44,346 bases of DNA from a virus. A program made the translations under genes and the position numbers. The stretch lies in the UHGV virus genome UHGV-0027446; one strand, 5' to 3'. How positions within the stretch are numbered: the stretch's first letter is position 1; the number at the start of each line of letters is the position of its first letter. Below, in pieces: positions 1 through 44,346 of the stretch. The notes beneath the pieces were generated by a model. It made no database searches and had not been told where the DNA came from. It worked only from the letters and a program-made list of their open reading frames with translations.

Positions 1-299
1 GCAGGGTGCGCGGTGATGTTGGGCTACCTACGCCAGCTTTCGATGTAACATCACCGACTGCGATAGACGCGGCGTTTGACGCAGGCCACTCCGACCCGAA
101 AGGTCTGGAACGCGCCGCCAGTCCGCAGAATTATGATGCGGTGTTGCTTGGTACTTATCACAGAGGGCGTGTAGTGTGGCACGCTGGCGTGTATTATGAC
201 GGTATGGTGAGCCACTGCGAGTTAGCGTCCAGACAAGTGCGCCTTGACCGCCTGGACGATTTACGCGACACATATCAGGAGATTGAATTTTGGCGATAG
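1..299 (+). CDS. NlpC/P60-like tail assembly protein, C-terminal part (partial at window start; apparently continues from 44280..44346)
   Basis: Frame open from window start; ends ...HAGVYYDGMVSHCE...EIEFWR; sits between minor tail genes and gpJ-like gene; joins in-frame with the truncated ORF at the window end. Confidence 0.4.
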   Translation, partial: RVRGDVGLPTPAFDVTSPTAIDAAFDAGHSDPKGLERAASPQNYDAVLLGTYHRGRVVWHAGVYYDGMVSHCELASRQVRLDRLDDLRDTYQEIEFWR

Positions 300-2839
300 T
301 CATCCACTACACCCGCAACGAAGACGGGACGTTCTCACAAAAACGGCATAACGACTCGCCGCTGAATTTCGTCGTAAACCATATCCCTGACGGTGTGCCG
401 TTTCGCGTTTTTCTCGAAGAGATAGGGGAGGATAACGACGTAACAGAAGATTTTGACGCATTAAAACAGGATGCTGTTTTTCACGTCCTGGAAGGTGCTG
501 GTGGCGGCGCTATAAAGGGTGTGATGAAAGTGTTCAGCATAATCCTTAAACCGCTGGCTAAATTACTCACACCGTCAACAAAGGGTGCGTCTAATAATCT
601 CGCTAACCAGCAAGCGGACTCGCCGAATAACAGTCTGACGGACCGAAATAACAAGGCCCGACCATATGAGCGAACTTATGACATCTGCGGCCGGGTGCAG
701 ACAATACCCAACAACCTTATGACAACTTATAAGGTTTTCGATAACGCGGGCCGCATCATTGAGTACGGCTACTATGATGCCGGGCGCGGGTATCTGGACG
801 TTAAAGCGGAAGACATCACCGACGGAGACACCAAAGTCCAGGAGATAACCGGAACTTCTGTAGCGGTGTACGCCCCGTACACGTCACCCAATAACACAAG
901 CTCTCCGCAACTTCTTGTTGGCGAACCTATCGACCAAAAGTTGTATATCACCATAGCATCTAATGAAGTAGACGGTGCGGTACTGAAAGCTCAAAACGGC
1001 ATAAGAGTAAACCCAAGCGATACCGGTGAGATATCGCTGCAAGGGACAACGGGTATTGTACGTGATGCAACCGGAGATTCCGCGTTTACAGAAATTCTGT
1101 CAGTTGGCGATGTGGCCGTTTTCAATCTCATTCTGGTAAAAGATGTCGCTAACGTAAGCGGTAATTATACGGTCACTTACGTCGATGATTTCGAGGTTAG
1201 AGTCGCTGTAGGTGGTATGCTCACCGAATGGCAGAAGTTGCCATCTGGTTTCACACGGATGACACAGGGTAACGAGGCGTGGATTTCACCCTCAAACACA
1301 TATGATAAATCATTAACCGACTGGACAACGCTTAACCGTCTGCCAGTAGAGCGCATCGTTGCAAATATTGCCGCCGCTAATGGCATGTATAAAGACAATG
1401 GCAGTAAACTAAGGGCCTCTGTCACCGTCGAGTTGCAGTATCAGTTACTCGATACCACCGGAACACCTTACGGGCCTGTATATAGTAAGCAAGGCGCCAT
1501 CTCAGGGCGGTCGTCAGATTACACCGGCGTAACAATCTATGCTGACCTGCCGTCGGCGTCTAACGTTCGTGTAAGGGCGCGCAGGGTGACAAACCTGGAC
1601 CTTGCTTTCGAAGGTACAGTAGTGGACGAGGTTTCTTACATAAACCTGTACGGGCAAATACGCGACACCACACCTAACTACGGAAACAGAACCACCGTAC
1701 ATTCAGCACGTAAACAGACACCCCGGGCCGCAGAGGTTAAACAGCCACAATTGCGAATGGTAGTAACTGAGATGGTGTACAAGTACCTCGGTAACGGTGT
1801 TTTTGACTCCGTAAGAACGCCAAACACGCAAGCGGTACAGTCGCTGATTCGTCTTGCCCGTGACCCTGATGTCGGCGCGTTGAATCTGACAACGGCAAAT
1901 ATGGATAAACTGTTAGCGGTACAGAGCGAAATTGAGGGCTATTTCGGTAGCGCATCCGCAGGAGAGTTTTGCTACACGTTTGATGACTATAAAACTACGA
2001 TGCAGGACATAGTAACTACGATAGCGGAAGCAATTTTCTGCACTCCATATCGTAGAGGCGCGGATGTTCTTCTGGACTTTGAGCGCCCGCGAATTGGTCC
2101 CGAGATGGTATTTACCCACCGCAGCAAAACCACCGCTACGGAGAAGTGGACACGCACGTTTAACGATGCCCAGGTATACGATAGCCTTAAGTTTTCATAC
2201 ATCGACCCGGATACTAACGTCAAAGAGACAATCAGCATCCCGGCCGAGGGCGGGGTTAATACTGAAACGTACGACTCTAAAGGTATCCGTAATTATCGAC
2301 AGGCGTACTGGGCCGCATATCGTCGATATCAGAAAAACCTGTTGAAGAAGGTGACAGTATCGTTCACGGCGACAGAAGAAGGGATTTTTGCAATGCCTGG
2401 GCGGGCGGTAAGTGTGGTGAAAGGTTCACGTATAGCCCCGCAAGACGGTTATGTAATCGCCGTTAATGGTCTTACCCTGACTTTATCACAGCCCGTTACG
2501 TTTACCCCCGGTGATGACCACTCACTGATTCTTAAGAAGCGAGACGGGGGAGTTCAAAGTGTCGCCGTTGTGCCTGGAAGCCACGACCGTGAAGTGGTTA
2601 TGCTATCCGCGCCACAGGAGGCGATATACACGGGGAATAGCGCACTAAAAACTGAGTTTTCATTCGGCAACGAAGCAAGGCATAATGCTCAGATGATTCT
2701 TGTTTCTACAGTTGACCCTGGAGACGACAGAACGGTTAAGATTACCGGGATTAAATATGAAGCAGATTTCTATAAATACGACGGCGTCGCGCCATACGGC
2801 AGCGGTTTCTCCGACGGATTCAGCAACGGTTTTAGTTAA
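290..2839 (+). CDS. tail tip / host-specificity protein (gpJ-like central fibre)
   Basis: 849-codon ORF after minor tail genes and before tailspike; TTG start preceded by AGGAG at about -9; Gly-rich hydrophobic N-terminal segment. Confidence 0.5.
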   Translation: MAIVIHYTRNEDGTFSQKRHNDSPLNFVVNHIPDGVPFRVFLEEIGEDNDVTEDFDALKQDAVFHVLEGAGGGAIKGVMKVFSIILKPLAKLLTPSTKGASNNLANQQADSPNNSLTDRNNKARPYERTYDICGRVQTIPNNLMTTYKVFDNAGRIIEYGYYDAGRGYLDVKAEDITDGDTKVQEITGTSVAVYAPYTSPNNTSSPQLLVGEPIDQKLYITIASNEVDGAVLKAQNGIRVNPSDTGEISLQGTTGIVRDATGDSAFTEILSVGDVAVFNLILVKDVANVSGNYTVTYVDDFEVRVAVGGMLTEWQKLPSGFTRMTQGNEAWISPSNTYDKSLTDWTTLNRLPVERIVANIAAANGMYKDNGSKLRASVTVELQYQLLDTTGTPYGPVYSKQGAISGRSSDYTGVTIYADLPSASNVRVRARRVTNLDLAFEGTVVDEVSYINLYGQIRDTTPNYGNRTTVHSARKQTPRAAEVKQPQLRMVVTEMVYKYLGNGVFDSVRTPNTQAVQSLIRLARDPDVGALNLTTANMDKLLAVQSEIEGYFGSASAGEFCYTFDDYKTTMQDIVTTIAEAIFCTPYRRGADVLLDFERPRIGPEMVFTHRSKTTATEKWTRTFNDAQVYDSLKFSYIDPDTNVKETISIPAEGGVNTETYDSKGIRNYRQAYWAAYRRYQKNLLKKVTVSFTATEEGIFAMPGRAVSVVKGSRIAPQDGYVIAVNGLTLTLSQPVTFTPGDDHSLILKKRDGGVQSVAVVPGSHDREVVMLSAPQEAIYTGNSALKTEFSFGNEARHNAQMILVSTVDPGDDRTVKITGIKYEADFYKYDGVAPYGSGFSDGFSNGFS

Positions 2840-2851
2840 AGAGGACTCTAT

Positions 2852-4870
2852 ATGTCAAGCGGATGCGGTGACGTTTTAAGCCTGGCGGATTTACAGACCG
2901 CCAAGAAACACCAGATTTTCGAAGCCGAGGTTATCACCGGTAAATCCGGCGGGGTTGCTGGTGGTGCTGATATTGATTACGCGACCAATGCTGTTACCTG
3001 GCAGACTCAGAAGACGCTACCCGCCGTGTTGCGTGACGCTGGCTTTTCTCCTGTGTCGTGGGATTTTGCTACAGGCGGAACACTAGCGGTCAACGACCGG
3101 GATAGGGTAGTTTATGACCCGGTTAGCAAAACATGGTACTCATACGCGGGAACGTTGCCTGTTACCGTTCCCGCCGGGTTTAACCCTGTTGGTAACGCTA
3201 ACTGGAAGCCGCAAACTGACCCAAATTTGAGGGACGATTTGTCCGCGCCGGATGGCCTCCGCCGTATAGGGCAAGTAAGTACGATAGCGGTGCTTCGGAC
3301 CATAGAGCCGGTGTCCAACGGCCAAAAAATACTTGTCGAGCAACACACGTCATCGACCGGTTTGGGAGGCGGCACATTCCAGGCGGTTATCCCTGGCACG
3401 TCCTTAACCGATAACAACGGGACGGTGATTAAAACCGCATCTGGAGCCGCGTGGCGGAGAGTTAATTATAAGGTCGCGACCCCCCGCATGTTTGGAGCAC
3501 TGGGGGATGGGATTACTAATGACCTTTCTGCGTTAAACGCAGCATTGGCCTCGGAGAAGGTAGTAGACGGCGAGGGTCTTACGTACCTCGTCCAATCAGG
3601 GGCGATTACAGTACCGTCATCGCGGACGTTTCGCAACGCCACCATTACCGAACCAGCGGTATCTAATACGACAATGCTTAGAGTTACCGGTAGCAACGTA
3701 ACGGTGTCTGATGTGAGTTTCGACGGTTCGACAGGCACTACCAGCCGCGGGATAATCGTCAATGCGGGCCTCTCTGATGTGCATATATTCAAGTGCAAGG
3801 CGAACGACCTTAAAAAACCATTTGTAGGGGTGTCCGGAGACTATGTTAATAATCTCTTCTGTGTTCGCATAACAATTGATAAATGTTTTGCCAATAACTG
3901 TGGCAACGACGGCACAAACTACGACAGAGCTACTGTAATATTTGATGGTGTTTCTGGTTGCACCGTAAAAGATTGCTACTTCAGTTCATGTAACTGGGGC
4001 ATCTCTTTTAGGCAGCCGTATGATTACCCGGCGCTAACAAATCCTTATGCGTTTTATAATAAAGTTGAGGGTTGCTACCTATCCGGGAAGGCCGGGTATC
4101 CCTATAACCAGGGGATTAGTGCGCAAAGCCAAAAGCATTTTTCGGCGTCAGGTAACACCATAGAAGGTTTTCTAGGGAACGCTATTGATAACCAGCGATG
4201 CGATTTCAGTCGCATAGAAAACAACAAATTGACGTCTGGTGACGACGGAGTGTTCTTTGGGGATTTAAACTGCAAGGGGCACGTTGTTACTGGTAACGTA
4301 ATTACTGGATGTGTAAGAGGGATTAGGGTTTATGGTGCTGTAGGAGATTGGGCTAATCAGGCCATGACGGATATAACCATAACCGGTAACATAATAACGG
4401 ATTCCACCGTAGTAGGCATCTATGTGTACCGCACGGAGCCTACTAACTCCTTTGCTGGTTTTAACATCACAGGAAATATCATAGACAACTCAGGCACAAG
4501 GGGTATAGCCAGCAACACGCAAGGCGTTCTCGTAACAGGGTTGTCGGGTGGTGTCGTGTCGAATAACGTTATACGCAATACGCGCATGGAAGGTTTAAGG
4601 TTCGAGAACTCAGTTGGGGTTGTGGCTGTGGGTAATTCTGTAACTGGATTCGATTACTCCGCTACGGCGCAAGCTGGTATTTACTTAGATGTAAACTCAA
4701 GAGGTGTACAGCTAAGGAACTCCACTATTTCAGTTTCAGGCGGCTCAGGTGCAGCAGTTCGCGAGGCAGGAGTTAATAACACAGTAACCGGGACCAGATG
4801 GAACGGAGTCACTACTGGGGTTAACTCCACCGGCACAGGTGCTGTTTTATCCGATAACTCAGCGTATTAA
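2852..4870 (+). CDS. tailspike protein with parallel beta-helix (putative polysaccharide depolymerase)
   Basis: ATG after AAGAGGA; N-terminal W.Y.GTLP..VPAG adaptor-type motif; C-terminal repeats of GN.ITG/ NNVIRN typical of a right-handed beta-helix. Confidence 0.7.
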   Translation: MSSGCGDVLSLADLQTAKKHQIFEAEVITGKSGGVAGGADIDYATNAVTWQTQKTLPAVLRDAGFSPVSWDFATGGTLAVNDRDRVVYDPVSKTWYSYAGTLPVTVPAGFNPVGNANWKPQTDPNLRDDLSAPDGLRRIGQVSTIAVLRTIEPVSNGQKILVEQHTSSTGLGGGTFQAVIPGTSLTDNNGTVIKTASGAAWRRVNYKVATPRMFGALGDGITNDLSALNAALASEKVVDGEGLTYLVQSGAITVPSSRTFRNATITEPAVSNTTMLRVTGSNVTVSDVSFDGSTGTTSRGIIVNAGLSDVHIFKCKANDLKKPFVGVSGDYVNNLFCVRITIDKCFANNCGNDGTNYDRATVIFDGVSGCTVKDCYFSSCNWGISFRQPYDYPALTNPYAFYNKVEGCYLSGKAGYPYNQGISAQSQKHFSASGNTIEGFLGNAIDNQRCDFSRIENNKLTSGDDGVFFGDLNCKGHVVTGNVITGCVRGIRVYGAVGDWANQAMTDITITGNIITDSTVVGIYVYRTEPTNSFAGFNITGNIIDNSGTRGIASNTQGVLVTGLSGGVVSNNVIRNTRMEGLRFENSVGVVAVGNSVTGFDYSATAQAGIYLDVNSRGVQLRNSTISVSGGSGAAVREAGVNNTVTGTRWNGVTTGVNSTGTGAVLSDNSAY

Positions 4871-4887
4871 TTAAAAAAAATAAAACT

Positions 4888-4907
4888 AAGGCCCCAAACG
4901 GGGCCTT
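4888..4907. terminator. bidirectional rho-independent terminator (AAGGCCCC-AAAC-GGGGCCTT)
   Basis: Perfect 8-bp GC-rich stem; T-run on plus side and long A-run (U-run for minus transcripts) on the other; between convergent gene blocks. Confidence 0.6.
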
Positions 4908-4911
4908 TTCT

Positions 4912-5049
4912 CTACTCTTCTGGTAGCTTCTCCAGTACAAACGCCAGTTGCGCATTAGCGGCGTCTCTTTGCTGCCGTAGTCGTAGAACCTCCTCTTCGA
5001 GCTCCTTGATACGTTTTTGCAATGCTGGAATTGGGGCTGTGATGTTCAT
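4912..5049 (-). CDS. small coiled-coil protein (45 aa), hypothetical
   Basis: Hand-translated ORF MNITAPIPALQKRIKELEEEVLRLRQQ...; its ATG overlaps the stop of the upstream gene (ATGA); below ORF-track size cutoff. Confidence 0.25.
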   Translation of the reverse strand: MNITAPIPALQKRIKELEEEVLRLRQQRDAANAQLAFVLEKLPEE

Positions 5050-5561
5050 CTGGTAAATTTCCTCGCAAGATACGTTATTTCTTCTTCACAAAGTTCATCA
5101 AGGTCGTTAGATACAAATCCTCTGGTGAATGTTTTGCTGAACTTTAAGCCCGCTTTATCATTGTCGCCGGCGCACACCCAATCATACGGCAAAAGTGACA
5201 TTTGCTGCCGTAAATCGGCTGGTATATTCGACCCCAGTGCGCTTACGGCATTGAACCCGCGATTCATCAAGGCTACGGCTTTGAATATGCTTTCGGTAAC
5301 AAATACCACCCCGCTATCCGGCAAATACTCAAGCCCCCATAAACACGGCCTTGTTGTTCTGGTAAAGTATCTCGCGTCTTTAGGGTTTTTACAGTTCTTT
5401 TCCGCATGTGGTTTGTAATGCTGGTATCCGCGAAGCCTACCATCAAACCCCCACAGGTAAAACGTAGCTACTCCAGAGCCTAAGACTACACGTAAACGGT
5501 CAGCGTCAAAACCTCGTGACAGCAGATGCGCCTTAAGTAGTAACTCCTCGCAATCCATCAT
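5046..5561 (-). CDS. Toprim-domain protein (DnaG-like primase core fragment)
   Basis: VVFVTESIFKAVAL (conserved Glu) and VCAGDNDKAGL (DxD) motifs; ATGA overlap with helicase gene. Confidence 0.4.
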   Translation of the reverse strand: MMDCEELLLKAHLLSRGFDADRLRVVLGSGVATFYLWGFDGRLRGYQHYKPHAEKNCKNPKDARYFTRTTRPCLWGLEYLPDSGVVFVTESIFKAVALMNRGFNAVSALGSNIPADLRQQMSLLPYDWVCAGDNDKAGLKFSKTFTRGFVSNDLDELCEEEITYLARKFTR

Positions 5562-6982
5562 TTCTTACCTCGTCTCTTCATGTAATTAAGCAACTCTTCC
5601 TGTACCGATTTCTTCTCGTCTGTGCGCGCGGCAACAACCTCATCCAGCGTGTCTTTAGCAACGATGTGGTACAGGAACACAGGGCGCTCGTGGCCTGCCT
5701 GTTTCTGGCGAACTGGGCCTATGCGCTCGACAACCTGCAAATAGTGCTCAAGGTTCCAGCCTTGCGAAATAAACGCCAGATGATGCCCGCCGTCCTGTAA
5801 ATTCAAACCATGACCGGCTGACGCAGGGTGCACGCATAAGATTTCGATTTCGCCACGGTTCCACGCTTCCATCTGTTTATTACCCTTCGCGCCTTTGGCA
5901 AACGCCTGTGCCTGCGGGAACCGCTTAAGGATGCGCTCCAGTTCGTGCTTGAACTGATAGGCCACCAGTAACGGCGCGCCCTGTAACTCCTCAACAATCG
6001 ACTCGAGCGCATCCAGTTTCGTGTCATGCACTTTCTCCCAGTCTTTGGTTGCTTCTCCGTCTGGCCCTGACACGTATACAGCGCCGGATGCAATCTGTAA
6101 ACACTTAGACGTTTTCGCTGCGGCGTTAGCCGCTTCGACTTCTCCGCTTTCAAGTTCCGCAAATAGCTTCTCCTCCATATCGATGTACGCCTGTCGCGCT
6201 TTCTTCGGCAGGTTGATTTCAACCGGTACAATAATCGGCGCTTCACAACCAAACCACTCGGCAGCGTCAATCGTGAGACTGATGTCCTTCATCTTCTGGT
6301 GAATTTCATTATCCGCACCAGGGCGGGCGTGGTATTCGCGCGCCATAGCCGACTTACCTTTCTGCACCGAGTTAAACCAGCGGTCGGTGAATGCCGTGTA
6401 TGAAGACCCGAGGCGCTCGCCGGCGTCGATAAACCAGTTCTGCCCCCACAAGTCCTTGAGGCCGTTCGGTGACGGTGTCCCTGTAAGGTTTATCAGCCGC
6501 TTAACATTTCTAAATGCTACTTTACTAAGCGCCTTTGCCCTCTTGCTCCCGCCAGAACGGCTACGGAATGATTTCAACTTCGTGCTTTCATCATTAACTA
6601 TCACGGTAAAAGGCCAGTCGTCTACGCCGTAATAGTCGATAAGCCACTCTATAACCTCATAGTTAATACAAATTACATTAGCGTCAGACTCCAGCGCCGC
6701 GATGCGGCGCTTCTCTGAACCGGTTGCATCGACGACACGCAGACACGGGAAACCCCACTTAGTTTGTTCTGCTGGCCATGTACCAGACGCAACGCGCAAC
6801 GGGGCGAGAATTAACACGCGGTCGTCGTCCGTAAGCTGCCCGTTGCGGAACAGGCGGTTTAAAGCCCACAGTACGCTGCCAGTCTTCCCGGCGCCCATGC
6901 TCGCCCAAATATTACAGCGATTGTGCCGCAACATGAACGAGGTCATGAGCTTCTGGTACTCGCGCCTTTGAAACTTACTCAT
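5558..6982 (-). CDS. SF2 (SNF2/DEAD-like) DNA helicase
   Basis: Walker A GAGKTG, DExx-like IVNDEST, C-terminal helicase domain motifs; in replication operon. Confidence 0.75.
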   Translation of the reverse strand: MSKFQRREYQKLMTSFMLRHNRCNIWASMGAGKTGSVLWALNRLFRNGQLTDDDRVLILAPLRVASGTWPAEQTKWGFPCLRVVDATGSEKRRIAALESDANVICINYEVIEWLIDYYGVDDWPFTVIVNDESTKLKSFRSRSGGSKRAKALSKVAFRNVKRLINLTGTPSPNGLKDLWGQNWFIDAGERLGSSYTAFTDRWFNSVQKGKSAMAREYHARPGADNEIHQKMKDISLTIDAAEWFGCEAPIIVPVEINLPKKARQAYIDMEEKLFAELESGEVEAANAAAKTSKCLQIASGAVYVSGPDGEATKDWEKVHDTKLDALESIVEELQGAPLLVAYQFKHELERILKRFPQAQAFAKGAKGNKQMEAWNRGEIEILCVHPASAGHGLNLQDGGHHLAFISQGWNLEHYLQVVERIGPVRQKQAGHERPVFLYHIVAKDTLDEVVAARTDEKKSVQEELLNYMKRRGKK

Positions 6983-7170
6983 TTCGCCACCAGAACTAAC
7001 TCTTTACGCCCGAACGCCGTAACGTTACCAGTTACATCTTCGATAACCAGTTTACCGTTCGACTCGACGTACACTGTATCAACGGCAACAGGGCGACGGG
7101 TCTTAACGTTGAAAATCATGTCGCCAGGTACGATGTCGCGGGCTGGTTTGCGGTCATATTCGTGTTTCAT
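6979..7170 (-). CDS. hypothetical protein
   Basis: 63-codon ORF translationally coupled (ATGA) to helicase; preceded by promoter 7204..7232. Confidence 0.4.
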   Translation of the reverse strand: MKHEYDRKPARDIVPGDMIFNVKTRRPVAVDTVYVESNGKLVIEDVTGNVTAFGRKELVLVAK

Positions 7171-7200
7171 TTCTAAATTCCTTATATTGTTGGTGTGTGA

Positions 7201-7485
7201 TTAACTATAATAGTTCGCTATTAGGTCGTCAACCTGTTTAAACGAACCAACGACAAAAACATTTGCACCACGTTTACGCATACGCTCGTGCTCTCGTAGC
7301 TGGTGCGGGTCAGGCTTCGTGTTTTCGTCTTTCTTAACCTCGACGAACCAGATGATGCCGCCGGGGAGGATTACCAACAGGTCGGGGGCGCCTCCTCTAT
7401 TTTCGTACGACAATTTGCGTACGAGGCCCCCCAGGGCCTCAAATCGGTCTTTTGCGTATTTCTGAACACGGCCCTCTTTAGTCAT
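7201..7485 (-). CDS. VRR-NUC domain nuclease
   Basis: PDLLVILPGGIIWFVEVKK PD-(D/E)XK-type core; probable start at internal ATG (MTKEGRV), track ORF starts at TTG 7500. Confidence 0.6.
   Translation of the reverse strand: MTKEGRVQKYAKDRFEALGGLVRKLSYENRGGAPDLLVILPGGIIWFVEVKKDENTKPDPHQLREHERMRKRGANVFVVGSFKQVDDLIANYYS
7204..7232 (-). promoter_or_regulatory. sigma70-type promoter, family A (TTGACG-N17-TATAGT)
   Basis: Minus-strand reading TTGACG acctaatagcgaactat TATAGT; shares spacer motif with promoters at 11734 and 14400. Confidence 0.45.
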
Positions 7486-7634
7486 GAGCGCAGAACCCAA
7501 GTAAGGAAAGCCCCACCGAGAACGGCAACGCCAACAAACTTAAAGAACAGGCCATAACAGAACATCGCGGCTATTCCAGCACCGAGTAACAGTGCAAGCA
7601 TGGTCACTATCGTCCAAAATACAAGCATTGTCAT
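7482..7634 (-). CDS. small hydrophobic membrane peptide (50 aa)
   Basis: Hand-translated MTMLVFWTIVTMLALLLGAGIAAMFCYGLFFKF...; stop overlaps VRR-NUC ATG. Confidence 0.25.
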   Translation of the reverse strand: MTMLVFWTIVTMLALLLGAGIAAMFCYGLFFKFVGVAVLGGAFLTWVLRS

Positions 7635-7720
7635 AATACACACCCCTCTCGTTTTGTATGCTCAATACCGCAGCGTGGACAGATTCGGCAGTCTTCTTCG
7701 TATAACCAGTAAATTTTCAT
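7631..7720 (-). CDS. small Cys-rich peptide (29 aa), zinc-ribbon-like
   Basis: Hand-translated MKIYWLYEEDCRICPRCGIEHTKREGCVL; ATGA overlaps on both sides. Confidence 0.2.
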   Translation of the reverse strand: MKIYWLYEEDCRICPRCGIEHTKREGCVL

Positions 7721-7848
7721 TCCAGTACCCACAAATAAATTGCTACTAGCATACCCAATACGGCGACCATCATGCCGTATTGACCCTCGTGACAGTAGAC
7801 ACCGGCGGCGAAGCCCGCCAGTACCGCGATAATCAGTTTACTTAGCAT
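7717..7848 (-). CDS. small hydrophobic membrane peptide (43 aa)
   Basis: Hand-translated MLSKLIIAVLAGFAAGVYCHEGQYGMMVAVLGMLVAIYLWVLE; start overlaps last codons of polymerase gene. Confidence 0.25.
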   Translation of the reverse strand: MLSKLIIAVLAGFAAGVYCHEGQYGMMVAVLGMLVAIYLWVLE

Positions 7849-10800
7849 AACGCTTCATCTCCGCGCCTTCCGCTACAAGAGGGAAGCCCTCTGCCCATTC
7901 CGGCAATTCGCACATCAACCGCCCAAGCTCTGCGACATTGTATTCTGGTAAATCTGGCGTCTCGCAGATAATCTCATCGTGAACATGAAGCACAATAGGA
8001 TAGCCGTTTGCCTCTACGTTCAGCAGTGCATTAGCCAGCAAATCACGGCACAGCGCCTGAGTGCAGTTTTCCACCAGTTTACCAGAGTAGGTGTACTGGA
8101 AACCCCACTGCCGTGTTAACTGGTTTTCACCCTGGTACTTGATGCGGACGTTAGTAGACACCTTCCCGTCTTCGTCTGTCTCTTTAGACACGCTTAACCC
8201 GACTCCGGGGTAAGACATAACGCGGCCCGACGGCAGCGTCATGCGCAACCACCAACCAGCGACTTTGTTGCCGTTGCTATCTGTCTCTACGTTGCGCGAA
8301 AATTTAACGCCGCGTGGCCCTGCAGTGAACTCTTTGCCAGGATTACGGATAGCCGCCATAGCCGCATCTTCAATATCCCGCCAGAACGCTACTGTTTCCG
8401 GGTGTGACTCACGCCACATGCGCTTGATAGCGTCGCAGGTACGCCACACTTTCTTATCAAGAATATACGATGGTCGGTCATCCTTTTCACCGGGCCGCGG
8501 AGGTCGCTTGGCTTCCTGAATACGCGCCCATTCATATCCGCGTGCAGTAGCGGCCCATATATGGTCGGGGAAAGTACCGTCCATTGTTTTAGCCATATCA
8601 ACAAGATTTAAGCCGAGGTTTTTAGCAAACTGAACGAAAGCGCCGACGCCGCCTGCGTAGCCGAGGCCCAATTCACAGTTATGCGCCACAAGAAAGCCAG
8701 AGTCTGACGCTATAAGAAAACGGTTACCGTCTTCCACATCAATCAGGTCGTAAACCGGCTCGCAGTAGGTTAATTTCCCGTTCAAGCTCAGCAATGCGGG
8801 CAACGGCTGCATCATATTTTCGTTGAAGCTCGGGTATTTGCCGCCTGTTACGGCAGTTTTCAGAACGGCTGACAAACCGAATGTTTCCAGGTTCGTAGTT
8901 ACCGTCTGTGTCGATTCTGTCCATTTCGAGGTTTGGGTCGTCCCAGCCTTCCAGAGTTTGAACATATCTAAGAAACGACCTTTTATCAGTCCTCCACTGG
9001 TTAAATACCGTGATGCCCCTGGCGCCATAGTTTTTATAGCCTTTGTCATTAGGTTTTGTTGTTCGCGATATCGCCGCGGACAGCCGGTTGAGCAATCGCG
9101 CTCTGTGACTGTCATCTGGCATCGCATCCTCGTAACAGAAATACTGTTTACGATATTTTTTTGTTGCTTCAAGTGCGCAGCGGTTACATTGAGTGGTTTT
9201 ACCTCTTCTAACATTGTCGTACCCGACGCGCCCCGGAATCTCTCCGCAATCACATTGAGCAAGTAGTTGTCTATGACCTTGTCGTTTTGGTAACTCGCGC
9301 AGGATAACCAGGCGTCCATACCTCTCTCCAGGGCGAGGCCCATCATATATTTGTTTGAAACGAGTTGCTTTGCCGCCTTCCAGGAATGCGTCAATATTTT
9401 GTGGTCTTCGGTCATTAGAACCCCGTCCACATTTATCACTGGTTTCCACCCCATAAGGTGCGCGCCTTTTGTATTCACCCATTTTTCACCGTTCCATACT
9501 TTATCTGTTGATGTAACCGCCATAATATCCTTAAATCCACCATCGGTCAAAACTTGGGTATGGCGGTGAAGACAGGCCTTGCCAATCTGGCGCAGGTCAC
9601 TACGGCTTTCGAGAATGTAATCGGGGTCCATTCCGAACATCTTACCCGCAGTTACACAGTAAATATCCAGTCCCGCACGGAAAGTATCGAGAGCGGTTTC
9701 TTCTCCCGCCAGCCATGCCAACCCGCGTCCTTCAACGTTAGAGTAATCGGCGACTACAAACTTATGTCCGGCTTCCGGTATGATGCAGCTACGCACCGTC
9801 GATGCCGTTAGTTTGGCCACATCAAAACGGCGATGCGCACGGCCTTTAAACAACAGGTCGATTCCGTAGGACAATGGGTGTGTTACTCGCCACCAGTCCT
9901 TCTCTGACATCCAGTCATAGCGTACTTTCTTCTTTTTATTCTTCGGGTCGTCGTGATAGTACCCGCGCGCCAGGTTCTGCGGCTGAAAGCCTTTGCCCGC
10001 AAATCGTAATGTACGCTTCGCTCCGCCATACTGGATGCAACCACGACGGCGGTCGTCCGACGAGCGGCCCAACAGCAGCGGGTTATATTTCGTTGACGCG
10101 GTAGACGCGGCTCCGAGGCGCATTTCGATAATCATGCGGGCGTCGTCCGGTAAATCATCATCCGCCAACAAGTCATTCAGCGTTGACTTCTGCGCGTTGT
10201 GGATGCGGTGCGCGGGTGCGAGTTCACGCAGAATCGGCAGAAAGTCTTTACCAGTAAGCGAGCCGCCGTATTTTCGTTGGGCTTCTTCCTGTAACTGCGC
10301 TTTGTGTTTCTCCACGGCTTCAATCGCGGCTTCTGCCAGCGCGACGTCTACCTTAAACCCTCGGTCATTGATTAACTGGTCCAGCTCAAGTACACGGTCC
10401 TCGAACTCTGAGTTACCCCACCGCGGCAGCTTATGGAAGACTTCACGCATCGCAGTGATGTCGCTCACGGCGTACTTGATGAACAGCGCCCACTCGTCCG
10501 GGTGTGTTTCGGCGGTGTAGCGGCGGATTTTGTAGTTCTTCGGCGTAGGTTTAGAAAAACGCTGAATCAGCGCCTTGCCGCGTTTGTCTTTTGCGTTGTC
10601 TGCGGACACGCCCAACACTTCGCACAAAGCATCAAGTGAACCCGGCAGCGCGTGACGAAACGCCCAAATCATCGTATCAATGGTGTTGTTTACCGGAATA
10701 TCAAAACCCCAGCAGTGTTTCATGATGAGCCTGTCGAACATTGAACCGTTGTGCCACACCATCTTGATACGGCTGTTCGGTTTAACCAGACGGCGTAGCG

Positions 10801-10987
10801 CGCGGTGCAAATCGCCAGGCATGTCGCTGCCGTCTGTGCAGTCCCATACCTGTACGGGCTCGTCGTCAAAAGCATAAGTACAGATGAGCACTTCGGTTGA
10901 CGGGTGTTCGGCGTAAGCGTAGGAACCGACTTTCTTTAAATCGACTCCGGAGAATGTTTCAAAGTCTAAGTAGAGTAATTCTGGCAT
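7838..10987 (-). CDS. family-A DNA polymerase with 3'-5' exonuclease domain, interrupted by an intein
   Basis: Exo I motif YLDFETFS; motif A VVADYSNVEGR; motif B split by a 299-codon insertion; likely start at ATG (MPELLYLDFE), track ORF extends to TTG at 11017. Confidence 0.85.
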   Translation of the reverse strand: MPELLYLDFETFSGVDLKKVGSYAYAEHPSTEVLICTYAFDDEPVQVWDCTDGSDMPGDLHRALRRLVKPNSRIKMVWHNGSMFDRLIMKHCWGFDIPVNNTIDTMIWAFRHALPGSLDALCEVLGVSADNAKDKRGKALIQRFSKPTPKNYKIRRYTAETHPDEWALFIKYAVSDITAMREVFHKLPRWGNSEFEDRVLELDQLINDRGFKVDVALAEAAIEAVEKHKAQLQEEAQRKYGGSLTGKDFLPILRELAPAHRIHNAQKSTLNDLLADDDLPDDARMIIEMRLGAASTASTKYNPLLLGRSSDDRRRGCIQYGGAKRTLRFAGKGFQPQNLARGYYHDDPKNKKKKVRYDWMSEKDWWRVTHPLSYGIDLLFKGRAHRRFDVAKLTASTVRSCIIPEAGHKFVVADYSNVEGRGLAWLAGEETALDTFRAGLDIYCVTAGKMFGMDPDYILESRSDLRQIGKACLHRHTQVLTDGGFKDIMAVTSTDKVWNGEKWVNTKGAHLMGWKPVINVDGVLMTEDHKILTHSWKAAKQLVSNKYMMGLALERGMDAWLSCASYQNDKVIDNYLLNVIAERFRGASGTTMLEEVKPLNVTAAHLKQQKNIVNSISVTRMRCQMTVTERDCSTGCPRRYREQQNLMTKAIKTMAPGASRYLTSGGLIKGRFLDMFKLWKAGTTQTSKWTESTQTVTTNLETFGLSAVLKTAVTGGKYPSFNENMMQPLPALLSLNGKLTYCEPVYDLIDVEDGNRFLIASDSGFLVAHNCELGLGYAGGVGAFVQFAKNLGLNLVDMAKTMDGTFPDHIWAATARGYEWARIQEAKRPPRPGEKDDRPSYILDKKVWRTCDAIKRMWRESHPETVAFWRDIEDAAMAAIRNPGKEFTAGPRGVKFSRNVETDSNGNKVAGWWLRMTLPSGRVMSYPGVGLSVSKETDEDGKVSTNVRIKYQGENQLTRQWGFQYTYSGKLVENCTQALCRDLLANALLNVEANGYPIVLHVHDEIICETPDLPEYNVAELGRLMCELPEWAEGFPLVAEGAEMKRYAK
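8678..9574 (-). mobile_element. intein inserted in polymerase motif B
   Basis: Starts CLHRHTQVLTDGG (block A), has LMTEDHKILT (block B), ends YDLIDVEDGNRFLIASDSGFLVAHN with Cys at +1; excision restores RQIGKA-CELGLGYAGG. Confidence 0.7.
8739..9482 (-). CDS. HNH homing endonuclease, encoded in an alternative frame within the intein
   Basis: 247-codon ORF, same strand as polymerase but a different frame; YGRLVIL, QCDCGEIPGRVGYDNVRRGKTTQCNRC, KGYKNYGARGITVFNQW, LEMDRIDTDGNYEPGNIRFVSRSENCRNRR. Confidence 0.55.
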   Translation of the reverse strand: MGEYKRRAPYGVETSDKCGRGSNDRRPQNIDAFLEGGKATRFKQIYDGPRPGERYGRLVILRELPKRQGHRQLLAQCDCGEIPGRVGYDNVRRGKTTQCNRCALEATKKYRKQYFCYEDAMPDDSHRARLLNRLSAAISRTTKPNDKGYKNYGARGITVFNQWRTDKRSFLRYVQTLEGWDDPNLEMDRIDTDGNYEPGNIRFVSRSENCRNRRQIPELQRKYDAAVARIAELEREINLLRAGLRPD

Positions 10988-11007
10988 GGTATTTCGACCC
11001 TTAGTAA

Positions 11008-11027
11008 AAAGGCCCAATGAAGGGCCT
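11008..11027 (-). terminator. intercistronic hairpin / attenuator between SSB-like gene and polymerase gene
   Basis: AAGGCCC-loop-GGGCCTT followed on the minus-strand transcript by UUUUUACU; lies in the 30-nt gap just upstream of the polymerase RBS. Confidence 0.45.
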
Positions 11028-11047
11028 TAGTTAAATTGATTCAGATA

Positions 11048-11674
11048 TTAACGGCGGCGACGTTCGCGGCGCGGTGCTTCATCGTCTTCATCGTCTTCCA
11101 GGTCATTGACGCTTGCGACAACTTTAGAACCGCCAAACGCTTTACCTTCACCAACGTATTTAATTCCCAGCAGCTTAACACCGAGGACTTTATATTTCTG
11201 GCTGAACCAGATTTCAACGCTTACGTTAGCGACGCATCCGCTGTAAACCTGTTCGCCTTCAATCTGTTCACCGTCTACATTGAAGTCCTGTTCTACCTGA
11301 GTCTCACCTTTTTTAGAGGTTATAATCAGAGGCTGTTTCTGTGCCTTCGCTTTGAAGTAGAAACCTTCCGGGAAGTCTTCAAACGGATTGTCGCGCTCGG
11401 CAATGTCTTTAATAGCGCATTTATCCATGTGCTTACCTTCGCCGTAGTTGGACCGCATCCACTTCTCGGCAGCGGCGGCACCTAACGCTTCTTCAACTAC
11501 AGCGTAAACAGTATCGTATAGCGCATTAATTTGAGCGTGGTCCGGCGTCAGGATAATCGTTGCGCTGTACTGGCCTTTAGTGATTGAGCCATCATCGTTT
11601 TCACGGTCTTTTTCTCGTTCAAATACGTTAACCCAAGCAGTGTTTACTTTACGCAGATTTAATGTCAGTCCCAT
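11048..11674 (-). CDS. putative single-stranded DNA-binding protein
   Basis: Adjacent to RecB-like exonuclease and polymerase; acidic C-terminal stretch DLEDDEDDE; assignment by context and composition. Confidence 0.4.
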   Translation of the reverse strand: MGLTLNLRKVNTAWVNVFEREKDRENDDGSITKGQYSATIILTPDHAQINALYDTVYAVVEEALGAAAAEKWMRSNYGEGKHMDKCAIKDIAERDNPFEDFPEGFYFKAKAQKQPLIITSKKGETQVEQDFNVDGEQIEGEQVYSGCVANVSVEIWFSQKYKVLGVKLLGIKYVGEGKAFGGSKVVASVNDLEDDEDDEAPRRERRRR

Positions 11675-11733
11675 CTTGATTTCTCGCTTTTAAGTTTCGT
11701 TTACTCCGGGAAGCTGCCCGGCCAGTGATTAGA

Positions 11734-11762
11734 ACTATAATAGCTAACTATTCAGGTGTCAA
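11734..11762 (-). promoter_or_regulatory. sigma70-type promoter, family A (TTGACA-N17-TATAGT)
   Basis: Minus-strand TTGACA cctgaatagttagctat TATAGT; spacer nearly identical to promoter at 14400. Confidence 0.5.
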
Positions 11763-11766
11763 CACT

Positions 11767-13008
11767 TTATTCTAAATCCTCCTCGGTTGCCTGATTCCAC
11801 TCAGGACGTTTGTCGTCCGCCGTTGCGACGCATGGTGCTCCGGGCTTACGGATAATGAAGTCTTTCAGTTCTTCTTCCGGTATTACTTTAACCGCTTCGG
11901 TCGGTGACATGAGCACTTCTTTAGTCAGCTTGTCGCCGTAGAGTTCTGCTACTTTCTCTGCGTCTTTCCACGCACGATTGCCCATCTTACCTTCTACCAG
12001 CTTGTACCCCGGCACTTTCTTACCAGAATGCAAAGCGGCAGCCATAGCTTTCTCAACCTTGTCTATGTGCTGGCGCAATAGCGGCAACTTCTCATACTCA
12101 GCTACGAGTTGCTCTGGCGTAAGTTCCAGCACAAAGTCGTCTTCCAGTTCTTCTGCCAGTACCGCGTTAACGGTTTTTGTACGCGCGGCGCACTGTTCAG
12201 AGAACCGGCACCACTGGCAACCATCGACCGACGGCCTGAAATCCGATGCTTTCAGGTTCTTCTTACCGCGGAAGTACGCATCAAGGGCTAACAGCGCGCG
12301 TTTCTGTGCGAACTTAGCGAACAGTTCCAGACCTTCAACCGAGATATCCCACTCCGACGCACCTCCGGCATACGGCTGGAAGATTACCAGACGAACCGTT
12401 GTTATGTTATAACGTCTCTTGAGTCGGCGATAAACACCGAGAGCGTAAAGCATAAGCTGCTTGTTTTCCTTCGCTTCGACACGATGCCGTCCTGTTTTCA
12501 GGTCACCAATAATAAGCATGTGCTCGTCGGTGTTAGCCAGTTCCTGCACGGCAACGAGGTCAGCGGTTCCGAACGTCTCGACGCCTTCGTAACCCGGATG
12601 CAGCACCTCAGTAAGATTGACGCGCATCTCGAGCTTGACGTAAGTCGCCACGTCAATAATCGCTTTGCAGTAATCGGTGTACTTTGTACACTGGTCAATC
12701 ATGTCCGCCGTAATCAGTACCGCGCCTTTCATCGGACTGATTAGCGCCTTAATCAGGCCTTTACCCTCGTCCAGCACGTAAGCACCGACTTCCCGCACTA
12801 AAGGCAACGCAGTTCCTTTAATGTACTGATTCAGGTGAATCTCAGATATCGTGTGCATAGCCGTGCCTGATACGGCAGCTTTGCCTGACGTGTTAGGAAT
12901 GTCTTTTTCACAGGCCAGTGATGCGGCGCAACTTAGCCACTTTTTAGCGCCGGACGGCGACAGCAGAGCGTGTACATCATTATTGCCGCCGCGTTCTTTT
13001 AGTTTCAT
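11767..13008 (-). CDS. RecB/Cas4-family PD-(D/E)XK exonuclease
   Basis: GTADLV...IIGDLKTG nuclease core and C-terminal Cys cluster CQWCRFSEQC; ATGA coupling to upstream gene. Confidence 0.6.
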   Translation of the reverse strand: MKLKERGGNNDVHALLSPSGAKKWLSCAASLACEKDIPNTSGKAAVSGTAMHTISEIHLNQYIKGTALPLVREVGAYVLDEGKGLIKALISPMKGAVLITADMIDQCTKYTDYCKAIIDVATYVKLEMRVNLTEVLHPGYEGVETFGTADLVAVQELANTDEHMLIIGDLKTGRHRVEAKENKQLMLYALGVYRRLKRRYNITTVRLVIFQPYAGGASEWDISVEGLELFAKFAQKRALLALDAYFRGKKNLKASDFRPSVDGCQWCRFSEQCAARTKTVNAVLAEELEDDFVLELTPEQLVAEYEKLPLLRQHIDKVEKAMAAALHSGKKVPGYKLVEGKMGNRAWKDAEKVAELYGDKLTKEVLMSPTEAVKVIPEEELKDFIIRKPGAPCVATADDKRPEWNQATEEDLE

Positions 13009-13352
13009 CGTACCCCCGCCAGATATAAGTTTAACGCCTGTAATTGTTCTTCTGTTGGTATGAAAGAATCATCACGATGTAAATCGCTCAACTGCTGCAA
13101 CATTCCAGCGAACTGGCGTCTTGCATCAACAGCAGCCATGTGATGCTTTTCACTTTTATATATTAATGTTTTCGGATAATCCTCAAGCCTACCAGACGAT
13201 TTATTTACTCGGAGCGCACGAGCTTCGTGCGCAATGTGGATGTACTTTTTGCCGTTTTGCAACACGGTAGCGACGCCACTGTTTTTTCTTCGGTCCCCGA
13301 CTGTGTACACTTTGTCGCCTTGACGGAGATTAAGCCACCATTTATCGGTCAT
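13005..13352 (-). CDS. hypothetical protein
   Basis: ORF with GGGAGG SD before internal ATG (MTDKWW); ATGA coupling both sides. Confidence 0.4.
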   Translation of the reverse strand: MTDKWWLNLRQGDKVYTVGDRRKNSGVATVLQNGKKYIHIAHEARALRVNKSSGRLEDYPKTLIYKSEKHHMAAVDARRQFAGMLQQLSDLHRDDSFIPTEEQLQALNLYLAGVR

Positions 13353-13621
13353 ACCCGGACCTCCCACTGGTCGATTAAATGCCGTGTCTGGTGATGGCAG
13401 TGCGTAGCCCAGCTATACATCGACTCGAAGACATAAAAGTCAGGCTTGGCGAAAGTCGTGCGCTTAATCTGCGACAAGTGACGGCCTATATCTTTAGGCC
13501 GCGGTACTTTGCCTAAGTAAGCCATCTCTTCCATCGGGTTAGCACCAGATGGCGCACGTAACAGCCATAGCGCCTCTGTGTCATCCCGCCTGTCTACGGC
13601 GCGGTAGAGTTGATAAATCAT
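13349..13621 (-). CDS. hypothetical protein
   Basis: ORF-track ORF 13349..13648; probable start at internal ATG after GAGGGT. Confidence 0.35.
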   Translation of the reverse strand: MIYQLYRAVDRRDDTEALWLLRAPSGANPMEEMAYLGKVPRPKDIGRHLSQIKRTTFAKPDFYVFESMYSWATHCHHQTRHLIDQWEVRV

Positions 13622-13821
13622 TTCTTTACCCTCACAGAATCCATCCACGCGAAAACGTCATCCATAGAAAAATCACCGTCGAAAACTTTTTGTGTTTTAT
13701 CCGACTTTTGCACATACGTAGGGCGTTTATTATCTACCGCGTGGAAGCATACGAAGTTATCCGTTTCTTCTATAACTCGCCCTGAAATAATAAGACCACT
13801 TTTCTTAGCTAAAATAGCCAT
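13618..13821 (-). CDS. hypothetical protein
   Basis: 67-codon ORF with GAGGGTCGG SD; preceded by GCGGCC-TTAG-GGCCGC hairpin. Confidence 0.35.
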   Translation of the reverse strand: MAILAKKSGLIISGRVIEETDNFVCFHAVDNKRPTYVQKSDKTQKVFDGDFSMDDVFAWMDSVRVKK

Positions 13822-13864
13822 AATTCCGACCCTCAGTTAAAGCGGCCCTAAGGCCGCAAGACAG

Positions 13865-14368
13865 TTATTCTTCTTCGAAATACTTGTTCTTGATTGCCGT
13901 CAGGCGTTCCAGGTATTCGGCCAAGTTTTCGTCTTTAATCGCGGCAATCTTCATCTTTTTACCAGTGAACTCTTCCAGCAGTTCATCAGAATCATCGCAC
14001 GCGGCATCGCTAGGACCTTCGTTAATCGCATCGTCGATAGCCTGAATCTGGTCACGCAGAGACTTATAATCGACCCCTTCTTCCGTTTCCGGCGTCGGTT
14101 CCTCTACTTTAGCTTTACGCGGCTTGCGTTTCGGCTTCTCTTCTTCTTCTGCCGGTTTAGTGTCAACGATGTCTTCACCTTCGATAGGGATTTCTTTCCC
14201 GACGCCAGTACCAGGGTCGACTTCAAGTACCTCTCCCGTAACCGATACGTCCACAAGCATTTCACCTACATGCTCAGTTTGGTGCACGGGGCGTTTTGCG
14301 ATATTCGCGGCAATCAGTTCATGTGCAACTACGAAACGTTCCAGTAATTTTAAGAATTGGTCTAACAT
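13865..14368 (-). CDS. acidic hypothetical protein, first gene of leftward early operon
   Basis: GAGGAGAG SD; highly acidic (E/D-rich) product; directly downstream of promoter 14400..14429. Confidence 0.45.
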   Translation of the reverse strand: MLDQFLKLLERFVVAHELIAANIAKRPVHQTEHVGEMLVDVSVTGEVLEVDPGTGVGKEIPIEGEDIVDTKPAEEEEKPKRKPRKAKVEEPTPETEEGVDYKSLRDQIQAIDDAINEGPSDAACDDSDELLEEFTGKKMKIAAIKDENLAEYLERLTAIKNKYFEEE

Positions 14369-14399
14369 TTGTTTCTCTCCTCTCGTTTGGTATGGGTTA

Positions 14400-14429
14400 A
14401 CTATAATAGCTAACTATTCATTATGTCAA
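14400..14429 (-). promoter_or_regulatory. sigma70-type promoter, family A (TTGACA-N18-TATAGT), leftward
   Basis: Minus-strand TTGACA taatgaatagttagctat TATAGT; divergent from Cro-like gene promoter. Confidence 0.5.
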
Positions 14430-14433
14430 TGGG

Positions 14434-14462
14434 CTTTTCTAAAATAATTAATATGGTACTAT
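14434..14462 (+). promoter_or_regulatory. extended -10 promoter (TGgTACTAT) for Cro-like gene
   Basis: TG at -15/-14 plus TACTAT; weak -35; 30 nt upstream of AGGAG SD. Confidence 0.45.
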
Positions 14463-14493
14463 TCACATATCAACTGACTAAGGAGTAATTGAC

Positions 14494-14709
14494 ATGCAAC
14501 CATCTGAACTAGGTATCCGTGTAGAACAACGCCGTAAAGAACTCGGCATCTCCCAGCGCCGTCTGGCTGTCCTGACCGGGGTTTCCCAGGGCGCAATTAA
14601 CCAGCTGGCTCTCGGTGTAACTCAGGACGTCCGTCCGGCGACGCTGTTTAAACTGGCGGAAGTGCTGCAAGTAGACGCCAAGTGGTTGGTGTTAGGTGAA
14701 GGGGCTTAA
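14494..14709 (+). CDS. HTH XRE-family (Cro-like) transcriptional regulator
   Basis: ELGISQRRLAVLTGVSQGAINQL helix-turn-helix; AAGGAG SD; lone plus-strand gene in divergent promoter region. Confidence 0.7.
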   Translation: MQPSELGIRVEQRRKELGISQRRLAVLTGVSQGAINQLALGVTQDVRPATLFKLAEVLQVDAKWLVLGEGA

Positions 14710-14726
14710 CGCCCCTTTCTTTTTAT
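14700..14726. terminator. rho-independent terminator (AGGGGC-TTAAC-GCCCCT + T-run)
   Basis: Hairpin overlaps Cro-like stop codon, followed by TTTCTTTTTAT. Confidence 0.55.
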
Positions 14727-15023
14727 CTATTCCAAATTCTTAATCGTGTGTTGCACATTCAGGTACTGAATCCAGGCGAAAAACCATACGCTCACCGGAA
14801 AACTAACCGCGGCAGCCGTTCTGAAAACCATGTGGGCGGTACACGCTACAATTTCCTTTAACGTCATATCCAGAACATGGCGCAATTCTGCAACTTCCTC
14901 TAACGCTAGCCTGCAAACAGGCCACCATTGGTGGGCTACACAAGAAACACATGTCAGGTATGACGGGCGGTATCCGGCCCTAACTGCTTTAAACGGGTTA
15001 TCTATAAAATCGTAAATATTCAT
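14727..15023 (-). CDS. hypothetical protein
   Basis: 98-codon ORF; ATG overlaps primase stop (ATGA); SD GAGGAGGA lies within primase C-terminal codons. Confidence 0.4.
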   Translation of the reverse strand: MNIYDFIDNPFKAVRAGYRPSYLTCVSCVAHQWWPVCRLALEEVAELRHVLDMTLKEIVACTAHMVFRTAAAVSFPVSVWFFAWIQYLNVQHTIKNLE

Positions 15024-17281
15024 TCCAAATCCTCCTCTGTCACTGTCAGCATTTCATTCGGTTCGTATATCGTCTTCGGAATCTTGTTGTCGTTTATGCC
15101 CCACGGCAACCGGTATTGCTTAGGGATAGGCCTGTTGTTGTTATCCAGGCCTGAGACGATAACCCCGGCCTCGTGCATCTCTTCCAGTTTCTTTCGAAGG
15201 TCGTTATTAGCGTTAATCGGTACGCCGTAACTATCTTCTTTCGCTGCTTTGACGATAGCCGACATAGAAAACCCCCGCTTGTCGTCGCCCTGCTCCTGCA
15301 ATTTACCCAACGCGTAAATAACCGTAGCTTCTTTGGTGTCCAGTTTCTCGAACTGGACTACCTTCTCTTTAACGGCTTCCTTCTGTTCGTCGGTCATACC
15401 TTCTACTTTCTTCACGAAGACAGAGAATGCGTTGAAGTTAACAAAGACATCAATATGCGGATTTCCTGCGTCAAAATCGCGGACATCATCACTACTGTAC
15501 CCTTCCGGAAGACCCATGAAGTTGTGAGTTGGTTCTTTCTTTTCCGGTGGCTCCGCTATCTGAATCTTTTGTATTACGAACCCTCTGGCTTTCTGCCGTT
15601 CTCCGTTTCGGTTCTTTATGTGATACAGATTTATCTCTAAGTTATTGTCGTTGTCCGGCTTATGCAGGAACATCCCGTTATCGATGGAGTTGTGAAAATC
15701 ACTACCACCCTTCGGCATCATGCCGTTCTCGGATGGTACGGTTTCGTCAATGTTTTTAGTTGGGTGCACCATAGCACCTACCGCGGCATTAAGCGTCGAC
15801 GCTATTTCGTTAAGTGCCTGCGCGGCTTCTTTCATCGAGCGGTTGTCATTCTCATCAAAGCCCGGAATACATGTTTGCAGCGTATCAAAAGTGACTTTAA
15901 CAATTTTCTCTTCCCCGGCAACACGGCGCATCATTCTCACCGCCTGGCGTCGCCATGCTTCGTCGAGTAGGTTACACCCATCTGCAACACAGTCGATAAT
16001 GTGTAAGCGGTCCAGGTTATCGCCAAGAGCAATCTGCAAAGATTTTTTATGTCGTTCGAACGACTGTGCACCTTCACCGGCGAAAATGAACGCATGTCCT
16101 TCCGCGACCTCTGCCCCGCCGAACGCATATCTTTTTTCGGCGGCAATAGCGGCGTCAATCGCCATGCTAAACGTTGACTTACCAGTGTGGGACTTTGCGC
16201 AAATGTAGAATGATTCGTTAGTCTGCATAAGGCCGTCTACGACGGAGTAAGCAGGTTCTTTTTCAACTTCCGGCTCGTCTTCGAGGTCTTCCAGCGTGCA
16301 AGTTACTGGCTCTTCGTTCTCTGTGCGGTGCAATTCCTCAATCTCTTCGTCCGGTAAATCCGGCAGAGCCGCGCGAATGCTGTTAATACTAATAGGTTGC
16401 TTGTCTACGTTAAGCTCATCCGGAAGACCGCACATACGCAGGGCCAAATGTTGCCGGCGATTAAGCTCGGTGCAAGCGCCATTGTTCGTGTGCTGGCACA
16501 CGAAGCGCACTTCTTTACCGTCGAGCATGATGCTGGTGGAGCCTTTGCCCGTGTGCAGATGCTCGTTGGGGCATGGCACTTCATACCCGCGCCCGGAAGA
16601 TAAAGCGTCAAGTCCAAGCTCCGCTTCACAGAAATGTGCGATATCAGCGTTAAGCCCATGCTCATCGGCGGCAAGTGTCTTAGCTTCACGCTTACGCAAC
16701 CCCATCTCTTCGGCTTTCTTGATGTACCGCTCGGCACGGATAACACGCCCTTCTGTAACCGTTATCTTCGACTCTCTATGCGGCAGGTAGATAAGGCGGT
16801 TGCCGTCTTCCGTGCAGTGGTCGCGCAATGCTTCGTCTATTTCTAACTCTGCACAAATAGCACGTTGCACCATCCACGCGTCGTTAGAGTTAAACGGTGT
16901 GCGGGCCGGTACAAGAACGCGGAAAGCGTAATCACCGTTTTTACATGCGTGCTGGTGCGACGCCGTTGTATGCAGGATATTGAAGAACGGCGCATTCTTG
17001 AATTTACGTGTCAGGTCGCGATACTGTGTACGGTTGAGATGGTCGAAGTCGAACTTAACTACACTATCTTCCAGAATCGCGTTCTTACGGCGACCACCAA
17101 CAGGCGCAATTGCTTTCTGCTTAATCTTGGCCGCGTCGTACTCTTCCTTAGTCCACGACGGGTCTACCGACAAACGCTTCGATGTATCGCAGACATACTC
17201 TACGAACTGCTCAAGCGGCATTTCACGCGCTACAGGGTTTTTATCGAATGTGTTACGCAGTGTTGCAAAAACAATATTCAT
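15020..17281 (-). CDS. DNA primase/helicase (primase-type N-terminal domain with zinc-binding Cys/His cluster, P-loop NTPase C-terminal domain)
   Basis: VKFDFDHL acidic motif, CPNEHLHTGKG...CQHTNNGAC, Walker A AKSHTGKST. Confidence 0.65.
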   Translation of the reverse strand: MNIVFATLRNTFDKNPVAREMPLEQFVEYVCDTSKRLSVDPSWTKEEYDAAKIKQKAIAPVGGRRKNAILEDSVVKFDFDHLNRTQYRDLTRKFKNAPFFNILHTTASHQHACKNGDYAFRVLVPARTPFNSNDAWMVQRAICAELEIDEALRDHCTEDGNRLIYLPHRESKITVTEGRVIRAERYIKKAEEMGLRKREAKTLAADEHGLNADIAHFCEAELGLDALSSGRGYEVPCPNEHLHTGKGSTSIMLDGKEVRFVCQHTNNGACTELNRRQHLALRMCGLPDELNVDKQPISINSIRAALPDLPDEEIEELHRTENEEPVTCTLEDLEDEPEVEKEPAYSVVDGLMQTNESFYICAKSHTGKSTFSMAIDAAIAAEKRYAFGGAEVAEGHAFIFAGEGAQSFERHKKSLQIALGDNLDRLHIIDCVADGCNLLDEAWRRQAVRMMRRVAGEEKIVKVTFDTLQTCIPGFDENDNRSMKEAAQALNEIASTLNAAVGAMVHPTKNIDETVPSENGMMPKGGSDFHNSIDNGMFLHKPDNDNNLEINLYHIKNRNGERQKARGFVIQKIQIAEPPEKKEPTHNFMGLPEGYSSDDVRDFDAGNPHIDVFVNFNAFSVFVKKVEGMTDEQKEAVKEKVVQFEKLDTKEATVIYALGKLQEQGDDKRGFSMSAIVKAAKEDSYGVPINANNDLRKKLEEMHEAGVIVSGLDNNNRPIPKQYRLPWGINDNKIPKTIYEPNEMLTVTEEDLE

Positions 17282-17406
17282 TTCTTTTTCTCCGCACGTT
17301 CTAAGGCTTCCTGCATACGGCGCATTGCGCGGTTCATCTTTACCGGTGCGAAGAAGTCAGCGCCGTGTTTCTGGCGGCGTAGCTGTGGAACTATTAACTT
17401 CGTCAT
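17278..17406 (-). CDS. small basic protein (42 aa), hypothetical
   Basis: Hand-translated MTKLIVPQLRRQKHGADFFAPVKMNRAMRRMQEALERAEKKK; ATGA coupling to primase. Confidence 0.25.
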   Translation of the reverse strand: MTKLIVPQLRRQKHGADFFAPVKMNRAMRRMQEALERAEKKK

Positions 17407-17474
17407 TGTATAATCCTTGTGCTTACTTTGATGGTTTGTACTTTAGCCCCGACGTTCTAGCGTTGGGGTTTCTT

Positions 17475-17687
17475 TTACTTAACGCCCGCGATCCACGCAC
17501 GCTCAGAAGTGTAGAAACGACACTTACTTAACGACTCGATTGGCATCTTAATAATTCGTGTTGTTCCTGAAAAATAATCAGGTTTGCATATTTCTGCATA
17601 GAAACCGCTGTCCGTAATTTCTGACGCAAACTTAAACCGGTATTTAACTTTACCGTTCTCAAAGTAACAACCCATACGTCCAATCAT
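17475..17687 (-). CDS. hypothetical protein
   Basis: 70-codon ORF, ATGA coupled to AlpA-like gene. Confidence 0.4.
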   Translation of the reverse strand: MIGRMGCYFENGKVKYRFKFASEITDSGFYAEICKPDYFSGTTRIIKMPIESLSKCRFYTSERAWIAGVK

Positions 17688-17866
17688 TTAACGTTCTCCT
17701 TAATCCACGCTTCAACTTTATTACGGTCAAATGTTCCCGGTAAACGGCGGCCCATAACCTTAATACAGCAATCCGGGAATTTACCACTGCGCAACCAGTT
17801 ATTAATTGTCTGACGTGTCACCCCGATACGTTCAGCTACTTCATTCTGTGTCATGTAATTCGGCAT
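17684..17866 (-). CDS. AlpA/excisionase-like HTH DNA-binding protein
   Basis: MPNYMTQNEVAERIGVTRQTINNWLRSGKFP; AGGAGAT SD before internal ATG (track ORF extends to 17938). Confidence 0.55.
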   Translation of the reverse strand: MPNYMTQNEVAERIGVTRQTINNWLRSGKFPDCCIKVMGRRLPGTFDRNKVEAWIKENVK

Positions 17867-17907
17867 TTTTACATCTCCTGTTTGTTTGGTGAAAACGAGT
17901 ATAGGAT

Positions 17908-17936
17908 GGCGGGAATGTAAAAGCAACCAAAACAAC
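17908..17936 (-). promoter_or_regulatory. sigma70-type promoter (TTGCTT-N17-TATACT), leftward
   Basis: Read on minus strand immediately upstream of AlpA-like gene. Confidence 0.4.
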
Positions 17937-17973
17937 ACACAAAGTTACTAAGATACAAAAGATGCTACCGGTA

Positions 17974-18002
17974 TTGACTTTTACTAAGAAATATGGTAAG
18001 CT
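17974..18002 (+). promoter_or_regulatory. extended -10 promoter of conserved element copy R1 (TTGACT-N14-TGgTAAGCT)
   Basis: Near-identical promoter at 31328..31356. Confidence 0.45.
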
Positions 18003-18005
18003 CAG

Positions 18006-18215
18006 CCTGAGCTTGTGAAGTATGAACAAGCGACCGCGGCGCGCGGCAGGCGAAACGAGCACGTGTAGCGTGTGGAGTGAGGCTCGCTAGCGCGTTTGGG
18101 AGGCCCAAAGTCTATTGTAATTCCAGCCTAAATATCTAAGTTACTGATTTGCCGTAGGTTTTATCCGCAAGCTCACTCACTCACTCTTGGTGCCTTCGGC
18201 ACCACGTTCGTTTCG
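18006..18215 (+). ncRNA. candidate conserved leader / small RNA, copy R1
   Basis: Begins at predicted TSS with 38 nt identical to 31360..31397, including hairpin GCTTGT-gaagtatga-ACAAGC; ends near GGTGCC-TTCG-GGCACC hairpin. Confidence 0.3.
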
Positions 18216-18280
18216 TTTCGCTCGCTATCCCCTTAAACAAAAGAATCACAACGGCAACGTAACCATTTTCGATGAATCTC

Positions 18281-18309
18281 TTGCACACCCCAACATAATA
18301 GGCTACTAT
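18281..18309 (+). promoter_or_regulatory. sigma70-type promoter, family B (TTGCAC-N17-TACTAT)
   Basis: TTGCAC accccaacataataggc TACTAT; near-identical copies at 31233 and 40095 (minus) and 19646 (plus). Confidence 0.5.
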
Positions 18310-18343
18310 TCACTTATCGAAACGAGACAGAGGAGTGAGGGCT

Positions 18344-18523
18344 ATGTTTAAACGTGGTCAAATCGCACGAGACAACAACGGTTCTATTTATTCTATCCGC
18401 AGCATGGAGATTTTTAATGGGTTCTACCGTGTGCAGGATGTTGTTTCGGGAAAGGTGCTTGTGCGCCATGCTTCAAATTTAAAACTCATCGGCAACAATT
18501 TTAAATTCAAAGGGGCGAAGTGA
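18344..18523 (+). CDS. hypothetical protein
   Basis: ATG after GAGGAG; first gene after promoter. Confidence 0.4.
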   Translation: MFKRGQIARDNNGSIYSIRSMEIFNGFYRVQDVVSGKVLVRHASNLKLIGNNFKFKGAK

Positions 18524-18708
18524 TGGAAGAATTAATTTACGACGTATACGTCGACGGGGTTATCTCAGAGACGACAAGTAATAGAGATTACGCAATAAAG
18601 CTGTATGTGTATTACGCGGCCATTGTAGGAAAGATGGTAGAAGTGCGGGAGCGAACGGCATCGAATCATGATGCTCGTGCCGACGACTCTGAGGGAGGTT
18701 GCCGTTGA
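18520..18708 (+). CDS. hypothetical protein
   Basis: ORF overlapping previous stop. Confidence 0.35.
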   Translation: MMEELIYDVYVDGVISETTSNRDYAIKLYVYYAAIVGKMVEVRERTASNHDARADDSEGGCR

Positions 18709-18899
18709 TGAGGACTCGAATAATTAATGTCGATTATGTGCTGCCGCCGGGGTATGGCGACCATTCTTTGCGCCACTTTGGTGTTTCGGTCGGCGATGAG
18801 TTCGAGGTTACGTCAAGTAATGATTATGGATGCACAGTCGAACACTGCGGAGAGGAACTGTACGTGCGTAGACGAGAATACGTAATTCTGGAGGACTAA
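18699..18899 (+). CDS. hypothetical protein
   Basis: ORF overlapping previous gene end. Confidence 0.35.
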   Translation: MPLMRTRIINVDYVLPPGYGDHSLRHFGVSVGDEFEVTSSNDYGCTVEHCGEELYVRRREYVILED

Positions 18900-19317
18900 G
18901 TTATGAGAGAAGCATTCGAACGGTGGGCCATCGTCGAGGGTCTGCCGGTTAACAAGGGCTCGAAGAAAGAATACCTGAACGTTAAGACGCGTCTCGCGTG
19001 GCGGGCGTGGAAAGCTGGTGCGCAATCTGTGGTGAATAAGGGGTGATTTAAGGGCGAGTGGATTAAGTGTAGTGAGCGGATGCCTGATAGCAATTGCTTG
19101 TATCTTTGCTGTGGGACGTATTTTGAAGGGGGTGAACCAGGTTACATTCCTGCTTATTTCTATACCCATCAAACCAATGGATGAGCGGAGCGGCAGCCGG
19201 TAGAGGATGACTGCAACCCTCGTGAAGTAAGTGTAACTCACTGGATGCCGTTACCTGAGCCGCCGGAAGTGTGATGTCATATTGTAACAATAGTTTGGGA
19301 TTTTACTGAGTGACTTA

Positions 19318-19356
19318 CGCTGCTGTGTAGCAGCGTATCATTTTTCTCATTTTTGT
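19318..19356 (+). terminator. rho-independent terminator
   Basis: TACGCTGCT-GTGT-AGCAGCGTA stem-loop followed by TCATTTTTCTCATTTTT. Confidence 0.5.
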
Positions 19357-19407
19357 TCTATTTCACTAAACGCAACAATCGAAGCGACTATTGCAGGAGA
19401 TGCAACA

Positions 19408-19638
19408 ATGAAACTAACGAAACGACAGGCAGAGACCTTACGGGAAATCGCAAACGGCAGAACTATGCTCAGGGGCAGGTTCGACCGGTACTGGTGGCAA
19501 GATTCTGATGAGTTATGCACTATGGTCGCCCGACGTCTCCGTAGCAAAGGGCTTATTAGAACTGTGTATCTCAGTGCCACTCGTGATGTGGTTCAGATAA
19601 CCGTGGCAGGTGAAAGCGAGTTACTAAAACACCAATAA
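19408..19638 (+). CDS. hypothetical protein
   Basis: ATG after GCAGGAGA SD. Confidence 0.4.
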   Translation: MKLTKRQAETLREIANGRTMLRGRFDRYWWQDSDELCTMVARRLRSKGLIRTVYLSATRDVVQITVAGESELLKHQ

Positions 19639-19645
19639 AATTTAC

Positions 19646-19674
19646 TTGCACGCTGAGCTAGAATAGGCTACTAT
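19646..19674 (+). promoter_or_regulatory. sigma70-type promoter, family B (TTGCAC-N17-TACTAT)
   Basis: TTGCAC gctgagctagaataggc TACTAT, then conserved leader with GAGAGGAGAG SD. Confidence 0.5.
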
Positions 19675-19705
19675 TCATTTACACAAACGAGAGGAGAGAC
19701 AGAAG

Positions 19706-19843
19706 ATGAAATACGAAAGATACATAATTATGGACGGGGTTAAAAAATTGAGCGGATGGTGCCGGCTAGATTGGGCTCGTGATGCACTCGATTTTTATAT
19801 TTCAAACGGGCTAACAACAGCACGTATCGTACCCATTCATTAG
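19706..19843 (+). CDS. small hypothetical protein (45 aa)
   Basis: Hand-translated MKYERYIIMDGVKKLSGWCRLDWARDALDFYISNGL...; strong SD. Confidence 0.3.
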   Translation: MKYERYIIMDGVKKLSGWCRLDWARDALDFYISNGLTTARIVPIH

Positions 19844-19867
19844 TTCTAGTGGGAGGAGAGACCGAAG

Positions 19868-20287
19868 ATGGGTAACAAAAACGAAGTATTCGAGTACCTG
19901 ATTGACAAACTACGGCAGCAGGTAACTAACAACCAGTGCGAAGACCTGGCGCATGAGGTGCAGTCACTTAAGAACCAGTTACGTGACGCGTCGGCGCAGA
20001 TTAAGGAGTTGCATCTGGCATTGGCCAAGGCTACATGCGATGTAGAGGCTTATAAACTTATCCGCGAATGTGGGTCTATCGATGGCGGTCGGCGATATGT
20101 AGTGGGTGAACATGTGCCCGGGGCAACGGTAAATTGTCGGTGTACCCCGACGCCTGTACCGCCAGAACAATCCGGTTGCCGTAAAGAGGATACCCAGGAA
20201 TGGCCCTACCGTTTCTATTATGTAGTGACAGATGGCTCCGCGCCGTTCGGTACGAAAGTATGTAAAACGTGCGGGGGATACTTCTGA
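19868..20287 (+). CDS. Cys-rich hypothetical protein
   Basis: ATG after GGGAGGAGAG; multiple CxxC pairs in C-terminal half. Confidence 0.45.
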   Translation: MGNKNEVFEYLIDKLRQQVTNNQCEDLAHEVQSLKNQLRDASAQIKELHLALAKATCDVEAYKLIRECGSIDGGRRYVVGEHVPGATVNCRCTPTPVPPEQSGCRKEDTQEWPYRFYYVVTDGSAPFGTKVCKTCGGYF

Positions 20288-20490
20288 TGACCAGCATCTT
20301 ATTTATATGGGTATTGTCGGCGGGCCAGATGCAACTAGCGGCATCAGAAACGTTTTACTCGATGGAGGCGTGCCAGTCAGCGGCACGCGCCGCGGAGAAC
20401 GCGCACTTCCTGTTTCAGGGCGACAAGCCCAACGATTCAGAGGTACGCGCTATATGCTCACCCAAGCGACTTGGTAAACAGGAGAAGTGA
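20287..20490 (+). CDS. small protein with N-terminal hydrophobic signal-like segment
   Basis: MTSILFIWVLSAGQMQLAASE...; ATG overlapping previous stop. Confidence 0.4.
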   Translation: MTSILFIWVLSAGQMQLAASETFYSMEACQSAARAAENAHFLFQGDKPNDSEVRAICSPKRLGKQEK

Positions 20491-20492
20491 TT

Positions 20493-20783
20493 ATGGTGCA
20501 GAGATATGAGTTTAAAGATATGGATGCTAGTCCGTACCACCCGTATTACGAGATGGTGGAGAGCGACAAAGGTGACTGGGTGGGCTATGAAGACTACAAG
20601 GAACTTGAGCGTAAGTTCAATGAACTCAGGGCGAGGCGTGTGCGGATACCCAAAGGCGCTTTCGACACTTTAGCGCGGGCAGAAAAAGCGGAAGCTGAGT
20701 TACAGAAATACAAAGACCAGTTCCCTGATTACGTCGAGTGTGCGAACTGTGGGTCGGTTACACATGTGGACGGGGTGGAGTGA
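20493..20783 (+). CDS. hypothetical protein, paralog 1 (MVQRY...GDWVGYEDY family)
   Basis: AGGAGAAG SD; shares N-terminus and GDWVGYEDY motif with next gene. Confidence 0.45.
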   Translation: MVQRYEFKDMDASPYHPYYEMVESDKGDWVGYEDYKELERKFNELRARRVRIPKGAFDTLARAEKAEAELQKYKDQFPDYVECANCGSVTHVDGVE

Positions 20784-20995
20784 TGGTACAGAGATACTTA
20801 TTACAAGGCGGTTTAATAGGGCCGAACGACGAAGGTGACTGGGTTGGTTATGAAGACTACGCGAAACTCGAAGCGCTGTATGCAGCCGCGATAGAACTTA
20901 TGGTGTCTGTGCATAACCGCTATAACACCGATGCATCTCCTGCACTACAAGAATTGTACGAGAAAGCGAGTGGCGCTAATGAGCCTTGCAACTGA
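20783..20995 (+). CDS. hypothetical protein, paralog 2 (MVQRY...GDWVGYEDY family)
   Basis: ATG overlapping previous stop; tandem paralog. Confidence 0.45.
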   Translation: MVQRYLLQGGLIGPNDEGDWVGYEDYAKLEALYAAAIELMVSVHNRYNTDASPALQELYEKASGANEPCN

Positions 20996-21272
20996 CATCC
21001 TGAAACGAAGCGGCCTTGTGCCGCTGTCACCTAGAGCGAACACCCGGATATACAAGCGCCGCCGTAACGCGCTGTACCCGGAGATTCAGGCCAGACGTAA
21101 GGCTGTCCGCGCCTGTGGGTTCCAGAACGGGAAGGCAGTGAATCTCGGTGAGTTCAAAACAAAGGAACGCGCAGTAATCGCAAACCGGTTATTTAATTAC
21201 TGGAAATCGCTGGGGCATGATGATGTTCCGACGAAACCGCAGAGACGACAATACATCTGGAGACATAAATAA
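20979..21272 (+). CDS. basic hypothetical protein
   Basis: Internal ATG of track ORF 20931..21272; start uncertain. Confidence 0.35.
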   Translation: MSLATDILKRSGLVPLSPRANTRIYKRRRNALYPEIQARRKAVRACGFQNGKAVNLGEFKTKERAVIANRLFNYWKSLGHDDVPTKPQRRQYIWRHK

Positions 21273-21347
21273 ACTGTTATTAGGATAATTCCTACCCGTG
21301 CTATCCTCCAGTTACTGCATACTTAATACGCACCTGGAGGATTCATC

Positions 21348-21656
21348 TTGGATAAATTTACTGAAACAGTGACAGGCTGGCTTCTCGCTGCCGCTCTGGC
21401 TGGCGGGGTAATCGGGCTAAGGCAACATAAGTCCGTTATTTCTGGCCCCATCGACGGCTTCTGCTTTATTGCAACTGGCTTCACTTGCGCCGTGTTTGGT
21501 GCACCTCTTGCCGCTCAATGGTTCGGCATTACCGGCGAACGTGAAATAGCTGGCCTCGGATTTATCATTGCCATTCTCTGGATGCCCATCTATTCCCGCC
21601 TCTCCGGTATCGTCGCCGGAGAATACATCTCACGTCGAGGAGGCACAGATGACTGA
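21348..21656 (+). CDS. holin-like membrane protein (three predicted TM segments)
   Basis: TTG start 6 nt after GGAGGA; three hydrophobic segments; immediately upstream of endolysin. Confidence 0.5.
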   Translation: MDKFTETVTGWLLAAALAGGVIGLRQHKSVISGPIDGFCFIATGFTCAVFGAPLAAQWFGITGEREIAGLGFIIAILWMPIYSRLSGIVAGEYISRRGGTDD

Positions 21657-21921
21657 GTTATTCTGGTTCGGCGGTATGCTGGCAATCGGGGGCGCATCGC
21701 TGTTTAATGTATATCACCCCAGCGTTGACGACGGACTATTCGGTCGGGTGCTCTATATCCTGACTGCTATTGTTTGCGCCGCGGGGTGTATCCACCTGTT
21801 ACAGGGCAGCATGTCACCGACGCTGCCTGAGACATTAATCACATTAGTCGCGCTGCGCCAGATTCGCCAGGCGTGGCTGTCGTACGGAGGACATAAGCGT
21901 GTCTCGAAACATTTCAGATAA
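21649..21921 (+). CDS. second holin/antiholin-like membrane protein (two predicted TM segments)
   Basis: ATG after AGGAGG; MTELFWFGGMLAIGGASLF and YILTAIVCAAGCIHLL hydrophobic segments. Confidence 0.45.
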   Translation: MTELFWFGGMLAIGGASLFNVYHPSVDDGLFGRVLYILTAIVCAAGCIHLLQGSMSPTLPETLITLVALRQIRQAWLSYGGHKRVSKHFR

Positions 21922-22387
21922 TGGATTGCATTTTACCGCCGCGTTTGAAGGATTCCGCGGAACTGCGTACCGTGCTACGCCGAACGAGAAGTACCTGACG
22001 ATAGGCTACGGTCACTACGGTCCGGACGTAACCCCGGGCAAGACCATCACTCCGGGACAAGGACTCCTGTTACTAAACCGAGATATGGCTAAGGCGGTAT
22101 CCGCAGTTGATGCAGCAGCACACCATTCACTGACACAAGCCCAGTTCGATGCGGTGTGTGACCTGGTATTTAACGCGGGTGCTGGTGTAATTGCAGCTAC
22201 TACTGGCACAGGTAAGGCGCTGCGTTCCGGTGATATTGTAACTCTGCGGGCTAAGCTGGCGCTGTTCATCAACCAGAACGGCAAACCGTTACTTGGCCTG
22301 CGTCGTCGTACAGCCGGTCGTCTGGCGCTGTTCGACGGTAAACCGTGGCAGGAGGCTGAGGCTATTGGGCGCGCGGTGAAAGGTTGA
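21899..22387 (+). CDS. endolysin, phage lysozyme-like (T4-lysozyme/GH24-type)
   Basis: FEGFRGTAYRATPNEKYLTIGYGHY catalytic-region motif; GTG start after GGAGGA. Confidence 0.8.
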   Translation: MSRNISDNGLHFTAAFEGFRGTAYRATPNEKYLTIGYGHYGPDVTPGKTITPGQGLLLLNRDMAKAVSAVDAAAHHSLTQAQFDAVCDLVFNAGAGVIAATTGTGKALRSGDIVTLRAKLALFINQNGKPLLGLRRRTAGRLALFDGKPWQEAEAIGRAVKG

Positions 22388-22450
22388 CACCTAAGACTAA
22401 TCCGACGATACTTAAATCACCTCCTGTCCCATCCCTCTGCTCTCCAGTTT

Positions 22451-22483
22451 TATCCCGGCCCTGACCCAGCCGGGATTTTTTTT
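22451..22483 (+). terminator. rho-independent terminator
   Basis: ATCCCGGC-loop-GCCGGGAT followed by TTTTTTTTAT. Confidence 0.6.
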
Positions 22484-22505
22484 ATCTGTTTTCTGCAATG
22501 ACTAG

Positions 22506-22534
22506 TTGACTATTACCTGTGACCCTATTATATT
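22506..22534 (+). promoter_or_regulatory. sigma70-type promoter (TTGACT-N17-TATATT)
   Basis: Near-consensus -35, 17-nt spacer containing ccctattat as in family B. Confidence 0.55.
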
Positions 22535-22567
22535 TACTTCATCGACAACGAGAACGGAGTAGAGAAG

Positions 22568-22645
22568 ATGCGTAATTTTCATAACGAACATGTGATGCAG
22601 TTCTATCGCCATAATCTGAAAACTAAAGGAGTGTTTGGAAAATGA
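22568..22645 (+). CDS. small hypothetical peptide (25 aa)
   Basis: Hand-translated; GAGAAG SD; ATGA coupling to next ORF. Confidence 0.2.
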
Positions 22646-22791
22646 AAATCACAGATATCGAAGCATTCAAAGACGCGCAACTTATGGCGCGCATTGCGGT
22701 TAGTAACCTGAACAACAGCATTCCGGCGGATGCGTTCTTGTTCGCCGCGATGCAGACACTGAAAGCAGCTTATGCGGGAGAGAAGAAATGA
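22642..22791 (+). CDS. small hypothetical protein (49 aa)
   Basis: Hand-translated [26 protein letters not shown]...; AGGAG SD. Confidence 0.3.
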
Positions 22792-22946
22792 GCGAACAAG
22801 GTCAAGTAAGCCAACCATTACGAGTAGGCCGTAAAGTCAGTCACACCCCGTTTCCGACACGTGAAGAACTGATGAAACGTAACAGTTTCCCCGGGCCGGA
22901 CAAGAACAAGTATCTCAATCGCATGTGGGGAGCACGCAAAGTATGA
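22788..22946 (+). CDS. small hypothetical protein (52 aa)
   Basis: Hand-translated [22 protein letters not shown]...; ATGA coupled both sides. Confidence 0.3.
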   Translation: MSEQGQVSQPLRVGRKVSHTPFPTREELMKRNSFPGPDKNKYLNRMWGARKV

Positions 22947-23116
22947 CTAACAACGAATATGAGAAACTTAGCGTCGAATCCGCGACCGGTGAGTCTGAAA
23001 TAGCGTGGATTGATGCCCACATCGAGCACCACTTACGGCAGGTAGATAAACTTATGGAGCGTCGCCGTGAACTGATTAACCGCTTCAACCTGAACAAGGG
23101 TGACACCAATGCCTAA
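22943..23116 (+). CDS. hypothetical protein
   Basis: Internal ATG of track ORF 22925..23116, coupled to upstream ORF. Confidence 0.4.
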   Translation: MTNNEYEKLSVESATGESEIAWIDAHIEHHLRQVDKLMERRRELINRFNLNKGDTNA

Positions 23117-23348
23117 AATTACAATCACATCGCTCGAGCGCAGTATCCTGGTGCTTGAGTCGGAGAAGCAGACGTTAGGCGGGCAACTGTCAATTAACGG
23201 TGAGTTTCAACTGGAGGCGTTTAAGTTGTTACTTGAGCGCATGAAAGCGGACGAAAAGCCTTGCGAGCACGATTACTACATACGTGTTGTTGGTGGGTCC
23301 CGACGTATCACATGCCTGAAATGTGGTGAAGTGTATGGGTGCACCTGA
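23109..23348 (+). CDS. hypothetical protein with C-terminal CxxC...CxxC
   Basis: AGGGTGA SD; CEHDYY...CLKCGEVYGC. Confidence 0.4.
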   Translation: MPKITITSLERSILVLESEKQTLGGQLSINGEFQLEAFKLLLERMKADEKPCEHDYYIRVVGGSRRITCLKCGEVYGCT

Positions 23349-23535
23349 ACCAGTAGTAATTGATGGCGTCCTGTGGAAACCTTACTCGGTTAACCACATC
23401 GACGCCGACGGGAAGAAGTTCAGCTTCTACATTTTTGCAATTAGCCGTGAGCACGCCGCCTGTGTGGTAGACGATATACGAGAAACGGCGTGGCTCGGTG
23501 ATGAGATAGTGGGGTGGGAGTATGGAACAGATTGA
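23335..23535 (+). CDS. hypothetical protein
   Basis: Internal ATG of track ORF 23323..23535. Confidence 0.35.
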   Translation: MGAPEPVVIDGVLWKPYSVNHIDADGKKFSFYIFAISREHAACVVDDIRETAWLGDEIVGWEYGTD

Positions 23536-23782
23536 ACAACTCAAGAAGAACAACAAAGACCTTAAGAAGGCGCTTGATAAGATTAACGGTAAATACTCAA
23601 AAGCAACTCAGGAACTGACCGCTGCGAAACTTGAGATTGAACACTTAACGCGTGTTCGCGATATTCTGGAGAACGCAGAAACTTTGCGTAGCCAGTGGGC
23701 GTTGACAAATACGACAGTATCGATTCTGATTGGAGTAGCGGTCGGGATGTTAGTTATGTGGGGTGTTGGGTATGTTCAATGA
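23522..23782 (+). CDS. coiled-coil protein with C-terminal transmembrane anchor
   Basis: N-terminal heptad-like region, C-terminal VSILIGVAVGMLVMWGVGYV. Confidence 0.45.
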   Translation: MEQIEQLKKNNKDLKKALDKINGKYSKATQELTAAKLEIEHLTRVRDILENAETLRSQWALTNTTVSILIGVAVGMLVMWGVGYVQ

Positions 23783-23942
23783 CATAGACGCAGCAATCGA
23801 AGAAGCAATCTGGCGACGTTACAATGGCGAGCAGCAACGGCACTTCTGCCTCGTGCAACGCGGCAACATGGTGGCTGTGGTGCAGGACCGGGATAACAAA
23901 TACCCGAATGCGATGTGGACAACGAGGAATTTCTTAGGATGA
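23772..23942 (+). CDS. small hypothetical protein (56 aa)
   Basis: Hand-translated MFNDIDAAIEEAIWRRYNGEQQRHF...; ATGA coupled to next gene. Confidence 0.3.
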   Translation: MFNDIDAAIEEAIWRRYNGEQQRHFCLVQRGNMVAVVQDRDNKYPNAMWTTRNFLG

Positions 23943-24175
23943 TTACCAGCATTCCGAACCTGATTAAAGAATTCGGCACGATGGCGGAGACATGCCGACA
24001 AACCGGCATCAATGAAATGACCATCGCCAAGTACAGCAAAGACGTTGATTGCGAGCGTCACGTAATTTATAACAACCGTCTGATGACGCACGTTAAGACA
24101 AGTCCGGTGTTATTCACGCGCCGCGGTATCACTAAAACTGAGCAACGTATCGCACGAGGGGAGAGCAGGGAATGA
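23939..24175 (+). CDS. hypothetical protein (possible DNA-binding)
   Basis: Internal ATG of track ORF 23915..24175. Confidence 0.4.
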   Translation: MITSIPNLIKEFGTMAETCRQTGINEMTIAKYSKDVDCERHVIYNNRLMTHVKTSPVLFTRRGITKTEQRIARGESRE

Positions 24176-24247
24176 TTGACGTCTGAATAGCCCGCTAGTA
24201 TAGTTAAAACGCTTCATACACTAATTTAACGAACAGAGAGAGCAAAC

Positions 24248-24478
24248 ATGGGTACTAAATTTGAAGTAATCGACGAAAACACAGTTACGGTAACGGAAGA
24301 AGGTAGCCACTACATCCTTATTGATAAGGTAAACGGTAGCTGGAGAGCAAAAGCGTACTTTAACGGCGGCGCTACAGTCGTATCAAAAGGAGCGCATGCG
24401 TCTTTTACTTCCGCGTACGACAACCTTAAAGATGCGGTTAAAGCCGCAGCCAGTCATCTGGCATCCGTAGAGCTGTAA
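24248..24478 (+). CDS. hypothetical protein
   Basis: ATG after AGAGAGAG; followed by terminator. Confidence 0.45.
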   Translation: MGTKFEVIDENTVTVTEEGSHYILIDKVNGSWRAKAYFNGGATVVSKGAHASFTSAYDNLKDAVKAAASHLASVEL

Positions 24479-24493
24479 AATAACCAACCCACA

Positions 24494-24518
24494 AGCCCTC
24501 TACGGAGGGCTTTTCTGT
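24494..24518 (+). terminator. rho-independent terminator
   Basis: AGCCCTC-TACG-GAGGGCT followed by TTTTCT. Confidence 0.55.
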
Positions 24519-24610
24519 ACATCCCGCCCAATCACCTTATATAATCCCTTTAGACGCGTAGGGCGCGTCTGGTGCGCTCTGATGGTCAGACGCATACGCA
24601 AGGGGATTCT

Positions 24611-25123
24611 ATGAAGCTGAAACTCAAGCAGCCATCACCAGAGGTGGTGCAAGCTGCACATGAAGAAGCTGTTAGCGCAAACCGTCGCCGTAAACGGCCG
24701 CGCGGAAAACAGAGCCTTTATCAATCGTCCCGTAATTCTGCCGCGTTGTGGGACCCGGACTATTGCGACGAATTGATTCGATTCTTCGACCGCACGTCGT
24801 GGAAGCTTGTGCCTACGTCTAAGGGTGATGAACGCCCGCTGATTCAGGATAAACCGCCGTCTCTCGCCCGCTTCGCCCTGCACATCGGCGTCACTATCCC
24901 AATTATTAAGCTGTGGCTGCGCGAGATTCCTGCATTTGCCGAAGCCTGGGAAACAGCACAGGCGCTGGAAGAGGCGTATTTCACTGAGACAGGGGCCGCG
25001 GGTATCTCTGCTACGTTTGCTGCCGCTAAGCTGGGCCTGAATAAGAAAGAAGAATCGACTGGCGAGGGTTCTGAACCTATCGAGATTCGTTTCGTTAAGG
25101 CTGTTAAACCGGGGGGCGAGTAA
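24611..25123 (+). CDS. terminase small subunit
   Basis: Immediately upstream of and overlapping terminase large subunit; basic N-terminus and HTH-like LARFALHIGVTIPIIKLWL. Confidence 0.55.
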   Translation: MKLKLKQPSPEVVQAAHEEAVSANRRRKRPRGKQSLYQSSRNSAALWDPDYCDELIRFFDRTSWKLVPTSKGDERPLIQDKPPSLARFALHIGVTIPIIKLWLREIPAFAEAWETAQALEEAYFTETGAAGISATFAAAKLGLNKKEESTGEGSEPIEIRFVKAVKPGGE

Positions 25124-26358
25124 TGGATATTCCATTAACAGAACCCCAACAGGACTTTGTATTCAGTACAAAGACACATCCAGCTATTGTCGCTGGACTG
25201 GGGGCAGGTAAGTCCCGCGCGGCAACGATGCGCCTTTTGTATCTTATGTTGCGCGAGCGCGGGATAAACACCCTGTACACCATGCCTACGTATGACCTGT
25301 TGAAGCTGCGCGCCATCCCTGGGGTGGTTGATGACCTGAATATGATGGGGCTTAAGTATGACCTCAACAAATCGGAATACAGTATCCACGTTAAGGGGTA
25401 CGGCACTATGTTTTTCCGGTCATACGACAACCCGAACCGTCTAATCGCTTTTGAAGTGGCGCATTCTGTCGCAGACGAACTTGACGTGCTTACTAAAGAA
25501 CAGGCATCTCTGGTGTGGCGTAAGATTTCAGAGCGTACCCGACAACCATGTAGGGGTGGGAACAGTATTGCCGCCGTGACTACACCTGACCAGGGATTCT
25601 CTGGATTTGTGTACGACTATTGGGTTACTAACGCCGACAGTTCTACGGAACTGATTAAGGCATCTACATTGTCGAACCCATATTTACCTGAAGGCTACGT
25701 CGAGCAGATACGAAGGAACTACGACGCGGCTTTGGCCGATATGTATATCCACGGTGAATTTGTCAGTTTGACGGCCAATAAGGTGTATCACTATTTCAAG
25801 CGAAGCACACATGACTCCGCCCGCACCTTGCAGAACGGAGACGCTCTGCATATAGGGCTGGACTTTAACATCGGCGGCTGTTGCGCCACCGTGAGCGTTA
25901 TCGAAGACGGCAACCCGACGGTTGTTGATGAGTTTGTCAGTCATAATACCGACGATTTCGTCAATAACGTCAGGATACGGTACCCGGGCCATACGGTTAC
26001 GGTTTACCCCGACGCCTCAGGCCGCTCAGGCCACACTAACGCATCATTATCCGACATAGGTATCATCGAAAAGGCCGGCTTACGTGTTAACGCTCCAAGT
26101 AAGAACCCATTCGTTAAAGACAGAATAAACGCGGTTAACGCGCTTTTGTCACATAGCCGTTTGAGGGTTAACACTTCAAAATGCCCTAAATTAACGCAGT
26201 CACTGGAAACGCAGGGGTATAACGATAATGGCGAACCGGAGAAGTTTAAAACTCACCCGGCTATTGACGACTGGAACGACAGTTTAGGTTATTGTATGCA
26301 CAGGTTGTTCCCTGTTGTCCGCCCTGTTATCAACACTCCTGTCAGATTCGCACTTTAA
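25123..26358 (+). CDS. terminase large subunit
   Basis: Walker A GLGAGKS, Walker B VADELD, C-terminal nuclease-type acidic motifs (GLDFN...). Confidence 0.8.
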   Translation: MDIPLTEPQQDFVFSTKTHPAIVAGLGAGKSRAATMRLLYLMLRERGINTLYTMPTYDLLKLRAIPGVVDDLNMMGLKYDLNKSEYSIHVKGYGTMFFRSYDNPNRLIAFEVAHSVADELDVLTKEQASLVWRKISERTRQPCRGGNSIAAVTTPDQGFSGFVYDYWVTNADSSTELIKASTLSNPYLPEGYVEQIRRNYDAALADMYIHGEFVSLTANKVYHYFKRSTHDSARTLQNGDALHIGLDFNIGGCCATVSVIEDGNPTVVDEFVSHNTDDFVNNVRIRYPGHTVTVYPDASGRSGHTNASLSDIGIIEKAGLRVNAPSKNPFVKDRINAVNALLSHSRLRVNTSKCPKLTQSLETQGYNDNGEPEKFKTHPAIDDWNDSLGYCMHRLFPVVRPVINTPVRFAL

Positions 26359-26370
26359 GAGGATTATTCA

Positions 26371-27840
26371 ATGTTAACTATGAACGGTCAGAATCAGGGT
26401 GTTAAGATAAAACACCGGGAATGGCTGCACCACTTCGATAAATGGCAGAAGGTACGCCACGCACTGGAAGGTGACCTTATTCGCTATCTTCGCAATGTGG
26501 GGAAGAATGAGCCTGACCCGACCTACGCGGCACAGCGCCAGGAAGAATACGAGAACGGCGCTATCTGCTACAACTTCACTAAACGTACCCTGGCGGGGAT
26601 GGTTGGGTCGGTAATGCGTAAAGACCCTGAGCAGATTATCCCGCCTGAACTGGAGTACCTGTTACGTAACGCCGACGGTTCCGGTGTCGGCCTGTGGCAG
26701 CACGCGCAGGACACTCTTATGGAGATTGACTCGGTAGGCCGTGGTGGGTTGCTGGTGGACGCCCCGGAGACAGCCGCGGCAACGGCAGCCGAACAGAACG
26801 CAGGGTTATTAAACCCGGTCATCGCATTCTATACCGCAGAGAACATCATCAACTGGCGACTGACTCGCGTCGGTTCTGTTAACCGCGTGACAATGGTTGT
26901 ACTACGTGAGGTATGGGAGTACTCAGAACCTGGTGCAGAGTTCGAAACAAAATTCGGCGAGCAATACCGCGTTCTCGATTTGATTGACGGGCGCTATCGC
27001 CAGCGCATTTACCGCTTCGATGCCGAAGGTGGCGCACATGGCGACGTAAAAGAAATCTTCCCGGAACTTGGCGGACAGTTGCGCGGCAAAATCCCGTTCA
27101 CGTTCATTGGGGCAAGCAACAACGACGCAACCATTGACGACGCGCCTTTGCTGCCGTTGGCTGAACTTAATATCGGGCATTTCCGCAACAGCGCGGACAA
27201 TGAGGAATCCAGCTTCGTTGTGGGCCAGCCCACTCTGTTCATCGCCCCTGGTGAGAACATGAACACGGAACAGTGGAAAGAAGCCAACCCCCACGGCGTG
27301 CGCATGGGGTCGCGTTCAGGTCACAACATCGGCTACGGCGGCAATGCGTTTCTTGTCCAGGCGGGTGAGAACAACCTCGCCAAACAGAACATGCTGGATA
27401 AAGAGAACCAGGCCATTCAGATTGGCGCGCAGCTTATCACCCCGACGCAGCAAATCACCGCGGAGTCAGCCCGCCTGCAACGTGGTGCTGATACTTCAGT
27501 TATGGCGACAATCGCGCGTAACGTAAGCATGGCGTATACCGATGCGTTGCGTTGGGTTGCGGGTATGCTCGGACTTAGTGACGGTACTGAAATTGAGTTC
27601 AAACTGAACATGGAGTTCTTCCTGCAACCGATGACCGCTCAGGACCGTGCTCAGTGGATGGCAGACATTAACGCAGGTTTGCTACCCGCCACTGCTTACT
27701 ATGCCGCGTTGCGTAAGGCTGGTGTAACCGACTGGACAGACGAGGATATTCAGAACGCTATCGAGGACGCGCCGCTGCCGTTAGGTGCAAATACTCAGGT
27801 AGCGGGGGAGATTCCGCAGTCGGCGCAGCAACAGGAGTAA
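26371..27840 (+). CDS. portal protein
   Basis: 489-codon ORF directly after terminase large subunit; assignment by size and position. Confidence 0.6.
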   Translation: MLTMNGQNQGVKIKHREWLHHFDKWQKVRHALEGDLIRYLRNVGKNEPDPTYAAQRQEEYENGAICYNFTKRTLAGMVGSVMRKDPEQIIPPELEYLLRNADGSGVGLWQHAQDTLMEIDSVGRGGLLVDAPETAAATAAEQNAGLLNPVIAFYTAENIINWRLTRVGSVNRVTMVVLREVWEYSEPGAEFETKFGEQYRVLDLIDGRYRQRIYRFDAEGGAHGDVKEIFPELGGQLRGKIPFTFIGASNNDATIDDAPLLPLAELNIGHFRNSADNEESSFVVGQPTLFIAPGENMNTEQWKEANPHGVRMGSRSGHNIGYGGNAFLVQAGENNLAKQNMLDKENQAIQIGAQLITPTQQITAESARLQRGADTSVMATIARNVSMAYTDALRWVAGMLGLSDGTEIEFKLNMEFFLQPMTAQDRAQWMADINAGLLPATAYYAALRKAGVTDWTDEDIQNAIEDAPLPLGANTQVAGEIPQSAQQQE

Positions 27841-27843
27841 ATA

Positions 27844-27867
27844 TTAAGGCCCCGATAGGGGCCTTAA
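27844..27867. terminator. bidirectional terminator (TTAAGGCCCC-GATA-GGGGCCTTAA)
   Basis: Perfect 10-bp stem between convergent portal and nuclease genes. Confidence 0.6.
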
Positions 27868-27869
27868 TC

Positions 27870-29285
27870 TCACTTATTCCACACCAATTTCTCTTGTCCG
27901 CTATCCCATATGCGGGATACACCTTCCTCGGCGTACCATTCCGACTGAGTGAGACCCTCTGGCGCTTTGTTCCATTTTTGCCGTGATTCTGTTTTAGTCG
28001 CATTGTTTACGACGATACGGAAGCCGCATCTCACAGAAGCCTTTTTAAACCCCGCTGATAAGTATGCTTCTCCGGTAAATAAATCCCGGTCAGTGTAGGT
28101 AAAACCGTCGGTGATGCTATAACGGCGTACTGCGTAAGTCCATAGCTTTGACAGCCCTCCGACCACCGAACATGACGTAGCGTACCGCACAAGTTCCCAT
28201 TCGCCTTTTCTACACGTCAGCGTCATTACCGCGACAATCTTCTCTTCATACACAAGGCTGATATACTTCGTCGAGTTACGGAATCCTTGTATGTGGTTCT
28301 CCTCCAGAAAATATTCTGCGCGCAGTTTGTTAATCTCTTTTACATGGCATTTGCGGGCGAAAACGCGCAAAGAAGAGACGCCAACGGAATGGCTGATTAT
28401 TTTCTTTATTATTTCTTTTTTATGCAGCCATAGCTCGTCCCTTATTGACAGGAGTCGGAACCCTCTTGCCTCAACGGCAACTCTTTTCTCCATGTGATAC
28501 TTTCTCCCCTTCCCGGCAGCTTCGCTGTGCCAGTACAGGCCGTTTATTTCTATAGCCAGATTATGTTGTGGTATTAAAATATCTATCTCTCTTGGGTGGA
28601 TAAGACTTCTATCATTCCGACGATATTCCACCCCCATGCTGTCGAGAAATTCACAGACTTCATCCTCCACTTTACTACGCCCAAACGACGCACACCGCGG
28701 GCACCCTCTACCCTGAAAGATGTTACCAAGCGTAGCGGCCCATTCATGGCCTTTTTGACACCTCAGTGCCGACGGCATACGGCAGATATCCCCTGAATAA
28801 GACACCAGTTCAAAACCAGTGCCGCGTAACCTTTCCTCTATTTCGCCGATCTCAAGCCTTTTTCTGTTAGTGCTGCAATTCGGGCAATGACTTTTACCCC
28901 TTAAAACGTCGCTGCCGGTAGCGGACCAGACGAACCCGCATTTACATCTGAACGTTGATTTCCCACTGACAGCACCCGCGTAGCGAACACATTCAACCCC
29001 ATTAGGCCACTCTGCTACTTTCGCCCGTTTTTCCTCCGCATAGCATTGCGGGCAACCATGACCGTTCAGGACGGTATTAGCCTTTGTATCCCACACATGC
29101 CCCCTACGGCAGCGGAATTTAGACTTAAGTTTAGAGTGACCCGCATACTCAATTACGACTATCCCCCGTGATTCTAGTCTCAGGTTTATATCTTCTTCGG
29201 TTAAACGTCTGGACCCCATTAAAATATCCTCCACTTCTTCTTCTAGTATAAAGATTGCGCATATACATGTATCACAGCAAGACAT
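27870..29285 (-). CDS. multi-domain nuclease-like protein: three zinc-ribbon repeats + Vsr/PD-(D/E)XK-like core + C-terminal domain (homing-endonuclease-like)
   Basis: Three repeats of F(R/K)C..GH.W......(L/F).G.GCP.C; REIDILIPQHNLAIEINGLYWHS...ARGFRLLSIRD; alternative start at internal ATG 29219 after GGAGGA. Confidence 0.55.
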   Translation of the reverse strand: MSCCDTCICAIFILEEEVEDILMGSRRLTEEDINLRLESRGIVVIEYAGHSKLKSKFRCRRGHVWDTKANTVLNGHGCPQCYAEEKRAKVAEWPNGVECVRYAGAVSGKSTFRCKCGFVWSATGSDVLRGKSHCPNCSTNRKRLEIGEIEERLRGTGFELVSYSGDICRMPSALRCQKGHEWAATLGNIFQGRGCPRCASFGRSKVEDEVCEFLDSMGVEYRRNDRSLIHPREIDILIPQHNLAIEINGLYWHSEAAGKGRKYHMEKRVAVEARGFRLLSIRDELWLHKKEIIKKIISHSVGVSSLRVFARKCHVKEINKLRAEYFLEENHIQGFRNSTKYISLVYEEKIVAVMTLTCRKGEWELVRYATSCSVVGGLSKLWTYAVRRYSITDGFTYTDRDLFTGEAYLSAGFKKASVRCGFRIVVNNATKTESRQKWNKAPEGLTQSEWYAEEGVSRIWDSGQEKLVWNK

Positions 29286-29356
29286 CGCACCGCAATAAAA
29301 AAAATCCCTGAAATATTATTTCTATGCGTTACACTGTCGATACTACAGGAGGGCTT

Positions 29357-30400
29357 ATGAGCTTACTTACATCCCTAATCAGCCACCAGATATGGCTGCA
29401 ACGCACCGCATCCGGCGAAGTGAAAGACCTCGCACCGTTCATTAAGGAAATGCGGGACGAAATCAAACGGCAGGTGCTGCTATTCGGTGACGACGGTCGC
29501 AGCACTGCGCGGCTGAATAAACTGTTACACGACCTTGAAGAAGCACTAACCGGACTTACAGGTGACTGGCAAACAAAGCTAACAGAAGACCTTAAGGAAC
29601 TGGCGGCATATGAGGCTGAGTGGAACGTAAAGACACTGACGGCTAACGTTAACGCTGAATTTGTTACGCCTACCGCCGAACAGGTGTGGGCCGCTGCCGA
29701 GTTTCAGCCCTTATCGTTAAGCGACAAGCCCGTCGATTTCACTAAGCTGATGGATGGCTGGGGTGAAACAGAAGTATCGCGCCTGGTAACCGGCGTTAAG
29801 ATGGGTTTTGTGCAAGGCCAGACAACACGGCAGATTGTTAAGAATGTCGTAGGCGCTGGCGGACTGGCAGACATCTCTGAGCGCAACGCCGCTGCGGTAA
29901 TCCGCACCGCGCTGTCCCATGTATCCAACGAAGCTCGTAACGAGACGTACCGCCAGAACGACGACATCATCGAGAAATACGAATGGGTGTCAACTCTGGA
30001 CAGCCGTACCAGCACGATTTGCAGGGCCAGAGACGGAATGACGTGGGAAATTGGTAAAGGGCCGATGCCCCCCGCCCATCCGAATTGCCGGTCGTGCACG
30101 GCTCCGGTAATTAGTTCCGAGTTCGACTTCCTTGATAAAGGCGCAAAACGCGCGGCTAAGGGTGCAGATGGCGGTACTCAGGTAAGCGCAGACACAACCT
30201 ATTACGAGTTCCTTAAACAACAGCCAGCGTGGTTTCAGGACCAGGCGCTCGGCCCAGTTCGCGGTAAGATTTTCCGTAACAGCGGTATATCGCTGGAAGA
30301 GTTTCGCGTAATATCTGTAGATGGTTTCGGGAATCCGCTCACGCTTAAGCAGATGGCGGAACTCGATAAACGTGTTGCTGATTATCTGAAAGGGGAATAA
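29357..30400 (+). CDS. head morphogenesis protein (SPP1 gp7 / Mu F-like minor head protein)
   Basis: LDSRTSTICRARDGMTW...HPNCRSC signature; AGGAGGG SD before internal ATG of track ORF. Confidence 0.75.
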   Translation: MSLLTSLISHQIWLQRTASGEVKDLAPFIKEMRDEIKRQVLLFGDDGRSTARLNKLLHDLEEALTGLTGDWQTKLTEDLKELAAYEAEWNVKTLTANVNAEFVTPTAEQVWAAAEFQPLSLSDKPVDFTKLMDGWGETEVSRLVTGVKMGFVQGQTTRQIVKNVVGAGGLADISERNAAAVIRTALSHVSNEARNETYRQNDDIIEKYEWVSTLDSRTSTICRARDGMTWEIGKGPMPPAHPNCRSCTAPVISSEFDFLDKGAKRAAKGADGGTQVSADTTYYEFLKQQPAWFQDQALGPVRGKIFRNSGISLEEFRVISVDGFGNPLTLKQMAELDKRVADYLKGE

Positions 30401-30861
30401 TGATGGGCTTTTTCAAAGTAACTGACGTACCGTCGCGTCGCGTAGTCCAGTACGCCCGTGTGTCTGGCTCCGGTGAGAACGTGGTGTTTATTGAAGATGA
30501 AAGTGTGCTAGGTACACCGGTAGACGACATGCCGTTTGCTGACAAGACTGGTATTGCGCTCCCCGCGGCGGGTATGCTTTATGAGATTCCGTATCTGGCT
30601 GACGCTGGTGATGTGTATTTCTCTGTGCAACCGAAAGACACGGAACTGACAGACGGCAGCGCAACTATCGCTGTCGAGGTTAAGGCAGGCAAAGCGCCGT
30701 ATGTGCTGACCTGGTACAAAGACGGGAAGGAAGTGGTAAACGCGCCGGAAGAGGCTTTGTCTCTGACGGTTAACGCTGCAGGTGAATACTTCGTTAAAGT
30801 CACCGATGCCGATGGGGTAGAGGCAGTAAGCAAAGCGGCGAAGGTTACCAAGCCAGAATGA
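30400..30861 (+). CDS. hypothetical structural protein with Ig-like C-terminal segment
   Basis: YVLTWYKDGKEV...GEYFVKVTDADG resembles Ig-like fold motif. Confidence 0.4.
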   Translation: MMGFFKVTDVPSRRVVQYARVSGSGENVVFIEDESVLGTPVDDMPFADKTGIALPAAGMLYEIPYLADAGDVYFSVQPKDTELTDGSATIAVEVKAGKAPYVLTWYKDGKEVVNAPEEALSLTVNAAGEYFVKVTDADGVEAVSKAAKVTKPE

Positions 30862-30865
30862 TAAA

Positions 30866-30892
30866 AGGCCCCTTACGGGGCCTTAGTTTTAT
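30866..30892. terminator. bidirectional terminator (AAGGCCCC-TTAC-GGGGCCTT + T-run)
   Basis: Between convergent genes 30400..30861 and 30889..31203. Confidence 0.55.
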
Positions 30893-31203
30893 TTCTTTCC
30901 TAATGCTTTCTTGATTGCTCTGTCGGCCAGACTTAACGGATGGTCTTTATGGCAATTGTCAGAAGATACTACACAAACATCCTCAACGTAATCGCGAAGC
31001 TGGCGAAGAGCTTCAAGTAACTCTGGTGCCGAGGCGATAAGTTCGGCGTCGTGTTTATCATTAATTTCTTCTGCAACTGGAGTTCGGATAGTACAGCCGT
31101 ACATTTTCTTTAATGAGCCTTTCTGAAACACAAACCACTCCTGCTCGCCTTTTTCTTTCTTGAACTCCCACGGACCTTTCGTGCCTTTAAATTCATCTTT
31201 CAC
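30889..31203 (-). CDS. hypothetical protein (opposite-strand insertion)
   Basis: GTG start after GAGGAGGG SD, driven by family-B promoter; GPWEF...LIASAPELLEAL motif. Confidence 0.45.
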   Translation of the reverse strand: MKDEFKGTKGPWEFKKEKGEQEWFVFQKGSLKKMYGCTIRTPVAEEINDKHDAELIASAPELLEALRQLRDYVEDVCVVSSDNCHKDHPLSLADRAIKKALGKK

Positions 31204-31232
31204 TTTATACCCTCCTCGTTTCGATGTAATGA

Positions 31233-31261
31233 ATAGTACCCTATTATGCTGGGGTGTGCAA
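31233..31261 (-). promoter_or_regulatory. sigma70-type promoter, family B (TTGCAC-N17-TACTAT)
   Basis: Minus-strand TTGCAC accccagcataataggg TACTAT. Confidence 0.5.
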
Positions 31262-31327
31262 ACTATTTATTAGCCTATTCCAGTTATTCCGCTCAATTGT
31301 AAATGTTGGAATAAACTATTCGAATAG

Positions 31328-31356
31328 TTGACTTTTCACTGAAAATATGCTAAGCT
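31328..31356 (+). promoter_or_regulatory. extended -10 promoter of conserved element copy R2 (TTGACT-N14-TGcTAAGCT)
   Basis: Same architecture as 17974..18002; -35 overlaps 16-bp palindrome AACTATTCGAATAGTT. Confidence 0.45.
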
Positions 31357-31359
31357 CCA

Positions 31360-31563
31360 CCTGAGCTTGTGAAGTATGAACAAGCGACCGCGGCGCGGGC
31401 AGGTAACGGAGCGGGACGTAAGTCCTGAGTGTAGTTACGCTGACGCGTTCGGAAGGGCCATACTCTATTGCTTGTGTAAAAAGTAACTGGTTTACTGAAA
31501 TTGCGCCGTTTCTATGTTTAAATGATAAGTACTAGCGCCCCGCTTTAAGGCGGGGCTTTACTT
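31360..31563 (+). ncRNA. candidate conserved leader / small RNA, copy R2 (upstream of spanin genes)
   Basis: 38 nt identical to R1 at predicted TSS, ~70% identity beyond; ends in GCCCCGC-TTTAAG-GCGGGGC hairpin + TTTACTT. Confidence 0.3.
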
Positions 31564-31580
31564 ATCGAGAAAGGAGAAAC

Positions 31581-31967
31581 ATGAATCTTAAAGCAGCAAT
31601 CATAACCACGGCATGTTCCGCGTTTCTCGTTTTCGCTTACGGGAAATACAACTATCTTCAAGGATGGAACGAAGGCCGGGAGAATCTCGTTTCGCAGCAA
31701 CAGCAGAAAGCACAAGCCGAGCTAGCGAAGAAAACACAACGGCAGCAGCAGGACGAATCAAAGGCCGCAGCCGCTGACATCGAAGGCAAGACGAAATCAG
31801 AGGTTATCACCCGTGAAGTCGTTAAGTACATTAAAACGCCTGGTCGCAGCGTATGCACTTTCGATGATGCTCGCGTCCTGCTCAAGTCCCGCGCCGTCGC
31901 AAACGCCAATTACATCCCCGGATACGACGATGATGCAGCCGCCGTGCAAACTGGCCGCACCAAGTAG
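31581..31967 (+). CDS. i-spanin (Rz-like)
   Basis: N-terminal TM segment, Q/K/A-rich coiled-coil region; AAGGAG SD; overlapping embedded lipoprotein gene. Confidence 0.6.
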   Translation: MNLKAAIITTACSAFLVFAYGKYNYLQGWNEGRENLVSQQQQKAQAELAKKTQRQQQDESKAAAADIEGKTKSEVITREVVKYIKTPGRSVCTFDDARVLLKSRAVANANYIPGYDDDAAAVQTGRTK

Positions 31968-32076
31968 CGACGCTGACGAGGATTTAGCTATTGACGTTCG
32001 GAACGCCGAATGCGTACGGCAACTGAGACTGAAAGTGTTCATGTTGCAGGATTACGTGAGGAATATTCTGGAATAG
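31813..32076 (+). CDS. o-spanin (Rz1-like outer-membrane lipoprotein), overlapping Rz in another frame
   Basis: Signal peptide with lipobox LASC, Pro-rich mature region; starts inside Rz gene and extends past its stop. Confidence 0.55.
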   Translation: MKSLSTLKRLVAAYALSMMLASCSSPAPSQTPITSPDTTMMQPPCKLAAPSSDADEDLAIDVRNAECVRQLRLKVFMLQDYVRNILE

Positions 32077-32158
32077 TTGCCTTGCATGTTGGAATAATTT
32101 ATTCTTGACATGTAAATCCGGGTGGCCCGGATTCCAACGTCCAGGGGACATACTGACT

Positions 32159-32863
32159 ATGAATCGTTTTTTACGCTATCCGTTCCAGGAAGAAGCTGGG
32201 GCAGAAGATAAATCCGGCGGCGGTGACGCTCCGAAAATGTTCACCGCTGAAGAAGTTCAGGCACTGATTGAGAAAGAAGTTGCCGGGCTTAAGGCTAATC
32301 AGGAAGCATTGCTGGCGGAGAAGAAAGAAGCCGCCCGTAAAGCAAAAGAGGCCGAAGAAGAACGGCAGCGCGCGCACCAGGAGGCGTTAAAAGCCGCTGG
32401 TAAGATGGACGAGTTCGAAAAGACGATCCGTAGCCAGTATGACCCGGTGTTGGCCGAGAAAGATGGACGCATCTCCAGAATGGCAGAGCGCATCCTTGGC
32501 AGCGAACGTAAAGCGGTGTTAGGCTCTTTCGCGGGCGACTTTATCACCCCGGAGGCAGTAGACATTCTCGCACCGTTCGTTAAGACTGAGTTCGAAGGCG
32601 ATGACGTGGTTACTAAATTTGTTGGCGCAGATGGCAACGTAATCACGACTGACCCGGAACAGTTCCGCAAATACCTGCGTGAACACAAAGCGTTTTCGCA
32701 TTTGATTAAAGCAAATGCAGCTTCCGGCGGCGGGGCTCCCGGTAGCAAAGGCGGCGGGGCCGCACCAGCGTTTAAAGACATGAGTGAAGCGGAGCGTATT
32801 GCTCTGTACGAATCGAACCCTGCCGAATTTGAACGGCAACTTAAAGCCCTGAGGAAAAAATAA
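32159..32863 (+). CDS. putative scaffolding protein
   Basis: Directly upstream of major capsid gene; Ala/Glu/Lys-rich predicted coiled coil. Confidence 0.5.
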   Translation: MNRFLRYPFQEEAGAEDKSGGGDAPKMFTAEEVQALIEKEVAGLKANQEALLAEKKEAARKAKEAEEERQRAHQEALKAAGKMDEFEKTIRSQYDPVLAEKDGRISRMAERILGSERKAVLGSFAGDFITPEAVDILAPFVKTEFEGDDVVTKFVGADGNVITTDPEQFRKYLREHKAFSHLIKANAASGGGAPGSKGGGAAPAFKDMSEAERIALYESNPAEFERQLKALRKK

Positions 32864-33912
32864 TGGCAATTACTACTATTGGCGATATCGTAACTGGTAA
32901 AGAATCGGTAATCCTGTCTTACATGACAGAGGATCCGGTAGAAAAAACCGCGTTTTTCCAGTCCGGTATTCTGACCCCAACTCCGTACGCCGCCGCTATC
33001 GCAAACGGCCCGTCCAACAAAGCTGTTCTGCCGTACTGGAAAGCGATTGATACCTCTATCGAGCCGAACTACTCGAACGACGTATATCAGGACGTCGCCA
33101 CCCCGCGTAACGTGCAGACCGGTGAGATGGATGTTCGCGTAGCTTACCTGAACGAAGGTTTTGGTCAGGCGGATTTGACTGTCGAACTGACCAGCCAGAA
33201 TCCGCTGCAATCCGTAGCGTCCCGTCTGGATAACTTCTGGCAACGTCAGGCACAACGCCGTCTGATTGCTACCGCGCTCGGTCTGTACAACGACAACGTA
33301 GCCGCTACCGATGCTTACCACGAGCAGAACGACATGGTTGTAGACGTGTCCGCCACTCTAGGCTTCGACTCCGGCGCGTTCATCGATGCTACTCAGACTA
33401 TGGGTGATGCGCTGATGGGCAACGGCGGTGAAGTTCTCGGTGCTATCGCGATGCACAGCTTCGTTTATGCGCAGGCTCGTAAGCAGCAGCTTATTGACTT
33501 CATCCGTGACGCTGACAACAACACCATGTTCGCCACCTACCAGGGCTACCGTGTGATTGTTGACGACAGCATGACCGTAGTTGGCTCCGGCTCGAGCCGC
33601 AAGTTCATTTCCATCATCTTCGGCAACGGCGCTATCGGTTACGGTGAAGGCAACCCAACCAATCCGCTGGCATACGAGCGCGAAGAGTCCCGCGGCAACG
33701 GCGGCGGTGCAGAAACACTGTGGACCCGTAAGACCTGGCTGCTGCATCCGTTGGGCTACAGCTTCACCAGCGCAGTAATCACCGGCAACGGCACCGAGAC
33801 TGTCGCCCGCTCTGCTTCCTGGCAGGACCTGGCGAATGCCTCAAACTGGAACCGTGTTGTTGAGCGTAAGCATGTACCGATTGCCTTCCTGGTAACTGGT
33901 GTCGGGGCTTAA
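32863..33912 (+). CDS. major capsid protein
   Basis: 349-codon ORF after scaffold gene, ATG overlapping previous stop, followed by strong terminator. Confidence 0.75.
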   Translation: MAITTIGDIVTGKESVILSYMTEDPVEKTAFFQSGILTPTPYAAAIANGPSNKAVLPYWKAIDTSIEPNYSNDVYQDVATPRNVQTGEMDVRVAYLNEGFGQADLTVELTSQNPLQSVASRLDNFWQRQAQRRLIATALGLYNDNVAATDAYHEQNDMVVDVSATLGFDSGAFIDATQTMGDALMGNGGEVLGAIAMHSFVYAQARKQQLIDFIRDADNNTMFATYQGYRVIVDDSMTVVGSGSSRKFISIIFGNGAIGYGEGNPTNPLAYEREESRGNGGGAETLWTRKTWLLHPLGYSFTSAVITGNGTETVARSASWQDLANASNWNRVVERKHVPIAFLVTGVGA

Positions 33913-33928
33913 GGTTAAGCTATAATCG

Positions 33929-33956
33929 AGAGGGACTTCGGTCCCTCTTTTCATTT
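33929..33956 (+). terminator. rho-independent terminator
   Basis: AGAGGGAC-TTCG-GTCCCTCT followed by TTTCATTT. Confidence 0.5.
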
Positions 33957-33971
33957 ACTAAGAGGTAAATT

Positions 33972-34271
33972 ATGGCCAAGACCGGAAAAGGCTTGCCGCG
34001 CAGCCTTCAGAATGTCGATTTCGGCGACTTTGATATCCCAGTCACGCCTGCTACTACCAGCGTAGTTGGTGGGGTTAAAAAGTCAGCTACTGTGGCTGCA
34101 CCTGCGGCCATTACCGCCGCCGCCGGAGTTCAGGCCGCCGCAGACCCGACTAAGGCGGAGTTTGATGCGCTTGTAGCAGAGTACAATAAACTCCGAACCG
34201 ATGTTACCGCGCTGCGAACTACCGTAGCAAATCTGCTGACTGCGCTTAAAAACGCAGGAACTGTAAGCTAA
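33972..34271 (+). CDS. hypothetical head protein (Ala-rich)
   Basis: ORF after capsid gene with AGAGG SD. Confidence 0.4.
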   Translation: MAKTGKGLPRSLQNVDFGDFDIPVTPATTSVVGGVKKSATVAAPAAITAAAGVQAAADPTKAEFDALVAEYNKLRTDVTALRTTVANLLTALKNAGTVS

Positions 34272-34283
34272 AGGAGCTTAAAA

Positions 34284-34634
34284 ATGGTTGATGTAATTAA
34301 ACGTCGCATTACTGGTGTCTCCGACGACTCCCCGGCCGATGGTCAGGTAGAAATTGACATGGAGAATATTTCTCCGGCGTCTTTCTCTACCGCACTTGCG
34401 GCTACCACCGCAGTTACGGCAGGACAGACCATGACGCTGACCGTAGCAGTAACCGGAGGGGCCGAACCGTATTCATACCAGTGGTTCAAGAACAATAACG
34501 CCATCCCAGGCGCTACTGCCGCTACCTATGCTAAAGCGTCAACCACTACCGCCGATTCTGGCACGTATAAAGTGGTTGTGCAGGATGATTATGGTAATAT
34601 TATCTCCAGTAGCACCGTAGCAACTGTGTCTTAA
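34284..34634 (+). CDS. Ig-like domain protein (possible head decoration)
   Basis: YSYQWFKNNNAIPGATAATYAKA...SGTYKVVVQD Ig-like motif. Confidence 0.45.
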   Translation: MVDVIKRRITGVSDDSPADGQVEIDMENISPASFSTALAATTAVTAGQTMTLTVAVTGGAEPYSYQWFKNNNAIPGATAATYAKASTTTADSGTYKVVVQDDYGNIISSSTVATVS

Positions 34635-34670
34635 TACAACGGCCCTTCGGGGCCGTAATAAGGAAAGGTC

Positions 34671-34850
34671 ATGGCCGATAATTATGTAATCCGCGAAAAG
34701 TACACCCACGTTGATATTGTTGACGGTCAGGTGATGCCAGTTCGCGGTGTGGTAGGGGCTGATGAACTGGTTGCGACTCAACCGGACAACGAAGAAGCGC
34801 ACAACAACGGCGGTGGTGCTAAGCGTCGTCGCCGTAAATCAGAGGAATAA
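34671..34850 (+). CDS. small hypothetical protein (59 aa)
   Basis: Hand-translated MADNYVIREKYTHVDIVDGQ...; AGGAAAGG SD; just below track cutoff. Confidence 0.3.
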   Translation: MADNYVIREKYTHVDIVDGQVMPVRGVVGADELVATQPDNEEAHNNGGGAKRRRRKSEE

Positions 34851-34853
34851 TTT

Positions 34854-35366
34854 ATGCCGCTAATCGTGGAAGATGGGTCGATAGTACCCAACGCCGACAG
34901 TTACATTAGTCTGGCTGACGCCCGCGCGTTAGCGGCTAATTATGGCCTTGAGCTACCGGAAGACGATATCGCTGCCGAAGTTGCCTTACGTAACGGTGCC
35001 ACTTATGTCGGGCTGGCAGAACCGCAGATGTGTGGTCGTCGCGTATCCGCTGAACAGTCTCTCGCTTACCCACGCGCTGGCGTAACGTTGAATGGCTTCC
35101 CTGTAGCTAACAATGCCATTCCGAAACAGGTAATTCTTGCGCAGGTAATCGCGTCCGCCACGTACGGGGCGGGCACAGAAGTGCGTGCTAACTCGGACGG
35201 TCGCTCCGTGCAGACTGAGCGCGTGGAAGGTGCAGTTACCGTGACATACTTCAACAACGGCAACAGTGGGGCTACAACTGCGATTACCGCCGCTGACGAC
35301 GCCTTACGCCCGTTACTGTGTGGCGGTCTCAACAATGGCTTCTCGTTTAACGTGTACCGGGGTTAA
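34854..35366 (+). CDS. putative head-tail connector/adaptor protein
   Basis: Position between head and tail genes; assignment by synteny only. Confidence 0.35.
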   Translation: MPLIVEDGSIVPNADSYISLADARALAANYGLELPEDDIAAEVALRNGATYVGLAEPQMCGRRVSAEQSLAYPRAGVTLNGFPVANNAIPKQVILAQVIASATYGAGTEVRANSDGRSVQTERVEGAVTVTYFNNGNSGATTAITAADDALRPLLCGGLNNGFSFNVYRG

Positions 35367-35368
35367 AA

Positions 35369-35983
35369 ATGGCGAAGACTAAGTCAGAGATGTTTACTCT
35401 TATCGGCACGAACCTCCCCGATAACACCACCGGACTTATTACCCCGGCCGCATTGCGCGAGGTAATGACGCAGATGGCTGACTCGCCTATTTACGCCACT
35501 CCTGGCGTTAAAGAGGTTGAAGTTCTCCGTGCTGCGTCTACTGTAACCCAAGCGCCTACCGCAGTAGATACAGCGTTGCAGCTAACTTTCGGTGCTGCGC
35601 AGGGTAGCGCATCCGACCCGGTAATGGTTAATGCCGCAGGGCTGGTTACGTTCAATACCGCGGGTAACTACGCCGTTCGCATCAAGTTACAGGCGGGGCG
35701 CACCGGAGCGAGCGGAACGTCTATCCTGTTGTCCCGCATTCTTCTTAACGGCGCTCAGTACGGCTCGCCCGCCGCTACGAAACTGGTAAGCGCCGATACT
35801 ACAATCCCGATTGAGTCTCGCGTCGTTATCAACCCCACCGCAGGCCAGACGTTTGCCGTTCAGATTATGCGAGATAGTGCCGGAACTAACTTCGGCGGCG
35901 TATACCCGCAAGCGGCTACCGTAACCACATGGGGTACAGCGCCCTCCGCGCTACTGGTTATTTCGAGACTGGAGGCCGCGTAA
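35369..35983 (+). CDS. hypothetical structural protein
   Basis: ORF with ATG overlapping previous stop in neck region. Confidence 0.4.
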   Translation: MAKTKSEMFTLIGTNLPDNTTGLITPAALREVMTQMADSPIYATPGVKEVEVLRAASTVTQAPTAVDTALQLTFGAAQGSASDPVMVNAAGLVTFNTAGNYAVRIKLQAGRTGASGTSILLSRILLNGAQYGSPAATKLVSADTTIPIESRVVINPTAGQTFAVQIMRDSAGTNFGGVYPQAATVTTWGTAPSALLVISRLEAA

Positions 35984-36114
35984 TGCGTAAGATAATTAAT
36001 ATGTGGATTAACTCTGATTTTTTGTGGAAGTACGAATTTTTGGTATCAGTGTTTGCGCTGGTATCAACAACAGCTCTAATTATATTTTTAGCGGTTTGCG
36101 GGGAGTCAGCATGA
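35983..36114 (+). CDS. small membrane peptide (43 aa)
   Basis: Internal ATG of track ORF 35929..36114; FLVSVFALVSTTALIIFLAV hydrophobic segment. Confidence 0.25.
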   Translation: MRKIINMWINSDFLWKYEFLVSVFALVSTTALIIFLAVCGESA

Positions 36115-36470
36115 GCACCGCTTTCAGTAAACGTATGCAAGGCGTGGGTACGCGCCTGCTAACCAAATTCGGTAGTACGGTATCTCTTGTTCGCGCTGGA
36201 TCGAAAGTGTGGGATGAAGTTCTCGGCGAGTACGTCTGGTCCGCGAATGAAGTGTTGCCGTTGAGGGCCGTTCCGGTTCCGGTAAACGTGGGACTGGTAA
36301 ACGGTACGTCGATTCAGGCCGGTGACGTGATCGTTAAAACTGATTGCAGCGTCGTTCCGAAGATGGAAGACAAGGTGCAATTCGACGGCGGGCAATGGTC
36401 TGTCGTAGCCATCGAGAAGAAGATGGTTAATGGTGATGTCGTAGCCTACTTTATTCAGGTGAGAAAATGA
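36111..36470 (+). CDS. putative neck/head-closure protein
   Basis: GGGGAG SD before internal ATG of track ORF 36024..36470; synteny only. Confidence 0.4.
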   Translation: MSTAFSKRMQGVGTRLLTKFGSTVSLVRAGSKVWDEVLGEYVWSANEVLPLRAVPVPVNVGLVNGTSIQAGDVIVKTDCSVVPKMEDKVQFDGGQWSVVAIEKKMVNGDVVAYFIQVRK

Positions 36471-36862
36471 GTTTCGCGCTTGATGTCTCTAAGTTCGTGG
36501 AAAAGGCGAAGAAGAACCCTGAGAAGGTGATGCGTCAGGTGTCTATCAAGCTGTTTTCCGCTATCATAAAGGCGAGTCCGGTAGACACTGGTCGGTTTCG
36601 TATGAACTGGATGGCATCTGGTGGTGCTCCCGCGACCAGAACCACAGACGCTACGGATAAATCAGGAAACACAGCAGTCGGAAACGCTACGAGTTTCGTT
36701 CTGAAAGCTACAGACTGGCACGAGTTCACGCTGACAAATAATCTGCCGTATGCGCAACGACTGGAGTATGGCTGGTCGCAACAGGCCCCACAAGGCATGG
36801 TCAGGACTAATATATCGCGTTTCCAGCAACTCATTAACGAAGAAGCCAACAAGGTGAAATGA
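36467..36862 (+). CDS. tail completion protein (HK97 gp10-like)
   Basis: PVDTGRFRMNW ... LPYAQRLEYG matches gp10-family signature. Confidence 0.55.
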   Translation: MSFALDVSKFVEKAKKNPEKVMRQVSIKLFSAIIKASPVDTGRFRMNWMASGGAPATRTTDATDKSGNTAVGNATSFVLKATDWHEFTLTNNLPYAQRLEYGWSQQAPQGMVRTNISRFQQLINEEANKVK

Positions 36863-37275
36863 TGGGCTACTTTGAGGACTTAACAAAAGCGTTTGACGTG
36901 CCGCTGGTAGCCTTCGGAACCACCAACGGCATCAAGGTTGCGCTTGAAAACATCGACGCGCCGACGTCAACCGATACGCCGTATCTGGCGAGTTACATGT
37001 TACTGGCGGATACGGAACAGGCTGACTTATTCTTCACCGAGCAACGCTCTGGTATTTATCAGGTCGACATTAACTACGCATCGGTGAAAGGTAGCGCGCC
37101 AATCAATAAAATGGCAGACTTACTTAACACGGCGTTTAAAGCAGGTAAGTCATTTTCGCGTAACGACATCTGCGCCGAGGTTCAATCGGTTAGCCTGGGG
37201 CCGCTGATTGTAGAAAACGGATGGGCCAAACGGCCATTGTCAATTAACTTTATTGCATTCACCAAGAGGCTGTGA
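36859..37275 (+). CDS. putative tail terminator protein
   Basis: Immediately upstream of major tail protein gene; synteny only. Confidence 0.4.
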   Translation: MMGYFEDLTKAFDVPLVAFGTTNGIKVALENIDAPTSTDTPYLASYMLLADTEQADLFFTEQRSGIYQVDINYASVKGSAPINKMADLLNTAFKAGKSFSRNDICAEVQSVSLGPLIVENGWAKRPLSINFIAFTKRL

Positions 37276-37277
37276 AT

Positions 37278-38447
37278 ATGGCTACAACTCCTTTTAAGGG
37301 CGCGAATACCGCGCAATTCTATGTGGCGGAAGTGACCCCGGGCGTAACACCAAGTAACCCGGTATGGTCGCCGCTGCGCAATACTGGCGGCGTTCCCGCG
37401 GTAACCCGCGACGCGCTGACTTCCAACGAACTCGACGGCAGCCGAGAAACTACATCCATCCGCACTGGTAACAAACAGGTCAGCGGCGAGTATGCCATTG
37501 AGCTTAGCTCCCGTAGTCAGGATGATTTCCTTGCTGGTGCGATGACATCTACTTGGCAGGATGGTGTAACCTTATCCGCTGTTGGCATTACGGTAGACCC
37601 TGTAGCTAAAACCTTTACCCGCGCCACCGGCAGCTTCATTACTGACGGCGTAGAGGTCGGGGACCTTCTGTATTTTGACGCTTTAACCGGAGATAACTCT
37701 AAGCCGTTCATCGTTACTGCCGTAACAGCTACTGTGGTTACTGGTGCAGGCATTCAGCACACCCTTACCGCCGAAGGCCCTATTGAGACCGATGGAAAAA
37801 CTGGCGATAAACTGGAAACCGGTAACGCATGTAAGACGTTCTCCATCCTGACATGGTTCAAAGGACAGTGCGGGAACCCTGACGCGTACATGTTGACCAA
37901 AGGCGTGGAAATCTCCGGTTTTACTATCGAGCAGGCCGTAAACGCGATGGTGACAGGCAGCTTCCCGTTCATCGGTCTGAGTCAGGAAATTCTTACCGCG
38001 CCGCCAGCAGGTTCTGACTTCTCCCAGGTTACGTTCACCGATGAGCCGTTCTCGTCTGTAGATGTATCTGTGTTCGACGGTTCCACGCCGTTGCGTTGTG
38101 ATACTCTGACCATCACCAACGACAACGGCGCATCTGCTCAGTTCGAACTCGGCAACAGTAGCGTTGCGTTCGTGGAACGTGGTCGCGCGGCTAACACCTT
38201 CTCTATCTCCGGCAAGCTGTACGACATGGCGATGATTCAGAAGTTTATCAACGAACAGCAGGTGGAGATTAACTCTATTCTGGCCGGGGTAAACGGGGCT
38301 ATGTCTTTCAGCCTGAAACGCGCAGAACTTACGGCGGTTACACCAGAGATTGGTGGGCCAGAGTCAATCACTCAGTCCATCGAAGGCCAGGCAACCGGCA
38401 ATCAGTATCAGTCATCTATTGTTATCCAGCGTATCACCTACGCATAA
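37278..38447 (+). CDS. major tail (tube) protein
   Basis: 389-codon ORF upstream of chaperone and tape-measure genes; AAGAGG SD. Confidence 0.6.
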   Translation: MATTPFKGANTAQFYVAEVTPGVTPSNPVWSPLRNTGGVPAVTRDALTSNELDGSRETTSIRTGNKQVSGEYAIELSSRSQDDFLAGAMTSTWQDGVTLSAVGITVDPVAKTFTRATGSFITDGVEVGDLLYFDALTGDNSKPFIVTAVTATVVTGAGIQHTLTAEGPIETDGKTGDKLETGNACKTFSILTWFKGQCGNPDAYMLTKGVEISGFTIEQAVNAMVTGSFPFIGLSQEILTAPPAGSDFSQVTFTDEPFSSVDVSVFDGSTPLRCDTLTITNDNGASAQFELGNSSVAFVERGRAANTFSISGKLYDMAMIQKFINEQQVEINSILAGVNGAMSFSLKRAELTAVTPEIGGPESITQSIEGQATGNQYQSSIVIQRITYA

Positions 38448-38450
38448 AAC

Positions 38451-38476
38451 TAAGGCCCCGACAGGGGCCTTTTTCT
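38451..38476. terminator. bidirectional terminator (TAAGGCCCC-GACA-GGGGCCTT + T-run)
   Basis: Between major tail gene and convergent minus-strand cassette. Confidence 0.6.
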
Positions 38477-38706
38477 CACTCATCTATATTACTCCTGTAT
38501 TCCCGTAACTTCTCCAGACTTTCAATTGCCTCCGCTAAGTCTGTTACAGTGTCCTTGTGACCACGCAAGCCCATGCACAATAGCTTCTTTAACGCATGCT
38601 GTAGCGCCGGGTCGCGGATATCGAAGGCCCGTAGCACATCGTAAACGTCTACGGTCATAGTGGTGCCGTGAGTATTTGTCATTGTGCGGTTGTATTTTGA
38701 AGTCAT
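38476..38706 (-). CDS. hypothetical protein (cassette gene 3)
   Basis: VYDVLRAF...ALQHALKKLLCMGLRGHKD motif; ATGA coupled to phosphoesterase gene. Confidence 0.45.
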   Translation of the reverse strand: MTSKYNRTMTNTHGTTMTVDVYDVLRAFDIRDPALQHALKKLLCMGLRGHKDTVTDLAEAIESLEKLREYRSNIDE

Positions 38707-39833
38707 CCCAGCATCTCCGGTGAAATAGTTAAACGTGCGACCTCACCATATTCGGCGCTATAAGTAATTACATTTGCACTACGGCCTGACATCCACCCAC
38801 CGCGTGAGGCGTAGGCGTCTTTAGCCGCTAAGGTGCGGTGTTGCTCAACAATCATGTTACGGCTTTCTACAATCTTTTGGTGGTGCAGGTGGCCTACGTG
38901 GGCGTAGCTGTAAACGCTCCCGCCGAACGCTTTGCGGAACTTGGCAATCATAACTGGCTCTATAGCGTCGAATCGTGCTTTATGTCCGTGTGTAAAGAAT
39001 AGCGTTGTTTTGCCGTGTTGCACCATCTTGTAAACATCCGGCGACGTATCGACGAACACACGCGGCTCGTTGTCGTACAGCGTACTGAACATCTCAGCCA
39101 ACCAAATCATCCCCGATTCGTCGTGATTCCCTTGCACGATAAGCAAGCGAACATTTTTATGTTTAACGAGGGCCATATCGACAACACGGCGGACCATGCG
39201 AATCATGTAGCGGACCAGTTTCTGATAGCGCGTGTCAGCGTCAAGAACGTGGCCACTCGCTGGCGTAACGGCATCCAGACTATCGAAGTGCGCAAGGTCG
39301 CCCAGCAGATTAATAACTCCTGTTCCGGCATCCGGGGCTTTCTGGAATGCCGCGTCGAACCAGCGAGAGAACAGGTCTTCCGCAATCTTCATGTCCCAGT
39401 CGTCGCCGCTCTCGTCGGCCCATGCCAGCATACCGAGATGGAAATCGGATACAGTGTAAAGATTGAGTAGCTTGTCATCACGTTTGGCGCGTGCCGCTTT
39501 AACAGGCGCAACGGGGGTAATCTCCGACTTCATGCCTTCGATTACGGCTTTCATCAACTCTACCTGACGTTCGACATCGGTATCAGTCTTAACCCATTGC
39601 AGTTTAGTGTTGCCGAACTCGTCAACAAGTGACGACGTGCCTTTAATCTTGTAGCCGTCTGGCACGAGGTGGCTAACGTCACGCCCGTGGCCTACACCTT
39701 TCTTAGCCAGCTTCGCTTTACGGATACGAATAACGCGGTCCGAGATGCCGTATTTACGGGCGATGTCTACGTTCTTCATCCCGGCGTTCAATTCTTCCTG
39801 TAACTGTTCGTCGGTTATTTTCTTATGGGCCAT
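38703..39833 (-). CDS. HTH-fused calcineurin-like metallophosphoesterase (SbcD/Mre11-like)
   Basis: N-terminal NVDIARKYGISDRVIRIRKAKL HTH; motifs VSDFHLG, GDLAHFD, QGNHDE, HGH, GHLHH. Confidence 0.65.
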   Translation of the reverse strand: MAHKKITDEQLQEELNAGMKNVDIARKYGISDRVIRIRKAKLAKKGVGHGRDVSHLVPDGYKIKGTSSLVDEFGNTKLQWVKTDTDVERQVELMKAVIEGMKSEITPVAPVKAARAKRDDKLLNLYTVSDFHLGMLAWADESGDDWDMKIAEDLFSRWFDAAFQKAPDAGTGVINLLGDLAHFDSLDAVTPASGHVLDADTRYQKLVRYMIRMVRRVVDMALVKHKNVRLLIVQGNHDESGMIWLAEMFSTLYDNEPRVFVDTSPDVYKMVQHGKTTLFFTHGHKARFDAIEPVMIAKFRKAFGGSVYSYAHVGHLHHQKIVESRNMIVEQHRTLAAKDAYASRGGWMSGRSANVITYSAEYGEVARLTISPEMLG

Positions 39834-39872
39834 GCTTTACTTCCTCGTGTTTAGGATTTGTCTTATAGTAGC

Positions 39873-40064
39873 CTACTTCTCTTTCACGTTCGAGTTGCAA
39901 GCCCATATTAAAATAAATAACCACGGCAGCAGAACCCAACCAAGAAACAGGTTAGCCATGAATATAGCTAACTTCGCTTTATGGTTACGGAAGTACGCAA
40001 CCAGGAAAGGCGCGAAATAAGCGAGCAGTGCAAACAGAATTAAGGAAACTGGTAAACTGGACAT
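39873..40064 (-). CDS. superinfection-immunity (Imm)-like small membrane protein
   Basis: Two TM segments, LLAYFAPFLVAYFRNHKAKLAIFMANLFLGWVLLPWLFILIWA; internal ATG after AAGGGG. Confidence 0.5.
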   Translation of the reverse strand: MSSLPVSLILFALLAYFAPFLVAYFRNHKAKLAIFMANLFLGWVLLPWLFILIWACNSNVKEK

Positions 40065-40094
40065 TTTAAACCCCTTCATTGTTGGTGTAAGTGA

Positions 40095-40123
40095 ATAGTA
40101 CCCTATTATATTGGGGTACGCAA
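40095..40123 (-). promoter_or_regulatory. sigma70-type promoter, family B (TTGCGT-N17-TACTAT)
   Basis: Minus-strand TTGCGT accccaatataataggg TACTAT driving the cassette. Confidence 0.5.
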
Positions 40124-40231
40124 GTAATGTGATAGAATAATTTTGCGCCTAGTGTCGCACACGAAAAGCGGGTGGTTCCCGTCTGGCGCATTTATCGTTA
40201 ACCTGTAACCTCTTAACCAAAGGATTAAAGA

Positions 40232-40651
40232 ATGAAACTTTCTGATTTCTATTTCGAAGAGAAAGCGCTGGTAGGCAAGAAGATGCCGATTCTGCTACCA
40301 AACGGTGAAGACTCCGGTGAGTGGCTTAATGTGGTAAGCCCTGACGCGGATGTCGCCGTTAAAGCGGGGCGTGCTTTCATTATCGCGTACCGCCGCGGGC
40401 TGGCGCGTTTTGAAGAACTGGAAAAAGCTGCCAAAGAATCCGGCGACTATACTGAATATAACCTGGCGATTAATGAACTAGCGGAAGACCTCAACCGGCA
40501 ACTCGCGGCAGAAGTCGTAAACGGCTGGAGCTTTGACGACGAGCCTTTCTCTAAGGAAGCGTTTAACAAATTGCTCGACCAGTTCAAAGGTCTTGGAACC
40601 CAGGTTGCAGCGTTCCATAACGCCGAGCGCAAAACATTACAGGAAAAGTAG
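40232..40651 (+). CDS. tail assembly chaperone (gpG-like)
   Basis: AAAGGA SD; position immediately before -1-frame ORF and tape measure gene. Confidence 0.55.
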   Translation: MKLSDFYFEEKALVGKKMPILLPNGEDSGEWLNVVSPDADVAVKAGRAFIIAYRRGLARFEELEKAAKESGDYTEYNLAINELAEDLNRQLAAEVVNGWSFDDEPFSKEAFNKLLDQFKGLGTQVAAFHNAERKTLQEK

Positions 40652-41016
40652 ACGCGCTGTACAGGTTCGCCACCTACGAGTTTGTGGATAAGCATAAAAT
40701 CAGAGAGTTTGATTCTATAGCTGACGGTCACGAACAGGCGCTTATCGCGATGGGTGTAATCGATAAGAAAAAACGTGCAGCGCGACGGGGTGGGCCAGAA
40801 TGCCCGCCCCTTTTTATATCCACCTTTGAGACGTACTGTGACATTAAGTTTACGCGACACGTGCGCGAGGACGCTGTAGTATTGTTCGCAAGAGAATCCG
40901 TTACGTGGCAAGACCTGAAAGCCTATCTCGATGTTACGCAAAAACAGCTTAGCCTGTTCGAGATAGACATTATCATGGGCTTAGAAGCAATCTTTGAAGG
41001 TAGAAATCATGGCTGA
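40621..41016 (+). CDS. tail assembly chaperone frameshift extension (gpT-like, -1 frame)
   Basis: -1 frame open from 40621 overlapping last 10 codons of G; no SD before first in-frame start codon (GTG 40684); ends overlapping tape-measure ATG. Confidence 0.4.
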   Translation, partial: RRAQNITGKVDALYRFATYEFVDKHKIREFDSIADGHEQALIAMGVIDKKKRAARRGGPECPPLFISTFETYCDIKFTRHVREDAVVLFARESVTWQDLKAYLDVTQKQLSLFEIDIIMGLEAIFEGRNHG

Positions 41017-43273
41017 TACCGCTAGCTTGATAGTACGAGTATCCTCGACCGGCGTCGATAAAACCACATCACAACTGAACGGACTTACCAAGGCGGCTGG
41101 CGCTGCCGCTGCTGCCGTTGTCAGTCTGGAAACCGCTAAGCAGGTGTTCAGTGCGCTGGTGGACTCTCAGCGCAACTTCGATAAGCTGAACTCCGGCCTC
41201 ATCACAATGACTGGAAGCGCAGAGAACGCGGCTAAGGCTTTCAGCGTCCTGCAACAGTTCGCAAAAGAGACCCCGTACGGTCTCAATCAGGCGGTCGAGG
41301 GCTTCACTAAACTTGTAGCCCTCGGTCTTAACCCCAGCAAAGAGGCGTTAATCTCCTACGGCAACACCGCGGCGGCTATGGGTAAAGACCTTAATCAGAT
41401 GATTGAGGCAGTCGCCGACGCCAGTACATTCGAATTTGAGCGCTTAAAAGAGTTCGGCATCAAGTCGTCGCAACAGGCGGATACAGTTTCTTTCACGTTC
41501 CGTGGTGTTACTACCACGGTTAAAAAGAACTCCGAAGAGATTCAGAAATACCTGTTAAACATCGGTAACACTGATTTCGCCGGGGCGATGGAGACGCGCT
41601 CGAAGACATTAGACGGCCAGTTATCGAGCCTCGCGGACTCTTTCGATGGCCTTGTACTTGCGGTGGCGCAATCAGGTTTCGGCGACGCCGTAGGTGAGCA
41701 AGCCGCGAGAGCGGAAGATGCTATCACAGCACTCACCGACGCTATCGCGTCTAATGAGATCACCGCCACGCTCCAGGATTGGGTGACACTGTTCAATGAA
41801 TCGTTCAAGTTTATTTCTGATGCCTTAAACGACCTGGCATACGATACTGAGGACAAATCCGCTGATATGTCCGATTCGCTGGGTACTATACCAGACGCTA
41901 TCCGTGAGTGGTTGCCCGACATCCAGCAGACGTTCCACGAGGTTATTGCGTGGTTCCAGCGCATTGACGATTACGCCGTAGCGCTTGGCCAGACCCTCGC
42001 CGACGTGTTTGACCCGAGCAAAACGGCAGCGCTCACATTTAAAAAACTGACTGCAGAGGCTGATGCTGCATACGACGCCAGCATAAAACGCGCAGAGGCA
42101 GAATCACAGGCCATTACCAACAGGTCTAAGCAGCGTAAGAAAGAAATTGAGGAACAGCGCAAGCAGTACAATGAGCGCAAGAAGCAAGAGATTGACTTAG
42201 CCAGCCTTGTTAATGGGAAGGGCGGAAAGGGCGGAACTGGCGGAACCGGAAATACCAACGACAAAGACGCGAAAGCCGCCGCTAAGAAAGCAGAACAATT
42301 GCGTAAACAGGCCCAGGATTATCTGGACACTTTGGCCCGTCAGAATAACGACGAGTTAAAGGCAATTGACGCGCAGGAACAGCAGAAACTGGCTAAAGCA
42401 AAAGAGTTTTACAGTCAGGGCGCGTTGTCTCTGAAAGAATACGAGCAAGCTAAAACGGCTATTGTCCTCGAAGCAGGGCAAAAACGACAAGATGAACTGG
42501 ATAAACGCCAGAAAGAAGCCCAGGAAAAGCAGCAGAGCGCCGATGCATATGTGGCCCAACTGCAAGCCAGCTTCGAAGGTGAATCCGCAGAGCTTGACCG
42601 CCAGTATCAGATAAAGCAGGATAAGCTGGACAAGTTCCACGAAGAAGGATTGATTAGTGAGGAAACGTACCAGAACGCTCTTGCTGACCTGCGTAAACAA
42701 AAATCAGATGCACTAATCGAAGATGACCTGTCGACCTGGGGTACTATTGCCGCTAATGTTAAAAATGCCTCACGCGAGAACACCGCTTTGTATAAAGCCG
42801 CGGCTATCACGGAGGCCACCATTTCCACATACCTGGCGGCGAACAAAGCACTGGCAACTGGCGGCCCAATCCTCGGCCCAATCCTCGCGGCGTCGGCGGT
42901 TGCGCTCGGTCTGGCTAACGTGGCTAAAATAAGTTCCGCCCGTGAGCAGGGTGGTCAGTTATCCGCAGGCCAGATGTCTACCGTCGCGGAACGCGGCAAA
43001 CCCGAGGTTATCATGCCCGCGGGTGCATCGCGTGTGCGCACCGCGCAGCAGATGAAAGAGATTATGGGGCAAAACGGCGGCGGCCCGTCCGGCGGCGATA
43101 ACGTCACCATCGTCAACAACACCACCGGACGTGTAGATTCCGCGGTAACAGAACGTGATGACGAAGGGCGTTTACGTATTATAATCAGTGAAACAGTAGC
43201 GTCGCAGTTACAGGATAACAACTCACCGATTTCTAAAGCTCGCCGCTCTACTCGCGGTCAGCCGGGGTATTGA
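41009..43273 (+). CDS. tail tape measure protein
   Basis: ~755-codon ORF, Ala/Gln/Lys-rich coiled-coil, Gly-rich GKGGKGGTGGTG segment, after G/T chaperone pair. Confidence 0.8.
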   Translation: MADTASLIVRVSSTGVDKTTSQLNGLTKAAGAAAAAVVSLETAKQVFSALVDSQRNFDKLNSGLITMTGSAENAAKAFSVLQQFAKETPYGLNQAVEGFTKLVALGLNPSKEALISYGNTAAAMGKDLNQMIEAVADASTFEFERLKEFGIKSSQQADTVSFTFRGVTTTVKKNSEEIQKYLLNIGNTDFAGAMETRSKTLDGQLSSLADSFDGLVLAVAQSGFGDAVGEQAARAEDAITALTDAIASNEITATLQDWVTLFNESFKFISDALNDLAYDTEDKSADMSDSLGTIPDAIREWLPDIQQTFHEVIAWFQRIDDYAVALGQTLADVFDPSKTAALTFKKLTAEADAAYDASIKRAEAESQAITNRSKQRKKEIEEQRKQYNERKKQEIDLASLVNGKGGKGGTGGTGNTNDKDAKAAAKKAEQLRKQAQDYLDTLARQNNDELKAIDAQEQQKLAKAKEFYSQGALSLKEYEQAKTAIVLEAGQKRQDELDKRQKEAQEKQQSADAYVAQLQASFEGESAELDRQYQIKQDKLDKFHEEGLISEETYQNALADLRKQKSDALIEDDLSTWGTIAANVKNASRENTALYKAAAITEATISTYLAANKALATGGPILGPILAASAVALGLANVAKISSAREQGGQLSAGQMSTVAERGKPEVIMPAGASRVRTAQQMKEIMGQNGGGPSGGDNVTIVNNTTGRVDSAVTERDDEGRLRIIISETVASQLQDNNSPISKARRSTRGQPGY

Positions 43274-43276
43274 TTA

Positions 43277-43771
43277 ATGGGCGATTTGAGATTCCCTATG
43301 TCCCTTCGCCCGATAGTGTCGAAGGGGTACTCCCAAACGCGAGGGAGTAATATCTGGCGTACAGAAGTTCAGGGCGGCTTACCCCGCCAGGGGCGAGACA
43401 CGTACTTCGAGCCGGTTCCTATTAGCGTAACGCTTGTCGTGTCTTCTCTCGGGCGCCAGGCGTTTTATAGCTTCCTGAACAACATCGACGGCGGGGCGTC
43501 CTCGTTTATCATGCCGCATGATACGGGTATGGGCATCGAGGACCACCTGGTACTCATCACCTCAACGATTAGTGACAGCACCGACGACGGCAAGAACTGG
43601 GTAATCTCGTTCACTGCTACAGCGGAGCGAACAGCGATTCAGGAAGATACCTGCCTTACTAAGAATCTACCGGATTTGTTCGGTTGTTATGGCGATTGCT
43701 TAGGTGGGTTCCTTAAAGCCTATGGAGCCGCGCAATCAACGTTTCCACGAATTTGGGACCCGATGCAATGA
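43277..43771 (+). CDS. minor tail protein (distal tail, gpM-like position)
   Basis: First gene after tape measure; synteny. Confidence 0.45.
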   Translation: MGDLRFPMSLRPIVSKGYSQTRGSNIWRTEVQGGLPRQGRDTYFEPVPISVTLVVSSLGRQAFYSFLNNIDGGASSFIMPHDTGMGIEDHLVLITSTISDSTDDGKNWVISFTATAERTAIQEDTCLTKNLPDLFGCYGDCLGGFLKAYGAAQSTFPRIWDPMQ

Positions 43772-44283
43772 GTCAGGAATCAGTAGAAGCAGCCTATCGC
43801 CGTAAACTGGCATCTAACCCCGACGGCGAACTGGACTACATTACGCTTGAAATAACGCACCCGCTTCTCTCGAAGCGGTGGTTGCTTGTGCGCGGTACGT
43901 CTGACCTTACCGCTACTCTTGAAACCGGGGAAACTGTTACGTTCGAGGCCACGCCTATGGACGCCAAGAACGCCGCGAACAATAATGACATGGACCAGAC
44001 AGCATCATTCTCGCTGCCGGATGTTCTTAACATTCTTGATGAAGAAATGGACCGCATCCCGTATAGCAATACAGAGCTACCTAAATTCATATTCCGCCGT
44101 TATGTAAGCACCGACCTGTCGTACCCGTGCGATGGCCCGGTGGTATACGAGTTGCAGACTTTGACGCAAGAAAAAGGCGTGTTCACCGCAGAGACCGGAA
44201 CACCTATGCTAAACCAAAGGCAGACCGGAATCCTTATGACGCCGGAAGAAATACCGCTGTTGCGTGGGGTTCTTTTGTCATGA
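43768..44283 (+). CDS. minor tail protein (gpL-like position)
   Basis: ATGA coupling to previous gene; synteny. Confidence 0.45.
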   Translation: MSQESVEAAYRRKLASNPDGELDYITLEITHPLLSKRWLLVRGTSDLTATLETGETVTFEATPMDAKNAANNNDMDQTASFSLPDVLNILDEEMDRIPYSNTELPKFIFRRYVSTDLSYPCDGPVVYELQTLTQEKGVFTAETGTPMLNQRQTGILMTPEEIPLLRGVLLS

Positions 44284-44346
44284 GTATCATCGACTATACG
44301 GGAATCCCTTATGACTTCCGTCGTTACAATTGTTGGCATCACGTGC
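44280..44346 (+). CDS. NlpC/P60-like tail assembly protein, N-terminal part (truncated by window end)
   Basis: MSIIDYTGIPYDFRRYNCWHHV...; ATGA coupled to previous gene; frame continues into positions 1..299. Confidence 0.4.
   Translation, partial: MSIIDYTGIPYDFRRYNCWHHV

What the first reader, a model, noticed from the sequence alone, without database searches (positions are those of the whole stretch)
38476..40123. Three-gene opposite-strand cassette in the tail module: Imm-like membrane protein, HTH-fused SbcD/Mre11-like phosphoesterase, small protein
Between the major tail gene and the tail chaperone genes, three minus-strand genes form their own unit with a family-B promoter (40095..40123) and a bidirectional terminator (38451..38476). 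Gene 1 is a two-TM peptide resembling T4 Imm-type superinfection-immunity proteins. Gene 2 fuses an N-terminal helix-turn-helix to a complete calcineurin-like metallophosphoesterase motif set (DxH, GDxxD, GNHD, GH, GHxH) most like SbcD/Mre11, with no SbcC/Rad50 partner nearby. Gene 3 is a 76-residue protein with a conserved-looking motif. This looks like an accessory cassette (superinfection exclusion, anti-defence or DNA processing) rather than a virion component.
Basis: partly seen in the sequence, partly recalled or inferred. Interest (0 to 1): 0.72.

Follow-up and report, generated by a model that had tools for sequence, protein, structure and literature searches.

The report
Accessory gene cassette inside phage tail genes
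Three backward-facing genes between the tail genes of this K1G-like coliphage form a real, swappable accessory unit (a T4 Imm-type membrane protein, a DNA-binding-domain-fused metallophosphoesterase, and a small unknown protein) that many sequenced relatives already carry and whose enzyme has no tested function.

Summary
The window is a near-complete Kagunavirus genome. Three minus-strand ORFs (39873..40079, 38703..39833, 38476..38706) lie between the major tail gene and the tail-chaperone gene. A conserved promoter-like element and a strong bidirectional terminator bound them.

- **Gene 1** is a true T4 Imm homologue (Pfam above threshold; BLASTP against T4 Imm E 1e-10).
- **Gene 2** has a complete, family-wide invariant metallophosphoesterase (MPE) motif set behind a three-helix LuxR/sigma-r4-like N-terminus. 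It is not specifically SbcD/Mre11-like: fold and profile searches score Rv0805, Mre11, PolD-DP1, YfcE and GpdQ about equally. It has no capping domain, and the genome has no Rad50/SbcC.
- **Gene 3** is a widespread small phage domain with no known fold.

Relatives show three modular slots: A, a small envelope protein; B, the HTH-MPE; C, variable cargo. Two subfamily genomes lack all three genes. In Cornellvirus the enzyme sits in another backward slot. So the accessory-cassette reading holds.

My best guess is that gene 2 is a partner-independent DNA nuclease working like T5 A1. This is inference only. The cassette is ordinary and already annotated in relatives. The open point is the function of this very large HTH-MPE family.

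The parts
40088..40133 (-). Promoter-like region of the cassette. It has a -35-like ATCACA (40133..40128), a 17-nt spacer and a perfect -10 TATAAT (40110..40105). The 37-nt conserved element at 40088..40124 contains the palindrome GTACCC-N10-GGGTAC across the -10.
   Evidence: Consensus scan. The element is repeated at 18280..18316, with 0 copies expected by chance. It is conserved in relatives whatever gene follows. No transcription start site has been mapped.
39873..40079 (-). Gene 1: a T4 Imm-family superinfection-immunity protein with two transmembrane helices. The probable true start is 40064 (63 aa).
   Evidence: Pfam PF14373 scores 47.8 bits against a cutoff of 27.9, and phrog_1039 gives E 1.6e-22. 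BLASTP against T4 Imm gives E 1e-10, 28% identity over 54 aa. Two hydrophobic peaks (about residues 8-30 and 37-62) flank the basic loop RNHKAK.
38703..39833 (-). Gene 2: a 376-aa HTH-fused metallophosphoesterase. It has a three-helix N-terminal domain (aa 8-44), a beta-hairpin plus helix linker domain (aa 61-102) and an MPE core (aa 119-376). The motifs are D130-x-H132, G178-D179-x2-H182, G235-N236-H237-D238, H280-G-H282 and G314-H315-x-H317.
   Evidence: phrog_704 gives E 5.6e-166. The motif residues are invariant across 46 diverse homologues. The AlphaFold2 model has pLDDT 91.8. Foldseek finds a generic MPE fold. The family has 4618 representative clusters and 2041 phage records.
38476..38706 (-). 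Gene 3: a 76-aa protein of the uncharacterised phage domain family phrog_2452. Its start overlaps the gene 2 stop (ATGA).
   Evidence: phrog_2452 gives E 2.1e-36. It occurs in 775 phage records. The conserved core is KY..R...DVYDVL.AF..PA.QHALKK.LC.GLRGHKD..DL.EA. The AF2 model has pLDDT 88 and no PDB fold match; the best E is 0.67.
38452..38471 (.). Bidirectional intrinsic terminator shared by the major tail gene (+) and the cassette (-).
   Evidence: An 8-bp stem with 6 G-C pairs and U-runs on both strands. Energy is -16.3 / -20.5 kcal/mol, z -5.0 / -4.4.
18280..18316 (+). Second copy of the 37-nt promoter-like element. It heads the rightward operon of small genes, which is presumed to be early. 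It is related to the cassette but not part of it.
   Evidence: exact match to the degenerate 37-mer; context; the equivalent small-gene operon in Bas74.

Best explanation
**What it is.** The region is a self-contained, opposite-strand accessory (moron-type) transcription unit. It sits in a conserved recombination slot between the major tail gene and the tail-chaperone genes of Guernseyvirinae phages. It has its own promoter-like element, of the same type as the one heading the small-gene operon, and it ends at a terminator shared with the tail gene.

**Three modular positions.**
- **Slot A** always holds a small envelope protein. Here it is a T4 Imm homologue. By analogy with T4 Imm, it sits in the inner membrane and stops the DNA of superinfecting phages from entering.
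- **Slot B** holds the HTH-metallophosphoesterase. Its catalytic residues are intact, so it should be an active dinuclear-metal phosphodiesterase. The N-terminal LuxR/sigma-region-4-like helices would tether it to DNA. I think it most likely acts as a DNA nuclease that needs no Rad50/SbcC partner. Its target would be host or foreign DNA, or DNA ends, during the non-structural phase of infection. This would be comparable to the T5 pre-early metallophosphatase A1, which drives host DNA degradation.
- **Slot C** is exchangeable cargo, translationally coupled to the enzyme gene. Here it is a 76-aa domain of unknown function linked to DNA-metabolism contexts. Sister phages carry instead a Pnkp-type HAD phosphatase plus a dNMP-kinase-like P-loop protein.

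**Shown:** the anatomy, the homologies, the intact active site, the modularity and the dispensability.
**Inferred:** timing of expression, the DNA substrate, the nuclease activity and the biological role.
For: **Unit boundaries and coupling:**

**Same slot, variable content.** In 42 IMG/VR loci:
- Slot A is Imm in 27 and something else in 15. The alternatives are a 108-aa signal-peptide protein (phrog_14165) or a single-pass membrane protein.
- Slot C holds gene 3 in 23 loci, HAD_PNKP plus kinase in 16, and neither in 3. The two cargo types never occur together.

**Dispensability and mobility:**
- phiEap-2 and VLCpiS11a lack the enzyme, gene 3 and Imm entirely (tblastn E > 1).
- One contig has the enzyme elsewhere in the genome (L041 and L111).
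- Shemara has it as a lone opposite-strand gene in the head module.
- Drexlerviridae carry it in the replication/lysis region.
- A Vibrio phage carries it next to an OB-fold protein.

**Imm homology:**

**Enzyme:**
- The catalytic residues are invariant and the model is confident.
- MPE nucleases (Mre11, PolD DP1) are among the top fold hits.
- The GD-x2-H form of motif II also occurs in Mre11 (from my own knowledge of Pyrococcus and human Mre11, GDLFH).
- The window is a near-complete genome and has no Rad50/SbcC-like ORF. Bas74 has none either.

**T5 precedent:**
- A1 is a predicted metallophosphatase that is necessary and sufficient for host DNA degradation. It is encoded with an HTH protein, a two-TM protein and a HAD dNMP phosphatase.
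- The best local profile match of the family to any reference I tested is to A1 around GNHD..S.WL.
- The K1G HAD protein resembles T5 Dmp around DLDGT (E 1e-4).
Against: - No biochemical or genetic data exist for any member of this HTH-MPE family. Literature searches found only annotations.
- The fold search cannot separate nucleases from small-molecule phosphodiesterases. Rv0805 is the top hit, and GpdQ, YfcE and LpxH are close behind.
- Similarity to T5 A1 covers only 21 columns at hhalign probability 16%. The HTH shows no similarity to T5 A2.
- The HTH assignment is sub-threshold: GerE E 0.032 in Pfam and 0.016 against PDB sequences.
- The promoter's -35 is poor and no transcription start site is mapped.
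- The only transcriptome of a Kagunavirus places the Imm gene in a class peaking late, together with methylase and polymerase genes. That separates it from the tail genes but does not show early expression.
- Imm and the enzyme are adjacent only in Guernseyvirinae, so a joint function is not implied.
Confidence: 0.55

Rival explanations
1. Gene 2 is a genuine SbcD/Mre11-type recombination or repair nuclease. It would process phage replication or recombination intermediates (hairpins, blocked ends), alone or together with the host SbcC. The cassette would then be a DNA-processing unit.
For: - Mre11 structures are among the top Foldseek hits (E 2.5e-8).
- PHROG labels the family 'DNA repair exonuclease'.
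- The GD-x2-H variant of motif II is present.
- In other phages the gene lies in replication or recombination regions.
Against: - There is no specific affinity. Rv0805 and PolD DP1 score the same as Mre11.
- The profile gives E 0.11 against Mre11 sequences.
- hhalign probability against E. coli SbcD is 3.3%, equal to CpdA.
- Only 59 residues follow the last motif, so there is no capping domain.
- The genome has no Rad50/SbcC.
- Some subfamily members lack the gene altogether.
Confidence: 0.18
2. Gene 2 hydrolyses small phosphodiesters or RNA ends rather than DNA. One version is an anti-defence enzyme that destroys cyclic-nucleotide or other nucleotide signals. The other is an end-healing enzyme (2',3'-cyclic phosphodiesterase) working with the Pnkp-type phosphatase and kinase found in slot C of sister phages.
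For: - The top PDB fold hit is the cNMP phosphodiesterase Rv0805. GpdQ, YfcE and LpxH are also close.
- K1G-type cassettes pair the enzyme with HAD_PNKP (72 bits) and a P-loop kinase.
- In 16 of 42 loci the enzyme gene is directly followed by that pair.
Against: - A conserved N-terminal HTH-like domain is hard to explain for a small-molecule enzyme.
- There are no PADLOC hits and no known anti-defence family hit.
- The kinase matches dNMP kinases (phrog_139), not polynucleotide kinases.
- No RNA ligase appears in the Bas74 annotation.
- The window's own cassette lacks the HAD/kinase pair.
Confidence: 0.15
3. Gene 2 is mainly a transcription factor: a sigma-region-4/LuxR-like HTH that binds promoters or RNA polymerase. 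The phosphoesterase domain would serve as a sensor or accessory module.
For: - There are weak N-terminal hits to GerE/LuxR and to a 'late transcriptional activator' PHROG.
- A palindrome overlaps the cassette's own -10.
- T5 A1 is reported to interact with RNA polymerase.
Against: - The catalytic residues are invariant across the whole family, which argues for selection on catalysis.
- The palindrome is not conserved in Jerseyvirus cassettes that carry the enzyme.
- All HTH hits are below family thresholds.
Confidence: 0.08
4. The products are virion or tail-assembly components, placed in the tail module because they take part in tail morphogenesis.
For: Only the location between tail genes.
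Against: - The genes are on the opposite strand with their own promoter-like element and terminator.
- Two Guernseyvirinae genomes lack all three, and the tail genes flank only one small unrelated envelope-protein ORF; twelve more IMG/VR loci also have no enzyme in the slot.
- The enzyme lies in non-structural regions in Drexlerviridae and Vibrio phages.
- The membrane and HTH/enzyme domain content does not suit a virion role.
Confidence: 0.02

Closest known systems
Phage T4 Imm (Pfam PF14373, Imm_superinfect)
   Same: Gene 1 matches the family above Pfam's threshold and aligns to T4 Imm itself (E 1e-10) over both hydrophobic helices and the basic loop. It is also a small two-TM protein.
   Different: Identity is only 28%. 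The protein is shorter (63-68 aa against 83 aa). It sits in a siphovirus tail-module slot rather than the T4 early region. Close relatives replace it with unrelated envelope proteins. Its exclusion activity has not been tested.
Annotated cassette of Kagunavirus/Jerseyvirus genomes (K1G ORF18-21; Bas74_0021-0023)
   Same: The position, order and orientation are the same. Bas74 has the identical three-gene version, with 97-98% protein identity.
   Different: K1G carries a HAD_PNKP phosphatase plus a dNMP-kinase-like gene in place of gene 3. Other relatives add Rha-family or small ORFs.
Phage T5 pre-early protein A1 (predicted metallophosphatase driving host DNA degradation) and its operon
   Same: It is a phage metallophosphoesterase with no Rad50 partner. 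It is encoded alongside an HTH protein (A2), a small two-TM protein and a HAD dNMP phosphatase. T5 A1 shows the MPE motifs by eye and gives the best local profile match to the family, at GNHD..S.WL.
   Different: Homology is not established (21 columns, probability 16%). A1 is 556 aa with a different N-terminal half. The HTH is a separate protein in T5 and fused here. A1 is essential in T5, whereas the enzyme here is missing from some subfamily members.
Mre11/SbcD nucleases
   Same: The MPE fold and motif set are shared, including the GD-x2-H form of motif II. These structures are among the top fold hits.
   Different: There is no preferential similarity, no capping domain and no Rad50/SbcC partner. 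An HTH and a beta-hairpin domain precede the core.
Class III cyclic-nucleotide phosphodiesterases (Rv0805, CpdA) and GpdQ/YfcE-type small MPEs
   Same: The size of the catalytic core is similar. Rv0805 is the single best PDB hit.
   Different: Similarity is equally weak (CpdA hhalign probability 3.2%). Those enzymes lack a DNA-binding N-terminus.

Membership tests
T4 Imm / PF14373 superinfection immunity | Profile match above the curated threshold | tested here: met
   PF14373 scores 47.8 bits against a cutoff of 27.9. phrog_1039 gives E 1.6e-22.
T4 Imm / PF14373 superinfection immunity | Direct similarity to T4 Imm itself | tested here: met
   BLASTP E 1e-10, 28% identity over 54 aa.
T4 Imm / PF14373 superinfection immunity | Small protein with two membrane-spanning helices separated by a basic loop | tested here: met
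   Hydropathy peaks at about residues 8-30 and 37-62, with the loop RNHKAK between them.
T4 Imm / PF14373 superinfection immunity | Blocks DNA entry of superinfecting phage | not testable with these tools
   This needs expression of gene 1 followed by phage challenge.
Calcineurin-like metallophosphoesterase superfamily | Motifs DxH, GD, GNH(D/E), H and GHxH in order, on an alpha/beta sandwich | tested here: met
   D130, H132, D179, N236, H237, H282 and H317 are invariant in 46 homologues. The AF2 model has pLDDT 91.8. There are 130 PDB MPE matches at E <= 1e-3. Pfam Metallophos and Metallophos_2 hits fall just below their cutoffs.
Mre11/SbcD nuclease | Closer to Mre11/SbcD than to other metallophosphoesterase families | tested here: not met
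   Foldseek gives Rv0805 2.1e-8, Mre11 2.5e-8 and PolD DP1 3.0e-8. The profile against PDB sequences gives Mre11 E 0.11. hhalign probability is 3.3% for SbcD and 3.2% for CpdA.
Mre11/SbcD nuclease | Capping domain after the phosphoesterase core | tested here: not met
   The protein ends 59 residues after GHxH. The model shows only the closing strands of the core.
Mre11/SbcD nuclease | Adjacent or co-encoded Rad50/SbcC ATPase | tested here: not met
   None of the 11 ORFs of 380 aa or more in the 44-kb window is Rad50/SbcC-like: four were scanned against Pfam with no SMC/Rad50 hit, and the others correspond to genes annotated in Bas74. The full Bas74 annotation has none either.
Mre11/SbcD nuclease | Mn-dependent exo/endonuclease activity on DNA | not testable with these tools
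   This needs a biochemical assay.
LuxR/GerE (sigma-70 region 4-like) HTH | Significant profile match and a three-helix DNA-binding fold | tested here: inconclusive
   GerE gives E 0.032, 14.3 bits against a cutoff of 23.5. The profile against the GerE structure sequence gives E 0.016. The model has three helices at aa 8-44. No Foldseek hit specific to this domain was seen.
T5 A1-type host-DNA-degrading metallophosphatase | Sequence homology to A1 | tested here: inconclusive
   hhalign aligns 21 columns at probability 16%, E 0.0016. hmmsearch matches only motif III.
T5 A1-type host-DNA-degrading metallophosphatase | Causes host chromosome degradation when expressed | not testable with these tools
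   This needs in vivo expression or a deletion mutant.
Known anti-phage or anti-defence protein families (PADLOC) | Profile match | tested here: not met
   No hits for any of the three proteins at E <= 1.
phrog_2452 small domain (gene 3) | Profile match and conserved core motif | tested here: met
   E 2.1e-36. Residues K4, Y5, D20, Y22, Q36, H37, K40, K41, G46, G49, K51 and D56 are invariant. The family has no described function.

The most novel reading that the evidence does not exclude
The HTH-metallophosphoesterase family is the fused functional equivalent of the T5 A1/A2 pair. This family spans thousands of clusters across T1-like, Jersey-like, Dhillonvirus, Webervirus, Vibrio and Campylobacter phages. 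On this reading it is a partner-independent, DNA-tethered nuclease that dismantles host or rival DNA, and may also dampen host transcription. The exchangeable slot-C cargo (dNMP-kinase-like protein, Pnkp/Dmp-like HAD phosphatase, or the gene 3 domain) would process the released nucleotides. That could also blunt defences that sense degradation products such as m6dAMP.
Probability: 0.2. Interest if true: 0.6.

Novelty: new member of a known kind. Interest (0 to 1): 0.3.

Why it matters
The cassette itself is ordinary. Opposite-strand accessory units with a superinfection-immunity gene are a familiar feature of phage genomes. This one is already present, and loosely annotated, in hundreds of sequenced Guernseyvirinae.

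Two points are useful.

First, the comparison defines a clean three-slot recombination site. Such a site can be mined for envelope-acting exclusion proteins and other cargo.

Second, the enzyme belongs to one of the larger uncharacterised phage enzyme families: 2041 phage records and about 4600 clusters at 50% identity. Annotation pipelines currently label it 'DNA repair exonuclease' or 'DNA polymerase II small subunit' without support. Showing what it does would correct those labels. It could also explain how T1-like and Jersey-like phages deal with host DNA.

Bas74 belongs to the public BASEL collection, so the question can be tested directly.

Tried and rejected
- phmmer of gene 2 and gene 3 against PDB sequences found nothing useful.
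- NCBIfam and PADLOC gave no meaningful hits.
- The search for related loci with the diverse alignment failed because it had no conserved stretch. I used the single protein instead.
- I first thought gene 3 was the C-terminal remnant of the K1G 'ATP-binding protein'. I rejected this: the K1G protein is an unrelated dNMP-kinase-like P-loop protein. The PHROG C-terminal matches reflect a mobile domain fused to other proteins.
- I suspected from memory that gene 3 was DUF3310/SaV-like. Pfam does not support this, even at E <= 1 across 22 homologues.
- A structured RNA in the conserved intergenic region is not supported. Its folding energy is no better than shuffles (z -0.9 / -1.2).
- The gene 2 HTH shows no similarity to T5 A2. 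The T5 two-TM protein gives only a 21-aa match to gene 1.
- No conserved neighbour or partner gene for the enzyme emerged across distant loci.
- Literature searches found no functional data on the enzyme in Kagunavirus or Drexlerviridae and no virion proteomics covering these genes. A phage Tn-seq preprint did not cover relevant phages.
Full report
**What the window is.** Megablast of 36400..42000 hits 428 phage records. The best are Escherichia phages GZMU_E2010, SonjaBuckley_Bas74, JSSK01 and the K1G/K1ind group, at about 90% nucleotide identity. The window is therefore a Kagunavirus (Guernseyvirinae). At 44.3 kb it is essentially a whole genome.

**Checking the observation.**
- The three minus-strand ORFs are present exactly as stated.
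- Their neighbours are homologues of the annotated major tail protein and tail assembly chaperone of K1G and Bas74.
- The genes are packed like an operon. The gene 2 stop overlaps the gene 3 start (ATGA). Gene 2 has a GAGGAAG ribosome-binding site. Gene 3's stop lies 5 nt before the terminator.
- The terminator is an 8-bp G+C stem at 38452..38471 with U-tracts on both strands. It is far more stable than shuffled sequence in both orientations.
- Upstream lies a perfect TATAAT with a weak -35.
- A 37-nt element covering the -10 and the first transcribed bases occurs a second time at 18280..18316 (+). There it heads the operon of small genes. No copies are expected by chance.
- The whole 150-bp intergenic region is conserved at the nucleotide level in relatives, whichever gene follows it.
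- Small corrections: motif II reads GDLAHFD rather than GDxxD. Gene 1 probably starts at 40064.

**Gene 1.**
- It scores above Pfam's threshold for Imm_superinfect (47.8 bits against 27.9) and matches phrog_1039.
- It aligns directly to T4 Imm (E 1e-10) across both hydrophobic segments and the basic loop.
- Hydropathy shows two membrane helices.
- Membership of the Imm family is well supported. Exclusion activity is inferred from T4.

**Gene 2.**
- The protein matches phrog_704 end to end (E 5.6e-166).
- An exhaustive search finds 4618 clusters at 50% identity with E <= 1e-3. Most are 370-400 aa, so the architecture is conserved.
- tblastn finds it in 2041 phage records. These include Guernseyvirinae, Drexlerviridae, Dhillonvirus-like, Klebsiella, Vibrio and Campylobacter phages.
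- In 46 diverse homologues, D130, H132, G178, D179, N236, H237, H282, G314 and H317 are invariant. H182, D184, D238 and H315 are nearly so. The dinuclear-metal site is therefore under selection.
- The AlphaFold2 model (pLDDT 91.8) has a three-helix N-terminal domain, a beta-hairpin plus helix, and an MPE core that ends the protein.
- Foldseek against the PDB finds the generic fold. Rv0805, Mre11 and PolD DP1 are tied at about 2-3e-8, followed by YfcE, GpdQ, Vps29 and LpxH.
- The family profile against PDB sequences gives only GerE-type HTH (E 0.016) and Mre11 (E 0.11).
- hhalign probability is 3.3% for E. coli SbcD, 3.2% for CpdA and 16% for T5 A1.
- Among predicted viral structures it belongs to a broad phage group that is often auto-labelled 'DNA polymerase II small subunit'.
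- There is no Rad50/SbcC-like gene in the window or in Bas74.
- No conserved neighbour appears across distant loci.
- Conclusion: the 'complete metallophosphoesterase motif set behind an HTH' is right. 'Most like SbcD/Mre11' is not.

**Gene 3.**
- It matches phrog_2452 and only the C-terminal ~70 positions of several longer PHROG profiles.
- It occurs in 775 phage records.
- It stands alone among small early-region genes in Drexlerviridae.
- It forms the C-terminal domain of 253-255-aa proteins. One of these lies in a 7-deazaguanine (queuosine-type) gene cluster.
- It also forms the N-terminal domain of a BRCT-containing protein.
- The core motif is strongly conserved.
- The model (pLDDT 88; a beta-hairpin plus three helices) has no PDB match.
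- Pfam finds nothing.
- Its function is unknown. The fusion and neighbourhood contexts point loosely to DNA metabolism.

**Synteny: accessory or not.** I fetched 73 IMG/VR loci by the enzyme and 30 by the tail chaperone and mapped reference proteins onto them.

In 42 loci the enzyme lies between the chaperone and the major tail gene, always on the opposite strand.
- The promoter-proximal slot holds an Imm homologue in 27 loci (two alleles about 65% identical). In the other 15 it holds something unrelated: a 108-aa signal-peptide protein (phrog_14165) or a single-pass membrane protein.
- The distal slot holds gene 3 in 23 loci, sometimes with extra small ORFs or a Rha-family gene.
- In 16 loci the distal slot holds a Pnkp-type HAD phosphatase plus a dNMP-kinase-like protein.
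- In 3 loci it holds nothing. The two cargo types never occur together.

Twelve chaperone-anchored loci have the tail genes almost adjacent, with only a small envelope-protein ORF between them.
- The complete genomes of phiEap-2 and VLCpiS11a contain no trace of the enzyme, gene 3 or Imm.
- One such contig carries the enzyme elsewhere in the genome (L041 and L111).
- Cornellvirus Shemara has it as a lone opposite-strand gene with its own terminator in the head module.
- In Drexlerviridae it lies between the Dam methylase and the lysis genes.
- In a Vibrio phage it lies next to an OB-fold protein.

It also shows that the enzyme gene is an independently mobile unit.

**How it most likely works.**
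- Slot A proteins are all envelope proteins. With the Imm homology, this fits a role at the cell envelope against incoming phage DNA.
- For the enzyme, three features favour a DNA nuclease that needs no partner: an intact catalytic centre, a conserved DNA-binding-type N-terminus and the lack of any ATPase partner.
- A precedent now exists. T5 A1 is a predicted metallophosphatase that is necessary and sufficient for host chromosome degradation. It is encoded in an operon with the DNA-binding protein A2, a small two-TM protein and the HAD dNMP phosphatase Dmp.
- The K1G-type cassette (two-TM Imm, HTH-MPE, HAD phosphatase, dNMP-kinase-like) parallels that arrangement. The K1G HAD protein resembles Dmp around its first motif (E 1e-4).
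- This is an argument about what the cassette works like, not about membership. Homology to A1 is not established.
- The fold data fit a small-molecule phosphodiesterase equally well.
- The one available Kagunavirus transcriptome is coarse. It places the Imm gene with methylase and polymerase genes in a class that peaks late. That separates it from the tail genes but does not show early expression.

**Novelty and verdict.** The cassette is real, autonomous and accessory. It is also common and already annotated in relatives (K1G ORF18-21; Bas74_0021-0023). Nothing about it would surprise a phage genomicist. What is worthwhile is a cleaner description of the three-slot structure, the correction of the SbcD/Mre11 label, and the point that a very large HTH-MPE family still has no tested function and now has a plausible analogue in T5 A1. 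I score interest at 0.3.

Noticed in passing
window 27870..29285 (-): A 471-aa opposite-strand ORF lies between the portal and head-morphogenesis genes. It carries a DUF4379 treble-clef zinc finger (E 3e-13) and a Vsr/REase_MTES_1575-like endonuclease domain (E 5e-5). Bas74 has no gene at this place. It is probably a mobile or homing-type nuclease insertion.
   Followed up: partly
window 7838..11017 (-): The DNA polymerase ORF is 1059 aa, and its DNA_pol_A match covers only aa 405-481. In Bas74 the polymerase is 726 aa, with a separate endonuclease VII gene next to it. This suggests an insertion in, or a fusion to, the polymerase gene, or an over-extended TTG start.
   Followed up: no
window 40080..40231: The intergenic region between the cassette and the tail chaperone gene is conserved at the nucleotide level across Guernseyvirinae, whichever gene follows it. 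It includes GCGCC..CGGG-AACCA-CCCG-CTTTT..GGCGC. Its RNA folding energy is no better than shuffles. The major tail gene ends in a terminator, so this region probably carries the promoter or control elements for the downstream tail operon. No sigma-70-type promoter was found on the + strand.
   Followed up: partly
window 18280..18316 (+) and 40088..40124 (-): There are two copies of a 37-nt promoter-like element in which CTTGC lies only 7 nt upstream of the -10. That spacing is too short for a canonical -35. The positions where a -35 would be expected differ between the two copies. The cassette copy also carries a GTACCC-N10-GGGTAC palindrome across the -10, which looks like an operator.
   Followed up: partly
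L002 3571..4610 (K1G) and 16 IMG/VR loci: Alternative slot-C cargo is a Pnkp-type HAD phosphatase (PF25109, 72 bits) plus a dNMP-kinase-like P-loop protein (phrog_139). In 42 loci it never occurs together with gene 3. The MPE + HAD pairing resembles both the T5 A1/Dmp pair and, in mirror image, the bacterial Metis defence system (calcineurin-like protein plus HAD) described in a 2025 preprint.
   Followed up: partly
L123 5670..6803 (Salmonella phage Shemara, Cornellvirus): Here the HTH-MPE homologue is a lone opposite-strand gene with its own annotated terminator. It lies between a head gene and the spanin genes. The tail slot holds only a 120-aa opposite-strand ORF. The window and Bas74 have a small minus-strand ORF at the equivalent head-module position. 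This suggests several fixed opposite-strand slots in the structural module.
   Followed up: partly
L114 1913..2674 (phage JenK1 gp35); L115 2414..3622 (Aeromonas phage PhAER-6): The gene 3 domain is fused to the C-terminus of an uncharacterised 253-aa protein inside a 7-deazaguanine DNA-modification gene cluster. It is also fused to the N-terminus of a protein that ends in a BRCT domain and is annotated as DNA ligase.
   Followed up: partly
window 40066..40191 (-): A 41-aa ORF here is annotated as a gene in Bas74 (Bas74_0024). It overlaps the promoter and the conserved non-coding region. Its apparent conservation is at the nucleotide level, so it is probably not a gene.
   Followed up: partly

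Follow-up and report, generated by a model that had tools for sequence, protein, structure and literature searches.

Programmed −1 frameshifting between two overlapping tail assembly chaperone ORFs has been described for the G/GT pair of phage lambda (Levin, Hendrix & Casjens 1993; Xu, Hendrix & Duda 2004, 2013, 2014; summarised in PMC5009743), which is expressed at a ratio of about 30 G to 1 GT (PMC5009743). [quoted passage not shown] E. coli has a single tRNA-Lys, which pairs better with AAA than with AAG (PMC5009743). Slippage of one tRNA beside a vacant A site can proceed without any downstream structure, and a −1 slip of tRNA-Glu from GAA on G_GAA is known to occur when decoding in the A site is delayed (PMC6771820). 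Among phages related to the genome described here, the two ORFs are annotated as a joined two-piece CDS in K1G (since the GenBank deposit GU196277, and also in RefSeq), K1H, Shelanagig, fFiEco02, and Shemara, and as two separate genes in most other relatives, including Raoultella phage RP180, which carries a canonical heptamer. In the Shashou genome announcement, the lack of a canonical slippery sequence was the authors' reason for not calling a frameshift (PMC6776780), whereas the Shelanagig genome announcement stated that a slippery sequence does exist (PMC6763656).

The stretch of DNA analysed here (the window; 44,346 nucleotides, UHGV-0027446) is a Kagunavirus (Guernseyvirinae) genome with 95–97% identity to K1G-like coliphages over the chaperone region, and the coordinates of the features discussed below are collected in Table 1. 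The chaperone ORF is preceded by an SD-like AAGGA located 8–12 nt upstream of its ATG, and its 3′ end reads ...AAC GCC GAG CGC AAA ACA TTA CAG GAA AAG TAG. Its product matched positions 1–138 of the profile phrog_15027, ‘tail assembly chaperone’ (E 1.6e-68), and was a borderline match to Pfam PF08748, Phage_TAC_4 (21.9 bits; cutoff 21.1). The −1 ORF (T) matched Pfam PF23812, Phage_TAC_18 (E 1.2e-18, 67.5 bits; cutoff 27), and positions 134–259 of the same phrog_15027 (E 6e-71). Thus, a single profile of 259 positions covers both ORFs, with the junction at K139/V, and the way in which the first ORF fills positions 1–138 and the −1 ORF positions 134–259 indicates that the profile was built from proteins that were already fused.

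The Phage_TAC_4/Phage_TAC_18 pair immediately precedes the tape measure gene, and the end of the T frame overlaps the tape measure ATG in ATGGCTGA; this overlap is kept in nearly all relatives, in which the last T codons, CAT and GGC, are synonymously fixed. The tail tube gene lies further upstream and is separated from the chaperone genes by an inverted three-gene module on the minus strand (38476–40079), an insert shared by relatives. The module comprises a small ORF, a metallophosphatase-type ‘DNA repair exonuclease’, and a superinfection-immunity protein. The chaperone leader (40142–40206) gave a sub-threshold match to the Rfam int-alpA RNA, at 31.8 bits where the gathering score is 35.8 (E 2.4e-4); the match recurs in K1H, SHAK7693, and Snoke and is weaker in fFiEco02 and Shelanagig. 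A search for phage-encoded tRNAs able to influence decoding found none.

The initial annotation of this region had described a −1 frame open from 40621 that overlaps both the end of the gpG-like ORF and the start of the tape measure gene, and this arrangement was confirmed from the sequence. The frame comprises 131 sense codons followed by its TGA stop, and the chance of an open frame of this length is approximately 0.002, as a rough estimate that assumes ∼3/64 stops per codon. Because an in-frame TAA closes the frame upstream, any shift must fall between 40621 and 40651. This 31-nt overlap contains no canonical X_XXY_YYZ heptamer (GAA is not XXY), which bears out the original reading of GGAAAAG as the nearest approach, one base off the G_GGA_AAG of lambda. 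Within GGAAAAG, A_AAG is the sole 0-frame Z_ZZN tetramer of the overlap, and no further Z_ZZN or heptamer that might serve as another slip site was found between 40621 and 40651. The bare GGAAAAG is unremarkable, with six occurrences on the two strands of the window, which is not beyond chance, so the case for the site rests on its position and conservation.

Table 1. Features of the tail chaperone region discussed in the text, in window coordinates.
Feature	Position	Strand	Remarks
Tail tube gene	37272–38447		Upstream of the chaperone pair; PF18906, E 2.6e-38
gpG-like tail assembly chaperone ORF	40232–40651	+	0 frame; ATG 40232, stop TAG 40649–40651; 139 aa
TAA closing the −1 frame upstream	40618–40620	+	From the sequence
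Predicted shift site G_GAA_AAG	40642–40648	+	Core tetramer A_AAG, 40645–40648
0-frame stop UAG	40649–40651	+	Abuts the 3′ end of the shift site; probable kinetic helper
T segment, −1 frame	40648–41016	+	GTA (Val, predicted first codon after the slip) to TGA 41014–41016; 122 aa
GCGCTG (GCGYTG in the family)	40654–40659	+	Begins 6 nt past the shift site; synonymous positions invariant
Tape measure protein gene	41009–43273	+	ATG 41009; phrog_1538, E 2.6e-171

To compare the junction across related phages, annotated relatives were combined with 80 IMG/VR loci found with a T-segment alignment, yielding 91 distinct sequences with 72 unique junction contexts. The contexts come from metagenomic contigs and from Kagunavirus, Jerseyvirus, Cornellvirus, Serratia, and Hafnia phages, and T identities reach down to 37%. 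The −1 relation between the two frames holds in all 91 distinct relatives. This comparison, which had been named as a check on the frameshift proposal, revealed that AAAGT is invariant in all 72 unique contexts. In 71 of them, the next codon after AAG is the 0-frame stop (TAG in 52 and TAA in 19), the one exception having TTA TAG; in 69 of these 71 contexts, an A or C occupies the fourth base, just after the adjacent stop. The codon preceding AAG is GAA in 55 contexts, GCA in 13, AAA in two, and GGA and TCA in one each. At the homologous position, the CAG GGA AAG of Raoultella phage RP180 contains exactly the G_GGA_AAG of lambda, and two metagenomic contigs (L064 and L067) read GCA AAA AAG and thus contain the dnaX-type heptamer A_AAA_AAG; the presence of these canonical heptamers in some members identifies the position of G_GAA_AAG as the shift site of the family. 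Additionally, the −1 frame is open just five codons ahead of the junction valine in some relatives, so the switch must occur within the last few codons of G.

The bases around the core vary in a structured way. Base −6 is G in all 55 GAA contexts, across the preceding codons GCG, CAG, AAG, CTG, ATG, and TCG, and in 22 of these the preceding codon is four-fold degenerate; the same base is A in the AAA contexts and free in the GCA contexts (A/G/C = 5/3/5), where re-pairing is impossible. Across these alignments, base −6 behaves as tandem re-pairing would predict. Downstream, five positions of the GCGYTG motif (+6 to +11), specifically G6, C7, G8, T10, and G11, are fixed in 71–72 of the 72 unique contexts, and the junction valine codon is GTA, at a four-fold degenerate position, in 71 of 72. 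Synonymous constraint was assessed in codon alignments of 86 unique G+T sequences as the identity of codons among pairs sharing an amino acid. The identical-codon fraction is 1.0 at GAA and AAG, 0.98 at GTA, and 1.0 at GCG, compared with a median of 0.50, and its seven-codon sliding mean peaks at 0.84–0.85 over 40637–40665, the maximum in either ORF. Elsewhere, complete synonymous fixation is confined to the final two codons of T, where the overlap with the tape measure start provides an internal positive control.

The G/GT-type programmed −1 frameshift proposed in the initial annotation is therefore supported by the gene identities, the fused PHROG profile, the canonical heptamers of relatives, and the peak in synonymous constraint, as well as by the lack of a conserved T start (see below) and the joined CDS of GenBank relatives. 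We consider it highly probable that a low-level −1 ribosomal frameshift on G_GAA_AAG_UAG, with A_AAG as its core, joins G and T. In the proposed mechanism, a small fraction of the ribosomes translating the chaperone gene would slip back 1 nt at the shift site, just before the UAG. Re-pairing of tRNA-Lys from AAG to AAA would be cognate and would give the stronger pairing for the single tRNA-Lys of E. coli, and tRNA-Glu could exchange GAA for GGA through a central G.U pair. Once translocation had placed tRNA-Glu and tRNA-Lys in the E and P sites, with the slowly decoded UAG in the A site, both could re-pair one base back; GUA (Val, 40648–40650) would then be read in place of the stop, and translation would run in the −1 frame to 41016. 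The predicted product is a 261-aa G-T fusion (...TLQEK/VDALYRF...) beside an abundant 139-aa G. By extension from lambda G/GT, the fusion would hold the tape measure protein through its G part and bring in the tail tube protein through its T part, and a low G-T ratio would fit the lambda precedent. We infer that the slip occurs, that its efficiency is low, and that the stop promotes it. A protein homology search with the 261-aa fusion returned four partial matches and no fused entries, and no proteomic or genetic evidence of the fusion in Guernseyvirinae-like relatives was found in the literature.

The window has the adjoining UAG that characterizes stop-assisted (‘shifty stop’ or vacant A-site) slippage. 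Stop codons reportedly promote slippage next to them, as Weiss and co-workers in 1987 and Horsfield and co-workers in 1995 are said to have described. In the window, the adjacent stop is a probable helper that would promote the slip by leaving the A site slow to fill, through either E/P-site slippage or one-tRNA ‘hungry’ slippage.

How far the upstream codon takes part bears on the best surviving alternative, a pure one-tRNA slip, in which the P-site tRNA-Lys would slip on A_AAG with the stop waiting in the A site and the GAA/G context idle. We regard this as possible, although we would not favor it: in relatives that carry GCA or TCA, the upstream tRNA has no way to re-pair, and yet both A_AAG and the adjacent stop are kept, and a slow A site would make structure unnecessary (PMC6771820), but the fixation of G at −6 in every GAA context, together with the canonical heptamers that the AAA and GGA variants complete, suggests that the upstream tRNA contributes. 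A pure one-tRNA slip is possible for the GCA and TCA lineages and less likely in the window, owing to the fixed −6 G. The distinction between the one-tRNA and two-tRNA (near-heptamer) pictures would disappear if the slip of both tRNAs takes place after translocation, in the E and P sites.

Stimulatory elements were sought on both sides of the site. Downstream, minimum free energy (MFE) folds of 125 nt and 52 nt gained no stability over shuffles (z = −0.13 and 0.10, respectively), the RNAalifold consensus of 31 diverse sequences, computed to detect a conserved hairpin or pseudoknot, reached only −0.78 kcal/mol, and a 10-bp hairpin of the window itself showed pairing in 52.6% of alignment cells, a level that shuffles matched. 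The record of phage Snoke carries an annotation note of ‘predicted secondary structure’ here, crediting Anany et al. 2015. No conserved pairing partner for GCGYTG was found in the alignment, and a long-range pairing of GCGCU (40654-58) with GGCGC (40737-41), which appears in the MFE fold, was discarded because the partner is not conserved. Upstream, positions −23 to −12, searched for an SD-like stimulator, were poorly conserved among the 72 unique contexts, and an Rfam scan identified no frameshift element. Since no stimulator is conserved, the shift could be very inefficient if neither the stop codon nor the conserved GCGYTG assists it. Two published observations weigh on the same side: G GAA AAG, deliberately chosen as the ‘less slippery’ control for work with a reconstituted E. 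coli system, gave mainly the 0-frame product (PMC6924986), and Z_ZZN tetramers without a stimulator barely exceed background in vivo, at ∼0.15% vs. 0.11% (PMC4066793).

A more specific reading, offered tentatively as a whole, is that the Guernseyvirinae-like G/GT signal may be a minimal NNA_AAG_UAR cassette that operates without an RNA stimulator, as a stop-assisted −1 ‘shifty stop’. Under this tentative reading, slow termination at the stop, with A or C as the fourth base, would itself be the stimulator, and the upstream tRNA would contribute only where re-pairing is possible (G_GAA, A_AAA, and G_GGA). As a further and equally tentative layer, a hairpin within the T frame, which would be translated only rarely, may be kept by compensatory changes in many lineages and may tune the amount of tape measure mRNA relative to G.

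This hairpin is strong and terminator-like and consists of GGGGTGGGC-CAGAAT-GCCCGCCCC, followed by TTTTTATAT (40787–40819, −20.6 kcal/mol), with the hairpin itself at 40787–40810 and a T run following. In many lineages, the hairpin and T run lie over G-P-E-C-P codons, with flanks that differ yet remain mutually complementary; the Jerseyvirus and Cornellvirus clades are without it. Its covariation score was 0.201, compared with 0.109 in shuffles (none of 500 as high), and one slid control (+3) scored 0.239; the covariation in this alignment is suggestive, not clean.

Frameshifting would be unnecessary if T were made separately, without fusion, by independent initiation or by termination-reinitiation a short way past the G stop, at CTG 40657, GTG 40684, or ATG 40750, and many deposited records do annotate two distinct ORFs. 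The start codons themselves make this very unlikely. The first in the −1 frame of the window, GTG 40684, lies 12 codons past the junction valine, followed by ATG 40750, and neither is preceded by a Shine-Dalgarno sequence; the absence before GTG 40684, where the upstream sequence is ggttcgccacctacgagttt, had already been noted in the first description of the frame. In Jerseyviruses, a conserved Leu codon, the third after the junction, is TTG with an AGGA 12 nt upstream and is annotated as a start with an RBS in the record of phage Snoke, so that separate initiation is possible in those relatives; the same codon is CTG in the window and in 60 of the 72 contexts. Kagunaviruses have either a GTG at T codon 12 or no start ahead of Met34. 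No conserved T start codon or SD was found among the relatives, and six lineages are without any start in the first 50 codons. Conservation of the T protein sets in at the junction valine, before any start codon occurs. In the alignment of relatives, V1, A3, L4, and A8 are invariant within the pattern V-x-A-L-[YFL]-x-[FY]-A, and these residues, together with the likewise invariant F21, D22, I24, G27, and H28, all lie upstream of the sole widely shared Met, at codon 34. When the T segment from the valine was used as a tblastn query, 492 of 494 phage records had at least 80% query coverage beginning at residue 1. Separate synthesis of T would also leave the invariant A_AAG, the −6 covariation, and the canonical heptamers of relatives unexplained.

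Slippage of RNA polymerase on the A run, adding one A to the mRNA, would, reasoning from the letters of GGAAAAG, encode the identical Q-E-K-V-D product, but it was rejected as next to impossible because productive transcriptional slippage needs runs of about 7–9 or more and the run here is just four A in the window and three in the GCA and TCA relatives, and it would also leave the conserved G after the run, the adjacent stop, and the −6 covariation unexplained.

A ribosomal −1 shift at this site would have a practical consequence for annotation, as most of the ∼490 related phage records split the gene into a chaperone and a ‘hypothetical protein’. A family rule, namely NNA_AAG followed directly by TAR, with a predicted fusion of the form ...K/V-x-A-L, lets the joined CDS be called consistently. 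The natural series of codons that precede AAG (GAA, GCA, TCA, AAA, and GGA), in which a stop almost always adjoins the site, is also suited to tests of stimulator-free −1 frameshifting in E. coli, and could be used to test the contributions of the adjacent stop and of the near-cognate upstream tRNA. Neither the rule nor the series alters the current understanding of G/GT frameshifting.

In comparison with known systems, the site shares the A_AAG re-pairing core with IS1222 (G_CGA_AAG), Bacillus subtilis cdd (A_CGA_AAG), and the A_AAG of IS1/IS3 family elements, and it resembles other NNA_AAG cases in its non-slippery or poorly slippery upstream codon and its dependence on a single tRNA-Lys (PMC5009743; PMC4066793); however, those cases generally use a downstream structure or an upstream SD-like stimulator, whereas the family of the window conserves an adjacent stop instead. 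With E. coli dnaX (A_AAA_AAG), the site has in common the A-site codon and the slip of tRNA-Lys, and the two metagenomic relatives noted above carry the exact dnaX heptamer; dnaX differs in its upstream SD and downstream stem-loop, with ∼50% shifting, whereas the window is without these stimulators and has a weaker upstream codon.

The likeness to lambda G/GT extends to two overlapping ORFs directly before the tape measure gene, the second in the −1 frame without a start of its own, to a slip at ...A_AAG near the end of G without a strong RNA stimulator, and to a low-level fusion that would be expected to connect the tape measure protein with the tube protein. Unlike lambda, which has the canonical G_GGA_AAG, the window has G_GAA_AAG, its slip would involve the two final sense codons, right beside the stop, and the inverted three-gene module parts the tube gene from the chaperone gene; the fusion, moreover, is here a prediction from sequence. 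Apart from the canonical heptamer, every testable defining feature of a lambda-type G/GT is present in the window. The locus is the same as ORF22A/22B of Escherichia phage K1G (GU196277/NC_027993), which reads ...CAG GAA AAG TAG ACG CGC TG, with 94.8% nucleotide identity over the two ORFs and a T segment protein that is 100% identical; the differences are a few substitutions and a G of 139 aa in the window vs. 138 aa in K1G, none of them substantive. The feature is thus already known and ordinary, and what a family-wide definition of the site adds to it is modest.

Downstream of the putative shift site at the end of the gpG-like tail assembly chaperone gene, the synonymous positions of a GCGYTG hexamer were invariant in all unique contexts (72/72, the distinct junction sequences among 91 distinct relatives). 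A pairing partner for the hexamer was sought across the alignment of the relatives, and none was conserved; its conservation may reflect a spacer or mRNA-channel effect, or alternatively selection for rapid decoding once the frame has changed.

Further downstream, the T frame, which is the -1 reading frame that would be entered after the slip, contains an element resembling an intrinsic terminator, with a 9-bp stem (GGGGTGGGC / GCCCGCCCC; eight G-C pairs), a CAGAAT loop, TTTTTATAT after the stem, and a folding energy of -20.6 kcal/mol. Over the G-P-E-C-P codons of T, a hairpin and T run were retained in many relatives, with stem flanks that differed yet remained complementary; the element was absent from the Jerseyvirus and Cornellvirus clades. 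The covariation score of the hairpin was 0.201, compared with 0.109 for shuffles (0/500), while a control slid by +3 gave 0.239. The hairpin may be an attenuator within sequence that most ribosomes would leave untranslated.

Features surrounding the chaperone gene and its -1 frame
Feature	Position	Strand	Remarks
Inverted three-gene module	38476-40079	-	Splits the tail genes between the tail tube gene and the chaperone gene
int-alpA RNA-like leader	40142-40206	+	Separates the chaperone gene from the divergent immunity gene; Rfam RF02996, below threshold
GCGCTG (family form GCGYTG)	40654-40659	+	6 nt past the shift site
Intrinsic-terminator-like element	40787-40819	+	Lies within the T frame

Upstream, the leader matched the full int-alpA RNA model at a sub-threshold 31.8 bits (gathering score, 35.8; E 2.4e-4), and the match recurred in phages K1H, SHAK7693, and Snoke (31.6-32.5 bits), whereas fFiEco02 and Shelanagig matched only part of the model. 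For this region, blastn alignment to several diverged Kagunavirus-like phages was limited to the leader and the 5′-terminal part of the chaperone gene, at 80-84% identity. The inverted module is an arrangement common to K1H, SHAK7693, and Jerseyvirus relatives. One of its genes encodes a metallophosphatase-type protein of 376 aa, which matched phrog_704 (‘DNA repair exonuclease’) at E 5.6e-166; the other two are a 76-aa ORF and the gene for a superinfection immunity protein (PF14373) of 68 aa.

The record for Raoultella phage RP180 (NC_048181 16124-16905) splits the chaperone region into two genes, with the start of the second 32 nt downstream; this annotation probably represents a missed joined CDS. 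At the homologous site, RP180 carries the canonical heptamer of lambda, G_GGA_AAG, in the context CAG GGA AAG TAG.

Follow-up and report, generated by a model that had tools for sequence, protein, structure and literature searches.

The ends of a 44,346-bp Kagunavirus genome sequence are an assembler's cut inside a small tail gene with a predicted NlpC/P60 fold

The genomes of Kagunavirus (Guernseyvirinae) phages such as RP180, SZH-1, HSE2, 26 and phiSD1 are 41–45 kb in size and exhibit the same gene order round the circle, including a 121-aa ORF located between a DUF1833 minor tail gene and an 849-aa J-like gene. Many GenBank records in the genus label the product of this ORF as "hypothetical", and some describe it as "peptidoglycan endopeptidase" or mention an NlpC/P60 structural match. 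Assembly of permuted genomes has been described for Salmonella phages, where the SPAdes contigs carried identical 77-bp ends, the right-hand copy was removed and genes were split (PMC9409062).

Two described proteins can be compared with the product of the 121-aa ORF. The tail tip assembly protein K of phage lambda (gpK) is a C40 family peptidase of 199 aa that is likewise encoded after gpM- and gpL-like genes and before a J-like gene. It contains a partial Prok-JAB match (residues 10–56) followed by an NLPC_P60 match (residues 63–176). The gpK protein is required for tail assembly, and it has been neither detected by mass spectrometry nor resolved in virion structures (PMC10721106, PMC12617516). 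The second protein is g14 (Rcc01697) of the Rhodobacter gene transfer agent RcGTA, a small stand-alone cell-wall peptidase of 150 residues, the gene of which adjoins the hub and megatron (J-like) genes (PMC7296036). This protein degrades peptidoglycan, is needed for tailed particles, and has been proposed to ride in the tail lumen and then be ejected (PMC7296036).

The sequence analysed here, referred to as the window, is the whole 44,346-nucleotide stretch of the UHGV virus genome UHGV-0027446. Both of its ends fall within the tail genes, which are arranged as follows:

41009–43273, + strand: tail length tape measure protein, 754 aa as called; PHROG 1538 and Pfam TMP_3
43298–43771, + strand: minor tail or virion structural protein in the lambda gpM position, 157 aa in the calls on identical contigs; PHROG 384
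43768–44283, + strand: minor tail protein in the lambda gpL position, 171 aa; DUF1833 and PHROG 396
44280–44346, + strand: split gene, 5′ piece, with codons 1–22 and the first base of codon 23 (MSIIDYTGIPYDFRRYNCWHHV followed by the C of CGC)
1–299, + strand: split gene, 3′ piece, with the last two bases of codon 23, codons 24–121 and the TAG at 297–299
290–2839, + strand: J-like central tail tip protein, 849 aa, TTG start; PHROG 469
2852–4870, + strand: tailspike, 672 aa, with a conserved N-terminal adaptor and a beta-helix C-terminal module

Direct reading shows that the ATG at 44280–44282 overlaps the TGA at 44281–44283 of the preceding tail ORF in an ATGA junction, and the 171-aa DUF1833 gene is translationally coupled to the split gene. 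The 67 nt from 44280 to 44346 comprise 22 codons and one base. Codon 23 is completed by window bases 1–2 (C + GC = CGC, Arg), and the frame remains open from base 3 until the TAG at 297–299, while the other two frames stop at codons 16 and 5. Joining gives an ORF of 366 nt (121 aa plus the stop codon; MSIIDYTGIPYDFRRYNCWHHVRRVRGDVGLPTP...EIEFWR), in which the putative catalytic Cys18 is encoded on the 5′ piece and both His83 and His94 on the 3′ piece. The end of this ORF is overlapped by 10 nt by the start of the J-like gene. An earlier note on this DNA had claimed the ATGA coupling, the in-frame ends (67 nt + 2 nt) and a joined product of ~120 residues, and its arithmetic is correct. No residual terminal repeat was found in the window, where the first and last 10–30 nt each occur once. 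Frame agreement between two unrelated ends has a probability of 1/3 by chance, so it falls to external sequences to decide whether the join is real. This chance agreement is also the sole support for reading the window boundaries as the physical ends of a linear genome, with an in-frame join that is coincidental.

A 718-nt probe built across the junction was compared with the GenBank phage records and matched 11 of them, in each case as one piece and internal to the record. The matches include Escherichia phages SZH-1, HSE2, 26 and BUCT823, Raoultella phage RP180 and Shigella phage phiSD1. Ten of the 11 records are 91–94% identical over at least 99% of the probe, and the eleventh exhibits 79.8% identity over 85% of it. 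A 300-nt junction probe aligned to RP180 ungapped (92% identity, E = 2e-122), as it also did to HSE2 and phiSD1, and in these alignments the junction sits within more than 50 nt of perfect conservation. A 366-nt ORF is annotated at the same spot in HSE2 (gp057, "peptidoglycan endopeptidase") and phiSD1 (gp6), and the products of these ORFs are identical to the joined product at 110–116 of 121 residues. Within the metagenome collection, contigs in 547 blocks encode a protein identical to the 171-aa upstream protein. In eight of the eight places listed, the 121-aa ORF follows the 171-aa ORF with the same overlap and is itself followed by an ORF of 849, 850 or 860 aa; all eight contigs span the junction as a single HSP, three of them with 0 gaps over ~2,075 nt. 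The outcomes that the earlier note had named as evidence against its proposal were extra sequence between the ends and a joined ORF lacking homologues. The ends join without a gap in the 11 GenBank genomes and the eight contigs, and the homologue search for the joined product returned 95 sequences. An internal and ungapped junction in these records argues against physical ends at the window boundaries, as does the conserved gene that an end at this position would bisect.

In the RefSeq record of RP180 (NC_048181; 20022–20540 of locus L001), gp27 starts 153 nt upstream of the ATGA-coupled start, which yields a product of 172 aa and an overlap of 157 nt with gp26. The ATGA-coupled start of the 121-aa ORF is used in HSE2, phiSD1 and all metagenome gene calls, and the start given for RP180 gp27 is probably a mis-call.

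When the tailspike, tail tube, terminase, helicase-primase, J-like and tape measure proteins were looked up as exact matches, the window's genome was found in three independent metagenome assemblies, with cuts at window positions 21749, 1 and 42376. The first (ENA ERZ27287221, contig k141_1136535, MEGAHIT) was rebuilt whole from four overlapping loci and is 44,487 bp (44,346 + 141), its first 141 nt being the same as its last 141 nt. After trimming and rotation, this contig, which is cut at window position 21749, has 0 mismatches to the 44,346-bp window. One of its loci runs from window position 37198 through 44346 and 1 to position 14870 with 100.000% identity over 22,019 nt, and the joined 121-aa protein is encoded exactly in this contig (ORF at 7083–7448 of locus L013). 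The second assembly (ENA ERZ15270386, Hadza NODE_1031_length_44423, SPAdes) corresponds to 44,346 + 77 and has the same coordinates as the window. Its 3′ end was read, and the last 77 nt are window positions 1–77; contig positions 15123–36358 and 5020–27281 are identical to the same-numbered window positions. The third (ENA ERZ28615407, scaffold_952) is 44,401 bp with a cut at window position 42376, and its composition of 44,346 + 55 comes from length arithmetic alone.

Three assemblies of one genome, with k-mer overlaps read at the ends of two and indicated by length for the third, identify the window as a circular assembly from which the end repeat was trimmed. The window boundaries are the assembler's cut rather than ends of the DNA. 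The case matches the circular SPAdes and MEGAHIT contigs described previously (PMC9409062), the Hadza contig being the window plus 77 nt, and nothing of substance is different. The earlier note had offered a circularly permuted or an arbitrarily linearised genome, and of these the arbitrary linearisation is demonstrated, the same circle being opened at other points in independent assemblies. The 22-kb stretch of 100% identity that runs across the junction in k141_1136535, together with the complete rebuild of this differently cut contig, refutes physical ends at the window boundaries and reduces their probability to a negligible level. A chance ORF at the junction is ruled out by the collinearity with RP180 and by the independent identical assembly encoding the joined protein. 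The split gene is confirmed as an ordinary outcome of linearising a circular phage assembly and represents no new biology.

For comparison with RP180, the window was rotated to start at position 24492. The two genomes share 27 collinear blocks with 72–93% identity, which run end to end along the complete RP180 genome (44,851 bp) and account for 34.7 of 44.3 kb. The junction lies inside a single 4,500-nt HSP with RP180 (18827–23323). All modules are present, namely the terminase subunits, portal, head, neck, tail tube, chaperones, tape measure, tip, tailspike, replication and lysis. Megablast against 715 records returned mostly Escherichia and Salmonella Guernseyvirinae, and both the genome-wide similarity and the collinearity place the window within Kagunavirus (Guernseyvirinae). 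The order over the junction (tape measure, two minor tail proteins, split gene, J-like protein, tailspike) is identical in all relatives examined, and assemblies with different cuts share the same closing length. The window is confirmed as a complete 44,346-bp genome of the known, E. coli-type phage genus Kagunavirus. A complete genome of ~44.3 kb with continuous gene order across the junction and no missing tail gene had been proposed beforehand, and this proposal stands with the circular assemblies at 44,346 bp, the end-to-end RP180 collinearity and the unbroken gene order.

Nothing was found in support of the window being a fragment of a larger replicon, such as a prophage, a plasmid or a longer phage, with genes missing past its ends. 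The rebuilt contig forms a closed circle of exactly 44,346 bp, the 77-nt end repeat is present in a second contig, and a third is of matching length. The circle contains all of the modules and aligns collinearly over its full length with the complete RP180 genome. The self-closing contig and the RP180 collinearity refute such a fragment, which is left with a vanishingly small probability. The sequence is usable as a complete genome that can be rotated before annotation, for example to the terminase genes, and its two end fragments should be annotated as a single 121-aa gene rather than as two partial ORFs.

The same genome was sought in the phage collection and no record of it was found. The genome is ~89–94% identical to deposited genomes, and the gene, its position and its NlpC/P60 resemblance are already present in some records. 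Nucleotide identity to Kagunavirus genomes is 91–94% across the junction and 89–91% for the best records over the 22-kb half that was searched. The window differs from these relatives in its tailspike C-terminal module, in a large terminase with 40% identity, in a 299-aa DNA polymerase intein, and in the presence, between portal and head genes, of a gene for a Hef-like homing endonuclease.

The window represents one full turn of the circular de novo assembly of a Kagunavirus siphophage of 44,346 bp, with the k-mer overlap trimmed and the cut placed in codon 23 of a 121-aa gene that is translationally coupled to both its gpL-position and J-like neighbours. Taken as a whole and with its inferred parts, this explanation is regarded as very likely. 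The position of the cut coincides with a variable site:

44346–44346: C/T polymorphic site (Arg23/Cys23 in the split-gene product), directly before the cut

At this position, C (Arg23) is found in both the window and the MEGAHIT contig, and T (Cys23) in Hadza NODE_1031 and scaffold_952. This is the sole difference found when 13,415 nt of the Hadza contig and 16,841 nt of scaffold_952 were compared with the window. Residue 23 is variable in the protein family, and at least one homologue has Cys at this position. Window positions 1–77 form the first 77-mer without the polymorphic site. In a de Bruijn graph with k = 77, the C and T alleles would reconverge at the vertex formed by window positions 1–77, and this single SNP suggests that the polymorphism probably set the start vertex of the circular path as a bubble vertex. 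No DNA termini or pseudogene should be read into the cut, which is an assembly artefact probably tied to a population SNP.

Closure into a circle demonstrates no more than the bridging of every position by reads. The terminase genes are arranged as follows:

24572–26358, + strand: terminase genes, with the small subunit at 24572–25123 and the large subunit at 25123–26358

The records of several relatives open at the terminase, that of RP180 ~80 nt upstream of the first terminase gene and that of AV104 at the large terminase gene. A pac mechanism was predicted by PhageTerm for Shashou (PMC6776780), as was headful packaging for the Jerseyvirus SeF1 (PMC9409062), and the K1G/K1H terminase clade groups with headful packagers (PMC5582158). 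Termini were not found for fBC-Eco01, and a cos mechanism is described, without data, in the text of one Kagunavirus paper (both PMC9825357); the Golestan paper gives nothing on termini. Based on these relatives, the virion DNA would probably be linear, terminally redundant and circularly permuted (headful/pac), and such DNA would lead assemblies to close into a circle.

The large terminase exhibits a weak Terminase_6N/6C match, and a sequence search against the PDB returned no match for it. It is 40% identical to the large terminase of RP180 and of nearly all other Guernseyvirinae and has no nucleotide similarity to them. Identity of at least 95% was found in only 8 of 930 matching phage-collection records, one being that of Escherichia phage AV104 (99.3%). 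On either side, the DNA of the small terminase and portal genes shares ~90% identity with RP180, so the divergent large terminase between them looks like a single-gene mosaic replacement. A large terminase with only 40% identity to the usual Guernseyvirinae protein weakens the transfer of a packaging mode from relatives, and it is one of the points in favour of a complete genome with fixed virion ends elsewhere, either cohesive ends or a collapsed short direct terminal repeat, rather than permuted ends. Short-read circular closure does not discriminate between packaging modes, and the cos description in the Kagunavirus paper would also agree with fixed ends. The PhageTerm predictions for two Guernseyvirinae phages, the missing termini in fBC-Eco01 and the many different places at which deposited relatives were opened all argue against them, as do closing overlaps that equal k (141 and 77 verified, 55 by arithmetic) with no longer repeat. 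Considering the packaging of relatives, tempered by the divergent large terminase, circular permutation of the virion DNA is judged likely and fixed ends are judged unlikely.

The joined 121-aa protein matched 0 Pfam families at E ≤ 1 and 0 NCBIfam entries at E ≤ 10, and searches of the PDB with phmmer and profile hmmsearch returned nothing relevant. A mitoribosomal protein that was the only PDB sequence match (E = 1.4) was discarded as noise. The only profile match of the joined protein is PHROG 329, "minor tail protein" (E = 2.8e-11). Among the homologues, 5 of 60 exhibit weak matches to the papain-like Peptidase_C97 (best 0.0047). The 95 homologues are 118–127 aa in length, except for two partial sequences of 72 and 84 aa. 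Across 61 aligned sequences, with identities as low as 42%, the residues Cys18, His83 and His94 never vary. The window's own product is represented by the AF2 model of a homologue with 94% identity (P0001), built on a 60-sequence alignment (pLDDT 84.8, pTM 0.80). Cys18 opens a helix (residues 18–28) in this model and the two His residues are located on adjacent strands. A Foldseek search with the homologue model identified 4xcm (E = 2.9e-4), in agreement with NlpC/P60, and the structure matches in BFVD are viral NlpC/P60 proteins. Alignment to lambda K with hhalign gave a weak match (probability 4.3%, pairwise E = 0.0096, 87 columns), which pairs C18/H83/H94 with a Cys/His/His set inside the Pfam NLPC_P60 region (63–176) of lambda K.

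With respect to the NlpC/P60 family (PF00877, MEROPS C40), the homologue model displays a papain-like alpha+beta fold with the Cys at a helix N-terminus. An ordered Cys-His-His/polar triad is found at the sequence level through the invariance and the hhalign pairing, and the Pfam, NCBIfam and PDB searches gave no sequence-profile match above the family threshold. This evidence supports the assignment of the split gene as encoding a small stand-alone NlpC/P60-fold cysteine peptidase with a putative Cys18-His83-His94 triad, and the protein is modelled as a single NlpC/P60-fold domain throughout. The earlier note had placed an NlpC/P60-like protein in the gpK position, with which the fold, catalytic residues and synteny agree, formal Pfam membership being absent. 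The fold-level assignment upgrades a protein that is often labelled "hypothetical" in the genus.

The gene follows the tape measure, gpM and gpL positions and precedes a J-type gene, and its product is similar to lambda gpK in carrying an NlpC/P60-type domain with Cys/His/His. It is unlike gpK in its size (121 aa compared with 199 aa), in lacking the JAB/MPN part that is N-terminal to the NlpC/P60 domain, in having no PF00877 match and in not being followed by a gpI homologue. Sequence similarity between the two proteins is not significant (hhalign 4%). By its description, RcGTA g14 resembles the split-gene protein in its small stand-alone form and in its gene neighbourhood, and the host and particle type differ. 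The 121-aa protein would be the counterpart of the lambda gpK NlpC/P60 domain and would act at the tail tip, where it would most likely assist in assembly, cleave peptidoglycan as an endopeptidase that is released on infection, or do both.

Strict conservation of Cys18, His83 and His94 favours retained catalysis. A protein with an NlpC/P60 fold might instead serve a non-catalytic structural or assembly role and not hydrolyse peptidoglycan during infection. This would agree with lambda gpK, which is needed in assembly and undetected in virions (PMC10721106, PMC12617516), and with RcGTA g14, the deletion of which abolishes tailed particles and implies an assembly role (PMC7296036). The degradation of peptidoglycan by that same g14 protein (PMC7296036) points the other way, as does the strict invariance of the three residues across the 61 sequences, and a purely non-catalytic role is held to be somewhat improbable. 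For the putative enzyme, one tentative and rather doubtful proposal is that a minimal NlpC/P60 branch, JAB-less and invisible to Pfam, travels in the tail tip of Kagunavirus and is ejected during genome delivery to cleave peptidoglycan, along the lines suggested for RcGTA g14, in contrast to a gpK-like assembly factor that is absent from the virion. An ejected enzyme of this kind, if true, would offer a small and tractable system in which to study what gpK-type proteins do and where they are located, a long-unresolved matter.

Several observations were made on the neighbouring tail genes. The J-like protein also matches PHROG 31, "central tail fiber J", at E = 1.2e-19. An alternative upstream ATG at 43277 would yield a product of 164 aa for the gpM-position gene. 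This gene encodes 157 aa in the window and most relatives and 461 or 453 aa in two related contigs (L010 4612–5997 and L011 4636–5997), where the sequence points to a large insertion or fusion. The tailspike body (3083–4877) has no nucleotide similarity to RP180, unlike the conserved N-terminal adaptor and adjacent genes. Its Pfam matches are a beta-helix and, weakly, an endosialidase N-terminal extension. Where contigs have identical upstream tail genes, their tailspikes are 590–760 aa long with different domains, which indicates a swapped receptor-binding module. A 63-aa ORF with the Pfam domain Imm_superinfect (PF14373) is found on the minus strand at 39873–40064 in the calls on identical contigs, and lies between the tail tube region and the tail chaperone genes, on the opposite strand to them. 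It adjoins a 376-aa ORF that occupies the position of the RP180 "DNA repair exonuclease" and for which weak Metallophos matches were obtained on related contigs.

Two insertions relative to RP180 were noted elsewhere in the genome. The family A DNA polymerase ORF (7838–11017) contains a 299-aa intein on the minus strand at 8678–9574, which reads ...RQIGKA/CLHRHT...FLVAHN/CELGLGY... and features Cys1, a terminal His-Asn and Cys+1. The DNA polymerase of RP180 is uninterrupted at this site (RQIGKACELGLGY), and the insert is unrecognised by Pfam. The polymerase is 1059 aa as the longest ORF or 1049 aa in the calls on identical contigs, compared with 733 aa in RP180. The second insertion is a gene for a 449-aa Hef-like homing endonuclease (27870–29219, minus strand; PHROG 559/3339), which lies in reverse orientation between the portal gene and the Mu F-like head gene and is absent in RP180. 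Its product contains a Pfam DUF4379 zinc finger and a Vsr/MTES_1575 nuclease-like part. In the phage collection, the best match to this protein is 43.5% identical, and the matches include phage Jersey and Klebsiella phages.
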